Below, piece by piece: positions 1 through 64,000 of a DNA stretch of 64,000 bases. Position numbers and translations under genes: made by a program. The notes under the pieces are model-generated. The model was not told the DNA's origin. It searched no databases and was given only the letters and a program-made list of their open reading frames with translations. The stretch is from NCBI GenBank assembly GCA_004431415.1, contig QPMI01000634.1, positions 1 through 64,000 on the forward strand, in the 5' to 3' direction. Numbering within the stretch: the stretch's first letter is position 1; each line of letters begins with the position of its first letter. The stretch comes from Cyanophora paradoxa CCMP329 (lineage: Eukaryota; Plantae; Glaucophyta).

Positions 1-12300: not shown

Positions 12301-13706
12301 TGGGTGAGGGAGTTTTAGAAATTAATCAAAGGGCAGCAGCAAAGAATATTCACAATGAGACCATATCAAGAGTGGTCACAGAGGATTACCTTCAAGCCCG
12401 AAACTACATAGATGAAACAGAACTGAATACAGTCATTGCAGGTATAGGTGTCACAGGAAATTACCTCCCTCTCACAGGTGGGATTATTAATGGAACAGTG
12501 ACAGCATGCAACTTCTTTGTCCATACTGAAAGTAATCAAACTTTCCCTGTTGTCCATCCAGGAGGTGAGTATGAGATACCAGATGATCCAGCTATAATGC
12601 CTATCAAGATCGATCTCCCTTCTGATTATGTTGGAAGGGGTGAACTGAAAACCATCTCTTTCACAGGAGATTATAATGATCTCCTGAATAAACCTTCAGC
12701 TGCAAACCTGCATCCTGTTGCTTATTCAGGTAGCTTCCTTGATCTTAATAATAGATCACACACTCACACAAAGGCAGAAATTACAGATTTCGCACACACT
12801 CACACCAAATCCCAGATAACAGATTTTGCCCACTTCCACACCAGAGCAGATATAACTAATTTTGCTCACACTCATTTTAAATCTGAGATAACAGATTTTG
12901 CTCACACTCACACAAAGTCACAGATAACAGATTTTGCCCACACTCATACTAAGGCAGAGATTACAGATCTTGGAAATGTCTCTTATGTGGGTCACACTCA
13001 TACTAAGAGTGAGATAACAGATTTTGCACACACCCACACCAAAGGTGAAATTACAGACTTTGCACATACTCATACTAAATCTCAAATTACAGACTTTGCA
13101 CACACTCATGTTTGGGTAGATATTACAGATCGACCTTCTCTTGATCCCTTCACAGCAAATACAATCACAGCAAACAATACCATGTATGCAGGATCAGGTT
13201 CCATTCTAAATTATGACCCATACATTATGCCTGATCCTCCTCTCATTTGGAATTTCCACAATTCAACACTTTCTACAAGTCATATATCATATTATCAGGA
13301 TAAAACACTCCTAGTTCGTGGAAATGCATATGCAAGAGAAATGTGGGTCATGGATCCTCGGGACAATTCAAAGGTTACTAAGCTGGCACCCCAATACATG
13401 CTTGATAACCTTATTAGAAAAGGGAGACATGAGATGACAATTGCAAACCCTCAAATTGGTGGTAGTTCAGCAAGGCAAAACCACACAATTACTCTGAGTT
13501 GGAGTCCTGCCTTTGCCACTCCCCCATCTGTTGTTGTGACATTGCAGGGATTACCTGCAACAAATGTAGAAATCGACTACAAAATAGGGATATCAAGCAA
13601 CTCAACAACCTCAACCACAATTAACCTTGTTATTTGGGCAGCAGGATGGGTAACCATTCAGCCACAGTGGCTTCAAATTGCAATCCATTGGATAGCATCA
13701 GCATAA
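9333..13706 (+). CDS. Large virion fibre-like protein with phage-tail-type HxH repeats
   Basis: About ten HTHTKSQITDFA repeats (12758-13130), HxHxWxxIxxKPxxFPP repeats and acidic EEYLPDGxDP repeats. Also an internally duplicated ~180-aa block and a C-terminal beta domain (FATPPSVVVT). Confidence 0.8.
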   Translation: MSFNYPPNLETIQDDNASSTKHVNFDNIKVKGSVSIDHSSDNSSKTQSREHALSVNQTDPDKEEVSVAFSLGNVKANQVAEIKATRRRPRKLKTSGTHPDIPSRFDSGRLIFNVQDEQGKQNTALRIYNEGSTAKAEVPQVLQVGPIANTNQVSYTNDVYPKDITYDFARNEPFGFFTPKDVHQKKPSITINSSPSQPVAIHLHPDLVEMDRHLLPLYSNVKDLGIRTRQWRNIHGSNVYANGEKLVSEKTLREIIEHYGPNGPTVPFPIPFPNGPPDLTPKKQPGREYTATEDVAFGQHIVSWEQVRNKPIIEPRKQIDEQYLPPEVDILELDEYQFVPDEEEYLPDGFDPQEYEYDQFDPNEEEILPDGLDPQEFEYEQNYEPDEEYLPDGHDPPAVDYEQPYEPHEELLPDGFRPEIWEFFPDYEQINNKPAKYPPEDHNHDWDEILGKPQKYPPEDHRHDWGEIDGIPTEFPPSKHEHTWDEINDQPEFAKVEPLDNLGVSLYQTCNVPERIFLNEHYVHVNGTLANSAMRGPLHIRTLPGSYNPPPEPGATIPNIFVSSYMEADIPTDTFRVPTDPATYQNFNSAIQVHVADVSSLDGSRPMIVFSRDKYSYIPIVGTANDNYGRAELAWIKTDYGGVLEANQRMAAKNIHNENISRVVTEDYLTAVVLVNIVTLAMLANYVTKNELALELSKYLLKTGGTITGDLTVTSNLYTSNLYASNITVDYLTVTSNANLPHHPTSNVVDGWIKNHTHTKDQIIDFDHTHAWSNIVDKPLTFPPDDHTHAWSNIVDKPITFPPDTHTHDYTQITNCNHRHPWSEIDQQPKFASAGNLLTDSPHGVSLYQSNAIPERLQLNDYYVNRKGIDAGTTMEGELYIRPPTRMQMIAAGGNFGALDTKPGIYLTSYYADDIPMTGGLLSLPSDPVNYDDKDAAIQINVTDVSDLDGSRPKLIFSRERLLPDALLGNRDDYKRCEMAWIKTNYNGGVGEGVLEINQRAAAKNIHNETISRVVTEDYLQARNYIDETELNTVIAGIGVTGNYLPLTGGIINGTVTACNFFVHTESNQTFPVVHPGGEYEIPDDPAIMPIKIDLPSDYVGRGELKTISFTGDYNDLLNKPSAANLHPVAYSGSFLDLNNRSHTHTKAEITDFAHTHTKSQITDFAHFHTRADITNFAHTHFKSEITDFAHTHTKSQITDFAHTHTKAEITDLGNVSYVGHTHTKSEITDFAHTHTKGEITDFAHTHTKSQITDFAHTHVWVDITDRPSLDPFTANTITANNTMYAGSGSILNYDPYIMPDPPLIWNFHNSTLSTSHISYYQDKTLLVRGNAYAREMWVMDPRDNSKVTKLAPQYMLDNLIRKGRHEMTIANPQIGGSSARQNHTITLSWSPAFATPPSVVVTLQGLPATNVEIDYKIGISSNSTTSTTINLVIWAAGWVTIQPQWLQIAIHWIASA

Positions 13707-13731
13707 TAAAGATTCTCACACTATTACAAAG

Positions 13732-14805
13732 ATGACCTCTCTATTAGAGATCCCAAACTATGAACTTGCAGCCAAATCACTCCATAGCACCTCTCATGGA
13801 GTAGTTGATTCAACCCCTGGGTATATTTGCACTGAAACTTCAAGTAATACCTCTTTCACAGAGAATGATAAACTCAGAGTCAAAGAAATTCGATGTGATC
13901 GCAATGGGGGCAAGATAAGAACCACAGGGATTATTATCTCGAATAAAAATCAGGTTCAAGCAGGTCAAGTTGTCCCAGATTCAGCAATATATGATAATGT
14001 AGGTGGATTTACCACAGCACAGATAGTTACTTTTGGTAACACAAGTAATAATTCTGCACTTGTGGTTAAAAGTGGAGGAGCCTATATTGGTGATGGAGCA
14101 ATTGTGGTGGGGGCTGTCACAGCAAATCAGTTGACTGTGAATGGGACAAGTAGTTTTGGTGGGTATATGACTTTCAATGGTGGGCTTTCAGGGAGTATTC
14201 AGTATGGAACTCTCACACTTTCCACAAGAATCAACACACCTGAAATAAATACAATCTTGAACACAAATTCTACATACAAACGAAATGGTAAGTCGATTTT
14301 TATATTAGGGAATATACAGACGACACCAACCAATATAGAAGCACTGACATTTTCAACAGGATGTTATTTGAAAAGAAATGGATGTCCTCGTTTTCTGGCT
14401 GGTAAATCAACAAATTGGAGTTTTTTAGCGAACAATTCACACATTCGTCCCTATACAGCAACTGGACTAATAAATAATGGAAATGCATTCGATATTACGA
14501 CTGGAACTTTTACAGCTCCTATAACTGGAACTTACCGGTTCTTTTTTGGTGGAAATTTCAATGGTACTGACACATTCCCATCAACTGTTATTTTCAATCT
14601 TAGAAAGAATGGACTATCTACAACACTTCAGACATCTACAACAAATGATTATTCAACAATGCAAATTCATTTCTCAATGGACTGCATCATTAATCTCATT
14701 AAAAATGACTGGATTCGAGTGTATAATAATTCTTCGGATATTGTTGAAATAGGTTTTACTGGGAATCAATTTTACTTTGGGGGAATGCTGTTAAGTGTTA
14801 CATAA
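13732..14805 (+). CDS. Fibre protein with C-terminal C1q/TNF-like head
   Basis: PRFLA...NNGNAFDITTGTFTAPITGTYRF...LRKNG...IINLIKNDWIRV is C1q-like; N-terminal domain shared with the next three fibres. Confidence 0.8.
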   Translation: MTSLLEIPNYELAAKSLHSTSHGVVDSTPGYICTETSSNTSFTENDKLRVKEIRCDRNGGKIRTTGIIISNKNQVQAGQVVPDSAIYDNVGGFTTAQIVTFGNTSNNSALVVKSGGAYIGDGAIVVGAVTANQLTVNGTSSFGGYMTFNGGLSGSIQYGTLTLSTRINTPEINTILNTNSTYKRNGKSIFILGNIQTTPTNIEALTFSTGCYLKRNGCPRFLAGKSTNWSFLANNSHIRPYTATGLINNGNAFDITTGTFTAPITGTYRFFFGGNFNGTDTFPSTVIFNLRKNGLSTTLQTSTTNDYSTMQIHFSMDCIINLIKNDWIRVYNNSSDIVEIGFTGNQFYFGGMLLSVT

Positions 14806-14826
14806 TATTATCATTATAAAGTAAGA

Positions 14827-15846
14827 ATGTCTACACAAATTGCAGTTCCTGTTTTCTGTTATGCTGCCCCTAAATTACATCAACTTAACCACACAGTCAC
14901 AGATGCAACCCCTGGTTTTATTTGCACAGAAACAACAGGAGCCGATTCGTTTTCGCAAAATTCTGTGATAAGATGCAAAGAAATTCGATGTGATCGGAAT
15001 GGAGGCAAGGTGAGAACCACTGGACTAATTGTGTCAAATAAGAACCAAGTTCAATCAGGTCAGATTGTTTCTGATTCCGCAATTTATGATGATGTTGGAG
15101 GGGTCACCACACCAAAACTTGTAACTTTCGATAATACAATAAATAATGCTGCTCTTGTTGTGAGAAGTGGAGGCGCATATATTGGAGATGGGGCGAGAGT
15201 TGATGGAACTCTTACAGCAACTCAACTTGCAGTGACAGGGACAACTACTTTTACAGGAGTGGTAACAGCAACTGGTGGGATCTCATTACCAACAGCCTCT
15301 CAATCTGTCATAACTGCAACCACAAGAGTAGTAACACCTGAAATTGACACAGGGGCTGATGTTAATTTAATTTTAAAGCGAAATAGTAATCCAATAGCAA
15401 CTTTAGAATCGAACTGTTTAACAATTAATACGAACTGCTATTTAAAGAACACTTTTCAACCGAGATTTAGCTATCAACTGGGATATAATCACACTGCTAC
15501 AAGCTCTGCTGCTCTCATTAATTGGGTCACAAATATTGTTGATCAGACAGGCGCTTTTAATGTCACCAATGGAAGATTCACTGCTCCTGTAGCTGGGCAT
15601 TATCGTTTCTCAGTTTATACACAGTCAACAACAGCAGCTGCAATTCAGATTTATTTAAAAGTAAATAACCTCGATCCAGGGATGATCCTAACTACACAAA
15701 GCACCAGCACAGCAGCTGTTAAACCCCTTCAATTAACAGCCATTCTAAATGTTGCAGCCAATGAGCATGTCACTGTGTGGACAGGAACCTCTGGGACATA
15801 TTCATCTGCAACAGTTTTCAGTGGAGAGTTGATAAGTATCACATAA
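14827..15846 (+). CDS. Fibre protein with C-terminal C1q/TNF-like head
   Basis: GAFNVTNGRFTAPVAGHYRFS...ILNVAANEHVTV...FSGELI; N-terminus highly similar to 13732-14805. Confidence 0.8.
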   Translation: MSTQIAVPVFCYAAPKLHQLNHTVTDATPGFICTETTGADSFSQNSVIRCKEIRCDRNGGKVRTTGLIVSNKNQVQSGQIVSDSAIYDDVGGVTTPKLVTFDNTINNAALVVRSGGAYIGDGARVDGTLTATQLAVTGTTTFTGVVTATGGISLPTASQSVITATTRVVTPEIDTGADVNLILKRNSNPIATLESNCLTINTNCYLKNTFQPRFSYQLGYNHTATSSAALINWVTNIVDQTGAFNVTNGRFTAPVAGHYRFSVYTQSTTAAAIQIYLKVNNLDPGMILTTQSTSTAAVKPLQLTAILNVAANEHVTVWTGTSGTYSSATVFSGELISIT

Positions 15847-15867
15847 TTTTCTCTCTATGGAGTAGGA

Positions 15868-16134
15868 ATGTCGAATATATACCAAGTGGTTCTCTCTGAT
15901 AGCGAAAAGCTCGGAATGGAATATTGCTGCGCTTCGGTTCAGGATTGGATTGATAATGCTGTTCACAACAGAGCAAGAATCGCAATTGATGATATTGTTC
16001 AGAAAGAGATTCAATCTTGCATCTCATCAGGAGTTCAGATACCAACCTCAAAAGAAGCCATTGTTTTACAGGCATTCCAAAGGGGAACTGTAAAGAAAGG
16101 CATCGAGTATAATAATGTCACAGAAGGACAATGA
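15868..16134 (+). CDS. Small phage-type fibre-associated protein (possible assembly chaperone)
   Basis: YQVVLSDSEKLGMEY...VQDWIDNAVHNRARIAIDDI...IPTSKEAIV resembles small proteins I recall following C1q fibres in aquatic tailed phages. Confidence 0.6.
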   Translation: MSNIYQVVLSDSEKLGMEYCCASVQDWIDNAVHNRARIAIDDIVQKEIQSCISSGVQIPTSKEAIVLQAFQRGTVKKGIEYNNVTEGQ

Positions 16135-16169
16135 ACATTATTTTTCTTTCCTTCTTAGTAAAAGAAGCA

Positions 16170-17015
16170 ATGGGTGAATATAATCGAGTTCAACTGCCTA
16201 TATATTCCCTGGGATCCCCTGCAATGCATTTTCGCCAGCATGAAGTAAATGATGAGGTTCGTGGTTTAGAATCTACAGAGAGACCCAATTCCAATGGTAA
16301 CTCATTTGATAAAAATTCGATTATTCGAGTTAAAGAGCTGAGAGCTGATAAGAATTCAGGTGTGGTTAAAACAACTCGACTTCTTGTCACAAATGCAAAC
16401 TTCTTTCAGCCTACCAATGGAGGTCCAGATGCTTACAGTGTTGATCTGAAAGCCCTTGATTTCGATAAGAATTCTGCAGCTGTCACTGTGAGATCAGGAG
16501 GAGCATTTATTGGGGGTGGCTGTCGAATTTCAGGTCAGCTTTCATCCTCAATTTCGTATAATGATGTCCCAGATACTCTAGAGCAAAATGTGGAAGACCC
16601 CCAACGAATTCGATTATATACTCCTGTCGCACAGCAGCCATTAATTCAATTTTACATTGGATATACTGTTACTCTTGAAAACTCGGAATTAATTGAAGGA
16701 ACCAAAAGAGTACTGAGAGGTCTTGCGATTCCATCTGCAATGCTTTCCCTTTGTAGAGCCAACAACAATCAAGTAGGTCATAAATACTATTTCAATGTTC
16801 AGGGATATAATCATTTCGGTTATGGCTACTGTGTTTATAATAATAATTTCACCTTTGACTTGTTTGTTACAGATATTGGGTTATATACTATAACTCTTAT
16901 CGGTTTGAGAACAGATATAGCCGCTGTATCAGCTCTTAGAGGTGTAACTCCTGATACTCTTTCAGTTACAGGGTTTTACCAAGAGCCAGATGTAATTGAT
17001 GACCCAACCCCATAA
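16170..17015 (+). CDS. Fibre paralogue 3 (shared N-terminal domain, different head)
   Basis: IRVKELRADKNSGVVKTTRLLVTNAN...VRSGGAFIG matches the family N-terminus. The likely start is the ATG at 16170, not 16131. Confidence 0.7.
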   Translation: MGEYNRVQLPIYSLGSPAMHFRQHEVNDEVRGLESTERPNSNGNSFDKNSIIRVKELRADKNSGVVKTTRLLVTNANFFQPTNGGPDAYSVDLKALDFDKNSAAVTVRSGGAFIGGGCRISGQLSSSISYNDVPDTLEQNVEDPQRIRLYTPVAQQPLIQFYIGYTVTLENSELIEGTKRVLRGLAIPSAMLSLCRANNNQVGHKYYFNVQGYNHFGYGYCVYNNNFTFDLFVTDIGLYTITLIGLRTDIAAVSALRGVTPDTLSVTGFYQEPDVIDDPTP

Positions 17016-17038
17016 AAGATATATCCCTTTAATGTAAA

Positions 17039-17872
17039 ATGGCTGAGCAACCCCCACTTGAACGAATTATTACACCTCAGCTATCATTAGCTGCCCCAGC
17101 AAACCATGTTTTACAGCATGCTACTTTTGATGATGTGGAAGGTCTCCAATCCACAGAGGTCCAACCTACAATGAACACCTTTGGTTCCACCCACAAGCTG
17201 AGATTACAGGAACTCAGATGTGATAAAAATAATGGAATAGTTAAGACAACTAAGCTACTTGTCACAAATGCAAACTTCTCTGCTCATTATGGAGACCCAG
17301 ATAGCTATGGAGATCCTCTGTCTACTTATTCTTTTGAATCTAGGTCGGGAGCTATTAACTGCAAATCGGGGGGAGCTTATATTGGTGATGGTCTTAGGGT
17401 TGGTGGGGCTGTTGGAGCGCCTCTATTTGTGAATGATCAACCCAATCCCATTGATCCCAATACAAGAATTCGAACATATGTCCCCAGCATGAATGCCCCC
17501 TATATAATCAAGATATTCCCCATTGTTGTGAATGAACAAACAGCAGTAGTAGATTCTCTTGTTGAGATTGGTGACCACTACAAGGTTGTTGTGGATATTC
17601 CACCAGATGTATATGCTCTATGTCAAGTAGAGGGTGGAACTCCTAATTTTGCTGTTGTGATCACCCCATATGATAATTTCGGAATTGCTTATCATGGAGT
17701 CAATTTCGGTTTGGAAGACTATCAGTTTCTGGTTAGAGCCACCAAGTTTGGTATCTACAAGTGTGTATTATATGCTGAGAGAACCGATTTTATTGCAAAG
17801 CAGAATACCTATGCTGAATACTATGGGACAAATCGATATTTCCCCATTTTTGGGCAGGATACTGCTCCATAA
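17039..17872 (+). CDS. Fibre paralogue 4 (shared N-terminal domain, head related to paralogue 3)
   Basis: LRLQELRCDKNNGIVKTTKLLVTNAN...KSGGAYIGDG; C-terminus YDNFG...GIYKCVLYAERTD resembles YNHFG...GLYTITLIGLRTD of paralogue 3. Confidence 0.72.
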   Translation: MAEQPPLERIITPQLSLAAPANHVLQHATFDDVEGLQSTEVQPTMNTFGSTHKLRLQELRCDKNNGIVKTTKLLVTNANFSAHYGDPDSYGDPLSTYSFESRSGAINCKSGGAYIGDGLRVGGAVGAPLFVNDQPNPIDPNTRIRTYVPSMNAPYIIKIFPIVVNEQTAVVDSLVEIGDHYKVVVDIPPDVYALCQVEGGTPNFAVVITPYDNFGIAYHGVNFGLEDYQFLVRATKFGIYKCVLYAERTDFIAKQNTYAEYYGTNRYFPIFGQDTAP

Positions 17873-17894
17873 GAATATTGGTTATATATAGAGT

Positions 17895-18167
17895 ATGGAT
17901 AGTAAAACAAAAAAGTTTATTGATGCTGCTATGACAGTCCATGGTAAAGATAAATTCGATTACAGTGAGACACATTACATCAAAGCTCAAGAGAAAGTAT
18001 CTGTTAGATGTTTGCAGTGTAATAAGGTGATCCTTACCTATCCCTTTAATCATGTGAAGGGATCAGGTTGCAGGGACTGTAACAAAAGAAAGAGTCAAGC
18101 ACACAGGAAAAGAGCTACTTCATCAATCAGAGTAGAGTATAGGGATATTTGCATTAGGTTTGACTAG
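17895..18167 (+). CDS. DUF723-like zinc-ribbon protein
   Basis: FIDAAMTVHGKDKFDYSETHY...VRCLQC...NHVKGSGCRDC. Confidence 0.65.
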   Translation: MDSKTKKFIDAAMTVHGKDKFDYSETHYIKAQEKVSVRCLQCNKVILTYPFNHVKGSGCRDCNKRKSQAHRKRATSSIRVEYRDICIRFD

Positions 18168-18190
18168 TTAATTTTTCTAAGGTATTCTTA

Positions 18191-18589
18191 ATGGAGACTA
18201 AATACAGAGGCTTTCATGTTATGCTTGATTACAAGGCTAAATCAGCTATAGCAACAGGTTATGAGCATGTTAGCTTCCTAGGTAATTGGATTATGGGAAC
18301 CCTTGAACAAGCAGTATTGAGACAAGGTATTAGGATTGTTCATAAGCATTGTGAGATATTTGATGGCAAACTATCACCTCCTGGTTTTGCATTGGTTCTG
18401 CTATTAGATGAAAGCCATTGTACAGCTCATTGTTATTCCAATGAAGGCATGTTAGCAATTGATATATTCAGTTGTGGTAAAGAAGCTCAGCATAAAACAC
18501 AATCAGTAGCAGATGAGATCGATAAAACAATGAATTTCTTAACATTTGAGAAGACTGAGAGACATAAACATGATAGATTCCCGTTTTGA
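18191..18589 (+). CDS. speD: S-adenosylmethionine decarboxylase proenzyme (short prokaryotic/viral type)
   Basis: GFHVMLD, PPGFALVLLLDESHCTAHCY (E-S self-cleavage site, ESH motif) and AIDIFSCG; 132 aa. Confidence 0.85.
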   Translation: METKYRGFHVMLDYKAKSAIATGYEHVSFLGNWIMGTLEQAVLRQGIRIVHKHCEIFDGKLSPPGFALVLLLDESHCTAHCYSNEGMLAIDIFSCGKEAQHKTQSVADEIDKTMNFLTFEKTERHKHDRFPF

Positions 18590-19008
18590 TGGGTTTCTAT
18601 AATGATAAACAGGGTAATTTACCTTTTTTATTACAATGGCAATCGTTAAAAAAGGATATAATATATCCTTTCCTACAATAGCTTTCTACAATGATTTTCT
18701 TTCTACAGTAGCTTTTGTTACAATAGAATTCTACTGTATGATGTAGCCGAAATATGAATGCACCCTACATTAAGCAATGTCAAGTATTTCGAATACTATT
18801 CGATTTCCTTACAATAACACTCAGCATCTGCCCTAGATTCCCCCTATTACCCTATTATTTAAGTGGACTCAAGGTTGACTCATATTAATCGTAAAAGTAG
18901 TAAAAGTATATGGATTTTGTTACGAATTCAATGGGAGGGTTGACTAAGTGGGTTGAGTTGACTCAAATTTCACAGGAAATAACAATGAATCAGAGTATAA
19001 ATGCATTT

Positions 19009-19039
19009 TTTGAATCAACTACACCAACTAACACTGAGA
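19009..19039 (+). repeat. 31-bp direct repeat, copy 1 (TTTGAATCAACTACACCAACTAACACTGAGA)
   Basis: Identical copy at 28389-28419; each copy precedes an iteron module. Confidence 0.85.
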
Positions 19040-19319
19040 AAGTAGAAGATATCATATAGTATTACCATATATGGTTTGTCAGGCACTATAATATAGTTGT
19101 CAGGCACTTATATAGTATGTCAGGCATTGAGGAGATTGGTACCCCGGAAAATTGAGCGAAGGCCCGCGAGCGAGTAAGCCGGCGCAGTGGGGCTTCCCCA
19201 ACGCGGGTGCCTGCTAGCACTGCACGTGGCTGGTCCCAAAACTCGCGCGGCCGACGCTCCGTAGTCCAGCCCGACCGAACTCCAAACCCAGCGAACATCG
19301 ACCGCCCAGCCGCGGCCCC

Positions 19320-22300
19320 ATGCCCGCCACCTCAGCGGAGACAGCAGCCACACCGTCGGATGCGCCCCCGGACGCACCGACGCCCCGCCCGCTGCTCACG
19401 GTCGCCTTTTTGAATGTCGAAAGCCTTGCAGGCATACCTCGGCGCATCTGGCTCACCGGATGGCTCAAGCGTACCAAAGTGGACGTCCTCGGCATCGTTG
19501 ACCACCGGCTCAATCCGAAGCAGATCGCGGCCCTTACGCAGCGCATCGAATCATCGTGGCGCGTGCTCATCCCGCCCGCCGCAGAGCTTAAACCCAACGT
19601 CTGGAGCCGAGGCACCGGTTTCCTCGTCCGCAAAGCCATCCCGGCCCTCCCCGGTGCTACAGCCACGCTCGTGCCCCTCCCGCCCACGCCGGGCCTGCGG
19701 CCGCACGATGCTTCACTACTTCGCCTCTCCAGCGACACCAACGCATACAGCATTATCTGCCTCTACGCCCCTAATGACGCGGCCTCGCAGAAGCGCCTGG
19801 CGGCAGGCGTCACCCAGGCGATCGAATCGCTCCAGCTTCCCCCGAACGACGCCCTCATTCTAGGCGGCGACCTAAACGCCTACGCGCTCCCGCATTTAGA
19901 AAGCCGCCGCCGTGCCGGCGCACCGCCCCCCTTCGGGCACTGGTCCGATCTCATGGCTGACTTGGACCTGTTCGACGAACATCGCCGCAGGCGGCCGCGA
20001 GACCGCATATACACGCGCTGGCACCGCAAGACGAACCGCTTCGACCAGAACGCGGCGCGACTGGACTACGTCCTCCTCTCAGCCGACCTCTGCGTCGCGG
20101 CGGAGCGCGTCGGTATCCTTCGCACGGCGGGCGCGGCCCCGCGCCCTGACCACGACGCGGTCTACGCGCGGCTCCATACGGACGCCGTCATCGCGCCCCG
20201 GGCGGCCCGCTTCAGGCTCCACGACCGCATCCTCCACTTCCCGCCGTTCCAGCGGTCCGTGCGGGCCTGCACGGCCGAAGCGCTAACTCGCCAGCCGGCT
20301 CTCTGCACCGTGGAGTGGCAGCGCTGGCTCGACGAGCTCTTCGCTGAATACAGGGAGATCGCCCGCCGTACCCGCCCCCAGGCTGACTCGGAGGTCCGAG
20401 ACGCCCGCGAAGTGATCGCAGGCCTCTGGCGCGACGCGGAACAAGCGCTCCAAGACGCGGAGGTAGACACCACCGAAGAAGACTACGCGGTCGCCGATAT
20501 GGGCTACCTGACCATCCAGGAAGCAGCGCTCGACGCCGCAGACGCGGCTCTTAGCTCCCGCAAGCACCTAGAACGCTCCCTCGCGCACGCGCACACAGTC
20601 CCCCCCGAGCTCGCCCGTCATATTAAGTACTCCTCGGCCGACAACCGTATGCGCTCGCTGCAGCCGTACCCCCCGCGAGAGGGTACCCCGGCGGCCACGA
20701 CGGAGGAAGACATGGCGGCGCACGCCTGCGCATACTACACGGAGCTCCTCGCGGCCCAACGCCCGCTTCCCCCCGACCTCCCGGCGGCCACGCCGCCCTC
20801 GGCTCCGGCGGCCCCGGCCCGCCGCCAAGAACCACGGGCAACGGAGCATTCCAATGCTCGCCCAGGCACCACCACGGGGTCGGAGCCTGAAGGCGCTCGC
20901 CCGTACCAGGGAACGGCTAGGCCGAACCCGCAGACCACGGGGCCCGAGCCGGAAGGCGCTCGCCCGTCCTTGGAACCGGGAGCCTCGGGCCCCGTGGACG
21001 TGACGCCGGAAGCCACCGCCGCTTTCCCGGCGGTCGTCGAGAAGCTGCGCGCTGCCCACCTTCTCACCCCCGCCGACCCCCTCACGTGTGAGGAAGCCGA
21101 GCTCTTGTCCCGCTGCCTCGATACAGCGCCCCCGCCCTTGCACCCCCCGATGTGCGCCCCCTATACGGTTGGCGAGATCGAGGAAAGACTAAAAGAGATG
21201 AATAAGTCGACAGCGCCGGGCGAGGACGGCCTCTCTGTAAAGTTCTATCTCACGTTCTGGAACATCCTCGGCCCGATAGTCACAGAAAGCTATAACTGCG
21301 CGCGCGCGCTGGGCACCCTATCGGAGCGCCAACGCACGGGGCTAATCCAACTGCTCTATAAGAAAGGAGACCGCGATAAAATCCAGAACTGGCGCCCAAT
21401 CACCCTCCTGCAAATAGACCGCCGCCTCTTCGGAGCGGTTCTCGCGAAGCGCATAGCGCCCGCCTGCCAGCACACTATCAGCTCCGTCCAAACGGGCTTT
21501 ATGCCGGACCGCACCGGGGCAGACAACGTCTGGCAGATGCAAGCCGTCATCCGTCACGCGGACCGTACGGACCAGCATGTCGTGATACTAAACACCGACT
21601 TCGAGAAAGCGTATGACCGCGTAGAACACCTCTATGCGCTCCGGGTCCTAGCGGTCCAGGGCTTCCCGCCCGAATTCCTCGCCGACGTCCGAGCTATCAC
21701 GAAAGGCGCTAGATCAAAAGTTATGATCAACGGGCAGATCTTCCCAACCATCATCCCGGTTACGCGCAGCGCTCTCCAGGGCGACCCATTCGCATGCATG
21801 TTCTTCAACACGCAGCAGGAGCCCACCACGCGAGACATCCTCGCGGACCCCGAAATCACAGGCGTACCCGCCCCTCGGGACCCCGGGATCGAATCCAAGC
21901 TGGTCCAATACGCCGACGACGCAGCGCACTCGCTCAAGATCAATCCCCGCAGCCCAGACCCTGGCCTGCCCGTTAAGAAAACCATAGCTAAGTACCAGAA
22001 AGCAGGGAAGTACAACGGCTCCTCGCTCAATCTCGGCAAAACCGAAGGCATGCTCGCGGGAGCCGCAGCACCGACAAAGCGGCCCGGCCACCCAATCACC
22101 CTCCCAGCATGGACCCAAGCGATTCCGATCCGCTGGGTCAAGTCCACGTCCACGCTCGGTATCCCGCTCGGCCCGAGGGGCGAATTTGACGCCCGCCCTT
22201 ACTGGGCTAAGCGTGTAGACGGGATGCGCAGCCGGAGAGCTCGCTGGAACCTGCGCGCGATGCGCGTCCACCAACGCGTCAACGTAGCCACGGCCATCGT

Positions 22301-24329
22301 GGCGTCTGTTAATATGTACGCGGCCGCGTTCCTTCCGTGCCCCCCGTCGGCCCTCCAAGCCATTAAGGACGAATACTGGGCAGCAATATGGCCCTCGTCC
22401 GCAGATGCACCCGCCCGGAAGCGCAGCGCGCGCGGCCGGATATCACGAGCGAAAGCTGTCCTCCCACCGTCCAACGGCGGCCTCGGAGCACTCGACCTTG
22501 AGAGCCGCCTCCTGGCGCAAGCAGGCACGTACATTCGAGCGCTCTGTGACCCCTCCTTCGCGGTTTGGAAGCTTTTCGCCGCAGAAGAGATGCAGGAACT
22601 AGTGCCCAAGAAATACGCGGCGGCCGCGCAGGCCCTCGGCCTCAACGCGCTGGGCGCCGACCTCCGCTTCCGCCCGTATGCAGCCCTCCTCCCTGCTCAG
22701 GGGCCCCTCGCACCAGCGGTGCGCATCCTCACGCTCCTACGACCCCCGGAATCGGGCCCGACCCCCCTCCGGTGCCCGCCGCACCGCGCAATCGCGTCCC
22801 TGCCGCTCACGCGGGATCGCCTCAGGGCGGAGCCGCTCTGGCTCAACCCGGTGCTCGCCCCGCCTGGCCAAACCTGGGGCATAGGCAAAATTGATGAAGC
22901 CCTCGCCGCCCGGCTCACTGCCGCCCACCAGATCACCGGCCCCGCGCCCCAAGACCTCTCCCAGGCCGCGTACACGCGCCTGAATGAAATCCGCGCCCAG
23001 GTCCGCCTTCGCGCAGCCCAGCTCGGCCTCGCCCCTCTCGACACGCCCCCCCAAGCTATCCTCCCCGGGGCCGACCCTCGGATATGGCTGATCGCAGCCC
23101 CAGCAGAAGCTGGCGCTGGCCCCAGAAGGCCGCGCTCAGGCCCGATCATCTTCGCGACCCCAGGCACCCCGCCGCTGGGCTGCACGACCAGCACAATGCC
23201 CGACGGCACCATAGTAGGCCCGCCCGGCCCCCCCGCGCCCCTCCCAGCCGCCCCCGCGCTCCTCCCCCGCGCCCTGATCATCGCCGTCCCACCGGGGTCG
23301 GCGAAACAAAAAGCCCGGTGGCCAGACGGCCGCGCCGTGACCGCGGGCCGCCTCGACCGCGCCCCCTGGATCCACACCGGGCTCCTCTACCGGACCCCGA
23401 CCGGCCCCCGCCCCTGGCTCCACTACCGCATCTCGGCGGGCTACCGCGCCCTCCGGGCCCAGCCCCCCCGCCCGGCCCCCGGCCCTCTCGCCCGCTTCGG
23501 CCCCCCGCCCCCCGGCAAATGCTGGACCCAGGTGTGGGGCGCGGGCACGCAACATGCCCACCTGTCCCCGTGGAACCGCGAGACCTGGCTCTGGGCCACC
23601 CACGCTTGCCTCCCCGCCGGCCAATTCCTTTTCCATATTGGGGCTCGCCCGACCCCGTTCTGCTGCGCCTGCCCCGGCTCCGATGTACCCCCCGATACCT
23701 CGGACCATGCAGTCTTCTACTGCGAGCCCGCGCGCGCGGCCTGGGAGGAACTGCTCGATAGGTGGAACGATTTCTACGGCACCTCTATCCCCCTCGAATG
23801 CGCGCACGCCCTCACCGGATTCCTAGCCGTCCCAGAAGAGCTTAAAAAGCGCCGCACCGGCTCCGCACGCCAGAGACGCGAATTCCGCATGCCTCGTAGC
23901 CTGCTAGCGGCCCTGGCGGGCCTCATGATCAGCGCTGCATGGTCAGCCCACGTCCGCGCCATCCAGGACAACGCCCCCGACAGCACCGACAACACGCCCC
24001 GCCGCCCTACCAAGAAATCGATCTGGCAAGCATTTGAGCGCGCAGTCTGGGCCCGCACCCTCCTAGAGCAGAGCAAGATCGAGCTCGCCACCCGGGGCCT
24101 CCCCCAGGACGCGACGCAGCCAACTTTAGACCCGGACACAGTGGCCTGGAACTGGGAGCCGGCCGACCCCGACGCGCCCCCGGACGCCCCGGCACCCCCA
24201 CTCCCCCAGGCGCTCTGGACGGCAGACAGCTTCATTGCCACAGCCCACCGCTCAGCACACGAAACAACCCTCACCCGCGGGCCCCTCCTCGACCCGCCGC
24301 CGGACTCAGACCCCGACAGCGACGACTGA
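19320..24329 (+). CDS. ORF2-type protein: APE endonuclease, reverse transcriptase and C-terminal zinc finger
   Basis: APE: FLNVESL, LYAPN, GGDLNA, RLDYVL, PDHDAV. RT: APGEDG, NWRPITLL, QTGF, DFEKAYDRV, LQGDP, YADD, LNLGKT, LGIP. Zn finger: CCAC...DHAVFYC. 1669 aa, uninterrupted. Confidence 0.95.
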   Translation: MPATSAETAATPSDAPPDAPTPRPLLTVAFLNVESLAGIPRRIWLTGWLKRTKVDVLGIVDHRLNPKQIAALTQRIESSWRVLIPPAAELKPNVWSRGTGFLVRKAIPALPGATATLVPLPPTPGLRPHDASLLRLSSDTNAYSIICLYAPNDAASQKRLAAGVTQAIESLQLPPNDALILGGDLNAYALPHLESRRRAGAPPPFGHWSDLMADLDLFDEHRRRRPRDRIYTRWHRKTNRFDQNAARLDYVLLSADLCVAAERVGILRTAGAAPRPDHDAVYARLHTDAVIAPRAARFRLHDRILHFPPFQRSVRACTAEALTRQPALCTVEWQRWLDELFAEYREIARRTRPQADSEVRDAREVIAGLWRDAEQALQDAEVDTTEEDYAVADMGYLTIQEAALDAADAALSSRKHLERSLAHAHTVPPELARHIKYSSADNRMRSLQPYPPREGTPAATTEEDMAAHACAYYTELLAAQRPLPPDLPAATPPSAPAAPARRQEPRATEHSNARPGTTTGSEPEGARPYQGTARPNPQTTGPEPEGARPSLEPGASGPVDVTPEATAAFPAVVEKLRAAHLLTPADPLTCEEAELLSRCLDTAPPPLHPPMCAPYTVGEIEERLKEMNKSTAPGEDGLSVKFYLTFWNILGPIVTESYNCARALGTLSERQRTGLIQLLYKKGDRDKIQNWRPITLLQIDRRLFGAVLAKRIAPACQHTISSVQTGFMPDRTGADNVWQMQAVIRHADRTDQHVVILNTDFEKAYDRVEHLYALRVLAVQGFPPEFLADVRAITKGARSKVMINGQIFPTIIPVTRSALQGDPFACMFFNTQQEPTTRDILADPEITGVPAPRDPGIESKLVQYADDAAHSLKINPRSPDPGLPVKKTIAKYQKAGKYNGSSLNLGKTEGMLAGAAAPTKRPGHPITLPAWTQAIPIRWVKSTSTLGIPLGPRGEFDARPYWAKRVDGMRSRRARWNLRAMRVHQRVNVATAIVASVNMYAAAFLPCPPSALQAIKDEYWAAIWPSSADAPARKRSARGRISRAKAVLPPSNGGLGALDLESRLLAQAGTYIRALCDPSFAVWKLFAAEEMQELVPKKYAAAAQALGLNALGADLRFRPYAALLPAQGPLAPAVRILTLLRPPESGPTPLRCPPHRAIASLPLTRDRLRAEPLWLNPVLAPPGQTWGIGKIDEALAARLTAAHQITGPAPQDLSQAAYTRLNEIRAQVRLRAAQLGLAPLDTPPQAILPGADPRIWLIAAPAEAGAGPRRPRSGPIIFATPGTPPLGCTTSTMPDGTIVGPPGPPAPLPAAPALLPRALIIAVPPGSAKQKARWPDGRAVTAGRLDRAPWIHTGLLYRTPTGPRPWLHYRISAGYRALRAQPPRPAPGPLARFGPPPPGKCWTQVWGAGTQHAHLSPWNRETWLWATHACLPAGQFLFHIGARPTPFCCACPGSDVPPDTSDHAVFYCEPARAAWEELLDRWNDFYGTSIPLECAHALTGFLAVPEELKKRRTGSARQRREFRMPRSLLAALAGLMISAAWSAHVRAIQDNAPDSTDNTPRRPTKKSIWQAFERAVWARTLLEQSKIELATRGLPQDATQPTLDPDTVAWNWEPADPDAPPDAPAPPLPQALWTADSFIATAHRSAHETTLTRGPLLDPPPDSDPDSDD

Positions 24330-24350
24330 GGCCGCGGCGCCCGGACGCCG

Positions 24351-25145
24351 TCACTCCCAGGGGCACTTCAGCCCCGCCGGCCGCTCATGCGCGATCGCCT
24401 CCAGCCCGTTCGCGGCCGTCCCATCACCTTCCTGCGGACGGGGCAGAACAATGAGAGAAACAACGGGACCAGCTGCAGAGCCCCGCTGCGCACCAGGAAG
24501 TCCATCGCTTGATCGACGGTGAGGAACCGCCGAGAGTCCCGACCCCGGACCCCCGGCACCCGCCACACCTGGGCCAGAGCGCACTCCCGCCCCGGATAGG
24601 TCTCCGTCTGATCCCTGAGCGTAGCGCGAGAAGACGGCCCCCAGCGTGACCGGCGACACCGCGTCATAAGCGCTGACGAAATCCGCAGCACACAGCGCGC
24701 GAGGCGCAGCTGCGCACCAGATCGAGTAAATCCCGGGCCGAATCCCATGGCGCACTGCATAAAACGCCAGCGTACTCTTCTTCGCGACCTGCGAGCACCC
24801 AGGGTAGGGCAGCTCGTAGAAGTACGCCCGTACTACGCCATCACGAAACATCGCGGCCGCGGCACGCAGATGCCCGCGGAGCGTCCTCAACATCGGGAAA
24901 GCCGCAGGCACGACCTCGCCAGGGCTCGAGCCGGCGCTCCCAACTACGACAGCGTCGTCCGCAAAACCGCTTAGAACCTCGCCATCGCTCAACTCGGCTG
25001 CAGCCGGGGTCGCAGAAACGCGGTCTTCGCCAACCGCAGCCCGCTTCGCCGAAGGCTCACCCGCGGACGACTCACTCCCGCTACGCTCCCGCTTGCAATC
25101 CGCCTCGCAGCCGGGGCCCGGCGCTCCCTCGGGCATATCCGCCAT
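24351..25145 (-). CDS. Spliced antisense gene encoding an RNase H1 N-terminal hybrid-binding / caulimovirus viroplasmin-like domain
   Basis: Removing GT-AG introns 24717-24615 and 24493-24432 gives FYAVRHGIRPGIYSIW-DQTETYPGRECALAQVWRVPGVRGRDSRRFLTVDQAMDFL-EGDG...CPWE*. Confidence 0.75.
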   Translation of the reverse strand: MADMPEGAPGPGCEADCKRERSGSESSAGEPSAKRAAVGEDRVSATPAAAELSDGEVLSGFADDAVVVGSAGSSPGEVVPAAFPMLRTLRGHLRAAAAMFRDGVVRAYFYELPYPGCSQVAKKSTLAFYAVRHGIRPGIYSIWCAAAPRALCAADFVSAYDAVSPVTLGAVFSRYAQGSDGDLSGAGVRSGPGVAGAGGPGSGLSAVPHRRSSDGLPGAQRGSAAGPVVSLIVLPRPQEGDGTAANGLEAIAHERPAGLKCPWE

Positions 25146-25284
25146 CGCTCCAATGCAAACTAGACCCCACCCCCCCCCTCGGGGGGTACAAGCCCCTCAA
25201 TCATGGCCTAGTCCCAGATCCCCCCCTAGATCCCCATACCGGGGACCCCGGCGCTCATTCCCGCCAAGGCACCCCGTTGCGACG

Positions 25285-27627
25285 ATGGCGTTCGTCGCCC
25301 CCGCCCTTCCCGCTGCGCCTACGGGCCTCATCAAGCCCTTCCTCGTCAACGCCGCAAGGCCGGTCTCGCCCAAGGCTGTCGTCGCCGCCGCCGCCGCGGC
25401 CCGCACGTCGACGTCGTCTCCACCCGCGTCGCCGAAGCCCGCGCGCCAATCCTCCTCTAAGTCGAACGAGAGACTGAAGGAGAAGCAAGCCGCGCAAGCG
25501 CCGCCGCCGCCGGCGCCGGCCGAGGCCGGCCCGTCCAAGGGAACTAAGGTGAATCCCGTGCTGGCCGCGCCGAGCCCGGCGCTCACGTCCCCCAAACAGG
25601 GCCGTGGGCGTCCGAAAAACTCCAGCCAGCCCAAGCGCGCCTCGCCGCGGACGCAGAAGAAGGCGACGGCCCCAACGGCGCCGGCTCATGACGAGGACCA
25701 GGCGAGGCCCATCCCTCATACCCGAGCATCGCGCGCACTAAACAGAGATTATACGCAGCCCGATGAGCGGCAGCCGCTCCTCCAGGAGGCGCTGCCCGTG
25801 CCTAAGCCGCTGCCGACCAAGGCCCCGCCGGCGCCCCGCAACACCAAGCGCGGCAAGATGCTCACAGACCGGTCGAAGCGCACTCTCGTGCTGTCAAAGC
25901 TCAAGGCCGACGCCGCCGTCCTTTACGACAAGGAGCTAGTGCGCGCACCCGCCCCGAAGGCCGCGCCTCTAAAACCTGATCCCCGGCCCGGAACCGCGCT
26001 CGCAGTACAATAAGCTGATGAAGTTCGGCGACGGCGTCGATTTCACCAAGTTCCCGGACCTCGTCGAGGCGGATGGCACGCTGCGGCAGGACTACCTCGA
26101 GATCATCGCGAACAAGGCCCTCGAGGCGATCGGCTGGCTCGAGCGCGCCAGCCCCGTCATGACGGAGGTCTACCTGATCGGCCGCCACAAGAAGGTGGCC
26201 CTCCTCCACCTCACCGACATCGAGGTCTCGATGGAAATGAACCGCGAGCTCCGCACCCGCTTCCCCGACGCGCGCGGCTGCCTCGCCGAGATCGAGCTCG
26301 CCCTCGGCCACGCGCACCGCACGCTCAAGGTACGCCGTCGCGCGCGCCGAGTGCGCGCACGTGCCGACGCTGGGCCCCGGCCCGCAGATCCGCTTCTGCC
26401 AGGACCTCTCCGTCGCGAGCCGCCACGCGGTCTACGCCGGCCTCACCGACGAGCAGCGCGAGCTGGGCTGGTCCTACCGCATCTTCTGCGGCATCCCGGG
26501 CGTCTACACCGACGAAGCCTTCGACGAGATGGCCCGGGTCCGCATGCCGAGCCTCCGCTAGCCCAGATAAAGAAAGATAAAACCGAGCCTAGCTATGGCC
26601 CAACCGCCGCGCGACCCCGCCTAAGCCCCGGCCCGTCTGCACAGTCGGTCTGGCTCGAGCCCGCCGTCGTCGACGGCAAGATCAAGACCGTGAACCTCAC
26701 GGCCGACAAGCCCCGCCGCTTCAAGCGCGACGGTGACAACATCGCCGTCCTGGGCAAGGAGATGGAGCCCGTGCCGGACTCCGACGACTCCGAGGGCGAG
26801 GAGCAGGAAGTCCGCGCCCCCACTATACCCCGCCCGACGGCCCGGTACCCCCTCCGCTCACACACGCGAGGCAGACGCTCTACCCCGACTCGGTGGCCCT
26901 CGAGGCCACCAAGAACAGCAAGAAGATCTCCCGGGAGCACCGCATCAACTACCCCGACGGGGTGGGCGGCCGCGCGTCCTACCGCCCCGGCCACTCCACG
27001 GGCGCACGCCGGCTCAACCGCCTCAGCGCCCTCAACGAGGACAAGACCCCCGAGGAGGCCGCCCAGATCGCGGCGGACCTCGCCGCCCAGTCCCGCAAGC
27101 GCGCGATTGAGCGCTTCGGCCCCGACGCCGTCAAGAAGCGCAAGGGCGGCGCCGCCGCCCCCGCCCCCGCCGCCGGGGCCGCCGCCGCCGCCCCTCCGCC
27201 GACGCCTCCGCCGCCGCCGCGGCCGCCGCCGCCGCCGCTGCCGTCGCCGCCGCCGCCGCCGCCGCCGCCGCCCCGGCGCAGGCCGCCGCCCCCGCGCCCG
27301 CCCCGGGCCCGGCTCCCGCCCCCGGCCCCGGGCCGGCCACCATCTCGCTCACCAACTACCAGGCGGCCCAGCGTGTGCTTGCCGAGCTCACCTCGGCCCT
27401 CGGGGGCCCCGCCGCCATCGAGGCCCTCCTGGCCGGCCGCCGGGCGGCCGCCGCCGACAACGCGGCAGCGTAGACCTCCCCCCTCTTTTCGATCCCAACG
27501 GCCTCGGCCCTTTCGCCCTTTCGGCCTCAGTCTCCTTTTTCACTTTTCTCTCTTTACAATTCGCGGTAGCACGACTGCCAAAGAAGGGGGCCTCATGACG
27601 AGCCCACCGCCCCCCTCTCTGAGTTAG
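25285..27627 (+). CDS. Spliced gene, ORF1p/gag-like candidate with two RRM-like segments (3' end uncertain, 27473-27627)
   Basis: Phase-0 GT-AG introns at 25939-26005, 26330-26387, 26538-26644 and 26810-26874 join the frames: RTLVLSKL...DKEL|YNKLMKFG...KVALLHL...TLK|IRFCQD...YRIFCGIPGVYTDEAFDEMAR|SVWLEP... Confidence 0.7.
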
Positions 27628-28388
27628 ATAGCTCCATGAAGCAATGTCACCTCCCTACCCCGCCCCCGCGCAAAGCCCTGCCCACCTGCGGGCCCGCCCC
27701 CTCCTAAAGCTTTTCCCCCGGCCCAGAAGCTAGTGACAGACTAGCCCCACGGCCGGTACCCCCGCCACGCCCCTCTGTCCCCCGAACACACTAGGGCGCC
27801 CACCCCGCTCGCAACCGACCGCCCCCGCAGCCCCCCCCGATAATGCCTCTCACCAGGACCACATACTCCCCGCGCCCCACACGCCATAAAAAGAAGGGGG
27901 CGCGCCCGCTACCCTAGCCCGCGCCGCCCCCACCCCCCCCTCCCCACCCCTCTTCCCCGCCCGATAAGATTGGCCTCCTCGGCGCCGACGACCCCCCGCA
28001 CCTACACTCAAGAACACGACAAACGACCCCCTACCACGCCTCCACCCACAAGAGAAACGCTCAGCTGTAGCGTCGAGGCGCCTATCCCTGTGTTCCGGCC
28101 TCAGGTTATGCTCTGACCCAGAGTTCGGCCTATTCCGAACCGGTAGTGCGTACGATGATGTTACTGAACAAATACAATCGCCACCGCCCTTGATATGGGC
28201 TTTGTGAAAAAAAAAGTATGTCAGGCATTGTCAGGCACCTTTTTAGAAAACTTTTCTATAATTCAAATTTCATTGTTGATCCAAACAATGACTTTGCCAA
28301 AATAAAATACTTTGTCAAAATCGATGGATTTAATGCCTGACAAATAAATGCTGCCTGAAAGATTTTAAATCACATTCCTAAGATCACA

Positions 28389-28419
28389 TTTGAATCAACT
28401 ACACCAACTAACACTGAGA
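28389..28419 (+). repeat. 31-bp direct repeat, copy 2
   Basis: Identical to 19009-19039. Confidence 0.85.
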
Positions 28420-28456
28420 TTTTAACAATATATGAGGTCCTTACTGAATATGGTAT

Positions 28457-28558
28457 GTGTGACAGGTGTGACAGGTCTATCCCGTGGATTTTAAAAATCA
28501 ATTTCTCACTAGGACTTTCCTTGGGATGGACCTGTCACACCTGTCACACCTGTCACAC
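28457..28558. repeat. Iteron-like module 3: (TGTGACAGG)x2, spacer, (CCTGTCACA)x3
   Basis: GTGTGACAGGTGTGACAGGTCTATCCC ... GGGATGGACCTGTCACACCTGTCACACCTGTCACAC. Confidence 0.85.
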
Positions 28559-28811
28559 CCAATTATTCATCAAATTCCTAAGGGTCCCCCCTTAGACTCA
28601 TTAAAACATGATAATAACATATCAATTTCATGTATAATTACGATTGAATTCAATAAGAGATCGATTTGTTAATATAAACAAATGAATCTCATATAGATAT
28701 TAATCGAGTTAAGCGATATGTTTCCGATTAAATGAATTAAATTTAATTAAATTTAATCGAGAAAGTACATGAATATAATATCGATTAAATCAATTAACTT
28801 TTAGACCAATC

Positions 28812-29094
28812 ACACATAGTAAAATGCGGAGTTTTAACCAGAGGCAAGATCTAATTGAGATTCAGTTATATTATTCGGAAATATATAGAGATTATCGATA
28901 GACTCAGTAAGACTAATCGGAAAATAAGAGAAATTTACGATAAAATATCGAAAAGAATACAAAATAATCGAAATAATTGAATATTCGATAAGATACACAC
29001 AGATTATCGATTGATTGAAATAGAATATACGAGATATATCAACAAAATCAATTAAGATAAGCCGAGGGTTAAAACTCCGCATTTTACTATGTGT
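28812..29094. repeat. 28-bp perfect inverted repeat at the virus/host junction
   Basis: ACACATAGTAAAATGCGGAGTTTTAACC (28812-28839) and its reverse complement (29067-29094) around a very AT-rich core. Confidence 0.88.
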
Positions 29095-32000
29095 AAAGAG
29101 GTCGGGCCGCCGACAACCAGCTTGGGCGGCTCGGGGCGGAACGCCTGTCGATATTTTTAACGTTAATTAGAACGTTGCCGGGGTTGGACGGACCGCGACA
29201 CGAATTGAGCAGTATGGAGACTGGGGTGTTCTCTTGTGAATCACGTCGACTGGATTGAGGGATCCAGCCGGTAGCTGCGCGAAAGAAGTGTGAACAGGAG
29301 TAGGGTGAACGCGAGCAAGGATCTAGAATCTCGACGCACAGCACTGCCGGGCGGAACCGTCTGCTCGAAATCCGCAAGGACGGGCTCGTAGGGCCGGGCG
29401 CAGTTGCCCGATCCGCCACAGCCCGCCGCGATTGCCGCAGTGATGTTCGGCACAAGGTCGGGCATCATTGCTGAGCACGTTCCAAGGGCGATGGGAACAG
29501 GCATGGTCGTCGCTGGGCAGCCTCGCGGGGACGATGGATTCTGATCGATCTGCAAATTCATGCAGGTTCAAAGTGAGTTATTTCTCGAGTCGAGTGGTGG
29601 GCGGGCACGGTTCGCGCACGACGTTGATTTTGAAGGAACAAGAGCCGACGGGACCCGCGTTGGCGCGGTTCTCTGTGATGTTGAAGACGATGTCGTAGGA
29701 GCCCCCGTGGGGTGCGGCGGGGAGCGCCGCAGAAGGCCAACGAGGATTGTTGACGGCGTGGTACGCTGGGACCAGCGGCGTGCCCGGCGCGGGGGACTGC
29801 GTGACCGAAATATTGTTCCAGTTTCCTGCCAGGACGCACACATAAGATTTTGATTTACAGGACAATAATTATATAATAGGAAACAGCGTGGACCATGGAC
29901 ATAGGTGCGGAGGTCAGGCATTTGCGCCGCGCAGACGGTGATCCCGGTAACCTCGACGGATCCGAGCCTAGTCACGTTGATTTCTCGAGGGCACTGAATC
30001 TGATCGGGGAAATGTGCGAATACAAAAAAATCAGTATTTGAAGAGAACCCAGAATCTTAGAAATAAGCACCGGCCACGTCGTTGTGGGCTGGAAATCAAG
30101 GGCTCTGAAGCAAGTGCACGAGCTCGCGCAACCCGTCGAGGGTGTCGGGATGTGAACTTCGAAGCGTCAGGCAGAGGCGGCAGGACAATCCACTAAAATA
30201 TGAGCTCGCACCAGTGGCATTGATACGGTGCGCGAAAACATAGGATCCCCCGGAATAGGACGATTCGTCCGAGGTGGTGCGCCAGCCAGCGTAGAGAACA
30301 GGGTAGTCTCGGACGCCGATGTTGGTCAGCCCAAAGCCGGGGTACTCAAGCGTGGGTTTCACGACCGAATTGATGTCCTCCGGGCTGCTTCAACGTCAAG
30401 CGGAGCCAGGATTCACAAATTGACTTGCAATTGCAAGCTCACCCCGTGACGGAGTCGATCCGCTCATCCATCACTTCAACGCCCAACGAGTCGAACGATG
30501 CGATGTAGCTGGCCGCCGGGGTGCTGGCCGTGTGCAGCGAAACCACCAGACGCCAGAAACCGTACGCGTTCTTCACCACAGCAGCGGACTGTGGCTTGGC
30601 ACCAACGGTACCGGCCCGAATTGTGGCGAAAAGCGACCCCGTAGCCGAAGCGCCTGTCGCGTCAATCTGCCCGACAATTGCAAGCTGAGTACCGAAACGG
30701 AGCGAAGTCATGCGAGTTCGAACTAAGGCGCCGCACCTTCCAAGCAAGGACGTCCGAGGTCGTCTTCTGGACAAAGACGACCTGCAAAAGAGCGCGTTAC
30801 AACGTAACCAGTTGCATCGACCGCGATCACACCGCAGACGAAGGAAAACATTTAAAGCAAGAAACGAACGTAGAATACTGGCTTAGAGTTTACATCCTCC
30901 ACAGCAAGTGCAATTTGAACAGCTTGATAATAATCATAAGATCCGATCGCAAATGCTGGCACTCCGGCCGAACTACCAGTGAAGTTGTACACGGTCTGAA
31001 GATCGCTGCCTGCGAAGATCGTGGTTATATATCGGCGACGCTGGCATGAATACATTCTGGCACGCACCATCCGCAGCGAAGCTGAAAAGGCTGGGTTCCG
31101 GCGGCGATGATACCGCGTCGTACGGCGCGTACGCAAGTCCAATCCAGTACGCGCGGCCACCATGCGAGGCAAGCGCGTTGTGCGCGGGACAGTAATGGTA
31201 TCCTGTGAGGCTTTTAATGTTCAGATGATTGTACTTTGAAGTGCTGTATGCATACCACCGATGACCGTGCTCGCTGTTTTTGGAGGATGATTATAATTCC
31301 AAATGTCTCCGTTGAAGCTATAGAGGGTTTTGATCGTGTTCTGAGCGGGATCGGAGTGTAGAGACACGACGCCAAGCGCGATAATCATCCCGTTCATTGG
31401 CTCGGCTTGTCCGATGAAGAAGAGCGTGGACGCCGATCCAGCAGCGAGTGCGGCGGATGCAAAATTCGCCTTGCCGTTTCTGCCTCAAGGTCAACACGAC
31501 AAAACTACTGTCGGTATATGTAGATTCCGTGCGCACGCAAAGCCATACGCAGGTGCGGAGGAGCTGATCGCCGTAACCGCTGGAGCACCCGCAGCAGGAA
31601 GTGTTATGTGGCTGCCGTAACTGGCCGTGGCTGCAGCAGCTGCCGCACAACTGGTAAGGAAGCTTGAGACGCATACGCCCAGCTTTGGGCGCACTTGTGG
31701 AAGGACCCATGACGAGCGTGGATCCGCAGCTGCTGTTCACGCGATAGATGCCGTAGTAGCCACCGACGTAAAGATGTCCATCGAACGTCGAGTAGGCCAT
31801 GTCTGCGCGAAGATGTGAGCACCCACAGCTGTCTGCAGCTGCAGCTGGCATCCGGAACATGAACAAACCGTAGATATTGCGGAAGTCCGCGGTGGTTCCA
31901 GCTCCTGCGGCGCGCGAGGGTCATGATCAAGGCATGCATATGAGACTGCCCGAGAAGGCGTCAAATGTCAAACAACAACGACAGACCCTCTGTGCCGACC

Positions 32001-35000
32001 TGACCTCGGCCACTAGACCAGAAATCAGATAGGTAGAGGTACCGCCCAGCGCAGAAGAGCGATGCGCCCGGCGAAAGGGAGTCGGGGTTCGCCGGAAGAG
32101 TCGCCACGGCCGCAGCGCCCAGACCAGAGGGTGGAGGCGCAGCGGACGGCGAAGGCGAGGGGGAGGGCTCCGGCATAGGCGAGGACCTCCGGAAGTTATC
32201 TACGGTCGCATAAGCAATGTTTGCGGCATTATACGAAAGCTTTTTTTCTGATACGGTAAAGGTCGCCGCTCGGAAATCCCAAATATATATATATATATAG
32301 TGTGTTCGCACCAGTGACGTTGATACGGTGCGCGAACACATAGGATCCCCCATCGCGGTACGGGTCGTACGAGGTCGAGCTGGTGGTGGCGCGCCAGCCA
32401 GCATAGAGGACCGGGTAGTCACGGACGCCAATGTTGGTCAGTCCAAAGCCGGGGTACTCAAGCGTGGGTTTCGCGACCGAGTCGATGTCCTCCGGGCTGC
32501 TTCAGCGTCATGCGGAGCCAGGATTCACGAATCGATTCGCAAGCTCACCCCGTGACAGATTCGATCCGCTCTTCCATCACTTCGACGCCCGAGGAGTCGA
32601 ACGACGCGATGTAGCTGGCCGCCGGAGTGCTGGCCGTGTGCAGCGAGACCACCAGACGCCAGTAGCCGTACGCGTTCTTCACCACGGCAGCGGACAGTGG
32701 CTTGGCGCCGACGGTACCGGTCCGAATTGTGGCGAAGAGCGACCCCGTAGCCGAAGCGCCTGTTGCGTCAATCTGCCCGACAAGCTGAGTTCCAAAACGA
32801 AGCGAAGTTTTGATTGACCAAATTCGAAGCAAGGCGCCAGGCCACACCTTCCAAGCAAGGACGTCCGACGTCGTCTGCTGGACAAAGACGACCTGCAAGA
32901 GAGCGCGTTACGACCAGTTACATCTACCGCGATCACACCGCAGCCACAGACGAAAAAAGCAAGAAACGAACGTAGAATACTGGCTTAGAGTTGACATCTT
33001 CCACAGAAAGTGCAATTGGAACAGCTGCATAATTTGCGAATGCTGGCATTCCAGCCGAACTACCAGTGAAGTCGTACACGGTCTGAAGATCACTGCCTGC
33101 GAAGATCGTGGTTATATCTTGGCGACGCTGGCGCCGGCATGAATAAATTCTGGCACGCACCATCCGCAGCGAAGCTGAAAAGGCTGGGTTCCGGCGGTGT
33201 TCCAGACGCCACGTACGGAATTCCAATCCAGTAAGCGCGGCCGCCATGCGAGGCAAGCGCGTTGTGCGCGGGACAGTAATGGTATCCTGCGAGGCTGTTA
33301 ACGTTCAGATGATTGTACTCTGTGGAGTGCCGTCGACGTCTGCGTACCACCGATGACCGTGCTCGCCTCTTGCCTGTCTACACCGAAGGTATAGAAGGTT
33401 TTGATCGTGTTCTGAGCGGGATCGGAGTGTAGAGACACGACGCCAATCGCATATATGAGCCAGGCAATTGAATCGGCTTGTCCGATGAAAAAGAGCGTGG
33501 ACGCCGAGCCAGCAGCGAGTGCGGCGGATGCAAAAGAACCCTTGCCGTTTCTGCATCAACGTCAACACGACAGAATCGCCGCCAGTCTTTGTGGATTTCG
33601 TGCGCACGCAAAGCCATACGCAGGTGCGGAGGAGCTGATCGCCGTAACCGCTGGAGCACCCGCAGCAGGAAGTTTCAAGTAGTTGTTGTCTAATCTGAAC
33701 GTGGCTGCAGCAGCTGCCCATGCCGCACAACTAGTAAGGAAGCTGAGGACGCAGATGCAAGCTTTGGGCGCACTTGTGGAAGGACCCATGACAAGCGTAG
33801 ATCCGCAGCTGCTGTTCACGCGATAGATGCCGTAGTAGCCACCGACGTAAAGATGTCCATCGAACGTTGAGTATGCCATGTCTGCGCGAATATGTGAGCG
33901 CCCGCAGCTGTCTGGTATCCGGAACATAAACAAACCGTAGATATTTCGGAAGTCCGCGGTGGTTCCGGCTCCTGCGGCGCGCGAGGGTCAAGGCGTGAGA
34001 CGGCCGGAGAAGGCGTCAAAATTCATGATCAAACAACAAAGACAGACCCTCTGTGCCGACCGGGCTATTGTACCCGACCCCGGATGAGAGGTACTGCCCA
34101 GCGCAGAAGAGCGATGCGCCCGGCGAGAGGGAGACGGGGTCCGCCGGGGGAGTCGCCACGGCTGCGGCCCCCAAACCGGAGGGCAGGATAAGCAAAGCTA
34201 GCTATATAGCGCTTGCGGTATTGAAATAAAGCTTCTGTCTAATCCGGTAAATTACAGGTCGCCGCTCGGGAATCTCAACTCGCACCAGTGCTGTTGATAC
34301 GGTGCGCGAACACATAGGAGCCGGGCGGGTTGTACGAGTTCGAGCTGGCGGTGGCGCTCCAGCCAGCATAGAGAACCGGGTAGTCGCGGTCGCCGATGTT
34401 GGTCAGTCCAAGGCCAAGGTACTCGAGCGTGGGTTTCGCGACCGAATCGATGTCCTCCGGGCTGCTTCAGCGTCATGCGGAGCCAGGATTCACGAATCGA
34501 TTCGCAAGCTCACCCCGTGACAGATTCGATCCGCTCTTCCATCACTTCGACGCCCGAGGAGTCGAACGACGCGATGTAGCTGGCCGCCGGAGTGCTGGCC
34601 GTGTGCAGCGAGACCACCAGACGCCAGAAGCCGTACGCGTTCTTCACCACGGCAGCGGACAGTGGCTTGGCGCCGACGGTACCGGTCCGAATTGTGGCGA
34701 AGAGCGACCCCGTAGCCGAAGCGCCTGTCGCGTCAATCTGCCCGACAATTGCAAGCTGAGTACCGAAACGGAGCGAAGTCATGCGAGTTCGAACTAAGGC
34801 GCCGCACCTTCCAAGCAAGGACGTCCGAGGTCGTCTTCTGGACAAAGACGACCTGCAAAAGAGCGCGTTACAACGTAACCAGTTGCATCGACCGCGATCA
34901 CACCGCAGACGAAGGAAAACATTTAAAGCAAGAAACGAACGTAGAATACTGGCTTAGAGTTTACATCCTCCACAGCAAGTGCAATTTGAACAGCTTGATA

Positions 35001-36374
35001 ATAATCATAAGATCCGATCGCAAATGCTGGCATTCCGGCTGAACTACCGGTGAAGTTGTAAACGGTCTGAAGATCGCTGCCTGCGAAGAACGTGGTTATA
35101 TATCGGCGACGCTGGCATGAATACATTCTGGTACGCACCATCCGCAGCGAAGCTGAAAAGGCTGGGTTCCGGCGGCGATGATACCGCGTCGTACGGCGCG
35201 TACGCAAGTCCAATCCAGTACGCGCGGCCACCATGCGAGGCAAGCGCGTTGTGCGCGGGACAGTAATGGTATCCTGTGAGGCTTTTAATGTTCAGATGAT
35301 TGTACTTTGAAGTGCTGTATGCATACCACCGATGACCGTGCTCGCTGTTTTTGGAGGATGATTATAATTCCAAATGTCTCCGTTGAAGCTATAGAGGGTT
35401 TTGATCGTGTTCTGAGCGGGATCGGAGTGTAGAGACACGACGCCAAGCGCGATAATCATCCCGTTCATTGGCTCGGCTTGTCCGATGAAGAAGAGCGTGG
35501 ACGCCGATCCAGCAGCGAGTGCGGCGGATGCAAAATTCGCCTTGCCGTTTCTGCCTCAAGGTCAACACGACAAAACTACTGTCGGTATATGTAGATTCCG
35601 TGCGCACGCAAAGCCATACGCAGGTGCGGAGGAGCTGATCGCCGTAACCGCTGGAGCACCCGCAGCAGGAAGTGTTATGTGGCTGCCGTAACTGGCCGTG
35701 GCTGCAGCAGCTGCCGCACAACCGGTAAGGAAACTGAGGACGCATACGCCAGCTTTGGGCGCACCCGTGGAAGGACCCATGACGAGCGTGGATCCGCAGC
35801 TGCTGTTCACGCGATAGATGCCGTAATAGCCACCGACATACAGATGTCCATCGAACGTCGAGTATGCCATGTCTGCGCGAAGATGTGAGCGCCCGCAGTT
35901 GTCTGGTATCGGAACATAAACAAACCGTAGATATTTCGGAAGTCCGCGGTGGTTCCGGCTCCTGCGGCGCGCGAGGGTCAAGGCGTGAGACTGCCCGAGA
36001 AGGCGTCAAATGTCAAACAACAAAGACAGACCCTCTGTGCCGACCTGCTCTTGGGCATACCCGGACGAGAGGTACTGCCCAGCGCAGAAGAGCGATGCGC
36101 CCGGCGAGAGGGAGTCCGGGTCCGCCGGGGAAGTTGCCGCCGCGGAAACTGCGGAGTGCGCGCATGAGTGACCAAGACCAGACCATGCGCATGCACGCAT
36201 TAATATTCTCGATCGCGATCGCCAGTCGGCACATTCTCGAGTATACGTAGGCACATTCGCGTTTTCGCCCAGGCCTAGGGGCTCTCATGACCATGTTCGC
36301 GCACCGACGAAGAGCGCGATGGTGAGCGAGGCGACGACGACCCGCAGCGCAATCGCGCATCCGGCCGCGCCCAT
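29095..36374 (-). CDS. Host intron-rich secreted modular protein gene: signal peptide, three ~2-kb repeated modules and HYR-like domains; apparently interrupted by the PLV
   Basis: ATG at 36374 gives MGAAGCAIALRVVVASLTIALF. Repeated exons include MAYSTFDGHLYVGGYYGIYRVNSSCG, AVEDVNSKPVFY and VVKNAYGFWRLVVS. HYR-like: VTQSPAPGT...GSCSFKINV and CPA...CSAMMPDL...EQTVPPG. The exon model is approximate. Confidence 0.6.
30230..36130. repeat. Three tandem ~2-kb intragenic repeats (A ~30230-32110, B ~32330-34170, C ~34290-36130)
   Basis: Long near-identical blocks, e.g. 30650-31680 vs 34720-35750 and 32470-32760 vs 34450-34725. Confidence 0.9.
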
Positions 36375-36512
36375 GGCTTCTGCCGCAGTACTAGTGCCTG
36401 TCGCGACTCGCGCGATATCGATGGCTCAGCGGCTGCTGCTGCGAGCGCTAGGCGCCCCTAGCCAAGTTACCGGTACCCTAGTCAGCGGCTGCTGCTGCGA
36501 ATTCGAACAATA

Positions 36513-36729
36513 CTGTCAATGTACTATGTTAGACGGGTATTTTGTTAGACGTTTGTCCACCCATCACAATAGACGTGGACAAAGTTAGACGAGGTGCTGG
36601 CCGCTCCATACAGGCGGCACTATGGTATACCCCCTTTAGGCACAGTTAGACGGGGATTAAGTTAGACGAATGGGTTACCTCGTCTATCCGCGCCTAACTT
36701 TGTACTCGTCTAACATAGTACATTGACAG
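36513..36729. mobile_element. Tc1/mariner-type MITE
   Basis: TIR CTGTCAATGTACTATGTTAGACG with its reverse complement, TA on both flanks, and internal GTTAGACG repeats. Confidence 0.85.
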
Positions 36730-36905
36730 TATCGATCGAGAATTCGAAGATCTTCTCTTCTCTTCAAGATGGCCGGTAATTTACCAAAAAAAAAAAATTC
36801 AAGATAGAACCGTTGAATTCTAATTTTCTCGAGATCTCGCGATCGCGATCGCGATTCGCGAGTCGTACAGTCTCGTAGTACTCGTACAGATCTAGAGTCG
36901 TACTA

Positions 36906-39900
36906 CCGTAAAACACTTAATTAATGCGCCCGATATTTGTTTTCCAGTATGGGTGAGGCCTTCGATCCGGCCCCACACTGTGACAGTATGGGTGAGCCTC
37001 CGTAGAACACTTAAGTAATGCGCGCACTTAATTAATGCGCCCCCTAATTAATGCGTTTTCCGGGGGATCCGCTAGCAGAACGCATTAATTCGGGGGCGCA
37101 TTAATATCAAAACCCTTAGAAACTGCAGTATCAGGCGAAGCCTCTTTCTCAAACCCAAAAACCGCCGAGCGAAATTCCTTTTTTAACCTTTTTTTCCACT
37201 CAAGATCCCCCCTGCTAAATAATTTCCGTGTCACACTCCCTCGAGGCAGAATTATTAATTCTGCCTCGACACGGACGCGATGCCTCTTTCTCAAACCCAA
37301 AAACCGCCGAGCGAAATTCCTTTTTTAACCTTTTTTTCCACTCAAGATCCCCCCTGCTAAATAATTTCCGTGTCACACTCCCTCGAGGCAGAATTATTAA
37401 TTCTGCCTCGACACGGACGCGATTAATGGACATTACACAGTTGCCCGAACCCCCACAGACCCCTCTAGATCCATTTTTAGCGTCCTGGCTCCCCTAAGAC
37501 GACCGCTCGCCCGTGGGCGTCGCGCGAAATCGAATTTCCCTCTGGATCAATTCCGGTACTTAACCTCCGACAAATGCAGTCCGAGTCAGAAGGTGGGACC
37601 CGGTCCCGCCCGGTCCCGCGACGAAATCGCGCCAGAGAGACCCCAGAACGATACAGAATGCCGCGCGAGGGCGAGCGCATCGCCGCAAGCTCGATTTCAA
37701 GCGCCGTCGGCGCTCCAGTGCGAACAGTCGGCCGAAATTTGATCCGGCCGGTTCCGCCCGGTCCCCCGACGCGCGCAATGCATGCCTACGGGCGCGCATA
37801 GACATAGCAGCGCCTGCGCACCCCCGAAATCCGCTTTTCGGAGCCGGAAGAGCGCAGGAAGGTACCCGACGGCAAAAATTCGATCCTAGACAGGCCCGGA
37901 GATCTTTCCGCGCGCCCACGCCGCGGCGCATGCGCGGAGCAATAGTATAAACATTTGAGATGTAGAAGAAGCCTTCCGCACGGTCTCTAAATGCGCCGGG
38001 CCGCGAGGACCCAGCCGACCCCGGAAATTCGATCCTGGACGGACCTGCACAACTTTCCGCGCGCCCTCGCATCCTCACGCGAGCGCTTCGCTACAATTTT
38101 CAGTTGACTCCTTTTTAAAGCTTTTCGCAAGGTCTGCAGGCGCGACACGGCACGAGAACCCAGCCGACGCAAAAATTCGATCCTGGACATACCCGACGGC
38201 AAAAATTCGATCCTAGACAGGCCCGGAGATCTTTCCGCGCGCCCACGCCGCGGCGCATGCGCGGAACGATAGCATAAGCATTTGAGATGTAGAAGAAGCC
38301 TTCCGCACGGTCTCTAAATGCACCAGGCCGCGAGGACCCACCCGACCCCGGAAATTCGATCCTCGACGGACCTGCACAACTTTCCGCGCGCCCTCGCATC
38401 CTCACGCGAGCGCATCGCTACAATTTTCAGTTGACTCCTTTTTAAAGCTTTTCGCAAGCTCTGCAGGCGCGACAGGGCACGAGAACCCAGCCGACGCAAA
38501 AATTCGATCCTGGCCACGCCTGCACATCTTTCCGCACGCGCTCGCCTCCGCAGCCCCGCACATCGATGCTATATGCATTCGAGATTCTGTTTAAGCGATT
38601 CTCTGTGCATGCGCCTGGCCGCGAGAACCTCGCCCCTCCCGGGCCTCCTTCCCAACAATATTATAAAAATAAACTCCTCAAAATTCGATCCTTCACGGAC
38701 GCGCACGTCTTTCCGCGCGCCCTCGAGATCTGCACTGCCAGATAATTATTAATTAGATCTTCCCCAGATCGATCTTCGAGTATATAATTATAGTTATATC
38801 CCGTCTCAGCAGCCCGGCGCCCTTCCTCAGTTCTCGATCGAGACCTCCGACGACGCGACAGGGCGCAAGAATCCAGGTGACCCCGAAAATTCGATCCTTC
38901 ACGGACGCGCACCGCGGCGCACGTCTTTCGGCGCGCCCTCGACATCTGCACTGCCAGATAATTGTTAATTAGATCTGCCCCAGGTCGATCTTCGAGTATA
39001 TAATTATAGTTATATCCCGTCTCAGCAGCCCGGCGCCCTTCCTCAGTTCTCGATCGAGACCTCCGACGACGCGACAGGGCGCAACAATCCAGGTGACCCC
39101 GAAAATTCGATCCTTCACGGACGCGCACCGCGGCGCACGTCTGTCGGCGCGCCCTCGAGATCTGCACTGCCAGATAATTATTAATTAGATCTGCCCCAGG
39201 TCGATCAGGCGAAGCCTCTTTCAGGCGAAGCCTCTTCAGGCGAAGCCTCTTTCTCAAACCCAAAAACCGCCGAGCGAAATTCCTTTTTTAACCTTTTTTT
39301 CAACTCGAGATCTCCCCTGCTAAATAATTTCCGTATCGCACTCCCTCGAGGCAGAATTATTAATTCTGCCTCGACACGGACGCGATTGATGGACATTACA
39401 CAGCTGCCCGAACCCCCACAGACCCCTCTAGATCCATTTTTAGCGTCCTAGCTCCCCTAAGACGACCGCTCCCCCGTGGGCGTCGCGCGAACATCGAATT
39501 TCCCTCTGGATCAATTCCGGTACTTAACCTCCGACAAATGCAGTCCGAGTCAGAAGGTGGGACCCGGTCCCGCCCGGTCCCGCGACGAAATCGCGCCAGA
39601 GAGACCCCAGAACGATACAGAATGCCGCGCGAGGGCGAGCGCATCGCCGCAAGCTCGATTTCAAGCGCCGTCGGCGCTCCAGTGCGAACAGTCGGCCGAA
39701 ATTTGATCCGGCCGGTTCCGCCCGGTCCCCCGACGCGCGCAATCCATGCGTACTGGCGCGCATAGACATAGCACGGCCTGCCCACCCCCGAAATCCGCTT
39801 TTCGGAGCCGCAACAGCGCAGGAAGGTACCCGGCCCGATGGCAAAAATTCGATCCTGCACGGGCCCGGACGTCGACATCTTTCCGCGCGCCCACGCCGCG

Positions 39901-40990
39901 GCGCATGCGCGGAACGATAGCATAAGCATTTGAGATGTAGAAGAAGCCTTCCGCACGCTTTACAGATGCGCGGGGCCGCGGGGACCCGGCCCAGCCCACC
40001 CCGAAAATTCGATCCTCTACAGACCTGCACATCTTTCCGCGCGCCCTCGCATCCTCGCGCATGCGCATCGCTACAATATTCATTTGAGATTTTATCAAAG
40101 CCTTCGACAAGCTTCGAACACGCCGAAGACCACGAGAACCCAGCCGACGGCAAAAATTCGATCCTGCACGGACCCGGACATCTTTCTGCGCGCCCACGCC
40201 GCGGCACATGCGCGGGACAATAGCATATATATGCATGTGAAATGTAGACAAAGCCTTCCGCATGCTTTACAGATGCGCCGGGCCGCGAGAACCCAGCCAA
40301 CCCCGAAAGTTCGATCTTGCACGGACCTGCACAGCTTTCCGCACGCCCTCGCATGCTCACGCATGGGCATCGCTACAGTATTCATTTGAGCTCTTTGTAA
40401 AGCTTTGCGCGAGCTCTGCGGACGCGACAGGGCGCGGCAATCCAGCCGACGCAAAAATTCGATCCTGGGCACGCCTGCACATCTTTCCGCGCGCCCTCGC
40501 CTCCGCAGACCTGCACATCGATGCTATATGCGTTCGAGATTCTTTTTAAGCGATTCGCAAGCTCTGTGCATGCGCCTGGCCGCGAGAACCTCGCCCCTCC
40601 CGGGCCTCCTTCCCAACAATATTATATAATTAATCTCCTCTCAATCTAGATCGATCTGCTCCACCCTTTAATTATTTCCTCGCTCAGTACATCATGGCAT
40701 TAATATTCCTCTAGCCGACCAGCGCTAGCTGGACTGGCCGTCAGCCAGCCAGCTTCTAGCCAGAAAGCTGTTCGCGATCGGCCAGGCCGCTGGCCAGTGC
40801 CCTATAGGCCTACTGTGACAGCCGCGAGGGCGTCCGCGAGGCTTCGCCGTACTTAGTGCTCCGCAGGAGCACGGATCTTGTATATGTACCCCCCCCAGCT
40901 GCAGCGAAAAAGCTTCAAAACGCATTAATTCGGGGGCGCATTATTAGCCATGTGTTTAGTGCATCAATTAAGTGTTTTAGTGTTTTACGG
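36906..40990. mobile_element. 4.1-kb non-autonomous Tc1/mariner/pogo-type TIR element filled with nested repeats
   Basis: TA|CCGTAAAACAC...GTGTTTTACGG|TA; subterminal CGCATTAATTCGGGGGCGCATTA (37081, 40921); internal duplication ~37135-38660 vs ~39240-40620; many AAATTCGATCC motifs; no transposase. Confidence 0.75.
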
Positions 40991-41155
40991 TATATCCCTA
41001 TCGCGGACTGTCGACGTCGGACCGTCGGACCTCGGACCGTCGACTCGAGAGTCTGCATGCGCGGAAAATTTTCTCGCTCGCGTGGGGCACAGCCTCACAG
41101 CCTCGAGTTACAGCCGACTCACAGCCCTGAGTCACAGGCCGCACAGCAGCACAGG

Positions 41156-41818
41156 CAGTGCTGTCATTATAATGTACGTTTTTAATTAATGACATTATTT
41201 AATGTCCATTAAGTACATTAATTATAAACCGGCGTAAATAATGGACATTATTTAATGTGGGTGGTTATTTTTGGCGCGACGTCTTTCGGCGAATCTAGAG
41301 CGTAGAAGTTGATCTCCGACCTTCTAACAGCTTAACAGAGCCGCCGGAACGCTTCAAATCACTTTCGGAGCGGTTCTTGCTGCCTTCAGAGAGGTCGACG
41401 TGTTGGAGGGGGGGTACATCGACCCCATCCCTTAGGCGTGGCGGAGCTGAAGGGGGGCGCACGATCAACGCTCAAACGTTCTATATAAGCCGATAAACAC
41501 TTTTTAACACTAAGGAAGGCTTTACAAGCTTCGGAAGGCTTAGTTGAGGTGCTGGATGAGTCTCAGTGAGGCCTTCCTGGGGCTCCAGGCCATCTCCAGC
41601 CTTCCAGGAGGGTCATAAACGACTCCAGGTGGCTTCTAGATGCATTAGACATGCTTTTGAGACGTTTAGATAGCGTTCACAGCGCCAAAGACGAGCGGAA
41701 AGTGCGTTTGAACGTAATTAATGTGTATTTAATATAATAATACATTATAATGCATTATAATGCCTCATTAAATAATGCCCGACCTCCCGTACGCGTGTCC
41801 ATTATAATGACAGCACTG
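41156..41818. mobile_element. Non-autonomous hAT element
   Basis: TIR CAGTGCTGTCATTATAATG / CATTATAATGACAGCACTG with 8-bp TSD AGCACAGG on both sides. Confidence 0.9.
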
Positions 41819-42919
41819 AGCACAGGCGGCAGTCACTGAGTGCCGCGGCACGCCGCGCCGGCAATCAGTGACTGCGGCGCCGGCCCGGCGGCGCGCAGTG
41901 CCGCGGCACATGTACATGTTCAGCCGCGCACCGCTTTCGAATTCGTAGTTGACTCGATTCATACTGCTGAAAAACACATGAGTAATTATATTATAAAGCG
42001 GTTTCGAATTCATATTAATGCGTTTTCCAAATTTCTGCAATCAAAACGCGTATATTACAACTTGGTATAAGACGACGTATTATATAATTACGCGCGTACG
42101 TACCGCATTAATAGCTATAGAATATCATGAATCATGATTCATGATCAAACGATAAAAGTGCTATATGTACCCCCCTGACGCAGCCAAATTAATAACTTCG
42201 ATCAAAAAGGCTGCAAAAAAACGCATTAACGTGCCACGGTGATAGGCACGAGGCTCAGATACCGGTAAGGGTCCGCAGTCTGCGTCCAAAAACGTATTCA
42301 TGATCATCGTAGAAGTTTAACCGGTACCGTAGAAATTGGTAGAATATTTGCATCTGTCACAGTGTCAGAATTGTGCAGATATATGGCAGGAGAGGGGTCA
42401 ATGTACCCGCGGGCCGCCGCGCGCCTAGGCGGACTGGCTGTGCCGCCGAAACAGTCAGGCAGACTCTCAGCAGGCTAGAGTCTCAGGCTCTCAGCTGCAG
42501 CCTGCAGGGCCAGTGCAGGCTGCAGCCTCAGCCTGCAGGCTCCAGCCCTGACGTCGACTCGAGCTCGTCGTCCGACGGTCGAGTCGTCGACCCGGCCAGT
42601 CGCCGCGGCGCTCAGCCCCCCTAGGCCTGACTGTGACTGAATCAGTCAACCCGAGGTTCAGTCAGGCTACCGGCGCAAAACCTGAGGACAATGACCCGGT
42701 ACTACTGGGCCGGTAGGGATATGGCCGCTGGTCTGGTCGACCAGCTGGCCGGCTGGCATAAGGCTTTGACCCCCGGGCCAGCCCGGCGATTTCTTGGCCA
42801 GCCGGGCCAGCCCTTTTCGGCTTTATGAGGCGGCCAGCCGGCCGGTGGGTCTGGCTCAGCCTGACTGGGGTGCAAGCTCGAGGCTAGAGGTGGGGCTTGA
42901 TGACGAGGCTTGCTAATTT

Positions 42920-42972
42920 CTAGGCTTGCTAAATCATCGGATTAGCCTAATCCGATGATTTAGCAAGCCTAG
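42920..42972. repeat. Perfect 26-bp-arm palindrome
   Basis: CTAGGCTTGCTAAATCATCGGATTAG-C-CTAATCCGATGATTTAGCAAGCCTAG. Confidence 0.85.
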
Positions 42973-43595
42973 TAGGCGAGCAAATTCGAAGAACACTGGA
43001 GAAAGCCGGAATTCGGCCCCCGGGCCCGCCAGGTATCAGACGCCATTAGCCTCGTTAGCGCAGGCGGTTTCGAATTCGTTCAGATTTCGTTGTTTTTCTG
43101 GACAGAAGATCCTTTTTAGGTCGATCCACGTCAATCTTCAGATGGGAAAAGCCCACAGGGGGGCACGCTCCCAGCAGGTTATAGTATATGGGACTGAGAG
43201 AACTTCCGAAAGTTCGGAACCTCAGTCGGCCAATTTGGTGACGAGTCACTGACGACCCAGTCGGGTGACTCGCCGAGTCGGGTCAGTCAGACCCTCTGAC
43301 TTTGACTGACAGTGACTGAACCTAGCCCTACTCGCCGGCGACTCGGCGCCGAGTCGGCGGCGGGCACTCTGTGACAAATTGACAATACACACAAAATATT
43401 TAGTAGCCTAAGATGCATATGATCGTCCAAAAACTGATCATGATCATGACTCAGTGACTCCCTCTCCTCCTTCTCCTCCCGGAGTCCGCATATGCATACC
43501 AACTAGCAAAAGCCGCACGGTCTGTCTCGCTGTCTGCAAGGCCACTCCTATATGAGCTAGGCCTGCTTCGCAGGGACTCGCTTCAGGCCTGTTAA

Positions 43596-44106
43596 CACAG
43601 CGGTACGCGTTTGTATGGCGCCATAGACATGGAAGGTTAATTCTTGGCGATCGCGGAACTTAGATTTACCATATCTTGGTGATCGCGTATAGCCAGAATT
43701 AACTTAATAGCTAATGGAAACTCAAAAGTTTTCTCGTCTTTTTTTCAACTTGACCGTTGTGCCAGCTGCAAACTAGACCGACCGGGAACCGTCGCAACGT
43801 GGGAACTTGAAAACAAACGTGCCAAATCCGCCGCGAGCGCGCCGATGTGCTCATCTAGCATCTATCTACCTTAGTTTTGTAGGCGGTGGCTATTTTTTGT
43901 AGATCCAGGGAGCCGGTTTGCGCCTGTTGCGCCGCGGCGAAGTCCAACCTAGGCGAGGAACCGGGGTACGCTAAATTGTCAAGTCCAAGTTCCGAGCTTA
44001 CCAATTACGTGTAGACGTAACAAACTTACCGATTTTACACAGAGTTTTAACCACCAAGCGTTAATTCTTCCAAGTCTATGGGCCCATACAAACGCGTACC
44101 GCTGTG
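43596..44106. mobile_element. Non-autonomous TIR element with CAC termini (CMC/EnSpm- or Transib-like)
   Basis: TIR CACAGCGGTACGCGTTTGTATGG / CCATACAAACGCGTACCGCTGTG, extending imperfectly inward; AA on both flanks. Confidence 0.8.
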
Positions 44107-44345
44107 AAGGCGGCGGCGCGCGAGGGCGCCTATAGCTAGCTGATCTAATTTTTTTTATAAGCCTTGGGGAGGCGGCTTCATGATCAGTACTGCGGTATGG
44201 TCGTGATTGAAATGAAGTGACAAAATTTTTGAGGCGAACGCGGTGCGCATATTACCTAACTGGCAATGCCTGCATGTTACACTTGTACGCTAGCGGGGGC
44301 CGGTTAACCTGCCTAGATGCGCGGAGGCGAATACGAAACTTTATG

Positions 44346-47300
44346 TTACATGCGATGTGCAAGCGGGCAGGGGCCCGACGGGGTCAGAGGGAGCGGACGT
44401 GGACGCCCCGCGGCTGCGGCGCCGTCGCCGCGGCGTGCAGGCCCGGCGAGGGGGCGCCCGCCGGCGCCGACGCGGCCGGGGCGCCCCGCGGGCGCCGGTG
44501 CAGGAGCCGCAGAGGCCAGCGGGGGGGCGAAGTAGCGGTCGCAGGTGCGGCAGCCCGGGGCGGGGGGACGAGGGGCGAGCCGCCCTCCTGCGCCTCGAAG
44601 AACTCGCCCTCGTCGTCGCTCCCGAGCGGCGAGGGCGCCGGCGTGATGGGGCGGGGCCCGCCCCCTCGGGCCGCCGCAGGCTCCAGTGCTCCAGCGCCTC
44701 CCCTCCTCCTCCTCCGGCGGCGCTGCGGGGGCGGGCGCCACCGCGGGGCGGGCGGCGGGCTCGAGGGAGGCGAGGGCGGGGTTGGAGAAGGAGCGCGAGA
44801 AGCTGCCGGACGAGAGGGCACCGCCCCCAGCAGGGGCGAGCCCGTCCCGCCGCCCCCTCGCCCCGCACCCGCCCCGGCCCGCGCCCCGCTCGCCCGCGGC
44901 GGCGTCCCCGGCGCCTCGACCGCCGGCGCCGCGGGGCGGGGCACTCGGCCTCGGGGCGGTACTCGGTCCAGCGGCGGGGCGGGAGGGCGGGGCGGGCCGG
45001 GCCCGGCGCCGGCCGGCGGCGAGCGGCCGTCGACGAGGGCGTCGTCCGCGAAGCGGGCGAGGCGGCGGCGGCGGAGGCCCGGCGCCACGCCGGCCGCGCA
45101 CGCCGGCGAGCCGCAGGTGCCCGGCGGGCACGGCGAGCGCGGCGGGAGGCGGTAGTCCGGCCCGCGGGGAAGCCCGGCCGTAGAGGGCGGCGAAGGGGTT
45201 CCCGTTGGCGACGGCGGCGGCGAGCGCGGCCGCCTGCGAGGCGTCCAGCGGCTGGGCGTAGGCGAGCGCCGCGGCGGCGGCGGCGGCGGCGGCGACCTGG
45301 GCGAGGCCGACAGGCGGCTGCTGCTGCTGCTGCTGCTGCCGGTGCTTGTCGTCGAGGCCGGGGCCGTCCTCGGGGGCGAGGCCGGAGGCGAGGCCGCCCA
45401 GCTCGCCCTCGGAGCGCGCGTGCACGAGGCCGCGCAGCCGCGCCCCCGCGGCGAGGCCGGCACCGCCGCCCGCGGCTTCAGGTTCGACGCCGCCGCGGCG
45501 GCCGCGGCGGCGGCGGCGGCGGCCTGGACGCGGGCGTGGGTGTAGCTGTGCCAGGCCGAGGAGAGGCCGGGGGTGGCGTAGCGGGTGGGGGTCCAGCGCG
45601 GCTCGAGGAGCTCGCCGGAGGGGAGCCGCGGGGGGGTGCACGCCGACGAGCGCCGCGCGGCCAGCGCCTCGGCCCCCGCCGCCTGCTCCTCGGGGCTCAT
45701 CCCCAGGCGCTCCGGCGAGGCGACGGGGGCGGCCGCCGGGGAGGCCCCCGCCGCCTCCCCAACCCCCCCCGAGGGGCGGGGGCGGCGGAAGGGGGAGGCG
45801 AGGGCGGAGCCGATCTTCCAAGGGGAGAGGCGGTGGAGGTGCTGGCTGGCGTGCGCCTGGATCTTGCGCACGGGGCCGCGCTGCAGGTCCGACGAGACGA
45901 GCACGAGCCGCTGGAAGAGCCGGATGAAGAACGAGCGCGCGTCGATCACCGCCCTGGGCCGCGGCACCCCCCGTCAGGCCACGCCGGCGGCGCGGGGCCG
46001 GCGGGTGCGGGGGCGGGACCCGATGGAGGGCTTGAGAACGGAGTCGTAGAAGCGGGAGATGAGGCTCACGGGGAGGAGGCCCCCCAGCTGCCCCCGCCCC
46101 GCCCGCCTCAGCCGCGGCGCAGGCGCGCGGCGGAGGAGTCGGGCGCACGAGGCGGAGCGGGGTGCGGAGGGCGGAGACGGCGTAGACGAGGAGGGTCCAG
46201 GTCGTGTCCAGCGCGAGCCGCAGCTCCCGGCCCATCGCGTGCACCGTGCTCCACATCAGCCTGAACGGCTGCAGCACCTGCCCGCCCGAGGTGAGGCGCG
46301 CCCGGCGGGCCCCGGCGGCGGGCGGGCGGGGGGGCGGGGGGGCGGGCGGACGAGGGAGGGGAGGGCGGCGAGGGCGCGGAGGCCGGCGACGAACTCGCGG
46401 GCGCCGGCGGCCACGGGCGCCAGCACGAGCTGCAGCATCTGCGCGGCCCTCGCCGTCGGCGGCGGCCGGGCCGGGGCCGGGGCGGGGGCCGGGGGCGGGG
46501 CGGACGCTGTGGAGGGGCCCGAGGAGGAAGCTGAAGAGGTAGCGCAGGGGCGCCAGCGCGTGCCTGCGCGCCGTCAGCGCCGCGGGACGGGGCGCCGGGG
46601 GCGGGGCGGGGCGGGGCGGGGCGGGGGCACCAGAGGATGAGGAGGGAGTCGCGGGCCATGCGGAGGAGGGCGGAGAGGCCCATGAAGCAGCGCGTGAAGG
46701 GCCCGAGGAGGCCCAGCAGCACCACGCTGTACTGCTCCAGCAGCGACTGCACCACGTCCGTGTACCGCCCCAGCGCCGCCCGAACGTACTGCCCGCCCCC
46801 GCCCCCTTAGAGGCGTGCGGGGCGGGGCGCGGGGCGCGGGCGGGGCGCTCGCCTTCTTGACGGGGCGGAAGAGATCGCGGAGGAGGGGGAAGGCGGCGTA
46901 GAGCTGGTAGAGGCAGACCACCAGCGAGAAGATGAGGTACGCCGTGAAGAGCCCGTCCCAGTGCCTGGCCCCGCCGCCGCCCCCGCCGCTCGCTCAGGGC
47001 GCGCGGGGCACGGGGGGCGGGGCGGGGCGCACGTGCGGAGGAAGCGGAGGGGGCGGGTGGTGTAGAGCGGGGCGAGGGAGCGCCGGTGGAAGAGCGACGT
47101 CCACCCGGGCAGGCCTGCGCCCGCGCGCGCGCGGGGCCCCGGCTCGGGCCGGGCGGGGCGGGGGCGGGGCGGGGAAGGGGGCCGGGGCGGGCGGACCGAG
47201 CTGGAGGGGCCGGCGGGAGGCGCGGGCGTCGGTGCGGATGGCGGCGAGGGCGGCGGTGGTGACGGGGCGGCCCTCGTTGAGGTCGAAGTCGAAGACGAGC

Positions 47301-48732
47301 ACGCGCGTCGCCGCCACGCGCGCGAAGATCGGGTCCGAAGCCACCGGCTGCGCCAGCGTGCGGCGCCCCCGCCCGTCGAGCTCGTAGAGCAGCGGCGGCG
47401 AGCGCGTCTCCACCGTGAGCGTCCCGCTCGGGTTCGTGTCGAGCTCGCTCGGGCTCGGCTGCGACTGGTCCACCCCCGTGATCGCATCGAACGGCAGCAC
47501 CAGCAGCCGCCGCCGTCCCGCCGCGCCCGCCCCCGCCCCCGGGCCGGACGGGCCGGCAGGCGCCCACGGCGGCGAGCCCGGGCCGAGGGCGGCACGAGGG
47601 CGGCGGGGAGACGCGGCGGCGGCCGGAGACGGAGGAGGGCGGCGAGGGCGGCGGCCCGGGGAGGGCGAGCGGGCGGGGGCGAGGGCGGCGGCAGCGGGGT
47701 CGGGGCCCTCGAGGAGGTGTACGACCAGCTCGCAGCGCTCCTCGTCCAGCACGAGGTGCCGCTCCTCCGACGGCGCCCGCCACCACCCCGCCATCCGCAC
47801 CGCACCCAGCCGGAACGCCTGCGCGCCGCCCCCGCCCCGCTCGCTCGCGCGCCCCCGAGCGGCGCGCGGGCGGTCGCCTGACCTTCGGCGGGATGGGCCT
47901 GCCGACGACGAGGGGGCGGCCTGCGGCGGAAGCCTCGGCGGTGAGGAGAGCCTGGATCTCGTGGGCCCCCGGCAGCCCCGTGTCGATGTCGAAGTGCATC
48001 GCGAACACGCGCCCCGTCAGGCACTGCGCCGCCCGTCAGCGCCGCCCCAACCGCACGCCCGCACAGAGCGGTGCCGATCGCACCGATTCGGCGTCCTGAG
48101 CGGGCCGCCTCTCGCCGCCGCTCGCGTCGTAGAGCAGCGGCGAACGCATCGTTCCCAGAGTCAAGGTGCCGGTGTCGGCGCCCTGTGAGGGGCAGGCGTC
48201 AGCCTAAGGAGCGATTATCGGCAGCATGGAGCCGATCTGCGTGCCTGAAGCAGCTTAACGGCCGAAATGGTGTAGAAGGGCAAGCAGAAGAGACGTTCGC
48301 CCTCAGCTGACACTGCGTGGATGACCACCTCTTTGGATTCTCCATCGGCGGAAACGAAAGTCGCGCCTCCCAAGCTGAAGAATCCGTCGACGGTGCAGGA
48401 GAGCAGCGGGATAGGCTGTAACCGCGGGGAAGCCACGTCAAAGGGGTTTTCCGACCGCGGCGGGGCAAGCGGGGGCTCAAGATAAGCTCTAAGACTCGAT
48501 ATAGCGCTCTAGATTCGAGAGCCGCGAGCTGGGACACTGCCGGCGCGCGCGAGTGCGGTAGTGGTCGAGAACACACCGAGACGTGCACTTTGTCGTGGGA
48601 GACGGAGTGCCGCGAGAACCGCGAACGAGGGCTGCTGAGGCTGCTCAGGTCATCCTCGCTCCAGTCGTCCTCGTAGCGCGCTGGTTCCGGAGGTGTGACC
48701 CGCGGGGGTCCGACTCCATGGAACTCCCCCAT
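44346..48732 (-). CDS. Host intron-rich gene, uncharacterised probable membrane protein
   Basis: Protein-like exons in alternating frames (MGEFHGVG..., HLVLDEERCELVVHLLEG, LLVLPFDAITGVD, VCLYQLYAAFPLL, RSFFIRLFQRLVLV) separated by short GC-rich GT..CAG introns. Ends are approximate. Confidence 0.55.
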
Positions 48733-49064
48733 CGCAGCCTAGAGAGACCCGCCGACTCTAGCAGTCGGTGCACGTGCGGCCTGGCATGCGGCAATTGCTG
48801 GAAGGAGGTTTTTTTCCTGCGAGGGGGGTATCGATAACAAACGCATTCGTCTTCGCCGCCATCCAGCAGATGAGGCCGCCTTCTGATCACAGATAGCTAG
48901 AGATAGGGTAGCCGAGCTCGACGCCGCGCCCGGTCACCGGACCGCCGGCGCCGGCTCTCGATTATAGGCAACGGGACTGGAGCCGCGAGTTGGCTCCCGA
49001 GGCTCTACAGAGCTAGGTCCGCTGCCGACGTTGCGCCCCGCCTGATCCGCTGACCCTCGGCAAG

Positions 49065-52000
49065 ATGGCATTCGAGGGCGAGCGCGCACGCGAGCGGCGG
49101 GCGAGGCAGCGGGCGTCGTATGTGACCATCCAGAACGGTCCGCTGCTGTCTGCGAGGGAGCGCTTCTCGATAGCCAAGTTCTACATCCTCCCCCACAACG
49201 TCGGCATCCCCGAGTTCGTCGGCAGCTACGTGCCCCAGCCACGGACGAAGCGGGGGCGGGTCGCGGCCCTCGACCCGAACGCGCTGGGCGGGGGATGGGA
49301 GGAGGAGGCGCCCCCGCCCCCGCCCCCGCCCCCGGACCCGCCTGAGGAGGTGCGGGAGCCGACCCCGCCGCCGCCGCCGCCGCCGCCTCCGCCGGCGCCG
49401 AAGAAGAGTGCCCTCAAGCGGCGGAGCGAGCCGCCGCCGCCGCCGCCGCCGGAGGAAGAGGGGGAGTGGCGGCGCGGGGGGAGCCCGGACGCGCGCTCCG
49501 AGGCGGCCTGGTCGCCCCGCCCCGGCGACGAGGCCGCCCCTCCCCGCCCCCGCCCCGCCCGAGCGCACGCCGGAGGAGGTGCGGGCGGAGCAGGAGGCGG
49601 CGGCGGCGGCGGCGGCGGCGGCGCGGCTGGCGGAGGAGCTGGCGCGGGAGCTCGAGGGAGGGGAGACGCCCCCGCGCCCCCGCGCCGCCTCCATGGTCCC
49701 CCTCGGCAGCCCCGCCCGCACCTCCTACCGCTCCTTCTCCCTCGGCGTCGGCCCCCTGCCCGTCCCGGACGGCGGCTCCCCCGCGCCGCCCCGCTGGGCC
49801 CCATCCGAGTTCGGCGCGCACCCGCCGGCCTCCGCCCCCGTCCTGCCGTCGCCCCCGGCGCGGGAGGAGGGCGGCTGGGCGGGCGCCGGCTCCTCGGTGC
49901 GGCGCAACACGGTCGCCTCGGGCTCGCGGCGCATCATCGCCCTCGCCCCGCCCGCCGCGCCCCCGCCGGCACTCCTCGACCCCGACGCCCCCGGCCCCGC
50001 GGCCGCAGCGGCGGCGGCGGTGGCGGCTGCCGAGCGGGCGGCTGCCGAGCGGGCGGCGGCGGAGGCGGCGGCGCGCCTCGCCCGCGAGCTCGCCGACGAG
50101 CTCGGGCCCCCTCGGCCCCCGCCCCGCGCCCCGGCCCCGGCCTCCGCCCCGCTCCCCTCCGCCCCGGCCCTCCGCCCCCCCTCCCTCCGCCCCCGCCCCT
50201 CCCGCCACGGTCCCCTCCGCCCCGGGGTCCGGCCCGTCTGACGGGGCCTCGCGCCTTCCGCTCCCGAGGCCACGGTCGCCTCCGCGCACGGCAGCCACCC
50301 CGCCCTCCCGCCGGCCTCCTTTCCCGCGGCCCCCGCCGAGCACGCCCCGCCCCGGACCCTCCCCGCGCCCTCCTCGCTGCCGCTGCCGGGCCCGCCGGCG
50401 CAGGGCGAGACGCCCCGCGTGGCCCCGGCGGGTCGGGCGTCGCCGCCCTCGGAGGCGGCCCTTCCCGCCCGCCTCCTTCGCCGGCACCCCGGCCCCGGGG
50501 CGCCTCGCCGCGGGCGGGCCGGCGGCGGCCCCGGCGCCCCTCGCCCGCGCCGCCTCGTTCGCCCGGAAGCCGCCGGGGCGGGGCCCGTCCTTCACGCGCG
50601 GCGGCGGCGGCGGCGGCGCAGGCCCCGAGGCGGGCGACCCCTCCCAAGCCGCCAGCCCGCACTCCGGCCCCCGCCCCGCCTTCTCCAGGTCCGCCCCGCC
50701 CTCCCCGCCCCGCCCCGCCCCGCCCCGGGCCTCCGCTGACGGGGCGGACCGCGGTGCAGGCAAGCGTCGCTGCTGCAGCTGCACGAGGAGGCGAACGCGG
50801 GGGCGGCGGCGGCCGCGGCCGCGGCGCGCATCGCGGAGGAGCTGGCGATGGGCGGGATCAGCGCGTGGGGCGCCGGGCCGGAGGTGCCGCCGGGCCTGGG
50901 CCGCGTGGGCTCCCTGCGCCACTCGGGACCGGCCCCGCACGGCCGCTCGGGGACTGCGGCGCCGCTCAACGTGCCGGGCCCGGCGCCTGCGCCCAAGAAG
51001 CCGGCCCTGCGCTCCGCCCTCAAGATCCGGGCCCCGCCCCCGAGGAGGCCGCCCCCGCCCCGGCTCCGCCCTCGGGCTCCGAGCCGGCCGCTCGCGCCCC
51101 AGCGACCTCCCCGGCGCCCGGCGAGGCCGGCCCGGGGCCCCGCGGCCGGCGCTCTCTCCGACGGCGGCGGCGGCGGAGGCGGCGCGGGGGGTGCCGTCGA
51201 CGTCGCCGGAGGGGCCGTGGCGGGGGGCGCGCTGGAGGCGTGGGGCGAGGAGGACCTTAGCGACCGCGAGACCAGCGACGGCGACGAGGACGAAGAGAAC
51301 GACGAGGACGAGGACGAGGAGGAGGACGAGTTCAGGTGCCCCCCTCTCCCGCCCGCCGGCATTCCCGCCCCTCCCCGCCCCGCCCCGCCCCGCTGAGGCC
51401 GTCGGGGCAGGCGGGACCTGGCGGAGTCGCGGGCTGCGCTGTGGCGCTCCTTCCGCTCGCGCAAGGGCGGCTCGCTGGCGCAGGCGGCGCGGGCGGCCGG
51501 CGGGGCGCAGGCCATCGCGCAGGCCGCCGCCACCATCGCCACGGCCCTCGCCGAGTACCCGCTGCGCGCCTCCGCGGCCGCCGGCCCCCGCTGGGATGCC
51601 GCCGCCTTCCTCCGCCGCCTCCAGCTCGGCTTCGGCCCGCCGCCCCGGCCCCCGCCCTCCCCGTCGTTTCCGGCACGCGCCTCGCCCCGGCCCGCCGCGG
51701 GCCCCAGGCGGCGACGACGACGAGGCGGCGGTGGTGGCGGCGGTGGTGCCCGAGGAGGAGGCGGAGGCCCCCGCGCCGCTGCAGCCCGAGCCGCCCGAGC
51801 CCGAGGCCCCCGAGCAGGAGCCGGCGCCCGAGCCGGCGCCGGGGGTGGTGCGGAGGGGGCGTGGGGCGGCCTCCCGCCCCTCGCCGGCCTCCCGCTGTAC
51901 CTCGCGCGGGGCGCGCCCTCGCCGCCCCGCACCGCCCGCGGGCGCGCGGGGCGCCCCCGGCCTCCCCGCCGGGCCACCTGCGCCGCCCGCCCGCCTCCGC

Positions 52001-53404
52001 ACCTCCACCGCCCCGCCGGCACCGCCCGCTTCGCCGCCTCCGGCGCCCCGCGCCCGCCGCGCGCCATCCCTCCCCGCCCACTTCCCCGCGACCACGGGGG
52101 CCGGGAGGAGCCCGCCCGCCCCCGCCGATCCCAGCGGCTCGCCACGCCGGACCGCAGCCGGCGCCCCTCTCCGCGTTCGACGAAAGGGGAGAAGAAGGCC
52201 GGCCCGAGGGGAGGAGCGGCGGCGGCGGGGCGGCGTCTGAAGAGGGCGGCCGGTCCGAGGAGGAGGATGAAGGAGACGCGTCCTCGGCGGGCGACCCCTC
52301 CGACGGCGCCGGCAGCGAGCGCGAGCGCCCCGCCGGAGAGGCGCCGCGGACCGCCGCCGCCGCGGATCCGGCGCAGGAGCCCGAGAGGCCGGAGGCAGAG
52401 GCGGCGGCGGCGGCAGAGGCGGCGGCGGAGGAGGCGGAGGCGGGGGCGCGGGAGGCGGAGGAGCGGGCGTACCTGGAGGAGCTGCTGATGAGCGAGGCCT
52501 TCCAGGCGCACCTCGCTGGCGACCCCGACTTCCAGGCCCACCTCGCCCGCGCCGCCGGCCCGCGGCCCCCGCCCGGCAAGCGCCAGCGCAGCAGCTGGGC
52601 CGGCCAGCCCAGCGCCCAGCGGCGCCTCGGCGGCGGCTTCGCGCCGGGGCGCTGGCACGTCTTCGGGGGCCACTGGCTGCAGTGGTCGGGGCCCCCCGGG
52701 GGGGCCAGCCTCGCGCACGACCACCAGCAGCAGCAGCAGCCGCAGCAGCCGAAGCGGCGAGGCGAGAGGGCGGCGTGGGCCGAGGGGGAGGTCGTCCTGT
52801 GGGGCGGGGAGGCGCTCATCCCCTCGCCCCGCTCGCCGGGCCCCGCCGGCTCCTCCGCCTTCGCCGCGTCCCTGCCCCCGCTGGGCGGCCGCCCCCGCCG
52901 CACGTCGAGCCGACGCCGCCGCCCAGCGCCCGCGGCGCGCCCTTCCGCGACATGCGGGGGCCGGCCAGCGCCCCCGCCTCCGACGCCCCGCCGCCCGCCC
53001 AGCGGCTCGAGGTCGTCGGCTCGAACGCGCCGACGCCGCCGCCCGTGCCCCCTCCGAGCGCTCGGCACCCCGGCGCGCCTCCACCGGAGGGCGCGCCGGC
53101 GGGGTCCCCGTCCCCGCGGGGGGCGGCGGGGTCGCGGAGCGAGCTGCTGGTGCTCGCGGGCGTCGCCTCGCCTCTCTTCGGGGCGCGCCCCGAGGCGGAG
53201 GAGCTGCGCGAGGGCGAGGCCAAGTGGGTCGCGGGGGCCGCCGAGGCCGCCAGCGTCAGCTCCCCGCAGGCCGTCAGCGTCGAGCACCAGATCCGCCTAG
53301 GCCTCGGCGGCGCCCCGCACGCGCGCGCGCAGCTCGCGCGACCCAGCACCGCCCCCGCCCTCGACCTCCTCAGCGAGCCCTCGTCGACCCCTCGCTTTCT
53401 CTAG
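49065..53404 (+). CDS. Host intron-containing gene, low-complexity Pro/Ala/Glu-rich protein
   Basis: Start MAFEGERARERRARQRASYVTIQNGPLL..., acidic tracts, EERAYLEELLMSEAFQAHL and a terminal exon ending STPRFL*. May be more than one gene. Confidence 0.45.
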
Positions 53405-53735
53405 AAGATGTCTTTGCTTCTCCTGCCACGTCATGGCATGCACGTCCATCCAGCTCGTCATCCGGATCCGGCGGGCCGGAGGGGCGCGGGTACCCAGATG
53501 GGGGCCTCGGAGGAGGGGGGCGCGTCCGCTGTCGATCGGGAGGGTCCGAAGCGCATTCCGAGTTCTGTCGGCGGCGGCGTGCCTTTACGTATACTTTCGT
53601 GGCCCTTCATCAGTCGGGGGTACCGAATTATTTATCGCAACGCTTTGCCGGTGCTAGCCAGGCTCGCCGCTAGCTGTATCAGCTCCAACCCAGCAGGTTC
53701 AGTTGCGCTAGTGGCGCAGAGAGAGCCGGCCGGCC

Positions 53736-55190
53736 ATGGCGGATGTGTGTACGCTGCATGACTCGGATCTCGACATCGTCATCAGCAAAGATCCGGCGAT
53801 CCCACTAGAGGAGCGTCTCGAGGCGTTCAAGAGGCTCAGCCCCTTTCTCCAGGTAGCTATAGGCCGGACTCCGCCGGCGCCGGAGCTTTCTTGCTCAAGC
53901 TTCAAAGAGCTGAGGCCGCCCCAGGAATACGCGTACCAGGAGGCGCATCGGGTCGCGGACATCGGGCGGAACTACGCGGACGCCGGCGCAGACCCCGGGG
54001 CCGTCTCGCCGAAGCTTCTGCCGCGGCCCGCGTACCTCAGCCTCCACGACATCGACCGCGGCGTCGTCGCGGGCGCCGTGGAGGAGGGCTACGTCATCCC
54101 AATCCACAACCACGAGATCAAGGCGCGCTGACGCCCCGCCGCCGCGCGCCCCGCCGCCTTGACGGGTCGTGACGCGCGCGAACACACGCACACGCGCCCG
54201 CCCGCCCCGCTTCTACAGCTCTTCCTCGAGGTTCGCCCCGCGCCCCGCGCGCTCTCCGCCGGCCCCGGCGTGAGCTTGAGCTCGACGGGGCAGATCGTGG
54301 CGGGGCTGGCGGCGGACGGGGAGCTGGCGGGCCCCGAGGCGGTCCTCCTGAAGTACAACGGCACGGAGGCCGCGCCCAGCGACGTCACGGAGTTCGAGCG
54401 CGCCGCCGGCGAGGTCCCCGCGCCCGGCCCCACGCCACGCGCGCCCCCGCCGCCCCCGCGCCGCGCCGCGCCGACGCGCACGCCGCGCCCCGCGCAGCTT
54501 CGCTCCATCATGCCCTTCGCCGCGTGCGCGCCCCCGGGCCCCGCCTCGTCCGGGGCGCCGGAGCGAGCCGCTGAGCGAGCGAGGCGGGGGGGGGCAGGGT
54601 GGAGGTGGATAACGCGAACGCGGCGGGCCCCTTCGTGGGGACTACCGCTTCCAGCCCGGCCTCGACGTCGCCCTAGCCATGGCCCGCCCAGCCCCGCCCC
54701 CGCCGCCCGCCCCGCCCCGCCCCTCACCGGCGGCCCGCTGCGCAGGGCCCCGAGCACGCGGTCTCGCTGACGCCGCCGCGGCCGGCGGGGACGGGCGCAC
54801 GAAGCACGGCGTGGAGGAGCTCTCGGCGCGCGACCTCTGGGCCGGCATCCGCAGCGCCCTCTGGTCCGTCCCCGAGTACTCCGCCGCCTTCGTGCGCCCG
54901 CCTGCCCTGCCCCGCCCGGCCGCCCGCGCTGCATCGCTCACGCCGGCCGCAGACGGGCCTCTCCGCCGCGGATGGGGAGGAGGAGGCGGGCCTGGCCGGT
55001 GCGGCGCCCCCCTCCACGACCCCCGCCCCCCTCCGGTCCCCGCCCCGCCGGCGCCGACGGGCCGGGGCATGCAGGGTGGGACCCGACGGAGGCGCTGGCG
55101 GGGGCGGGCGCGGCGGGGCCGGAGCCGCTGCTGCTTCTGGAGCTCGAGGCGCCCGAGCTCGACGCCGACGCCTTCGAGCCGCTCCTCTAA
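53736..55190 (+). CDS. Host intron-containing gene, uncharacterised
   Basis: GCCATGG start; exon MADVCTLHDSDLDIVISKD...IPIHNHEIK; later exons IVAGLAADGELAGPEAVLLKYNG and ...ELDADAFEPLL*. Confidence 0.55.
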
Positions 55191-55828
55191 TCATGACTGC
55201 GCCCGACCGTCGGACGCGGCGACCGTCGGCCGGCCGGGACCGCCGCCGGCTGGGCGGCCGTGCGGCTGGCCTGCTAAACTGTTACTAGTACTAGTACTAT
55301 TCGTATTTTGAGGCTCGGCTTCGGAAGTTCCAAGCTCCGGACTCCCCGGAATCCGGAGCTAGCGCTCCAGTTATTTAAATTTGACTGCATCCTGTCGTAG
55401 TTCGCGTAGATCATCGGATGATTATTCAGCTGTTTGTTGCTGTATTCAATGCATGCTTCGAAGCCTCAGCTTGAGCTCATGATCAGCTGCAGGCGGCTGA
55501 TATCGATGCATTCGATGATCGACCCGCGCGCCTTCGAATTCGAAGCAGGGCCGGCTTAGGCCGCCGCCCGGGGGGTACGTAAACAGTTCCAGGGATGGCA
55601 CCGCGCAAGGCTCCCGCGGGCAAGGACGGTCCGTGTGCTGTCGAACTGCTGCATGCTCGCACCGGCTGCATGCTTCCGCCGCCGCCGCTGACTGACAGGT
55701 CCCGTGCAGCGCCGAAGCGCAGGCTGAGCGAGGCGGAGGCGGCGGACGCGGTGCGTCGCGGTTGATGCGACGCCGGAGGTGCCGGCTCGGCTGACGGGGA
55801 TCCGCGGGGCGCGCAGGGCGGCCGCCCG

Positions 55829-56399
55829 ATGATGACATCAAGCCGACTAGTGGCCGCCTTTCTTTGCCCGGCGTACACGAAGGCGTACGTCGCGCTACCG
55901 CCGGCTTCTCTCGTCTTTTCAGCATCCTCCGTCCCGCCGGCGTCACGGCCCGCTGCGTCGAACTCGCTCTCCCGTTCAACGGCCGAGAAGAGCGGCGACG
56001 GGCGCGGCCGCCGTCGCTCCCTCGCTTCGCGGCGGTTCTTCGGTGGCCGGGCGTTCGCGCACGCTCCGGCGCCGCTGGCGGCGGGCGCACGGCGCGGGCT
56101 GGAGGTGCTGGCGCAGGCGAAGGGCTTCGGGGCCGGTGCGGGCCGGGGCGGGGAGCCGGGCGCGGGGGCGGGGGCGGGTGCGGCGGAGGCAGAGGAGCTG
56201 GCGATGGAGTTCCTGGACCGCATCGTCGTGGCGCGGATGCTGACGATCGCGGACCGGCTGCTCTGGGCGGCGGGCAACCAGGTGCTGGTCCAGCCCGACG
56301 GGTCCCACATCGCCCTCGCGGAGCGCCTCGCGCGGGCCCACGGCAACTTCCTCCGCGTCATCGACCCCGACGCCCGCGAGGGCTTCCTCTGGCGGTCCG

Positions 56400-56450
<51 letters not shown>

Positions 56451-58132
56451 GCGCCCCGGGCGCCCCCGCGCCGCTGAGGCTCCAAGGGCGGGGCAGGGTG
56501 GTGGCGTCGGGCATGCTCTGGCTCCCCGACGTCCCCGAGTTCGACGACGACGCCTCCCTCGGCGAGCTCGTCGCCCTCCTCAACAGCTGGTGCGGGGGGG
56601 GGGGGGGGGGGGCGCCCCGGGCCCGCCCGGGCCGGCTCGCCGACCGAGGGGCCGGGGCGCAGCTCGGCGGCGGTGCCGGCGGCGGTGCCGTACGCGGAGG
56701 CGTGCGAGGCGTTCGCGGCGGGCGTGGAGGCGGCCGTGAAGCGCGGCGAGGGCGGGCCCGACACCTGGCCCGAGGAGGACGGGTGCCCGGCCCGCCCGCC
56801 CCCGCCCCGCCCCGCCCCGGCCCGGCCTCGAGCCGGCGCGCTCCCAGGAGCTTCATGGAGGCGATCACGTGCGGGCTCTTCCACGACGCCCTCAGCGACG
56901 AGGACTTCCTCCAGGCCGCCCGCGCCCTCGCCCAGCACCGCGCCGCCAAGCTCGCCGCCCTCCCCGAGGCGGGCCGCGAGGCCTACGCCGCCCGCCTCGT
57001 CGCCTGGCTCAACGCCGCCGAGTGCGAACCGCCCCGCCCGAGGGGCCCGGCCCGCCGCGCGGGGCGCTCGCCGAGGGCGCGGGCGCGGGGCAGGGGCCCC
57101 GGGCTGGAGCAGGGGAGGCGCAGGCGGCGCAGCTGGCGCTGCTCGCCGCCAGCCACGTCGCCGAGATCGGCCTCGACGCCGTCCGCCCGCCCCGACCCGC
57201 CCCGCGTGCCCAGCCCACGGGCCCGCCCACGGGCTCCCGCAGGCCGACTTCCCCTCCGCTGGAGCTACCCCGACGAGGTCCGCCCCCCCCCCCCCCCCCC
57301 CCCCCCGGCCGCCGGCCGGCGGCGGGGCGAGCTGGGGCGGCGGGGCGCAGGACGAGGAGGAGGGGAGGCGGGCGGCGAGGAGGAGGCGGCCGGCGTGATC
57401 GCCCTCGCGAACAAGGCGCGCCACGCCCCGCGGCGCGCCGGGCGGGCCCCGCGGGGCAGGGCCGAGGGGCGGGGCGGCGGGGGCAGGTGGCGTCGGGGCT
57501 GGCGGGGCGCGCGGCCGGCTCCCTCACCGACGAGGACGCCCTCGAGATCCTCGTACCCCCGCCCCGCCCAACCCCGCCCCGCCCCGCGTGGGGCAGCGGC
57601 GGTGGCCGACGCGGGCGCAGGAGGAGGTGATGCTCGCGATGGAGGGCAACTCGGTGCGAGCGAGGGAGGGAGCCCTGGGGAGCGAGCCCTCGCTGACGGC
57701 TCCCCGCGCGCGCGCAGGAGATGGGGGAGACGCGGGAGGACCGGCTGGGGACCCTCTGCTCCATGTTCGACTTCGCCTGCCGCGAGCTCGCCTTCCTGCC
57801 AAAGGCCGGTCCTGGGCAGGGCGCGCCGGGGCGGGGCGGGTGGGCTGACGGGGGCGGGGCGGGGCGGGGCGGCAGGGGGAGCCCGAGTGCGCGCAGCTCG
57901 GCGACCTCTTCGAAGCCCTCCGCAAGCGGCCCGCCCCGCCCCCGCCCCCCGCCCCGCCTCTTCGCCCCGCCGGGCTGAGGCGGCGGGCACCGCAGCGGCC
58001 GCCACCCGCTCTCCGTCGCCCTCGCCGACACCGCCGAGCGCCTCCTCGTGCGCCCCGCCCCGCCCCGGCCGCCCCTGCCCGCCCGCCGGCTTGACATCCT
58101 TGCAGCCCCTCCTCGCCCGCGACCAGGAGTGA
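55829..58132 (+). CDS. Host intron-containing gene with transit-peptide-like N-terminus, uncharacterised
   Basis: Ser/Ala/Arg-rich leader, then ELAMEFLDRIVVARMLTIADRLLW, SFMEAITCGLFHDAL and LGTLCSMFDFACRELAFL exons. Confidence 0.55.
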
Positions 58133-58882
58133 CGCCGACGCGCCTTGGCCCACTCTCCATAGATTACTCACACTTGCTTGCCGTTGCTTCCACGCTTGCA
58201 GTAGTTTTCCCTGTCAGCCCGCGTTCGTTTTTCATTTCCGTGCCGCGATCTTCGATCTTCAAGGCTTGCTCTACCACCATTAGAATGGCCTCCCAATTTG
58301 CTCTCTGTCCTCAGAATAGGTGGTTCTGCGTGTGCGTTTGCCTTTTGATTGTGTGTCCTGATCCTATTAATGTTCTTGTGGAAACTTGCCTATTTGTGTA
58401 GCTCTAGGCTCTCTTAGCGGGGGATCCGGATCCGGAGGGGGGATCAGGATCAATTCATGATCAGGCAGGTCCAATGTAACTGTCGATCACTTTCGGCAGC
58501 TGCATGCCGACACGGGGCCCTTCGAGTTTAGTTAACGATAACTCTCCGGATCCGCTTTCGTCAGCCGATATCGCCGAGTCGAATATATATACGTAATGAT
58601 CACAGTACATCTTTCAATTTTCATTAATGTACCTGCAAAACTATGAGACGTCTATCTGTGGAACGTTCTCGATCATATGAACAATACATAAACACTCATT
58701 GAGATCTAGAAGCCCATTGCAGGGCCGCCGGGCTCGATGGTGATCATGACCTTACGCTTCAAAGCATTCTACTGCTACACGAAAGCGAAATTGCGAAAAT
58801 GGGAAGAAGACACTCGCCACTACTTTATTAACCCCTACGGTGATGTACTTCATGCTCGTAGTCGTGGCGGCGATATGGAGAG

Positions 58883-61800
58883 TTAAAATTCGTCGCTTTG
58901 ATGTGCTTTAGTTCGCCGCGTGCAGGGCGAGGGCGGCGACGACTGTGGCGAGGCCGCAGAGGACGCTCGAGAGAAGCGAGCTCTGACAACGCAGGGGTAA
59001 TTGTAAGCGCTTAAAAGCAGGAGAGCGATGGCATAGGGCAAAAGGCTCGCGAACCGTGTAGGTGGAGGCTGCAGCGTTCGGCCAGTAGGGCACCGAAGCG
59101 CTGGTTCCAACCGGCGTCCATTTGAAAGCCTGCGTGCACAGTGTTGGAAATCATAATTAATATTGAAATTCTCGAGACCGAGTTCTTTATAAAGTGTCTA
59201 AAAGCGTTTTGCTGAACGACAACGAACCCCGCCGATGACGATGGGCACGAAGGCGGGCGCTCCGGTGGCCGGCTCGATGCGGAGGTCGTACTGCGGAAAC
59301 GTGAGACACGGGAAGTCGAATCGCGTGCAATGGAACGGACGGCGGTGTTGGCCGCGAACTGGAGAATGCTACGGCGAAGCTGCGGGGCCTCTGCGAAGGC
59401 AAGGGCTCGAATTCGGCAGAGCAACGCATTAGAATCGGCTGCAGGCGACCGGGCGCACTGAACTTGAGGACCACGTCGCTGCCCTGCGCCTCGACGGACT
59501 CCTGGGTCGCCGGGCGCCTCGTCGTCCCGTCCGCGCTCATGATGAAGACGTCCACCTTGGTCCCGACCTAAACTCGAGCGGGTAAATACGAATGTGTTTA
59601 CCCTCAAACCATCAATGTTCGGAGGCACCTCGAGAACACCGGTGACGGGAACCACGATGAACTCATTCGCGCCGGAACCGGTCTGCCGGAATCGGCTTCA
59701 GGCTGCCGTGTGCAGGTGCGCTTGCGGCGAATTAAATTTAGAGTACCTGCGGTGCGGTGATGGCGGCCTCGGGCAGCTGGACCTTGAACACAGTCTTGCC
59801 GTCCTTGTCCTGTCCAGCGAGCGCTTATAATCAGCCCATCGCAAAAGGAAGTAGGCTGAATCGATCACGAGATACAAATACCTTTTCCTCCTTGAAGTCC
59901 GACGGCTTGAACTAATCGAGTGCGATATTTGTCAATAAAGGAAAGGGCTTGTGCCTCGCGTCGGATAAGGATACATTAATGAATTCGAACCTTGAATTTG
60001 CCGACGACGACCTCGATCGACTGGTTTTTGGTGATGAACGGCTGCGCGCGGCGCGGCGGGATTCAACGACAACGACACCGGAGACGCCGAGGGGACTCAG
60101 AGGGGCCGCACCAGCGGCGGCACAGCGGCCGGAGTCGGTGCCGGTGTCGGTGTGGGCTGAGTCTGCGGCTGCTGCTGGCTGGGCGTCGCGGCGGGCGTCG
60201 GAGTGGCGTCCGTCGTCGAGGGGACCGTGGTGGGCGTTGGGACGGCATCCGAGGACGTGGGGGGCGTGGGAGACGGCGTGGCCAGCGCGGAGGGAGACGG
60301 CGTGGCCGACGGGGACGGCGAGGGCGACGGGGTAGCCGACGGAGTGGGCGAGGGGGACGGCGTCGGGATGTACACTGGCGCGGTGAATGGTGAGCGCCGA
60401 TTGTTTAATTGCGGGTTTTTTAAAATGAATCAGAAGCAGTTCGGGCAGTTAATATGCCGGAGTTCAGCACACCCGTGCCGTTCAGTCGGTGAGCGAATAC
60501 GTAGTCTGCCCCTTTGTCGTCGGACGCTCCTCGCCATGCGGCGTAGAAGACCGCATTGTCCCGCACGCCAAGGTTAGTAAGCCCGACTCCGGGATGCTCA
60601 TAGATGGTCGTTCCGCTAACGGCCTCGGTGCTGCGCTGAGTGTAAATGGCGCTTTGTGTCTTTCTTTTCCCTCAGGCCTTAGGCTCACCCATTGACGTTT
60701 TCGATTCTCTCTTCAAGCACCTCAGCACCCGTAGAGTCGAACGACATGATGAAGCTGGAGGCCGCAGTGCCATCCTTCCAGACCGAGACAAGCAGACGCC
60801 AGAAGCCGTACGCATTCTTTACGACGGCGGCGGACTGAGGCTTTGCATCGGTGTTGATCTCGGCGAAGATCGAGCCGGTAGCCGACGAGCCCGTTGCATC
60901 CACCTGCGAAAGTAGATCGTGATCGACCAACGGCGAGCTGGAATAATAACGGGATAAAAGATAAGCTCGCACCTTGTAGATCGCCATTTTGGAACTCGTT
61001 TTATTGACGAAAGCGACCTGCGAGTCCGTGAGGCATCACATGCGCATGCATAATCATGAAGCAGTTATTTAGTTAAGCAAATTCGAACGTAGAAGATGGG
61101 CTTGGTGTTGACGTCTTCCACAGCAAATCCCATCGGAAATTCATCGTATCCATTGGTAATGGATGGCATGCCAGCAGAAGCAGGAAAAGTGAACACTGTC
61201 GCGTTGGTGGCTCCTGAGAGTTGCATGCGCAAGCAAATCGATGTCAGTGCGGGTGAAAATATAATAAGTTCAATCGTATAGCGTGCACCATCTGCAGAGA
61301 AGCTGAGAAGGGCGGGTTGGGGCGCAGTCGCGAGCAGACTGCGCTTGGTAGATGGAATATGTGGAATGCCAATCCAGTAGACGCTGCCGCCATGCGACGC
61401 AAGAGCGTTGGGAGCAGGTAGGTATTTGTAACCTGCACGCAAAAAGTTCAATTTAAACTCGCGCAGAATACGTTTTCGAATTCCTCCATTGTTTTCTATT
61501 GCAATTTTGCACGAACCGTCGATGTCGCCACTGCTTTCTACTGGGTTGCCGTCCGCTTTATAGGTGTAAAAAACTTTGACCGTGTTCGCAGTTGGATCGG
61601 AGTTGAGCGTGAGGACGCCCATCGCGTAAATCAAGTTACTTCCATCGGCTTGCGTGAGGAAGAAGAGTGAAGATGCAGAGCCGACGGCGATGGTGCCAGT
61701 GTTGTAAGAACCCTTGCCGTTCCTGCTCCGGTGTAAGCTCGATACAAGCTTCTTGATCTCAAGCTTAACTTGTATCGAGCTTACGCACTTGAAACCGACC

Positions 61801-62549
61801 GCAGGGGTGGTGGTCGAGATAGCCGGCACCGCAGCGCCTATGGCCGGCAGTCCGGGCTTATCATTCCAAGACTCGCCAAGCATTGAATCTGCGCATTTGG
61901 TGCGCATGTTAGTGCAGTGACTGCCAAATAGCTATATAGCTTAGCAATCATGAACGCTGGGCTAGAATGACGAACCATTTTTAGGACCCATGACGAGCGT
62001 GCTTGCGCAGTTGCTGTCCACGCGGAAGATGCTGTAATAGCCGGCAACGTACAAGTAGTCATCGAAACTCGAGTACGCCATTCCTGAGACAGCCGTTTAG
62101 TAATGCAATCGATGGATGGCTAATCGCACGCCAGTATTCGTACCGTAAATGTCTCGAAAATCAGCGCCCGTTCCAGTTCCTACGCCGGATTTTGTGTGAG
62201 TACATGCAATTGCAAGCGCTTGGATCGGTTGTGGCTTGGATCGGAGAGAGCACCTTCTGTTCCAGCCGCGCTACTAGGGGTGGTTTCATGCTTTCCAGCG
62301 CAAAACGCAGAGCCGCCCTTCTCGAAGGCATCGGGATTGGCAGGAGGGGTCGCCGCCGCTGCAGTGAGCGAATCGCGAGCGTGAGGCATGACATCGATGT
62401 CAACCCAACGTTAACTATGCAACAAGCTTTGCTGCATGCGCAGCTGCGGCGTTTTCCCCCAAGCGTGACTACGCACCCAAGACCGCGATGGTGAACGACG
62501 CGATGACGACCCTCAACGCCAATGCGCTCGCGCGCCTAGCCGCGCTCAT
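58883..62549 (-). CDS. Host secreted modular protein, paralogue of 29095-36374 (one module, PT/PS-rich linker, distinct C-terminal domain)
   Basis: ATG at 62549 gives MSAARRASALALRVVIASFTIAVL. Shared exons: PNALASHGGSVYWIGIP, AVEDVNTKPIFY, QVDATGSSATGSIFA...VVKNAYGFWRLLVS. PTPSPSPTPS linker at 60100-60370. Confidence 0.65.
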
Positions 62550-63099
62550 TGCTCTTATGACACGAGTGTCGGCGCTGTCGGTGCGCTCGCTTCGCGTCGG
62601 CCGCGGCTGTTGTGCTTTTTCTCTCTCAGAGAGTGTCTCTAAATTTAAATCTGCGCTGGCGCTCCAGGCAAATTTTCATGCACGTTCATGGACTCGTGAG
62701 TCGTGACTGTTCCCGGGAGTCCGAATTCGAAGTTTAAGACTCTGCCAGGCTGAAACTCCGAGGCTCGAACGTTACTGGCCCAGTGGTAACAGTCTCGAAC
62801 TTCGGAAGCGCGCGCAGCCGCCGGGCCGCACGGCTGCCGGCCGGGAACTTCGGGAAGCCTTGAAGCCCGGCGGCCCGGCGCCGGCCCGCTCAGCGGCTGG
62901 CCGCGGGGCGCTGCCGCCGCCTGCCGGCCGCGGAGCCTGCCGCACGCGCACCGTCGCGCGCGCAGCGCAGGCTGCGCAGTGCGTCCGACGTCGACCGTCG
63001 GACGGTCCCGTCCGACTCAGTGACTGGCACTGAGTGCCACTGACTACCAGTACCACTGACTAATAAGTGACTATAGCTATATAATGTACTAGTAGGAAT

Positions 63100-64000
63100 G
63101 CTCAAATTGCCGCGTAGTTAACTAGTAAATTGCCGACTTCGACGAAGACCGGAATTGCCGTGACGATAAATTGCCGAAACGCTGGATTTCTTAAAAGCTT
63201 CTATGGCGCCGTACAAAAGCGGCCGTTTGGCTACCCCCTGAGAGTTGCCGTGGCTTAAAATTGCCGAATTCGGCCTCTCGGCAATATACGGCAATTTAAA
63301 ACATCGGCTAAAAACTTCGAAAAGCAATCCTACATGCAGTATACGTAGCTAGTCCGTCCGACGTACACGCGCCGCCCAATCGCGAAGGGCGGCGAACGCC
63401 CGATCGATCGGATAGGGCGGCGAAGGGCGGCGATCGCAACTTCCCGGGATTCGCAAGTCTTACCGTAGTACGATCGCGAAGTTCGCGACTCGTACGTATA
63501 CGTATCACGGTATATACTAGTAGGCCCTCAGTCGGAACTTGACTCGGAAGGGGAATCTCAGCCTTCTCAGCCAGGGTACACTCAGGGCCGAATTCAGCAT
63601 GCAGACGCTCGAGCTCGATCGTGAGATTATGATTCGCGAGTCAAATTCAGACTCGAGAGTCTCAGAGTCTCGAACTTCGGACCCGGGAGAAGTTAAAGCC
63701 CAGAAAAAACCGGTACCGTTTTTGAAACCACTTCGAAATTTAATTCTACCACGTGCACAGACTGTAATGTGTAGTAACTCAGTGACTATACTGTAGGCGT
63801 AGGTTTAGCCATGGTAAATAATTGCCGTAAATTGCCGACATGCCGAATTAAATTCGGCAATTTAGCACCACGGCAATTGCTTTGGGGTAGCGGTTTTCCT
63901 AGACCGCCATGGAGCAGGAATCTGGATTTGGCAATTTATCGCCACGGCAATTCCAGGTTGGGCGAAATCGGCAAATTAACTCCACGGCAATTTAACTACG
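63100..64000. repeat. Inverted array of AAATTGCCG / CGGCAATTT motifs; probable non-autonomous TIR element running off the window
   Basis: AAATTGCCG repeats at 63105-63270 and CGGCAATTT-type repeats at 63850-64000. The window end CGGCAATTTAACTACG mirrors CGTAGTTA...AATTGCCG near 63113. Confidence 0.6.

Follow-up and report, generated by a model that had tools for sequence, protein, structure and literature searches.

APE-type LINEs use their own transcript as the template for copying, are generally intronless, and carry ORF1 before ORF2. A locus in the glaucophyte Cyanophora paradoxa CCMP329 has a reverse transcriptase ORF near its 5′ end and two predicted intron-bearing genes behind it, and it was described in a preliminary account as a LINE with reversed gene order, the ORF1-like gene coming last. 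This raises the question of whether the genes belong to the element and, if so, whether either of them is an ORF1. The window analyzed here is the first 64,000 bp of contig QPMI01000634.1 (assembly GCA_004431415.1, forward strand), and all coordinates refer to it.

A single 9.1-kb insertion in a tandem repeat

Positions 19130–28215 of the window are a single target-primed LINE insertion of ~9.1 kb (9,086 bp). The 15-bp target-site duplication (TSD) and the A-tail originally proposed to bound one unit were both recovered, the TSD measuring 16 bp with the final A of the tail included and 15 bp without it, and the tail being only nine residues long (Table 1). GC content steps from ~0.40 in the flanks to 0.66–0.72 inside the unit (~68% overall). 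At window positions 1540–1760 there is a paralogous empty site, in which the repeat continues across the junction and the 16-mer occurs once. The single 16-mer at the empty site indicates that the TSD is a true duplication, not a coincidental match within the local 21-bp tandem repeat, where the one insertion site that we saw is located. Taken together, the TSD, the A-tail, the GC step, and the paralogous empty site led us to read the whole 9.1 kb as one insertion, with the A-tail and the TSD, checked against the empty site, as hallmarks of TPRT. The TSD and the empty-site paralog also rule against an assembly chimera. Two nested insertions were considered and rejected, as neither a second TSD nor a second A-tail was found.

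A BLASTN search of the element against the window revealed no second copy, returning low-complexity GC-rich matches only, and Rfam and tRNA scans of the window gave no matches. The target was probably a short tandem repeat within a low-GC, virus-like region. Scanning IMG/VR with the patatin gene of the flank gave no matches, and the long ORFs of a GC-rich block at 44–58 kb had no Pfam match.

Table 1. Features of the inserted element, its target site, and its predicted genes (window coordinates)
Feature	Position	Strand	Details
Left TSD copy, AGTATGTCAGGCATTG	19114–19129	.	identical 16-mer at 28215–28230; single copy at empty site
5′ UTR, 190 nt	19130–19319	+	stops in 3/3 frames, no ATG, GC 0.67
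APE-RT ORF (ORF2-type), intact, 1669 aa	19320–24329	+	Exo_endo_phos and RVT_1 above Pfam cut-offs
APE domain in ORF2	~19452–20117	+	Pfam; motifs
RT domain in ORF2	~21369–22160	+	Pfam; YADD at 21909–21920
Cys/His motif CX2CX11HX4C, ORF2 C-terminal	23661–23723 (residues 1448–1468)	+	motif
3′ module	24330–28215	both	3,886 bp; gene A (–) and gene B (+), head to head
Gene A	24351–25145	–	exons 25145–24718, 24614–24494, 24431–24351; ATG at 25145
Gene A intron 1	24717–24615	–	103 nt, GTGCGC...CAG
Gene A intron 2	24493–24432	–	62 nt, GTGCGC...CAG
Spacer between gene A and gene B start codons	25146–25284	.	139 bp; presumed shared promoter
Gene B	25285–27473	+	ATG at 25285, stop 27471–27473
Gene B frame-changing introns	25939–26005, 26330–26387, 26538–26644, 26810–26874	+	GT-AG
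Gene B further in-frame predicted introns (uncertain)	25290–25358, 25549–25599, 25702–25758	+	
AT-hook GRGRP in gene B	25600–25614	+	
(CGC)n tract in gene B	27150–27330	+	
Conserved tail exon of gene B	~27324–27470	+	frame relative to preceding exon: see text
3′ UTR, C-rich	27474–28206	+	GC 0.63, 43% C
A9 tail	28207–28215	+	only 9 A
Right TSD copy, AGTATGTCAGGCATTG	28215–28230	.	matches left copy; empty site

An intact APE-RT ORF close to the 5′ end

The APE-RT ORF is uninterrupted and begins 190 bp inside the 5′ end, as had been noted before. Its N-terminal region matches Pfam PF03372 (Exo_endo_phos; 25.7 bits against a cut-off of 24.5, residues 45–266) and contains the motifs LNVESL, GDLNAY, and RPDHDA. 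The RT domain matches PF00078 (RVT_1) at 68 bits, with YADD at residue 864, whereas the Pfam zf-RVT profile reached an E value of only 0.52 on the C-terminal region. The closest solved structure was human L1 ORF2p (E = 1.7e-27), with R2 at ~1e-15. Paralogs of the ORF share 57–89% identity with it, and a metagenome scan with ORF2 alignment A3 found no relatives. The element is best explained as a recent, apparently intact non-LTR retrotransposon of the L1 superfamily, with APE, RT, and a candidate C-terminal Cys/His motif, which we consider likely. This copy has no upstream ORF1 within the 190 nt 5′ of ORF2.

Two divergent genes that would require splicing

The segment between ORF2 and the A-tail holds two head-to-head genes separated by 139 bp, in agreement with the divergent intron-bearing pair and ~140-bp intergenic region first proposed. 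We compared both genes with protein models from EukProt EP00741 (Cyanophora paradoxa), of which P0012 and P0013 were used unaltered. Exons were searched singly; the last two gene B exons were joined by script only to list frame-compatible introns. P0013 (tig00000137_g8148) is an exact match to the gene B exons of the window. Gene B paralogs with 27–75% identity align to the window exons in three different frames, and the conserved frames of both genes require GT-AG introns of 58–107 nt. The six frame-changing introns share the ends GT[GAC]CGC...CAG. Both genes would need splicing to yield the conserved proteins. The mean intron of the C. paradoxa genome is 86 nt (PMC6704402), and the density and lengths of the introns in the module are typical of the species. 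The claim that the element is intron-retaining holds for this retrotransposed copy, in which the introns are present, and one gene B intron position is apparently conserved across subfamilies that share just 31–39% identity.

Gene A lies antisense to ORF2, with its stop codon 22 nt from that of ORF2. Its sole paralog found, P0012 on tig00021015, is 73% identical. The protein scored 23.3 bits against the Pfam Cauli_VI profile (cut-off 21), with only the first half of the domain matched (profile positions 2–17 of 44, at the end of exon 1). Exon 2 by itself did not match Cauli_VI, and its segment RRFLTVDQAMDFL resembles the C-terminal helix by eye only; the comparison with PDB 1qhk gave an E value of 1.5. 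Gene A may thus carry a marginal motif of the RNase H1 N-terminal hybrid-binding (HBD) type, split by intron 1, and binding of RNA:DNA or dsRNA is a possible, putative function.

Besides an AT-hook, the gene B protein has novel domains that are conserved, a stretch of basic residues, and a C-terminal helix that is likewise conserved. Its GC3 is 0.93 overall and 0.96–0.98 in the core exons, compared to 0.78 for ORF2. Gene B had no Pfam match at E ≤ 1 and no match in a profile search against the PDB; AF2 produced a poor model (pLDDT 51.7), whose best Foldseek match had an E value of 0.25. A metagenome scan with one gene B exon did not detect relatives. In the window copy, the reading frame of the conserved tail exon does not continue that of the exon before it, and we found no canonical GT-AG intron that would join the last exons in frame while sparing the conserved KKRKGG. 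Gene B may therefore be damaged in this copy, or the (CGC)n tract may be mis-assembled. The last 167 nt of the 3′ UTR did not show a significant fold (z = –1.24).

Gene B follows ORF2 in gene models from other loci

Relatives of gene B are present on at least 15 C. paradoxa contigs, including tig00020734, 20572, 20904, 20965, 21758, 00383, 00555, 20603, 00203, 20911, 20560, 20542, 20960, and 20927. In gene models P0001, P0015, and P0019/P0056, ORF2 segments are joined to gene B exons on the same strand with ORF2 first. This linkage comes from Augustus models, in which deletions may have been bridged or segments joined wrongly. The two parts vary together: in its ORF2 part, P0015 shares 95% identity with P0001 and 86% with the window, and in its gene B tail, P0001 shares 94–97% identity with P0015 and P0014 and 73% with the window. 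Precisely where exons 5 and 6 meet, the models of subfamilies 3 and 4 have a break or an insert that is not conserved, and putative deletion derivatives retain the gene B tail and the 3′ end. At the level of predicted genes, these comparisons show that gene B is multi-copy and lies downstream of ORF2 at other loci, with subfamilies that co-vary, and other copies in the C. paradoxa genome seem to share the ORF2-then-gene-B layout. The number of contigs, the fused models, and the match of subfamilies on both sides bear out the 3′ module of the family-level architecture that had been proposed.

Neither downstream gene resembles ORF1

The idea that the ORF1-like gene had moved to the end of the element did not stand. 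Gene B has no sequence, profile, or fold match to ORF1p. In the closest LINEs outside Cyanophora, with 26–30% ORF2 identity, an ORF of 610–655 aa abuts ORF2 upstream (loci L002 and L003), and hhalign comparison of gene B with these ORF1s gave a probability of 0.1%, i.e., no similarity. Likewise, tblastn of both proteins of the module against L001 and L002, two loci of distant LINEs, found nothing. Since gene B is unlike any ORF1p and unlike the upstream ORF1s of these distant relatives, we no longer describe the gene order as reversed.

Origin and role of the 3′ module

Our best explanation, which we consider likely, is that each unit of the family begins with a 5′ UTR and a single long APE-RT ORF, followed by the 3.9-kb module, in which a head-to-head pair of genes has introns in the style of the host. 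An ancient capture of host DNA, perhaps by read-through, is the probable origin of the module, which would now be reproduced along with the rest of the element whenever a full-length RNA that retains the gene B sense introns is copied. Because gene A is antisense, its introns cannot be spliced from such an RNA. Both genes would be expressed separately, either via the 139-bp spacer or by long-range splicing, and their products may replace ORF1p by binding nucleic acids, targeting AT-rich DNA, or countering RNAi, for example.

The host-like character of the module could also reflect a single event, in which an ORF2-only or 5′-truncated LINE acquired 3.9 kb by 3′ transduction, or a nested or chimeric structure arose, and host genes were carried once. 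The intron density and lengths, the higher GC3 of gene B than of ORF2, and the dissimilarity of both proteins to known LINE proteins fit such an event, but the ORF2 stop is not followed by an internal A-tract, a TSD, or a spacer. Moreover, gene B forms a dispersed, deeply diverged family and is fused behind ORF2 in models whose subfamilies match on both sides, making a one-off 3′ transduction very unlikely. Retention of the introns, together with the presence of the spacer and of an antisense gene, excludes a chimera between a LINE and a processed mRNA. Another candidate is truncation of the window copy at its 5′ end, full-length members being organized as ORF1-ORF2 plus the 3′ module or simply as ORF1-ORF2. 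Truncation is common among LINEs, our DNA-level view is of one copy, and the normal upstream ORF1 of the nearest non-Cyanophora relatives makes a lost 5′ part conceivable. Five independent gene models from three subfamilies (P0001, P0002, P0057, P0003/P0058) nonetheless have the same initiator Met as the ORF in the window, the 190 nt upstream are stopped in every frame and ATG-free, and the break would need to have landed, by coincidence, immediately before an ORF2 that is intact. We therefore regard truncation as improbable.

It is also conceivable that the captured host gene pair travels with the family as a passenger and has no role in retrotransposition, the function of ORF1 being dispensable or supplied in trans. 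The host-like codon usage and intron structure, the dissimilarity to ORF1p and to the ORF1s of related LINEs, and the out-of-frame gene B tail in an otherwise intact copy would all be expected of cargo. Against this, the gene B protein is conserved among subfamilies to 31–39% identity while ORF2 diverges to 57%, and even the putative deletion derivatives still have the gene B tail and 3′ end. The persistence of gene B through many cycles of copying suggests selection within the element, and we consider a passenger role unlikely.

A more far-reaching version of the captured-module explanation is that the family represents a LINE lineage that has given up an upstream ORF1 and keeps, behind ORF2, a cassette of two spliced host-type genes, head to head and one of them antisense, with a deliberately unspliced 9-kb RNA as template and with expression of the cassette by an internal bidirectional promoter or by subgenomic splicing. 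In such a lineage, the AT-hook of gene B would steer insertion to AT-rich foreign DNA in a genome of 68% GC. The HBD-like motif of gene A would act on RNA:DNA hybrids, or gene A would act on dsRNA arising from convergent ORF2 and gene A transcripts. We put forward this combination only tentatively, as a possible arrangement.

Comparison with known retroelements

Literature searches did not find a prior description of this Cyanophora LINE. Like human L1, plant L1, and the Tx1 group, it has an N-terminal APE, a YADD RT, a candidate Cys/His motif near the C terminus, an A-tail, and a TSD of 15–16 bp. The window copy differs from these L1-superfamily LINEs in lacking an upstream ORF1 and in carrying a 3.9-kb intron-bearing module after ORF2, with one of the two genes antisense. 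L1 3′ transduction results from read-through into flanking DNA and similarly moves non-LINE, host-like sequence between ORF2 and the A-tail as one unit, so it is a plausible origin of the Cyanophora module. However, the module lacks an internal A-tail or any remnant of a source site, and it is conserved and co-diverges with ORF2 over subfamilies, hence our view of it as a stable part of the family.

Penelope-like elements are said to be highly unusual among retroelements for their retention of introns (PMC8557442). The Cyanophora element shares with them spliceosomal introns in retrotransposed copies, but it carries its introns in accessory genes, not in the RT ORF or the 5′ UTR, and it has an APE and an L1-like RT in place of a GIY-YIG endonuclease and telomerase-like RT. 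The Pfam domains found in it were APE and RVT_1; a GIY-YIG endonuclease and a PLE-type RT were absent. SymbioLINE-Dnmt of Symbiodinium is a LINE family with a stably incorporated non-canonical gene that is conserved over subfamilies (PMC5890265). That gene has no introns and sits upstream, in the place of ORF1, in contrast to the two spliced genes after ORF2, one of them antisense, in Cyanophora.

Retroviruses and other retroelements produce both unspliced genomic RNA and spliced subgenomic mRNAs. The Cyanophora element would face a similar situation, in that its sense-strand downstream gene needs splicing and its template must remain unspliced, although it lacks LTRs, gag, and integrase and integrates by TPRT. 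Antisense features are known in LINEs from the ORF0/antisense promoter of primate L1 and the C-module of Dictyostelium TRE5-A; these units are short, unspliced, or non-coding, unlike gene A, a three-exon gene that is 73% conserved in its paralog.

If our explanation is correct, a LINE can keep its genomic RNA unspliced while expressing spliced accessory genes, a solution like that of retroviruses, and ORF1p would be replaceable in a LINE. The locus documents LINE activity inside an endogenous virus-like region, in a barely studied, deep-branching algal lineage, and the Cyanophora element would offer a natural setting in which to study how the RNA that serves as template for TPRT is chosen.

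Integration of the element

The unit at 19130-28215 has a GC content of 66-72%, compared to ~40% in both of its flanks, and the 16-mer AGTATGTCAGGCATTG lies directly 5' of it and again directly after the nine-A run at its 3' end. Both flanks are parts of a ~190-bp direct repeat (83% identity between copies) that brackets ~17.6 kb of low-GC DNA, and its left copy was used as an empty-site control. When aligned, this left copy was uninterrupted across the junction and contained the 16-mer once, identifying it as a paralogous empty site and the duplication as a product of the insertion. A 21-bp tandem repeat inside the right copy served as the target. We conclude that the whole unit was inserted by target-primed reverse transcription, which bears out the preliminary description of a single unit with a target-site duplication (TSD) and an A-tail. 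The 64-kb window contained no second copy of the element.

The low-GC block around the element (35-46% GC) is dense in intronless ORFs and looks virus-derived; its identified ORFs are listed in the table. Farther downstream, a block of 72-85% GC carries long overlapping ORFs on either strand; it yielded no Pfam matches and no strong tandem repeats, and where it matched the Pro-rich part of gene B, the plus-strand gene of the element's 3' module, it did so only through low-complexity sequence.

Features of the window and of related contigs
Feature	Position	Strand	Remark
Low-GC block	1-19129 and 28216-~30000
~190-bp direct repeat, left copy	~1560-1751
~190-bp direct repeat, right copy	19048-19129 + 28216-28344
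A32-type packaging ATPase fragment	3871-4287	minus	low-GC block
Patatin phospholipase	8036-9289	minus	32% to Wolbachia phage WO patatin
Tail-fibre-like protein	9333-13706		1457 aa; low-GC block
C1q-domain proteins (two)	13732-14805, 14827-15846		low-GC block
AdoMet-decarboxylase-like ORF	18191-18589		low-GC block
21-bp tandem repeat	19067-19126		LINE target
16-mer, left and right	19114-19129, 28215-28230
ORF2	19320-24329		1669 aa, uninterrupted; Exo_endo_phos and RVT_1 exceed Pfam thresholds
Gene A, ATG to stop	25145 to 24353-24351	minus
Gene A introns	24717-24615, 24493-24432	minus	both GTGCGC...CAG
Gene B start	25285	plus
Gene B AT-hook GRGRP	25600-25614	plus	by eye; KRGRP in paralog P0018
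Gene B C-terminal exon	~27324-27470	plus	conserved
Nine-A run	28207-28215
High-GC block	44000-58000
Upstream ORF1s of metagenome LINEs	L002:1244-3211, L003:409-2241		610-655 aa, abutting or overlapping ORF2 start

The APE-RT ORF

ORF2, the APE-RT ORF, carries a YADD motif and a C-terminal CX2CX11HX4C motif, and its nearest relative among solved structures is human L1 ORF2p (E 1.7e-27); R2 proteins score ~1e-15. The 190 nt 5' of ORF2 contain no ATG and have stop codons in every frame, so the APE-RT ORF is the first cistron in this copy, at the distance from the 5' end that had been proposed. No A-run, spacer or second TSD was found 3' of the ORF2 stop. That stop is 22 nt from the stop of the antisense gene A (24329-24353), so the 3' ends of the convergent transcripts must overlap, which could give rise to dsRNA; overlapping 3' UTRs are reported to be common in the C. 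paradoxa genome (PMC6704402).

Two divergent intron-bearing genes

The proteins closest to the element are C. paradoxa gene models from EukProt (EP00741). Searches were made with individual exons and the unaltered models P0012 and P0013, never with a spliced model joined by ourselves. Genes A and B start 139 bp apart on opposite strands, in agreement with the ~140-bp intergenic region described earlier, and conserved reading frames require introns in both. For gene A (GC3 0.76), the conserved reading, taken from the 73% identical paralog P0012 (tig00021015), needs two frame-changing introns. The end of exon 1 matched the RNase H1 N-terminal hybrid-binding domain over its first half, at 23.3 bits (Pfam cut-off 21), and exon 2 was fitted to the second half by eye only, which makes the assignment of this domain to gene A marginal.

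The window encodes P0013 (tig00000137_g8148.t1) exon for exon, so the contig is nuclear DNA of C. paradoxa rather than human. Gene B has four frame-changing introns (67, 58, 107 and 65 nt), every one GT[GAC]CGC...CAG; the Augustus model has three more, in-frame introns, which are uncertain. Its paralogs (27-75% identity) align to the exons alone, in three different reading frames, and its GC3 of 0.93 (0.96-0.98 for the core exons) compares with 0.78 in ORF2. Together, these coding signatures indicate that the conserved gene B protein can be made by splicing only. By eye, we also noted a basic region, SRKR...KKRKGG, and a helix conserved at the C-terminus.

The conserved C-terminal exon does not continue the reading frame of the preceding exon. 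When the two were joined to enumerate frame-compatible intron candidates, no canonical GT-AG intron connected them without loss of the conserved KKRKGG; paralog P0015 reads straight through. Within a (CGC)n/Pro-Ala-rich tract (27150-27330), P0013 can be matched to the window only with four small frame changes, so either small indels separate the window from the model sequence or this copy is frameshifted. Possible causes of the tail mismatch are a frameshift of this copy, an indel introduced by sequencing or assembly, and a GC-AG intron with its end at 27281.

The 3' module as a family feature

A search of 1.84 billion representative proteins with P0013 found real relatives in C. paradoxa only, on many contigs, and at several divergence depths (63-87% and 31-41% identity); gene B is present on at least 15 contigs, the window included. 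Three kinds of published model fuse ORF2 to gene B, on the same strand and with ORF2 first: P0001 (tig00020927) runs from ORF2 residues 1-960 into the gene B tail, P0015 (tig00020572) from the RT region into gene B from the exon-7 acceptor on, and P0019/P0056, probably with P0025 (tig00000555, 20603, 20960), directly from ORF2 codon ~380 into the gene B tail. The short models of this last kind occur on two or three contigs and have the look of a non-autonomous derivative of the family that arose by internal deletion and was itself copied again. In its ORF2 part, P0015 shares 95% identity with P0001 and 86% with the window; across the gene B tail, P0001 shares 94-97% with P0015 and P0014 and 73% with the window. 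At the protein level, ORF2 and gene B subfamilies co-vary. In the two most distant subfamilies of the gene B protein alignment, models break exactly at the window gene's exon 5/6 junction, where g17141 and g17142 split one gene B relative into two adjacent models and other models carry a poorly conserved insert of ~42 residues. This is the pattern expected from an intron at that position.

The preliminary description named a one-off event as the finding that would overturn it. The fused models and the subfamily co-variation argue against such an event and show the module persisting across subfamilies; the evidence on linkage, co-variation and intron position is drawn from protein models, and the DNA seen is that of the window copy. 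Three genes in one intron-retaining unit that is not a one-off are supported, on indirect evidence. The suggestion that the last gene is ORF1-like fared differently, and nothing supports gene B as a displaced ORF1. Gene B had no match in Pfam, its family profile had none among PDB sequences, and its low-confidence AF2 model (pLDDT 51.7) gave no significant Foldseek match (best E 0.25); the tandem-RRM proteins scattered through that list do not count as evidence. The nearest non-Cyanophora LINEs, from metagenomes (ORF2 identity 26-30%, ~62% GC), have a conventional ORF1 directly upstream of ORF2; those on contigs L002 and L003 lack Pfam domains, share only weak similarity (29% over 92 aa) and show none to gene B (hhalign probability 0.1%) or gene A.

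Template, expression and origin

The copied template held the introns of both genes. Those of gene A are wrongly oriented in the sense LINE RNA, and are therefore unspliceable there and carried along automatically; those of gene B are sense-oriented, which implies a template that went unspliced. We infer that a full-length sense RNA with gene B introns unspliced was copied, and such an escape from splicing has a parallel in retroviral genomic RNA. Penelope-like elements have been described as highly unusual among retroelements in that they keep introns after retrotransposition (PMC8557442). Genes A and B could plausibly be expressed from the 139-bp spacer; alternatively, long-range splicing from ORF2 donors may serve, as the RNA-seq-guided fused models hint.

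In its intron structure and codon bias the module resembles the host, which suggests an origin as captured host DNA. In the published C. paradoxa genome, GC content is 67.6%, LINEs make up 2.47%, and introns number 9.2 per gene with a mean length of 86 bp (PMC6704402). A Symbiodinium LINE family has stably acquired a foreign gene (PMC5890265); that gene is intronless and upstream, whereas the Cyanophora module bears introns and lies downstream of ORF2. The element merits follow-up both genome-wide and at the transcript level.

Follow-up and report, generated by a model that had tools for sequence, protein, structure and literature searches.

The 64,000-nt stretch of Cyanophora paradoxa DNA analyzed here (the window) carries a LINE that is set apart from its surroundings by GC content (~68-72% vs. 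~35-45%). Its parts are, in order, a 5' leader, an intact ORF2, a probable antisense gene, a short spacer, an intron-bearing gene on the sense strand and a non-coding 3' region that ends in poly(A) (Table 1). An earlier reading made from the sequence alone had placed a multi-intron sense gene inside a LINE, and the boundaries bear this out, as one 15-bp target site duplication (TSD) and one poly(A) tail enclose a unit of 9,085 bp. A paralogous copy of the target elsewhere in the window is uninterrupted; positions 19047-19129 align with 1553-1637 and 28216-28344 with 1623-1751, and the 15-nt overlap of the two alignments is the TSD. Target-primed reverse transcription inserted the whole unit together with its introns. 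Nesting of two elements was considered and rejected, since an internal poly(A) and an internal TSD are both absent after ORF2. The LINE was recently active, to judge from a second copy whose ORF2 shows 96% identity and from a tail, on a different contig, that shows 100%. The insertion is young and apparently full-length. Scans of the window with Rfam and for tRNAs gave zero matches, and literature searches found no account of LINE structure in Cyanophora.

Table 1. Features of the LINE insertion and its target site in the window (aa, amino acids; GC1, GC2 and GC3, GC content at codon positions 1, 2 and 3).
Feature	Position	Strand	Remarks
Paralogous "empty" target	1553-1751	+	Uninterrupted; ~83% identical to both flanks; single copy of the TSD unit
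TSD, left copy	19116-19130		15 bp; gtatgtcaggcattg; identical to 28216-28230
LINE insertion	19131-28215	+	9,085 bp; defined by TSD, A9 tail and empty-site alignment
5' UTR	19131-19319	+	189 nt; stops in all three frames; flat GC1/2/3
ORF2	19320-24329	+	Intact, 1,669 aa; APE endonuclease, reverse transcriptase with YADD, Cys/His-containing C-terminal region
Antisense exon C	24351-24431	-	Stop at 24353-24351, 22 nt past the ORF2 stop; frame back to that of exon A
Antisense intron b	24432-24493	-	62 nt; GTGCGCAG...CAG
Antisense exon B	24494-24614	-	GC1/2/3 = 0.75/0.50/0.82 in the new frame
Antisense intron a	24615-24717	-	103 nt; GTGCGCAG...CAG
Antisense exon A	24718-25145	-	ATG at 25145; ends in first half of RNase H1 N-terminal-like motif
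Spacer	25146-25284		139 bp between two divergent start codons; defined by geometry
Sense exon 1	25285-25938	+	654 nt; basic low-complexity N-terminus, pI 11.1; contains both candidate introns
AT-hook-like motif	25600-25620	+	GRGRPKN; within exon 1
Sense intron 1	25939-26005	+	67 nt, phase 0
Sense exon 2	26006-26329	+	324 nt, 108 aa; GC3 0.96, GC2 0.35; 100% match to P0001
Sense intron 2	26330-26387	+	58 nt, phase 0
Sense exon 3	26388-26537	+	150 nt, 50 aa; best-conserved block, ..DLS..R..YAGLT....G.SYRI..; GC3 0.98
Sense intron 3	26538-26644	+	107 nt, phase 0; read-through in the exon 3 frame meets three stops
Sense exon 4	26645-26809	+	165 nt, 55 aa; GC3 0.96
Sense intron 4	26810-26874	+	65 nt, phase 0
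Sense last exon	26875-27473	+	YPDGVGGRASYRPGHSTGARRLN..SRKR block, Ala/Pro-rich GCC-repeat linker, C-terminal helices; blocks and helices conserved
3' UTR	27474-28206	+	Non-coding; flat GC1/2/3
Poly(A) tail	28207-28215	+	A9
TSD, right copy	28216-28230		Perfect 15/15 match to left copy

ORF2 identifies the element as an APE-type non-LTR retrotransposon that is L1-like, with APE and reverse transcriptase domains, poly(A) and TSD all present. In Pfam searches, residues 45-266 matched Exo_endo_phos (E=1.1e-5) and residues 684-947 matched RVT_1 (E=1.2e-18), and the YADD motif was seen in the ORF2 alignment. The match to zf-RVT was weak (E=0.57), with a C..C..H..C pattern visible by eye in the alignment; the closest relatives of ORF2 outside Cyanophora are L1-type elements carrying zf-RVT. 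Within the species, its paralogues are 50-96% identical. No ORF1 precedes ORF2 in the insertion, where the leader has stops in every frame. In the single copy examined, an upstream ORF1 may have been removed by 5' truncation.

The sense gene corresponds to the public model tig00000137_g8148 and has at least five exons, with a predicted protein of ~570-630 aa. The four phase-0 GT...CAG introns of 58-107 nt in the sequence-only reading were placed correctly, as frame switches in GC3, the mapping of paralogues and a public gene model all agree. None of the four lengths is divisible by 3, the 5' ends (GTGCGC, GTACGC, GTCCGC and GTCCGC, in order) fit GTNCGC, and each 3' end is CAG. The frame in which codon position 3 is the GC-richest switches precisely at every intron; across exons 2-5, GC3 is 0.96-0.98 and GC2 is 0.35-0.52, a pattern that the introns lack. 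When paralogue proteins were compared with the window by tblastn, they aligned as separate pieces whose ends lay no more than a few bases from where introns 2, 3, and 4 begin or end, and the public model P0001, in which exon 2 was found unchanged by word search, uses the same introns. This pattern is far beyond chance, and from it we infer that the gene is spliced. Intron positions at other loci were deduced from protein models; at the point of intron 3, the gene models of divergent subfamilies are either broken into two or interrupted by unrelated insertions. Of two further candidate introns in exon 1, both are in frame as had been proposed, and both are spliced out in the public model. The one at 25549-25599 (51 nt, GC3 0.88) runs from GT to CAG, but that at 25702-25758 (57 nt, stop-free, GC3 0.53) starts with GC rather than GT, and looks non-coding. 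A host gene at ~45.7-48.1 kb of the window has the same donor motif, GT[GC]CGC, at its own frame switches, and genes of C. paradoxa have on average 9.2 introns with a mean length of 86 bp, according to a study that drew on RNA-seq for training gene prediction (PMC6704402). By their sequence, the introns of the sense gene are of host type.

The 3' end of the gene differs from that first proposed. An ORF that arose by chance in GC-rich DNA accounts for the end at 27627. The conserved C-terminus lies in another frame, with a stop at 27471-27473; a C-run near 27193, within the GCC repeat, is where the frame changes. An ORF of 526 aa at 26018-27598 is coding in its first 104 codons only. We rejected a seventh intron as the source of the frame change since the sole GT..AG pair there is 39 nt apart, a multiple of 3, which makes an indel or an assembly error likelier; the change could be a real indel or an error of long-read assembly. 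Because of this frame change, the sense gene of this copy may be defective, unless the assembly is at fault.

Between ORF2 and the sense gene, the opposite strand probably holds a three-exon gene (25145-24351) that is head-to-head with the sense gene. An unspliced antisense ORF of 264 aa spans 24351-25145 and was rejected as the coding unit, its coding frame switching midway. The product may carry a motif resembling the hybrid-binding domain of RNase H1. The match is a weak one: exon A hits Pfam Cauli_VI (PF01693) at positions 2-20 of 44 only, with E=4e-4 and a score of 21.0 bits where the cutoff is 21, and exon B holds the second half of the motif by eye, with no Pfam, NCBIfam, or PDB match when searched alone. 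The spacer between the two genes is a candidate internal bidirectional promoter.

Relatives of the sense protein define a family that is linked to this ORF2. A HMMER scan of 1.84 billion representatives returned credible relatives in C. paradoxa only, on at least 14 contigs, and these comprise at least 15 gene models with 31-100% identity. Three subfamilies have blocks in common at 31-39% identity, and the exon 3 block is conserved in subfamilies B and C. In the gene models P0002, P0026, and P0030/P0067, pieces of ORF2 are fused to the 3' gene. On contig tig00000383, g24611 is the C-terminal half of an ORF2 (57% identical) and g24613, two gene models away, is a homologue of the 3' protein (34% identical). 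Such fusion or adjacency to ORF2 recurs at at least five other loci; in length-limited searches, an annotated 3' neighbor was missing for some ORF2-bearing contigs. Sequence comparison shows the sense gene to be conserved, to exist in multiple copies and to accompany this ORF2 family. The sequence-only reading had named a match to a single-copy host gene unlinked to reverse transcriptase as evidence against it; the gene is instead multi-copy, limited to Cyanophora and linked to ORF2 elsewhere, which makes it one of the components of the LINE family.

The encoded protein runs from a basic disordered N-terminus through an alpha/beta core, a basic helical block and an Ala/Pro linker to a C-terminal helical pair. 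The sequence-only reading had likened parts of it to tandem RRM folds and the whole to a displaced ORF1p, and had suggested that the element might derive from an ancestral ORF1-ORF2 tandem array through circular permutation. The N-terminus is indeed basic (pI 11.1), low in complexity and disordered, as that reading held; the gene is linked to ORF2 in a copy without an upstream ORF1, and a low-confidence AlphaFold2 model contains a beta-alpha-beta-beta-alpha-beta stretch at residues ~223-303. All three features would suit an ORF1p homologue, but the searches for the domains themselves speak against one. Pfam, run exon by exon on the sense gene and also on P0001, which served as query in the whole-protein searches, returned nothing at E<=10, and this includes the RRM and L1 ORF1p families. 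Among 13 family members at E<=1, no RRM or ORF1p was found, the sole match being RVT_1 in one fused model. NCBIfam gave zero matches, and PDB sequence searches with P0001 and with a family profile gave low-complexity noise only. AlphaFold2 reached a pLDDT of 42 from one sequence alone and of 50 when given an alignment of 13 sequences, and this latter, poor model had no Foldseek match in the PDB at E<=0.001. The first of the proposed RRMs spans ~130 residues and includes a long helix, unlike an RRM. When the family alignment was compared by hhalign with that of the zinc-knuckle ORF1 of a related L1 (L002), the probability was 0.8%, and CCHC zinc knuckles are absent, with 0-2 Cys per exon. That L1 keeps its ORF1 in the usual upstream place, and we found no sign of a tandem-array origin. 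Descent from ORF1p by permutation is thus very improbable. A functional analogy, in which the protein serves as a basic accessory factor as ORF1p does, is possible.

Two other origins have to be weighed. An ancestor of the family might have taken up a divergent pair of host genes, along with their promoter and introns, by read-through (3' transduction) of an unspliced RNA, after which the genes would hitch-hike without a role in retrotransposition. Poly(A)-dependent elements of L1 type are able to transduce 3' flanks, and much about the module has the look of the host, namely its exon-intron architecture, its donor motif, the GC3 of the sense gene (0.96-0.98, higher than the 0.78 of ORF2) and the head-to-head arrangement across 139 bp, which resembles a bidirectional host gene pair. 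However, no host paralogue was recognised outside LINE contexts and no homologue in any other organism. Conserved blocks were moreover kept in subfamilies whose ORF2s are only ~57% identical, which points to long retention under protein-level constraint. We consider passive hitch-hiking unlikely. Least probable is a one-off event, either a host gene that happens to lie beside this copy or an artefact of gene prediction. GC-rich DNA does yield long chance ORFs, of which that at 26018-27598 is an example, but frame-specific GC3 and conservation across subfamilies exclude a chance ORF here. The single TSD and poly(A) that bound the unit, uninterrupted after ORF2, and the repeated association with ORF2 at other loci contradict mere neighborhood.

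The reading that we favor, and think probable, is an L1-like LINE in which ORF2 comes first and is followed by two divergent genes of host style, the sense protein acting as an accessory factor. The region of the sense gene forms the 3' third of the young insertion, in which ORF2 is the first gene after the ORF1-less leader. Unspliced full-length RNA would most likely be the template for retrotransposition, and spliced RNA would be the sole possible source of the protein. The likeliest mRNA is a subgenomic one that starts in the spacer between the two genes; alternatively, part of the full-length RNA may be spliced, as in retroviruses. The accessory protein would take the place, though not the ancestry, of ORF1p, and may bind nucleic acid or help to select AT-rich targets. 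More tentatively, and with somewhat greater doubt than belief, we suggest that an upstream ORF1 was replaced in this family by a 3' module of two intron-bearing genes, with an internal bidirectional promoter and a spliced subgenomic mRNA. Since copying would be confined to unspliced RNA, the introns would then survive round after round of retrotransposition. If this is true, 5'-truncated "dead" copies would still supply the accessory protein, and a non-LTR element would have a division of RNA labor like that of retroviruses.

Parts of this arrangement have parallels in known systems. In common with L1/Tx1-type LINEs, the element encodes APE and reverse transcriptase in the same ORF, ends in poly(A) and has a TSD of ~15 bp. 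The related L1 mentioned above has a 316-aa zinc-knuckle ORF1 located 48 nt upstream of ORF2, whereas the Cyanophora copy has nothing upstream and instead has an unrelated, intron-containing gene ~950 nt downstream of ORF2 and a probable antisense gene separating the two. Retroviruses and some LTR retrotransposons balance splicing to obtain both an unspliced genomic RNA and a spliced subgenomic mRNA, and we propose a similar scheme, with the unspliced RNA serving as the template for copying and a spliced one as the mRNA of the downstream gene. In those elements, however, it is the upstream gag-pol that is spliced out, through one or a few introns, whereas the Cyanophora LINE would have four to six small host-type introns inside a downstream coding sequence, and it lacks LTRs and integrase. 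Penelope-like elements are the retroelements noted for retaining introns after retrotransposition (PMC8557442), and in both cases spliceosomal introns persist in transposed copies. Penelope-like elements differ by their GIY-YIG endonuclease, telomerase-like reverse transcriptase and pseudo-LTRs in place of APE, poly(A) and TSD, and the introns in Cyanophora lie in a separate downstream gene rather than in the 5' UTR or the reverse transcriptase ORF. SymbioLINEs of Symbiodinium likewise carry an extra protein gene unrelated to ORF1p and ORF2p, but their captured DNMTs are intron-less, as genes captured by retrotransposons typically are, and the ORF that contains them precedes the reverse transcriptase (PMC5890265); the extra gene in Cyanophora lies downstream and has kept at least four introns. 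The antisense ORF0 of human L1 and reverse ORFs of mammals have been reviewed (PMC5203782), and L1-type elements can both carry 3' flanking DNA and encode antisense peptides. ORF0, however, is a primate-specific peptide of 71 aa encoded upstream of ORF1, and 3' transductions of L1 are copy-specific and as a rule non-coding, whereas the Cyanophora module is 3', family-wide, protein-coding and predicted to be spliced.

Copying through an RNA intermediate is expected to remove introns. Penelope-like elements have been considered peculiar among retroelements for keeping them (PMC8557442). An APE-type LINE with a conserved, sense-oriented gene of at least four introns raises the question of how its template RNA avoids the spliceosome, and a second one of how the downstream gene is expressed. 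If the replacement of ORF1 proposed above is true, LINEs are able to dispense with a conventional ORF1p. In addition, a set of orphan gene models of C. paradoxa can be explained as transposon genes.

The LINE that carries the sense gene is a block of 68-72% GC (~19.1-28.2 kb) surrounded by DNA of 35-45% GC. Self-comparison of the window revealed a paralogous, uninterrupted copy of its target, in which the left flank (19047-19129) aligns with 1553-1637 and the right flank (28216-28344) with 1623-1751. Because the two alignments overlap by exactly the 15-nt repeat gtatgtcaggcattg, present at 19116-19130 and 28216-28230, and a poly(A) run directly precedes the right repeat copy, the mobile unit is the 9,085 bp between the repeats, placed by target-primed reverse transcription. 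The sense gene lies entirely within it. A nested pair of elements was rejected in favor of a single element, since neither an internal poly(A) nor a second duplication was found after ORF2 within the unit. ORF2 contains an APE endonuclease (E=1.1e-5), a reverse transcriptase with YADD (E=1.2e-18) and, in its C-terminal region, a weak zf-RVT signal. Its paralogues among C. paradoxa gene models are 50-96% identical, and its closest relatives outside Cyanophora are L1-type (APE + RT + zf-RVT; 25-36% identity). Since the 189-nt leader before ORF2 has stop codons in every frame, this copy has no upstream ORF1; longer copies may carry one. The element is L1-like, a LINE whose 3' gene module, with its introns, is unusual. 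In the C. paradoxa genome (67.6% GC), LINEs account for 2.47% (PMC6704402); no account of LINE organization in Cyanophora turned up in the literature searches. The target region (19060-19130) is made of short gtcaggcac-type repeats, and a perfect 31-bp direct repeat (19009-19039 and 28389-28419) sits astride the LINE in the host flanks.

Features of the window discussed in the text
Feature	Position	Strand	Remarks
Uninterrupted paralogous copy of LINE flanks (whole target)	1553-1751		window self-comparison
LINE mobile unit	19131-28215
ORF2	19320-24329	+	1,669 aa, uninterrupted
Probable antisense gene	25145 (ATG) to 24351	-	three exons, between ORF2 and sense gene
Antisense intron a	24717-24615	-	103 nt, CTG/GTGCGCAG...CAG
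Antisense intron b	24493-24432	-	62 nt, CTG/GTGCGCAG...CAG
Sense intron 1	25939-26005	+	67 nt, GTGCGC
Sense intron 2	26330-26387	+	58 nt, GTACGC
Sense intron 3	26538-26644	+	107 nt, GTCCGC
Sense intron 4	26810-26874	+	65 nt, GTCCGC
Poly(A)	28207-28215		9 A
Patatin-like phospholipase ORF	8036-9289	-	AT-rich region
1,457-aa protein ORF	9333-13706		phage-tail-repeat match; AT-rich region
C1q-domain ORFs, two	13732-14805, 14827-15846		AT-rich region

A model of the sense gene is already in public databases, as an orphan protein with no annotation: the exon-2 peptide matches a single public protein at 100%, P0001 (EukProt EP00741 Cyanophora paradoxa, tig00000137_g8148.t1, 569 aa). The C. paradoxa gene models were predicted with BRAKER1/Augustus from a PacBio/Canu assembly (PMC6704402). 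The four introns that the sequence-only reading had placed in the gene hold as drawn, all in phase 0 and ending in CAG. The third codon position in this genome is almost invariably G or C, and the position with a GC fraction of 0.96-0.98 switches frame exactly at each intron, with GC2 at 0.35-0.52 throughout; GC by position gave no codon periodicity within the introns, and reading through intron 3 meets three stop codons. When searched against the window by tblastn, paralogue proteins, including the distant P0029 and P0032, align as separate segments whose ends coincide with the intron borders. Two further candidates suggested by the same reading (25549-25599 and 25702-25758) are indeed in frame, and stop-free too, but the latter begins with GC rather than GT. 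It looks non-coding (GC3 0.53) and the former coding (GC3 0.88); P0001 splices out both. The sense-gene introns are ordinary host introns. In a minus-strand host gene at ~45.7-48.1 kb, whose GC3 is close to 1.0 and whose exons measure 100-300 nt, GT[GC]CGC donors coincide with frame switches, and the LINE-borne lengths of 58-107 nt are in keeping with the published mean of 86 bp, at 9.2 introns per gene (PMC6704402). Codon usage of the sense gene is likewise host-like, vs. a GC3 of 0.78 in the intron-less ORF2.

Exons were searched singly, and whole-protein searches were run with P0001. Of the 41 hits that HMMER returned from 1.84 billion representative proteins, only the first twelve (P0025-P0036) are credible; the remainder aligned to the Pro/Ala-rich linker and were discarded. 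The credible hits are all C. paradoxa gene models from different contigs, and they form three groups: a close group (63-87% identity, with P0031 at 100% over 57 aa), subfamily B (P0029, P0034 and P0035; 31-39%) and subfamily C, in which the adjoining models P0033 and P0032 hold the N- and C-terminal halves. Several models join the protein to ORF2. In P0002, the C-terminal helices are joined to residues 1-941 of ORF2; in P0026, an RT piece (RVT_1 match) runs into exon 5 and what follows it; and in P0030/P0067, the tail is fused to a short segment of ORF2. Contig tig00000383 carries P0029 as g24613 and, as g24611, the C-terminal half of an ORF2 that shares 57% identity with the window's; a single gene model separates them, just as in the window. 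The gene is therefore not a single-copy host gene unlinked to RT, being multi-copy with an ORF2 linkage that recurs elsewhere; it is a component of the LINE family. Divergence has been faster in the 3' protein (~34% identity) than in ORF2 (~57%). Where intron 3 lies, the models of subfamily B contain an unrelated 41-residue insertion and subfamily C is split in two, which would fit, indirectly, an intron mis-handled at the same site in paralogues. Judging from the tail of P0031 (tig00020542_g10446), 100% identical over 57 aa, and the ORF2 of P0070 (tig00021137_g18970), 96% identical to the window's, both on other contigs, this subfamily has been active very recently.

The protein begins with a basic exon 1 product (pI 11.1), followed by an alpha/beta core, a conserved YPDGVGGR.S.R.G....AR.LN..SA block, a basic helix with SRKR, a linker and two C-terminal helices. 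It had been read as tandem RRM folds of a displaced ORF1p, but neither homology is supported, because comparisons with families, PDB, Foldseek and a known ORF1 gave no match. Pfam, NCBIfam and PDB sequences yielded nothing for the protein; AlphaFold2 models were poor (pLDDT 42, then 50), and Foldseek on the latter returned nothing at E<=0.001. In a related L1 from a metagenome contig (L002), ORF1 lies upstream as is normal and contains a zinc knuckle; profile-profile comparison of the Cyanophora family with this ORF1 gave a probability of 0.8%. The circular permutation proposed for the element found no positive evidence, and a functional analogy of the protein to ORF1p is possible. By eye, the basic N-terminus contains an AT-hook-like motif, GRGRPKN (25600-25620), with KRGRPS in the corresponding region of P0029; it might relate to insertion in AT-rich DNA.

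An end of the gene at 27627 had also been proposed, which closes a chance ORF; the conserved C-terminus (..ISLTNYQAAQRVLAELTSALGGPAAIEALLAGRRAAAADNAAA) uses a different frame, with its stop codon at 27471-27473. This copy shifts frame in a C-run near 27193, inside a GCC/CCG repeat (27151-27330, 96% GC) coding for an Ala/Pro linker. Because paralogues have an Ala/Pro linker at that place, this copy may have acquired an indel, or the long-read assembly may contain a homopolymer error. An extra intron across the repeat was rejected, as the sole GT..AG pair spans 39 nt and leaves the frame unrestored. Several paralogue models likewise drift between frames there. A 526-aa ATG-started ORF (26018-27598) is coding in its first 104 codons (exon 2) and a chance open frame thereafter, a pitfall for ORF-based annotation in GC-rich DNA.

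An antisense gene, whose existence we consider moderately probable, changes reading frame twice, each time at an intron, has a modest GC3 (0.72-0.82) and ends 22 nt past the ORF2 stop. A match to Pfam Cauli_VI (RNase H1 N-terminal hybrid-binding domain) at the end of its exon A covers the first half of the domain and, with E=4e-4 and 21.0 bits, scores right at the cutoff. Exon B gave no match when searched alone and resembles the second half by eye; the domain would be split across an intron, and its assignment is tentative. Since the antisense and sense start codons stand head to head, 139 bp apart, the spacer suggests a candidate internal bidirectional promoter. Antisense introns survive retrotransposition trivially, and the puzzle of intron survival is that of the sense-gene introns.

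The RNA reverse-transcribed into this site still contained all of these introns, and the sense protein frame arises only once they are removed. We infer two RNA species or fates: full-length, unspliced RNA would provide ORF2p and the copying template, and spliced RNA the accessory protein. The latter could be transcribed from the spacer as a subgenomic RNA that shares the element's 3' end. Alternatively, some of the full-length RNA could be spliced, a route by which intron-less functional copies would also arise and be expected to spread. Persistence of introns across subfamilies, if real, favors the subgenomic route or selection for introns. LINE copies are usually 5'-truncated, so that a gene at the 3' end might, speculatively, remain expressible from them if it had its own promoter. 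A consensus-like donor, GTAAGC, occurs in the 5' UTR (19174-19179), and a pyrimidine-rich acceptor-like site (...cccccctag) just 5' of the sense ATG (25217-25230); that they might serve an env-like subgenomic splice is pure speculation.

A one-off event or artefact is contradicted by the element boundaries and the family evidence. The main rival is an ancient read-through capture of a host gene pair that today is simply carried along. Host-like features favor capture as the origin, but long retention with conserved blocks speaks for function. SymbioLINEs carry captured DNMT genes that are intron-less and upstream of RT (PMC5890265), in contrast to the intron-bearing 3' module of Cyanophora, and L1 antisense ORFs are short or overlap ORF1 (PMC5203782).

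The DNA around the LINE (1-19130 and 28216 to about 29500) is AT-rich (35-41% GC) and densely filled with ORFs that lack introns. It looks like an endogenous giant-virus-like region, of a kind reported for C. paradoxa (PMC12344493). The host genes at 44000-58000 have short introns, exons 100-300 nt long, 72-85% GC and a GC3 close to 1.0.
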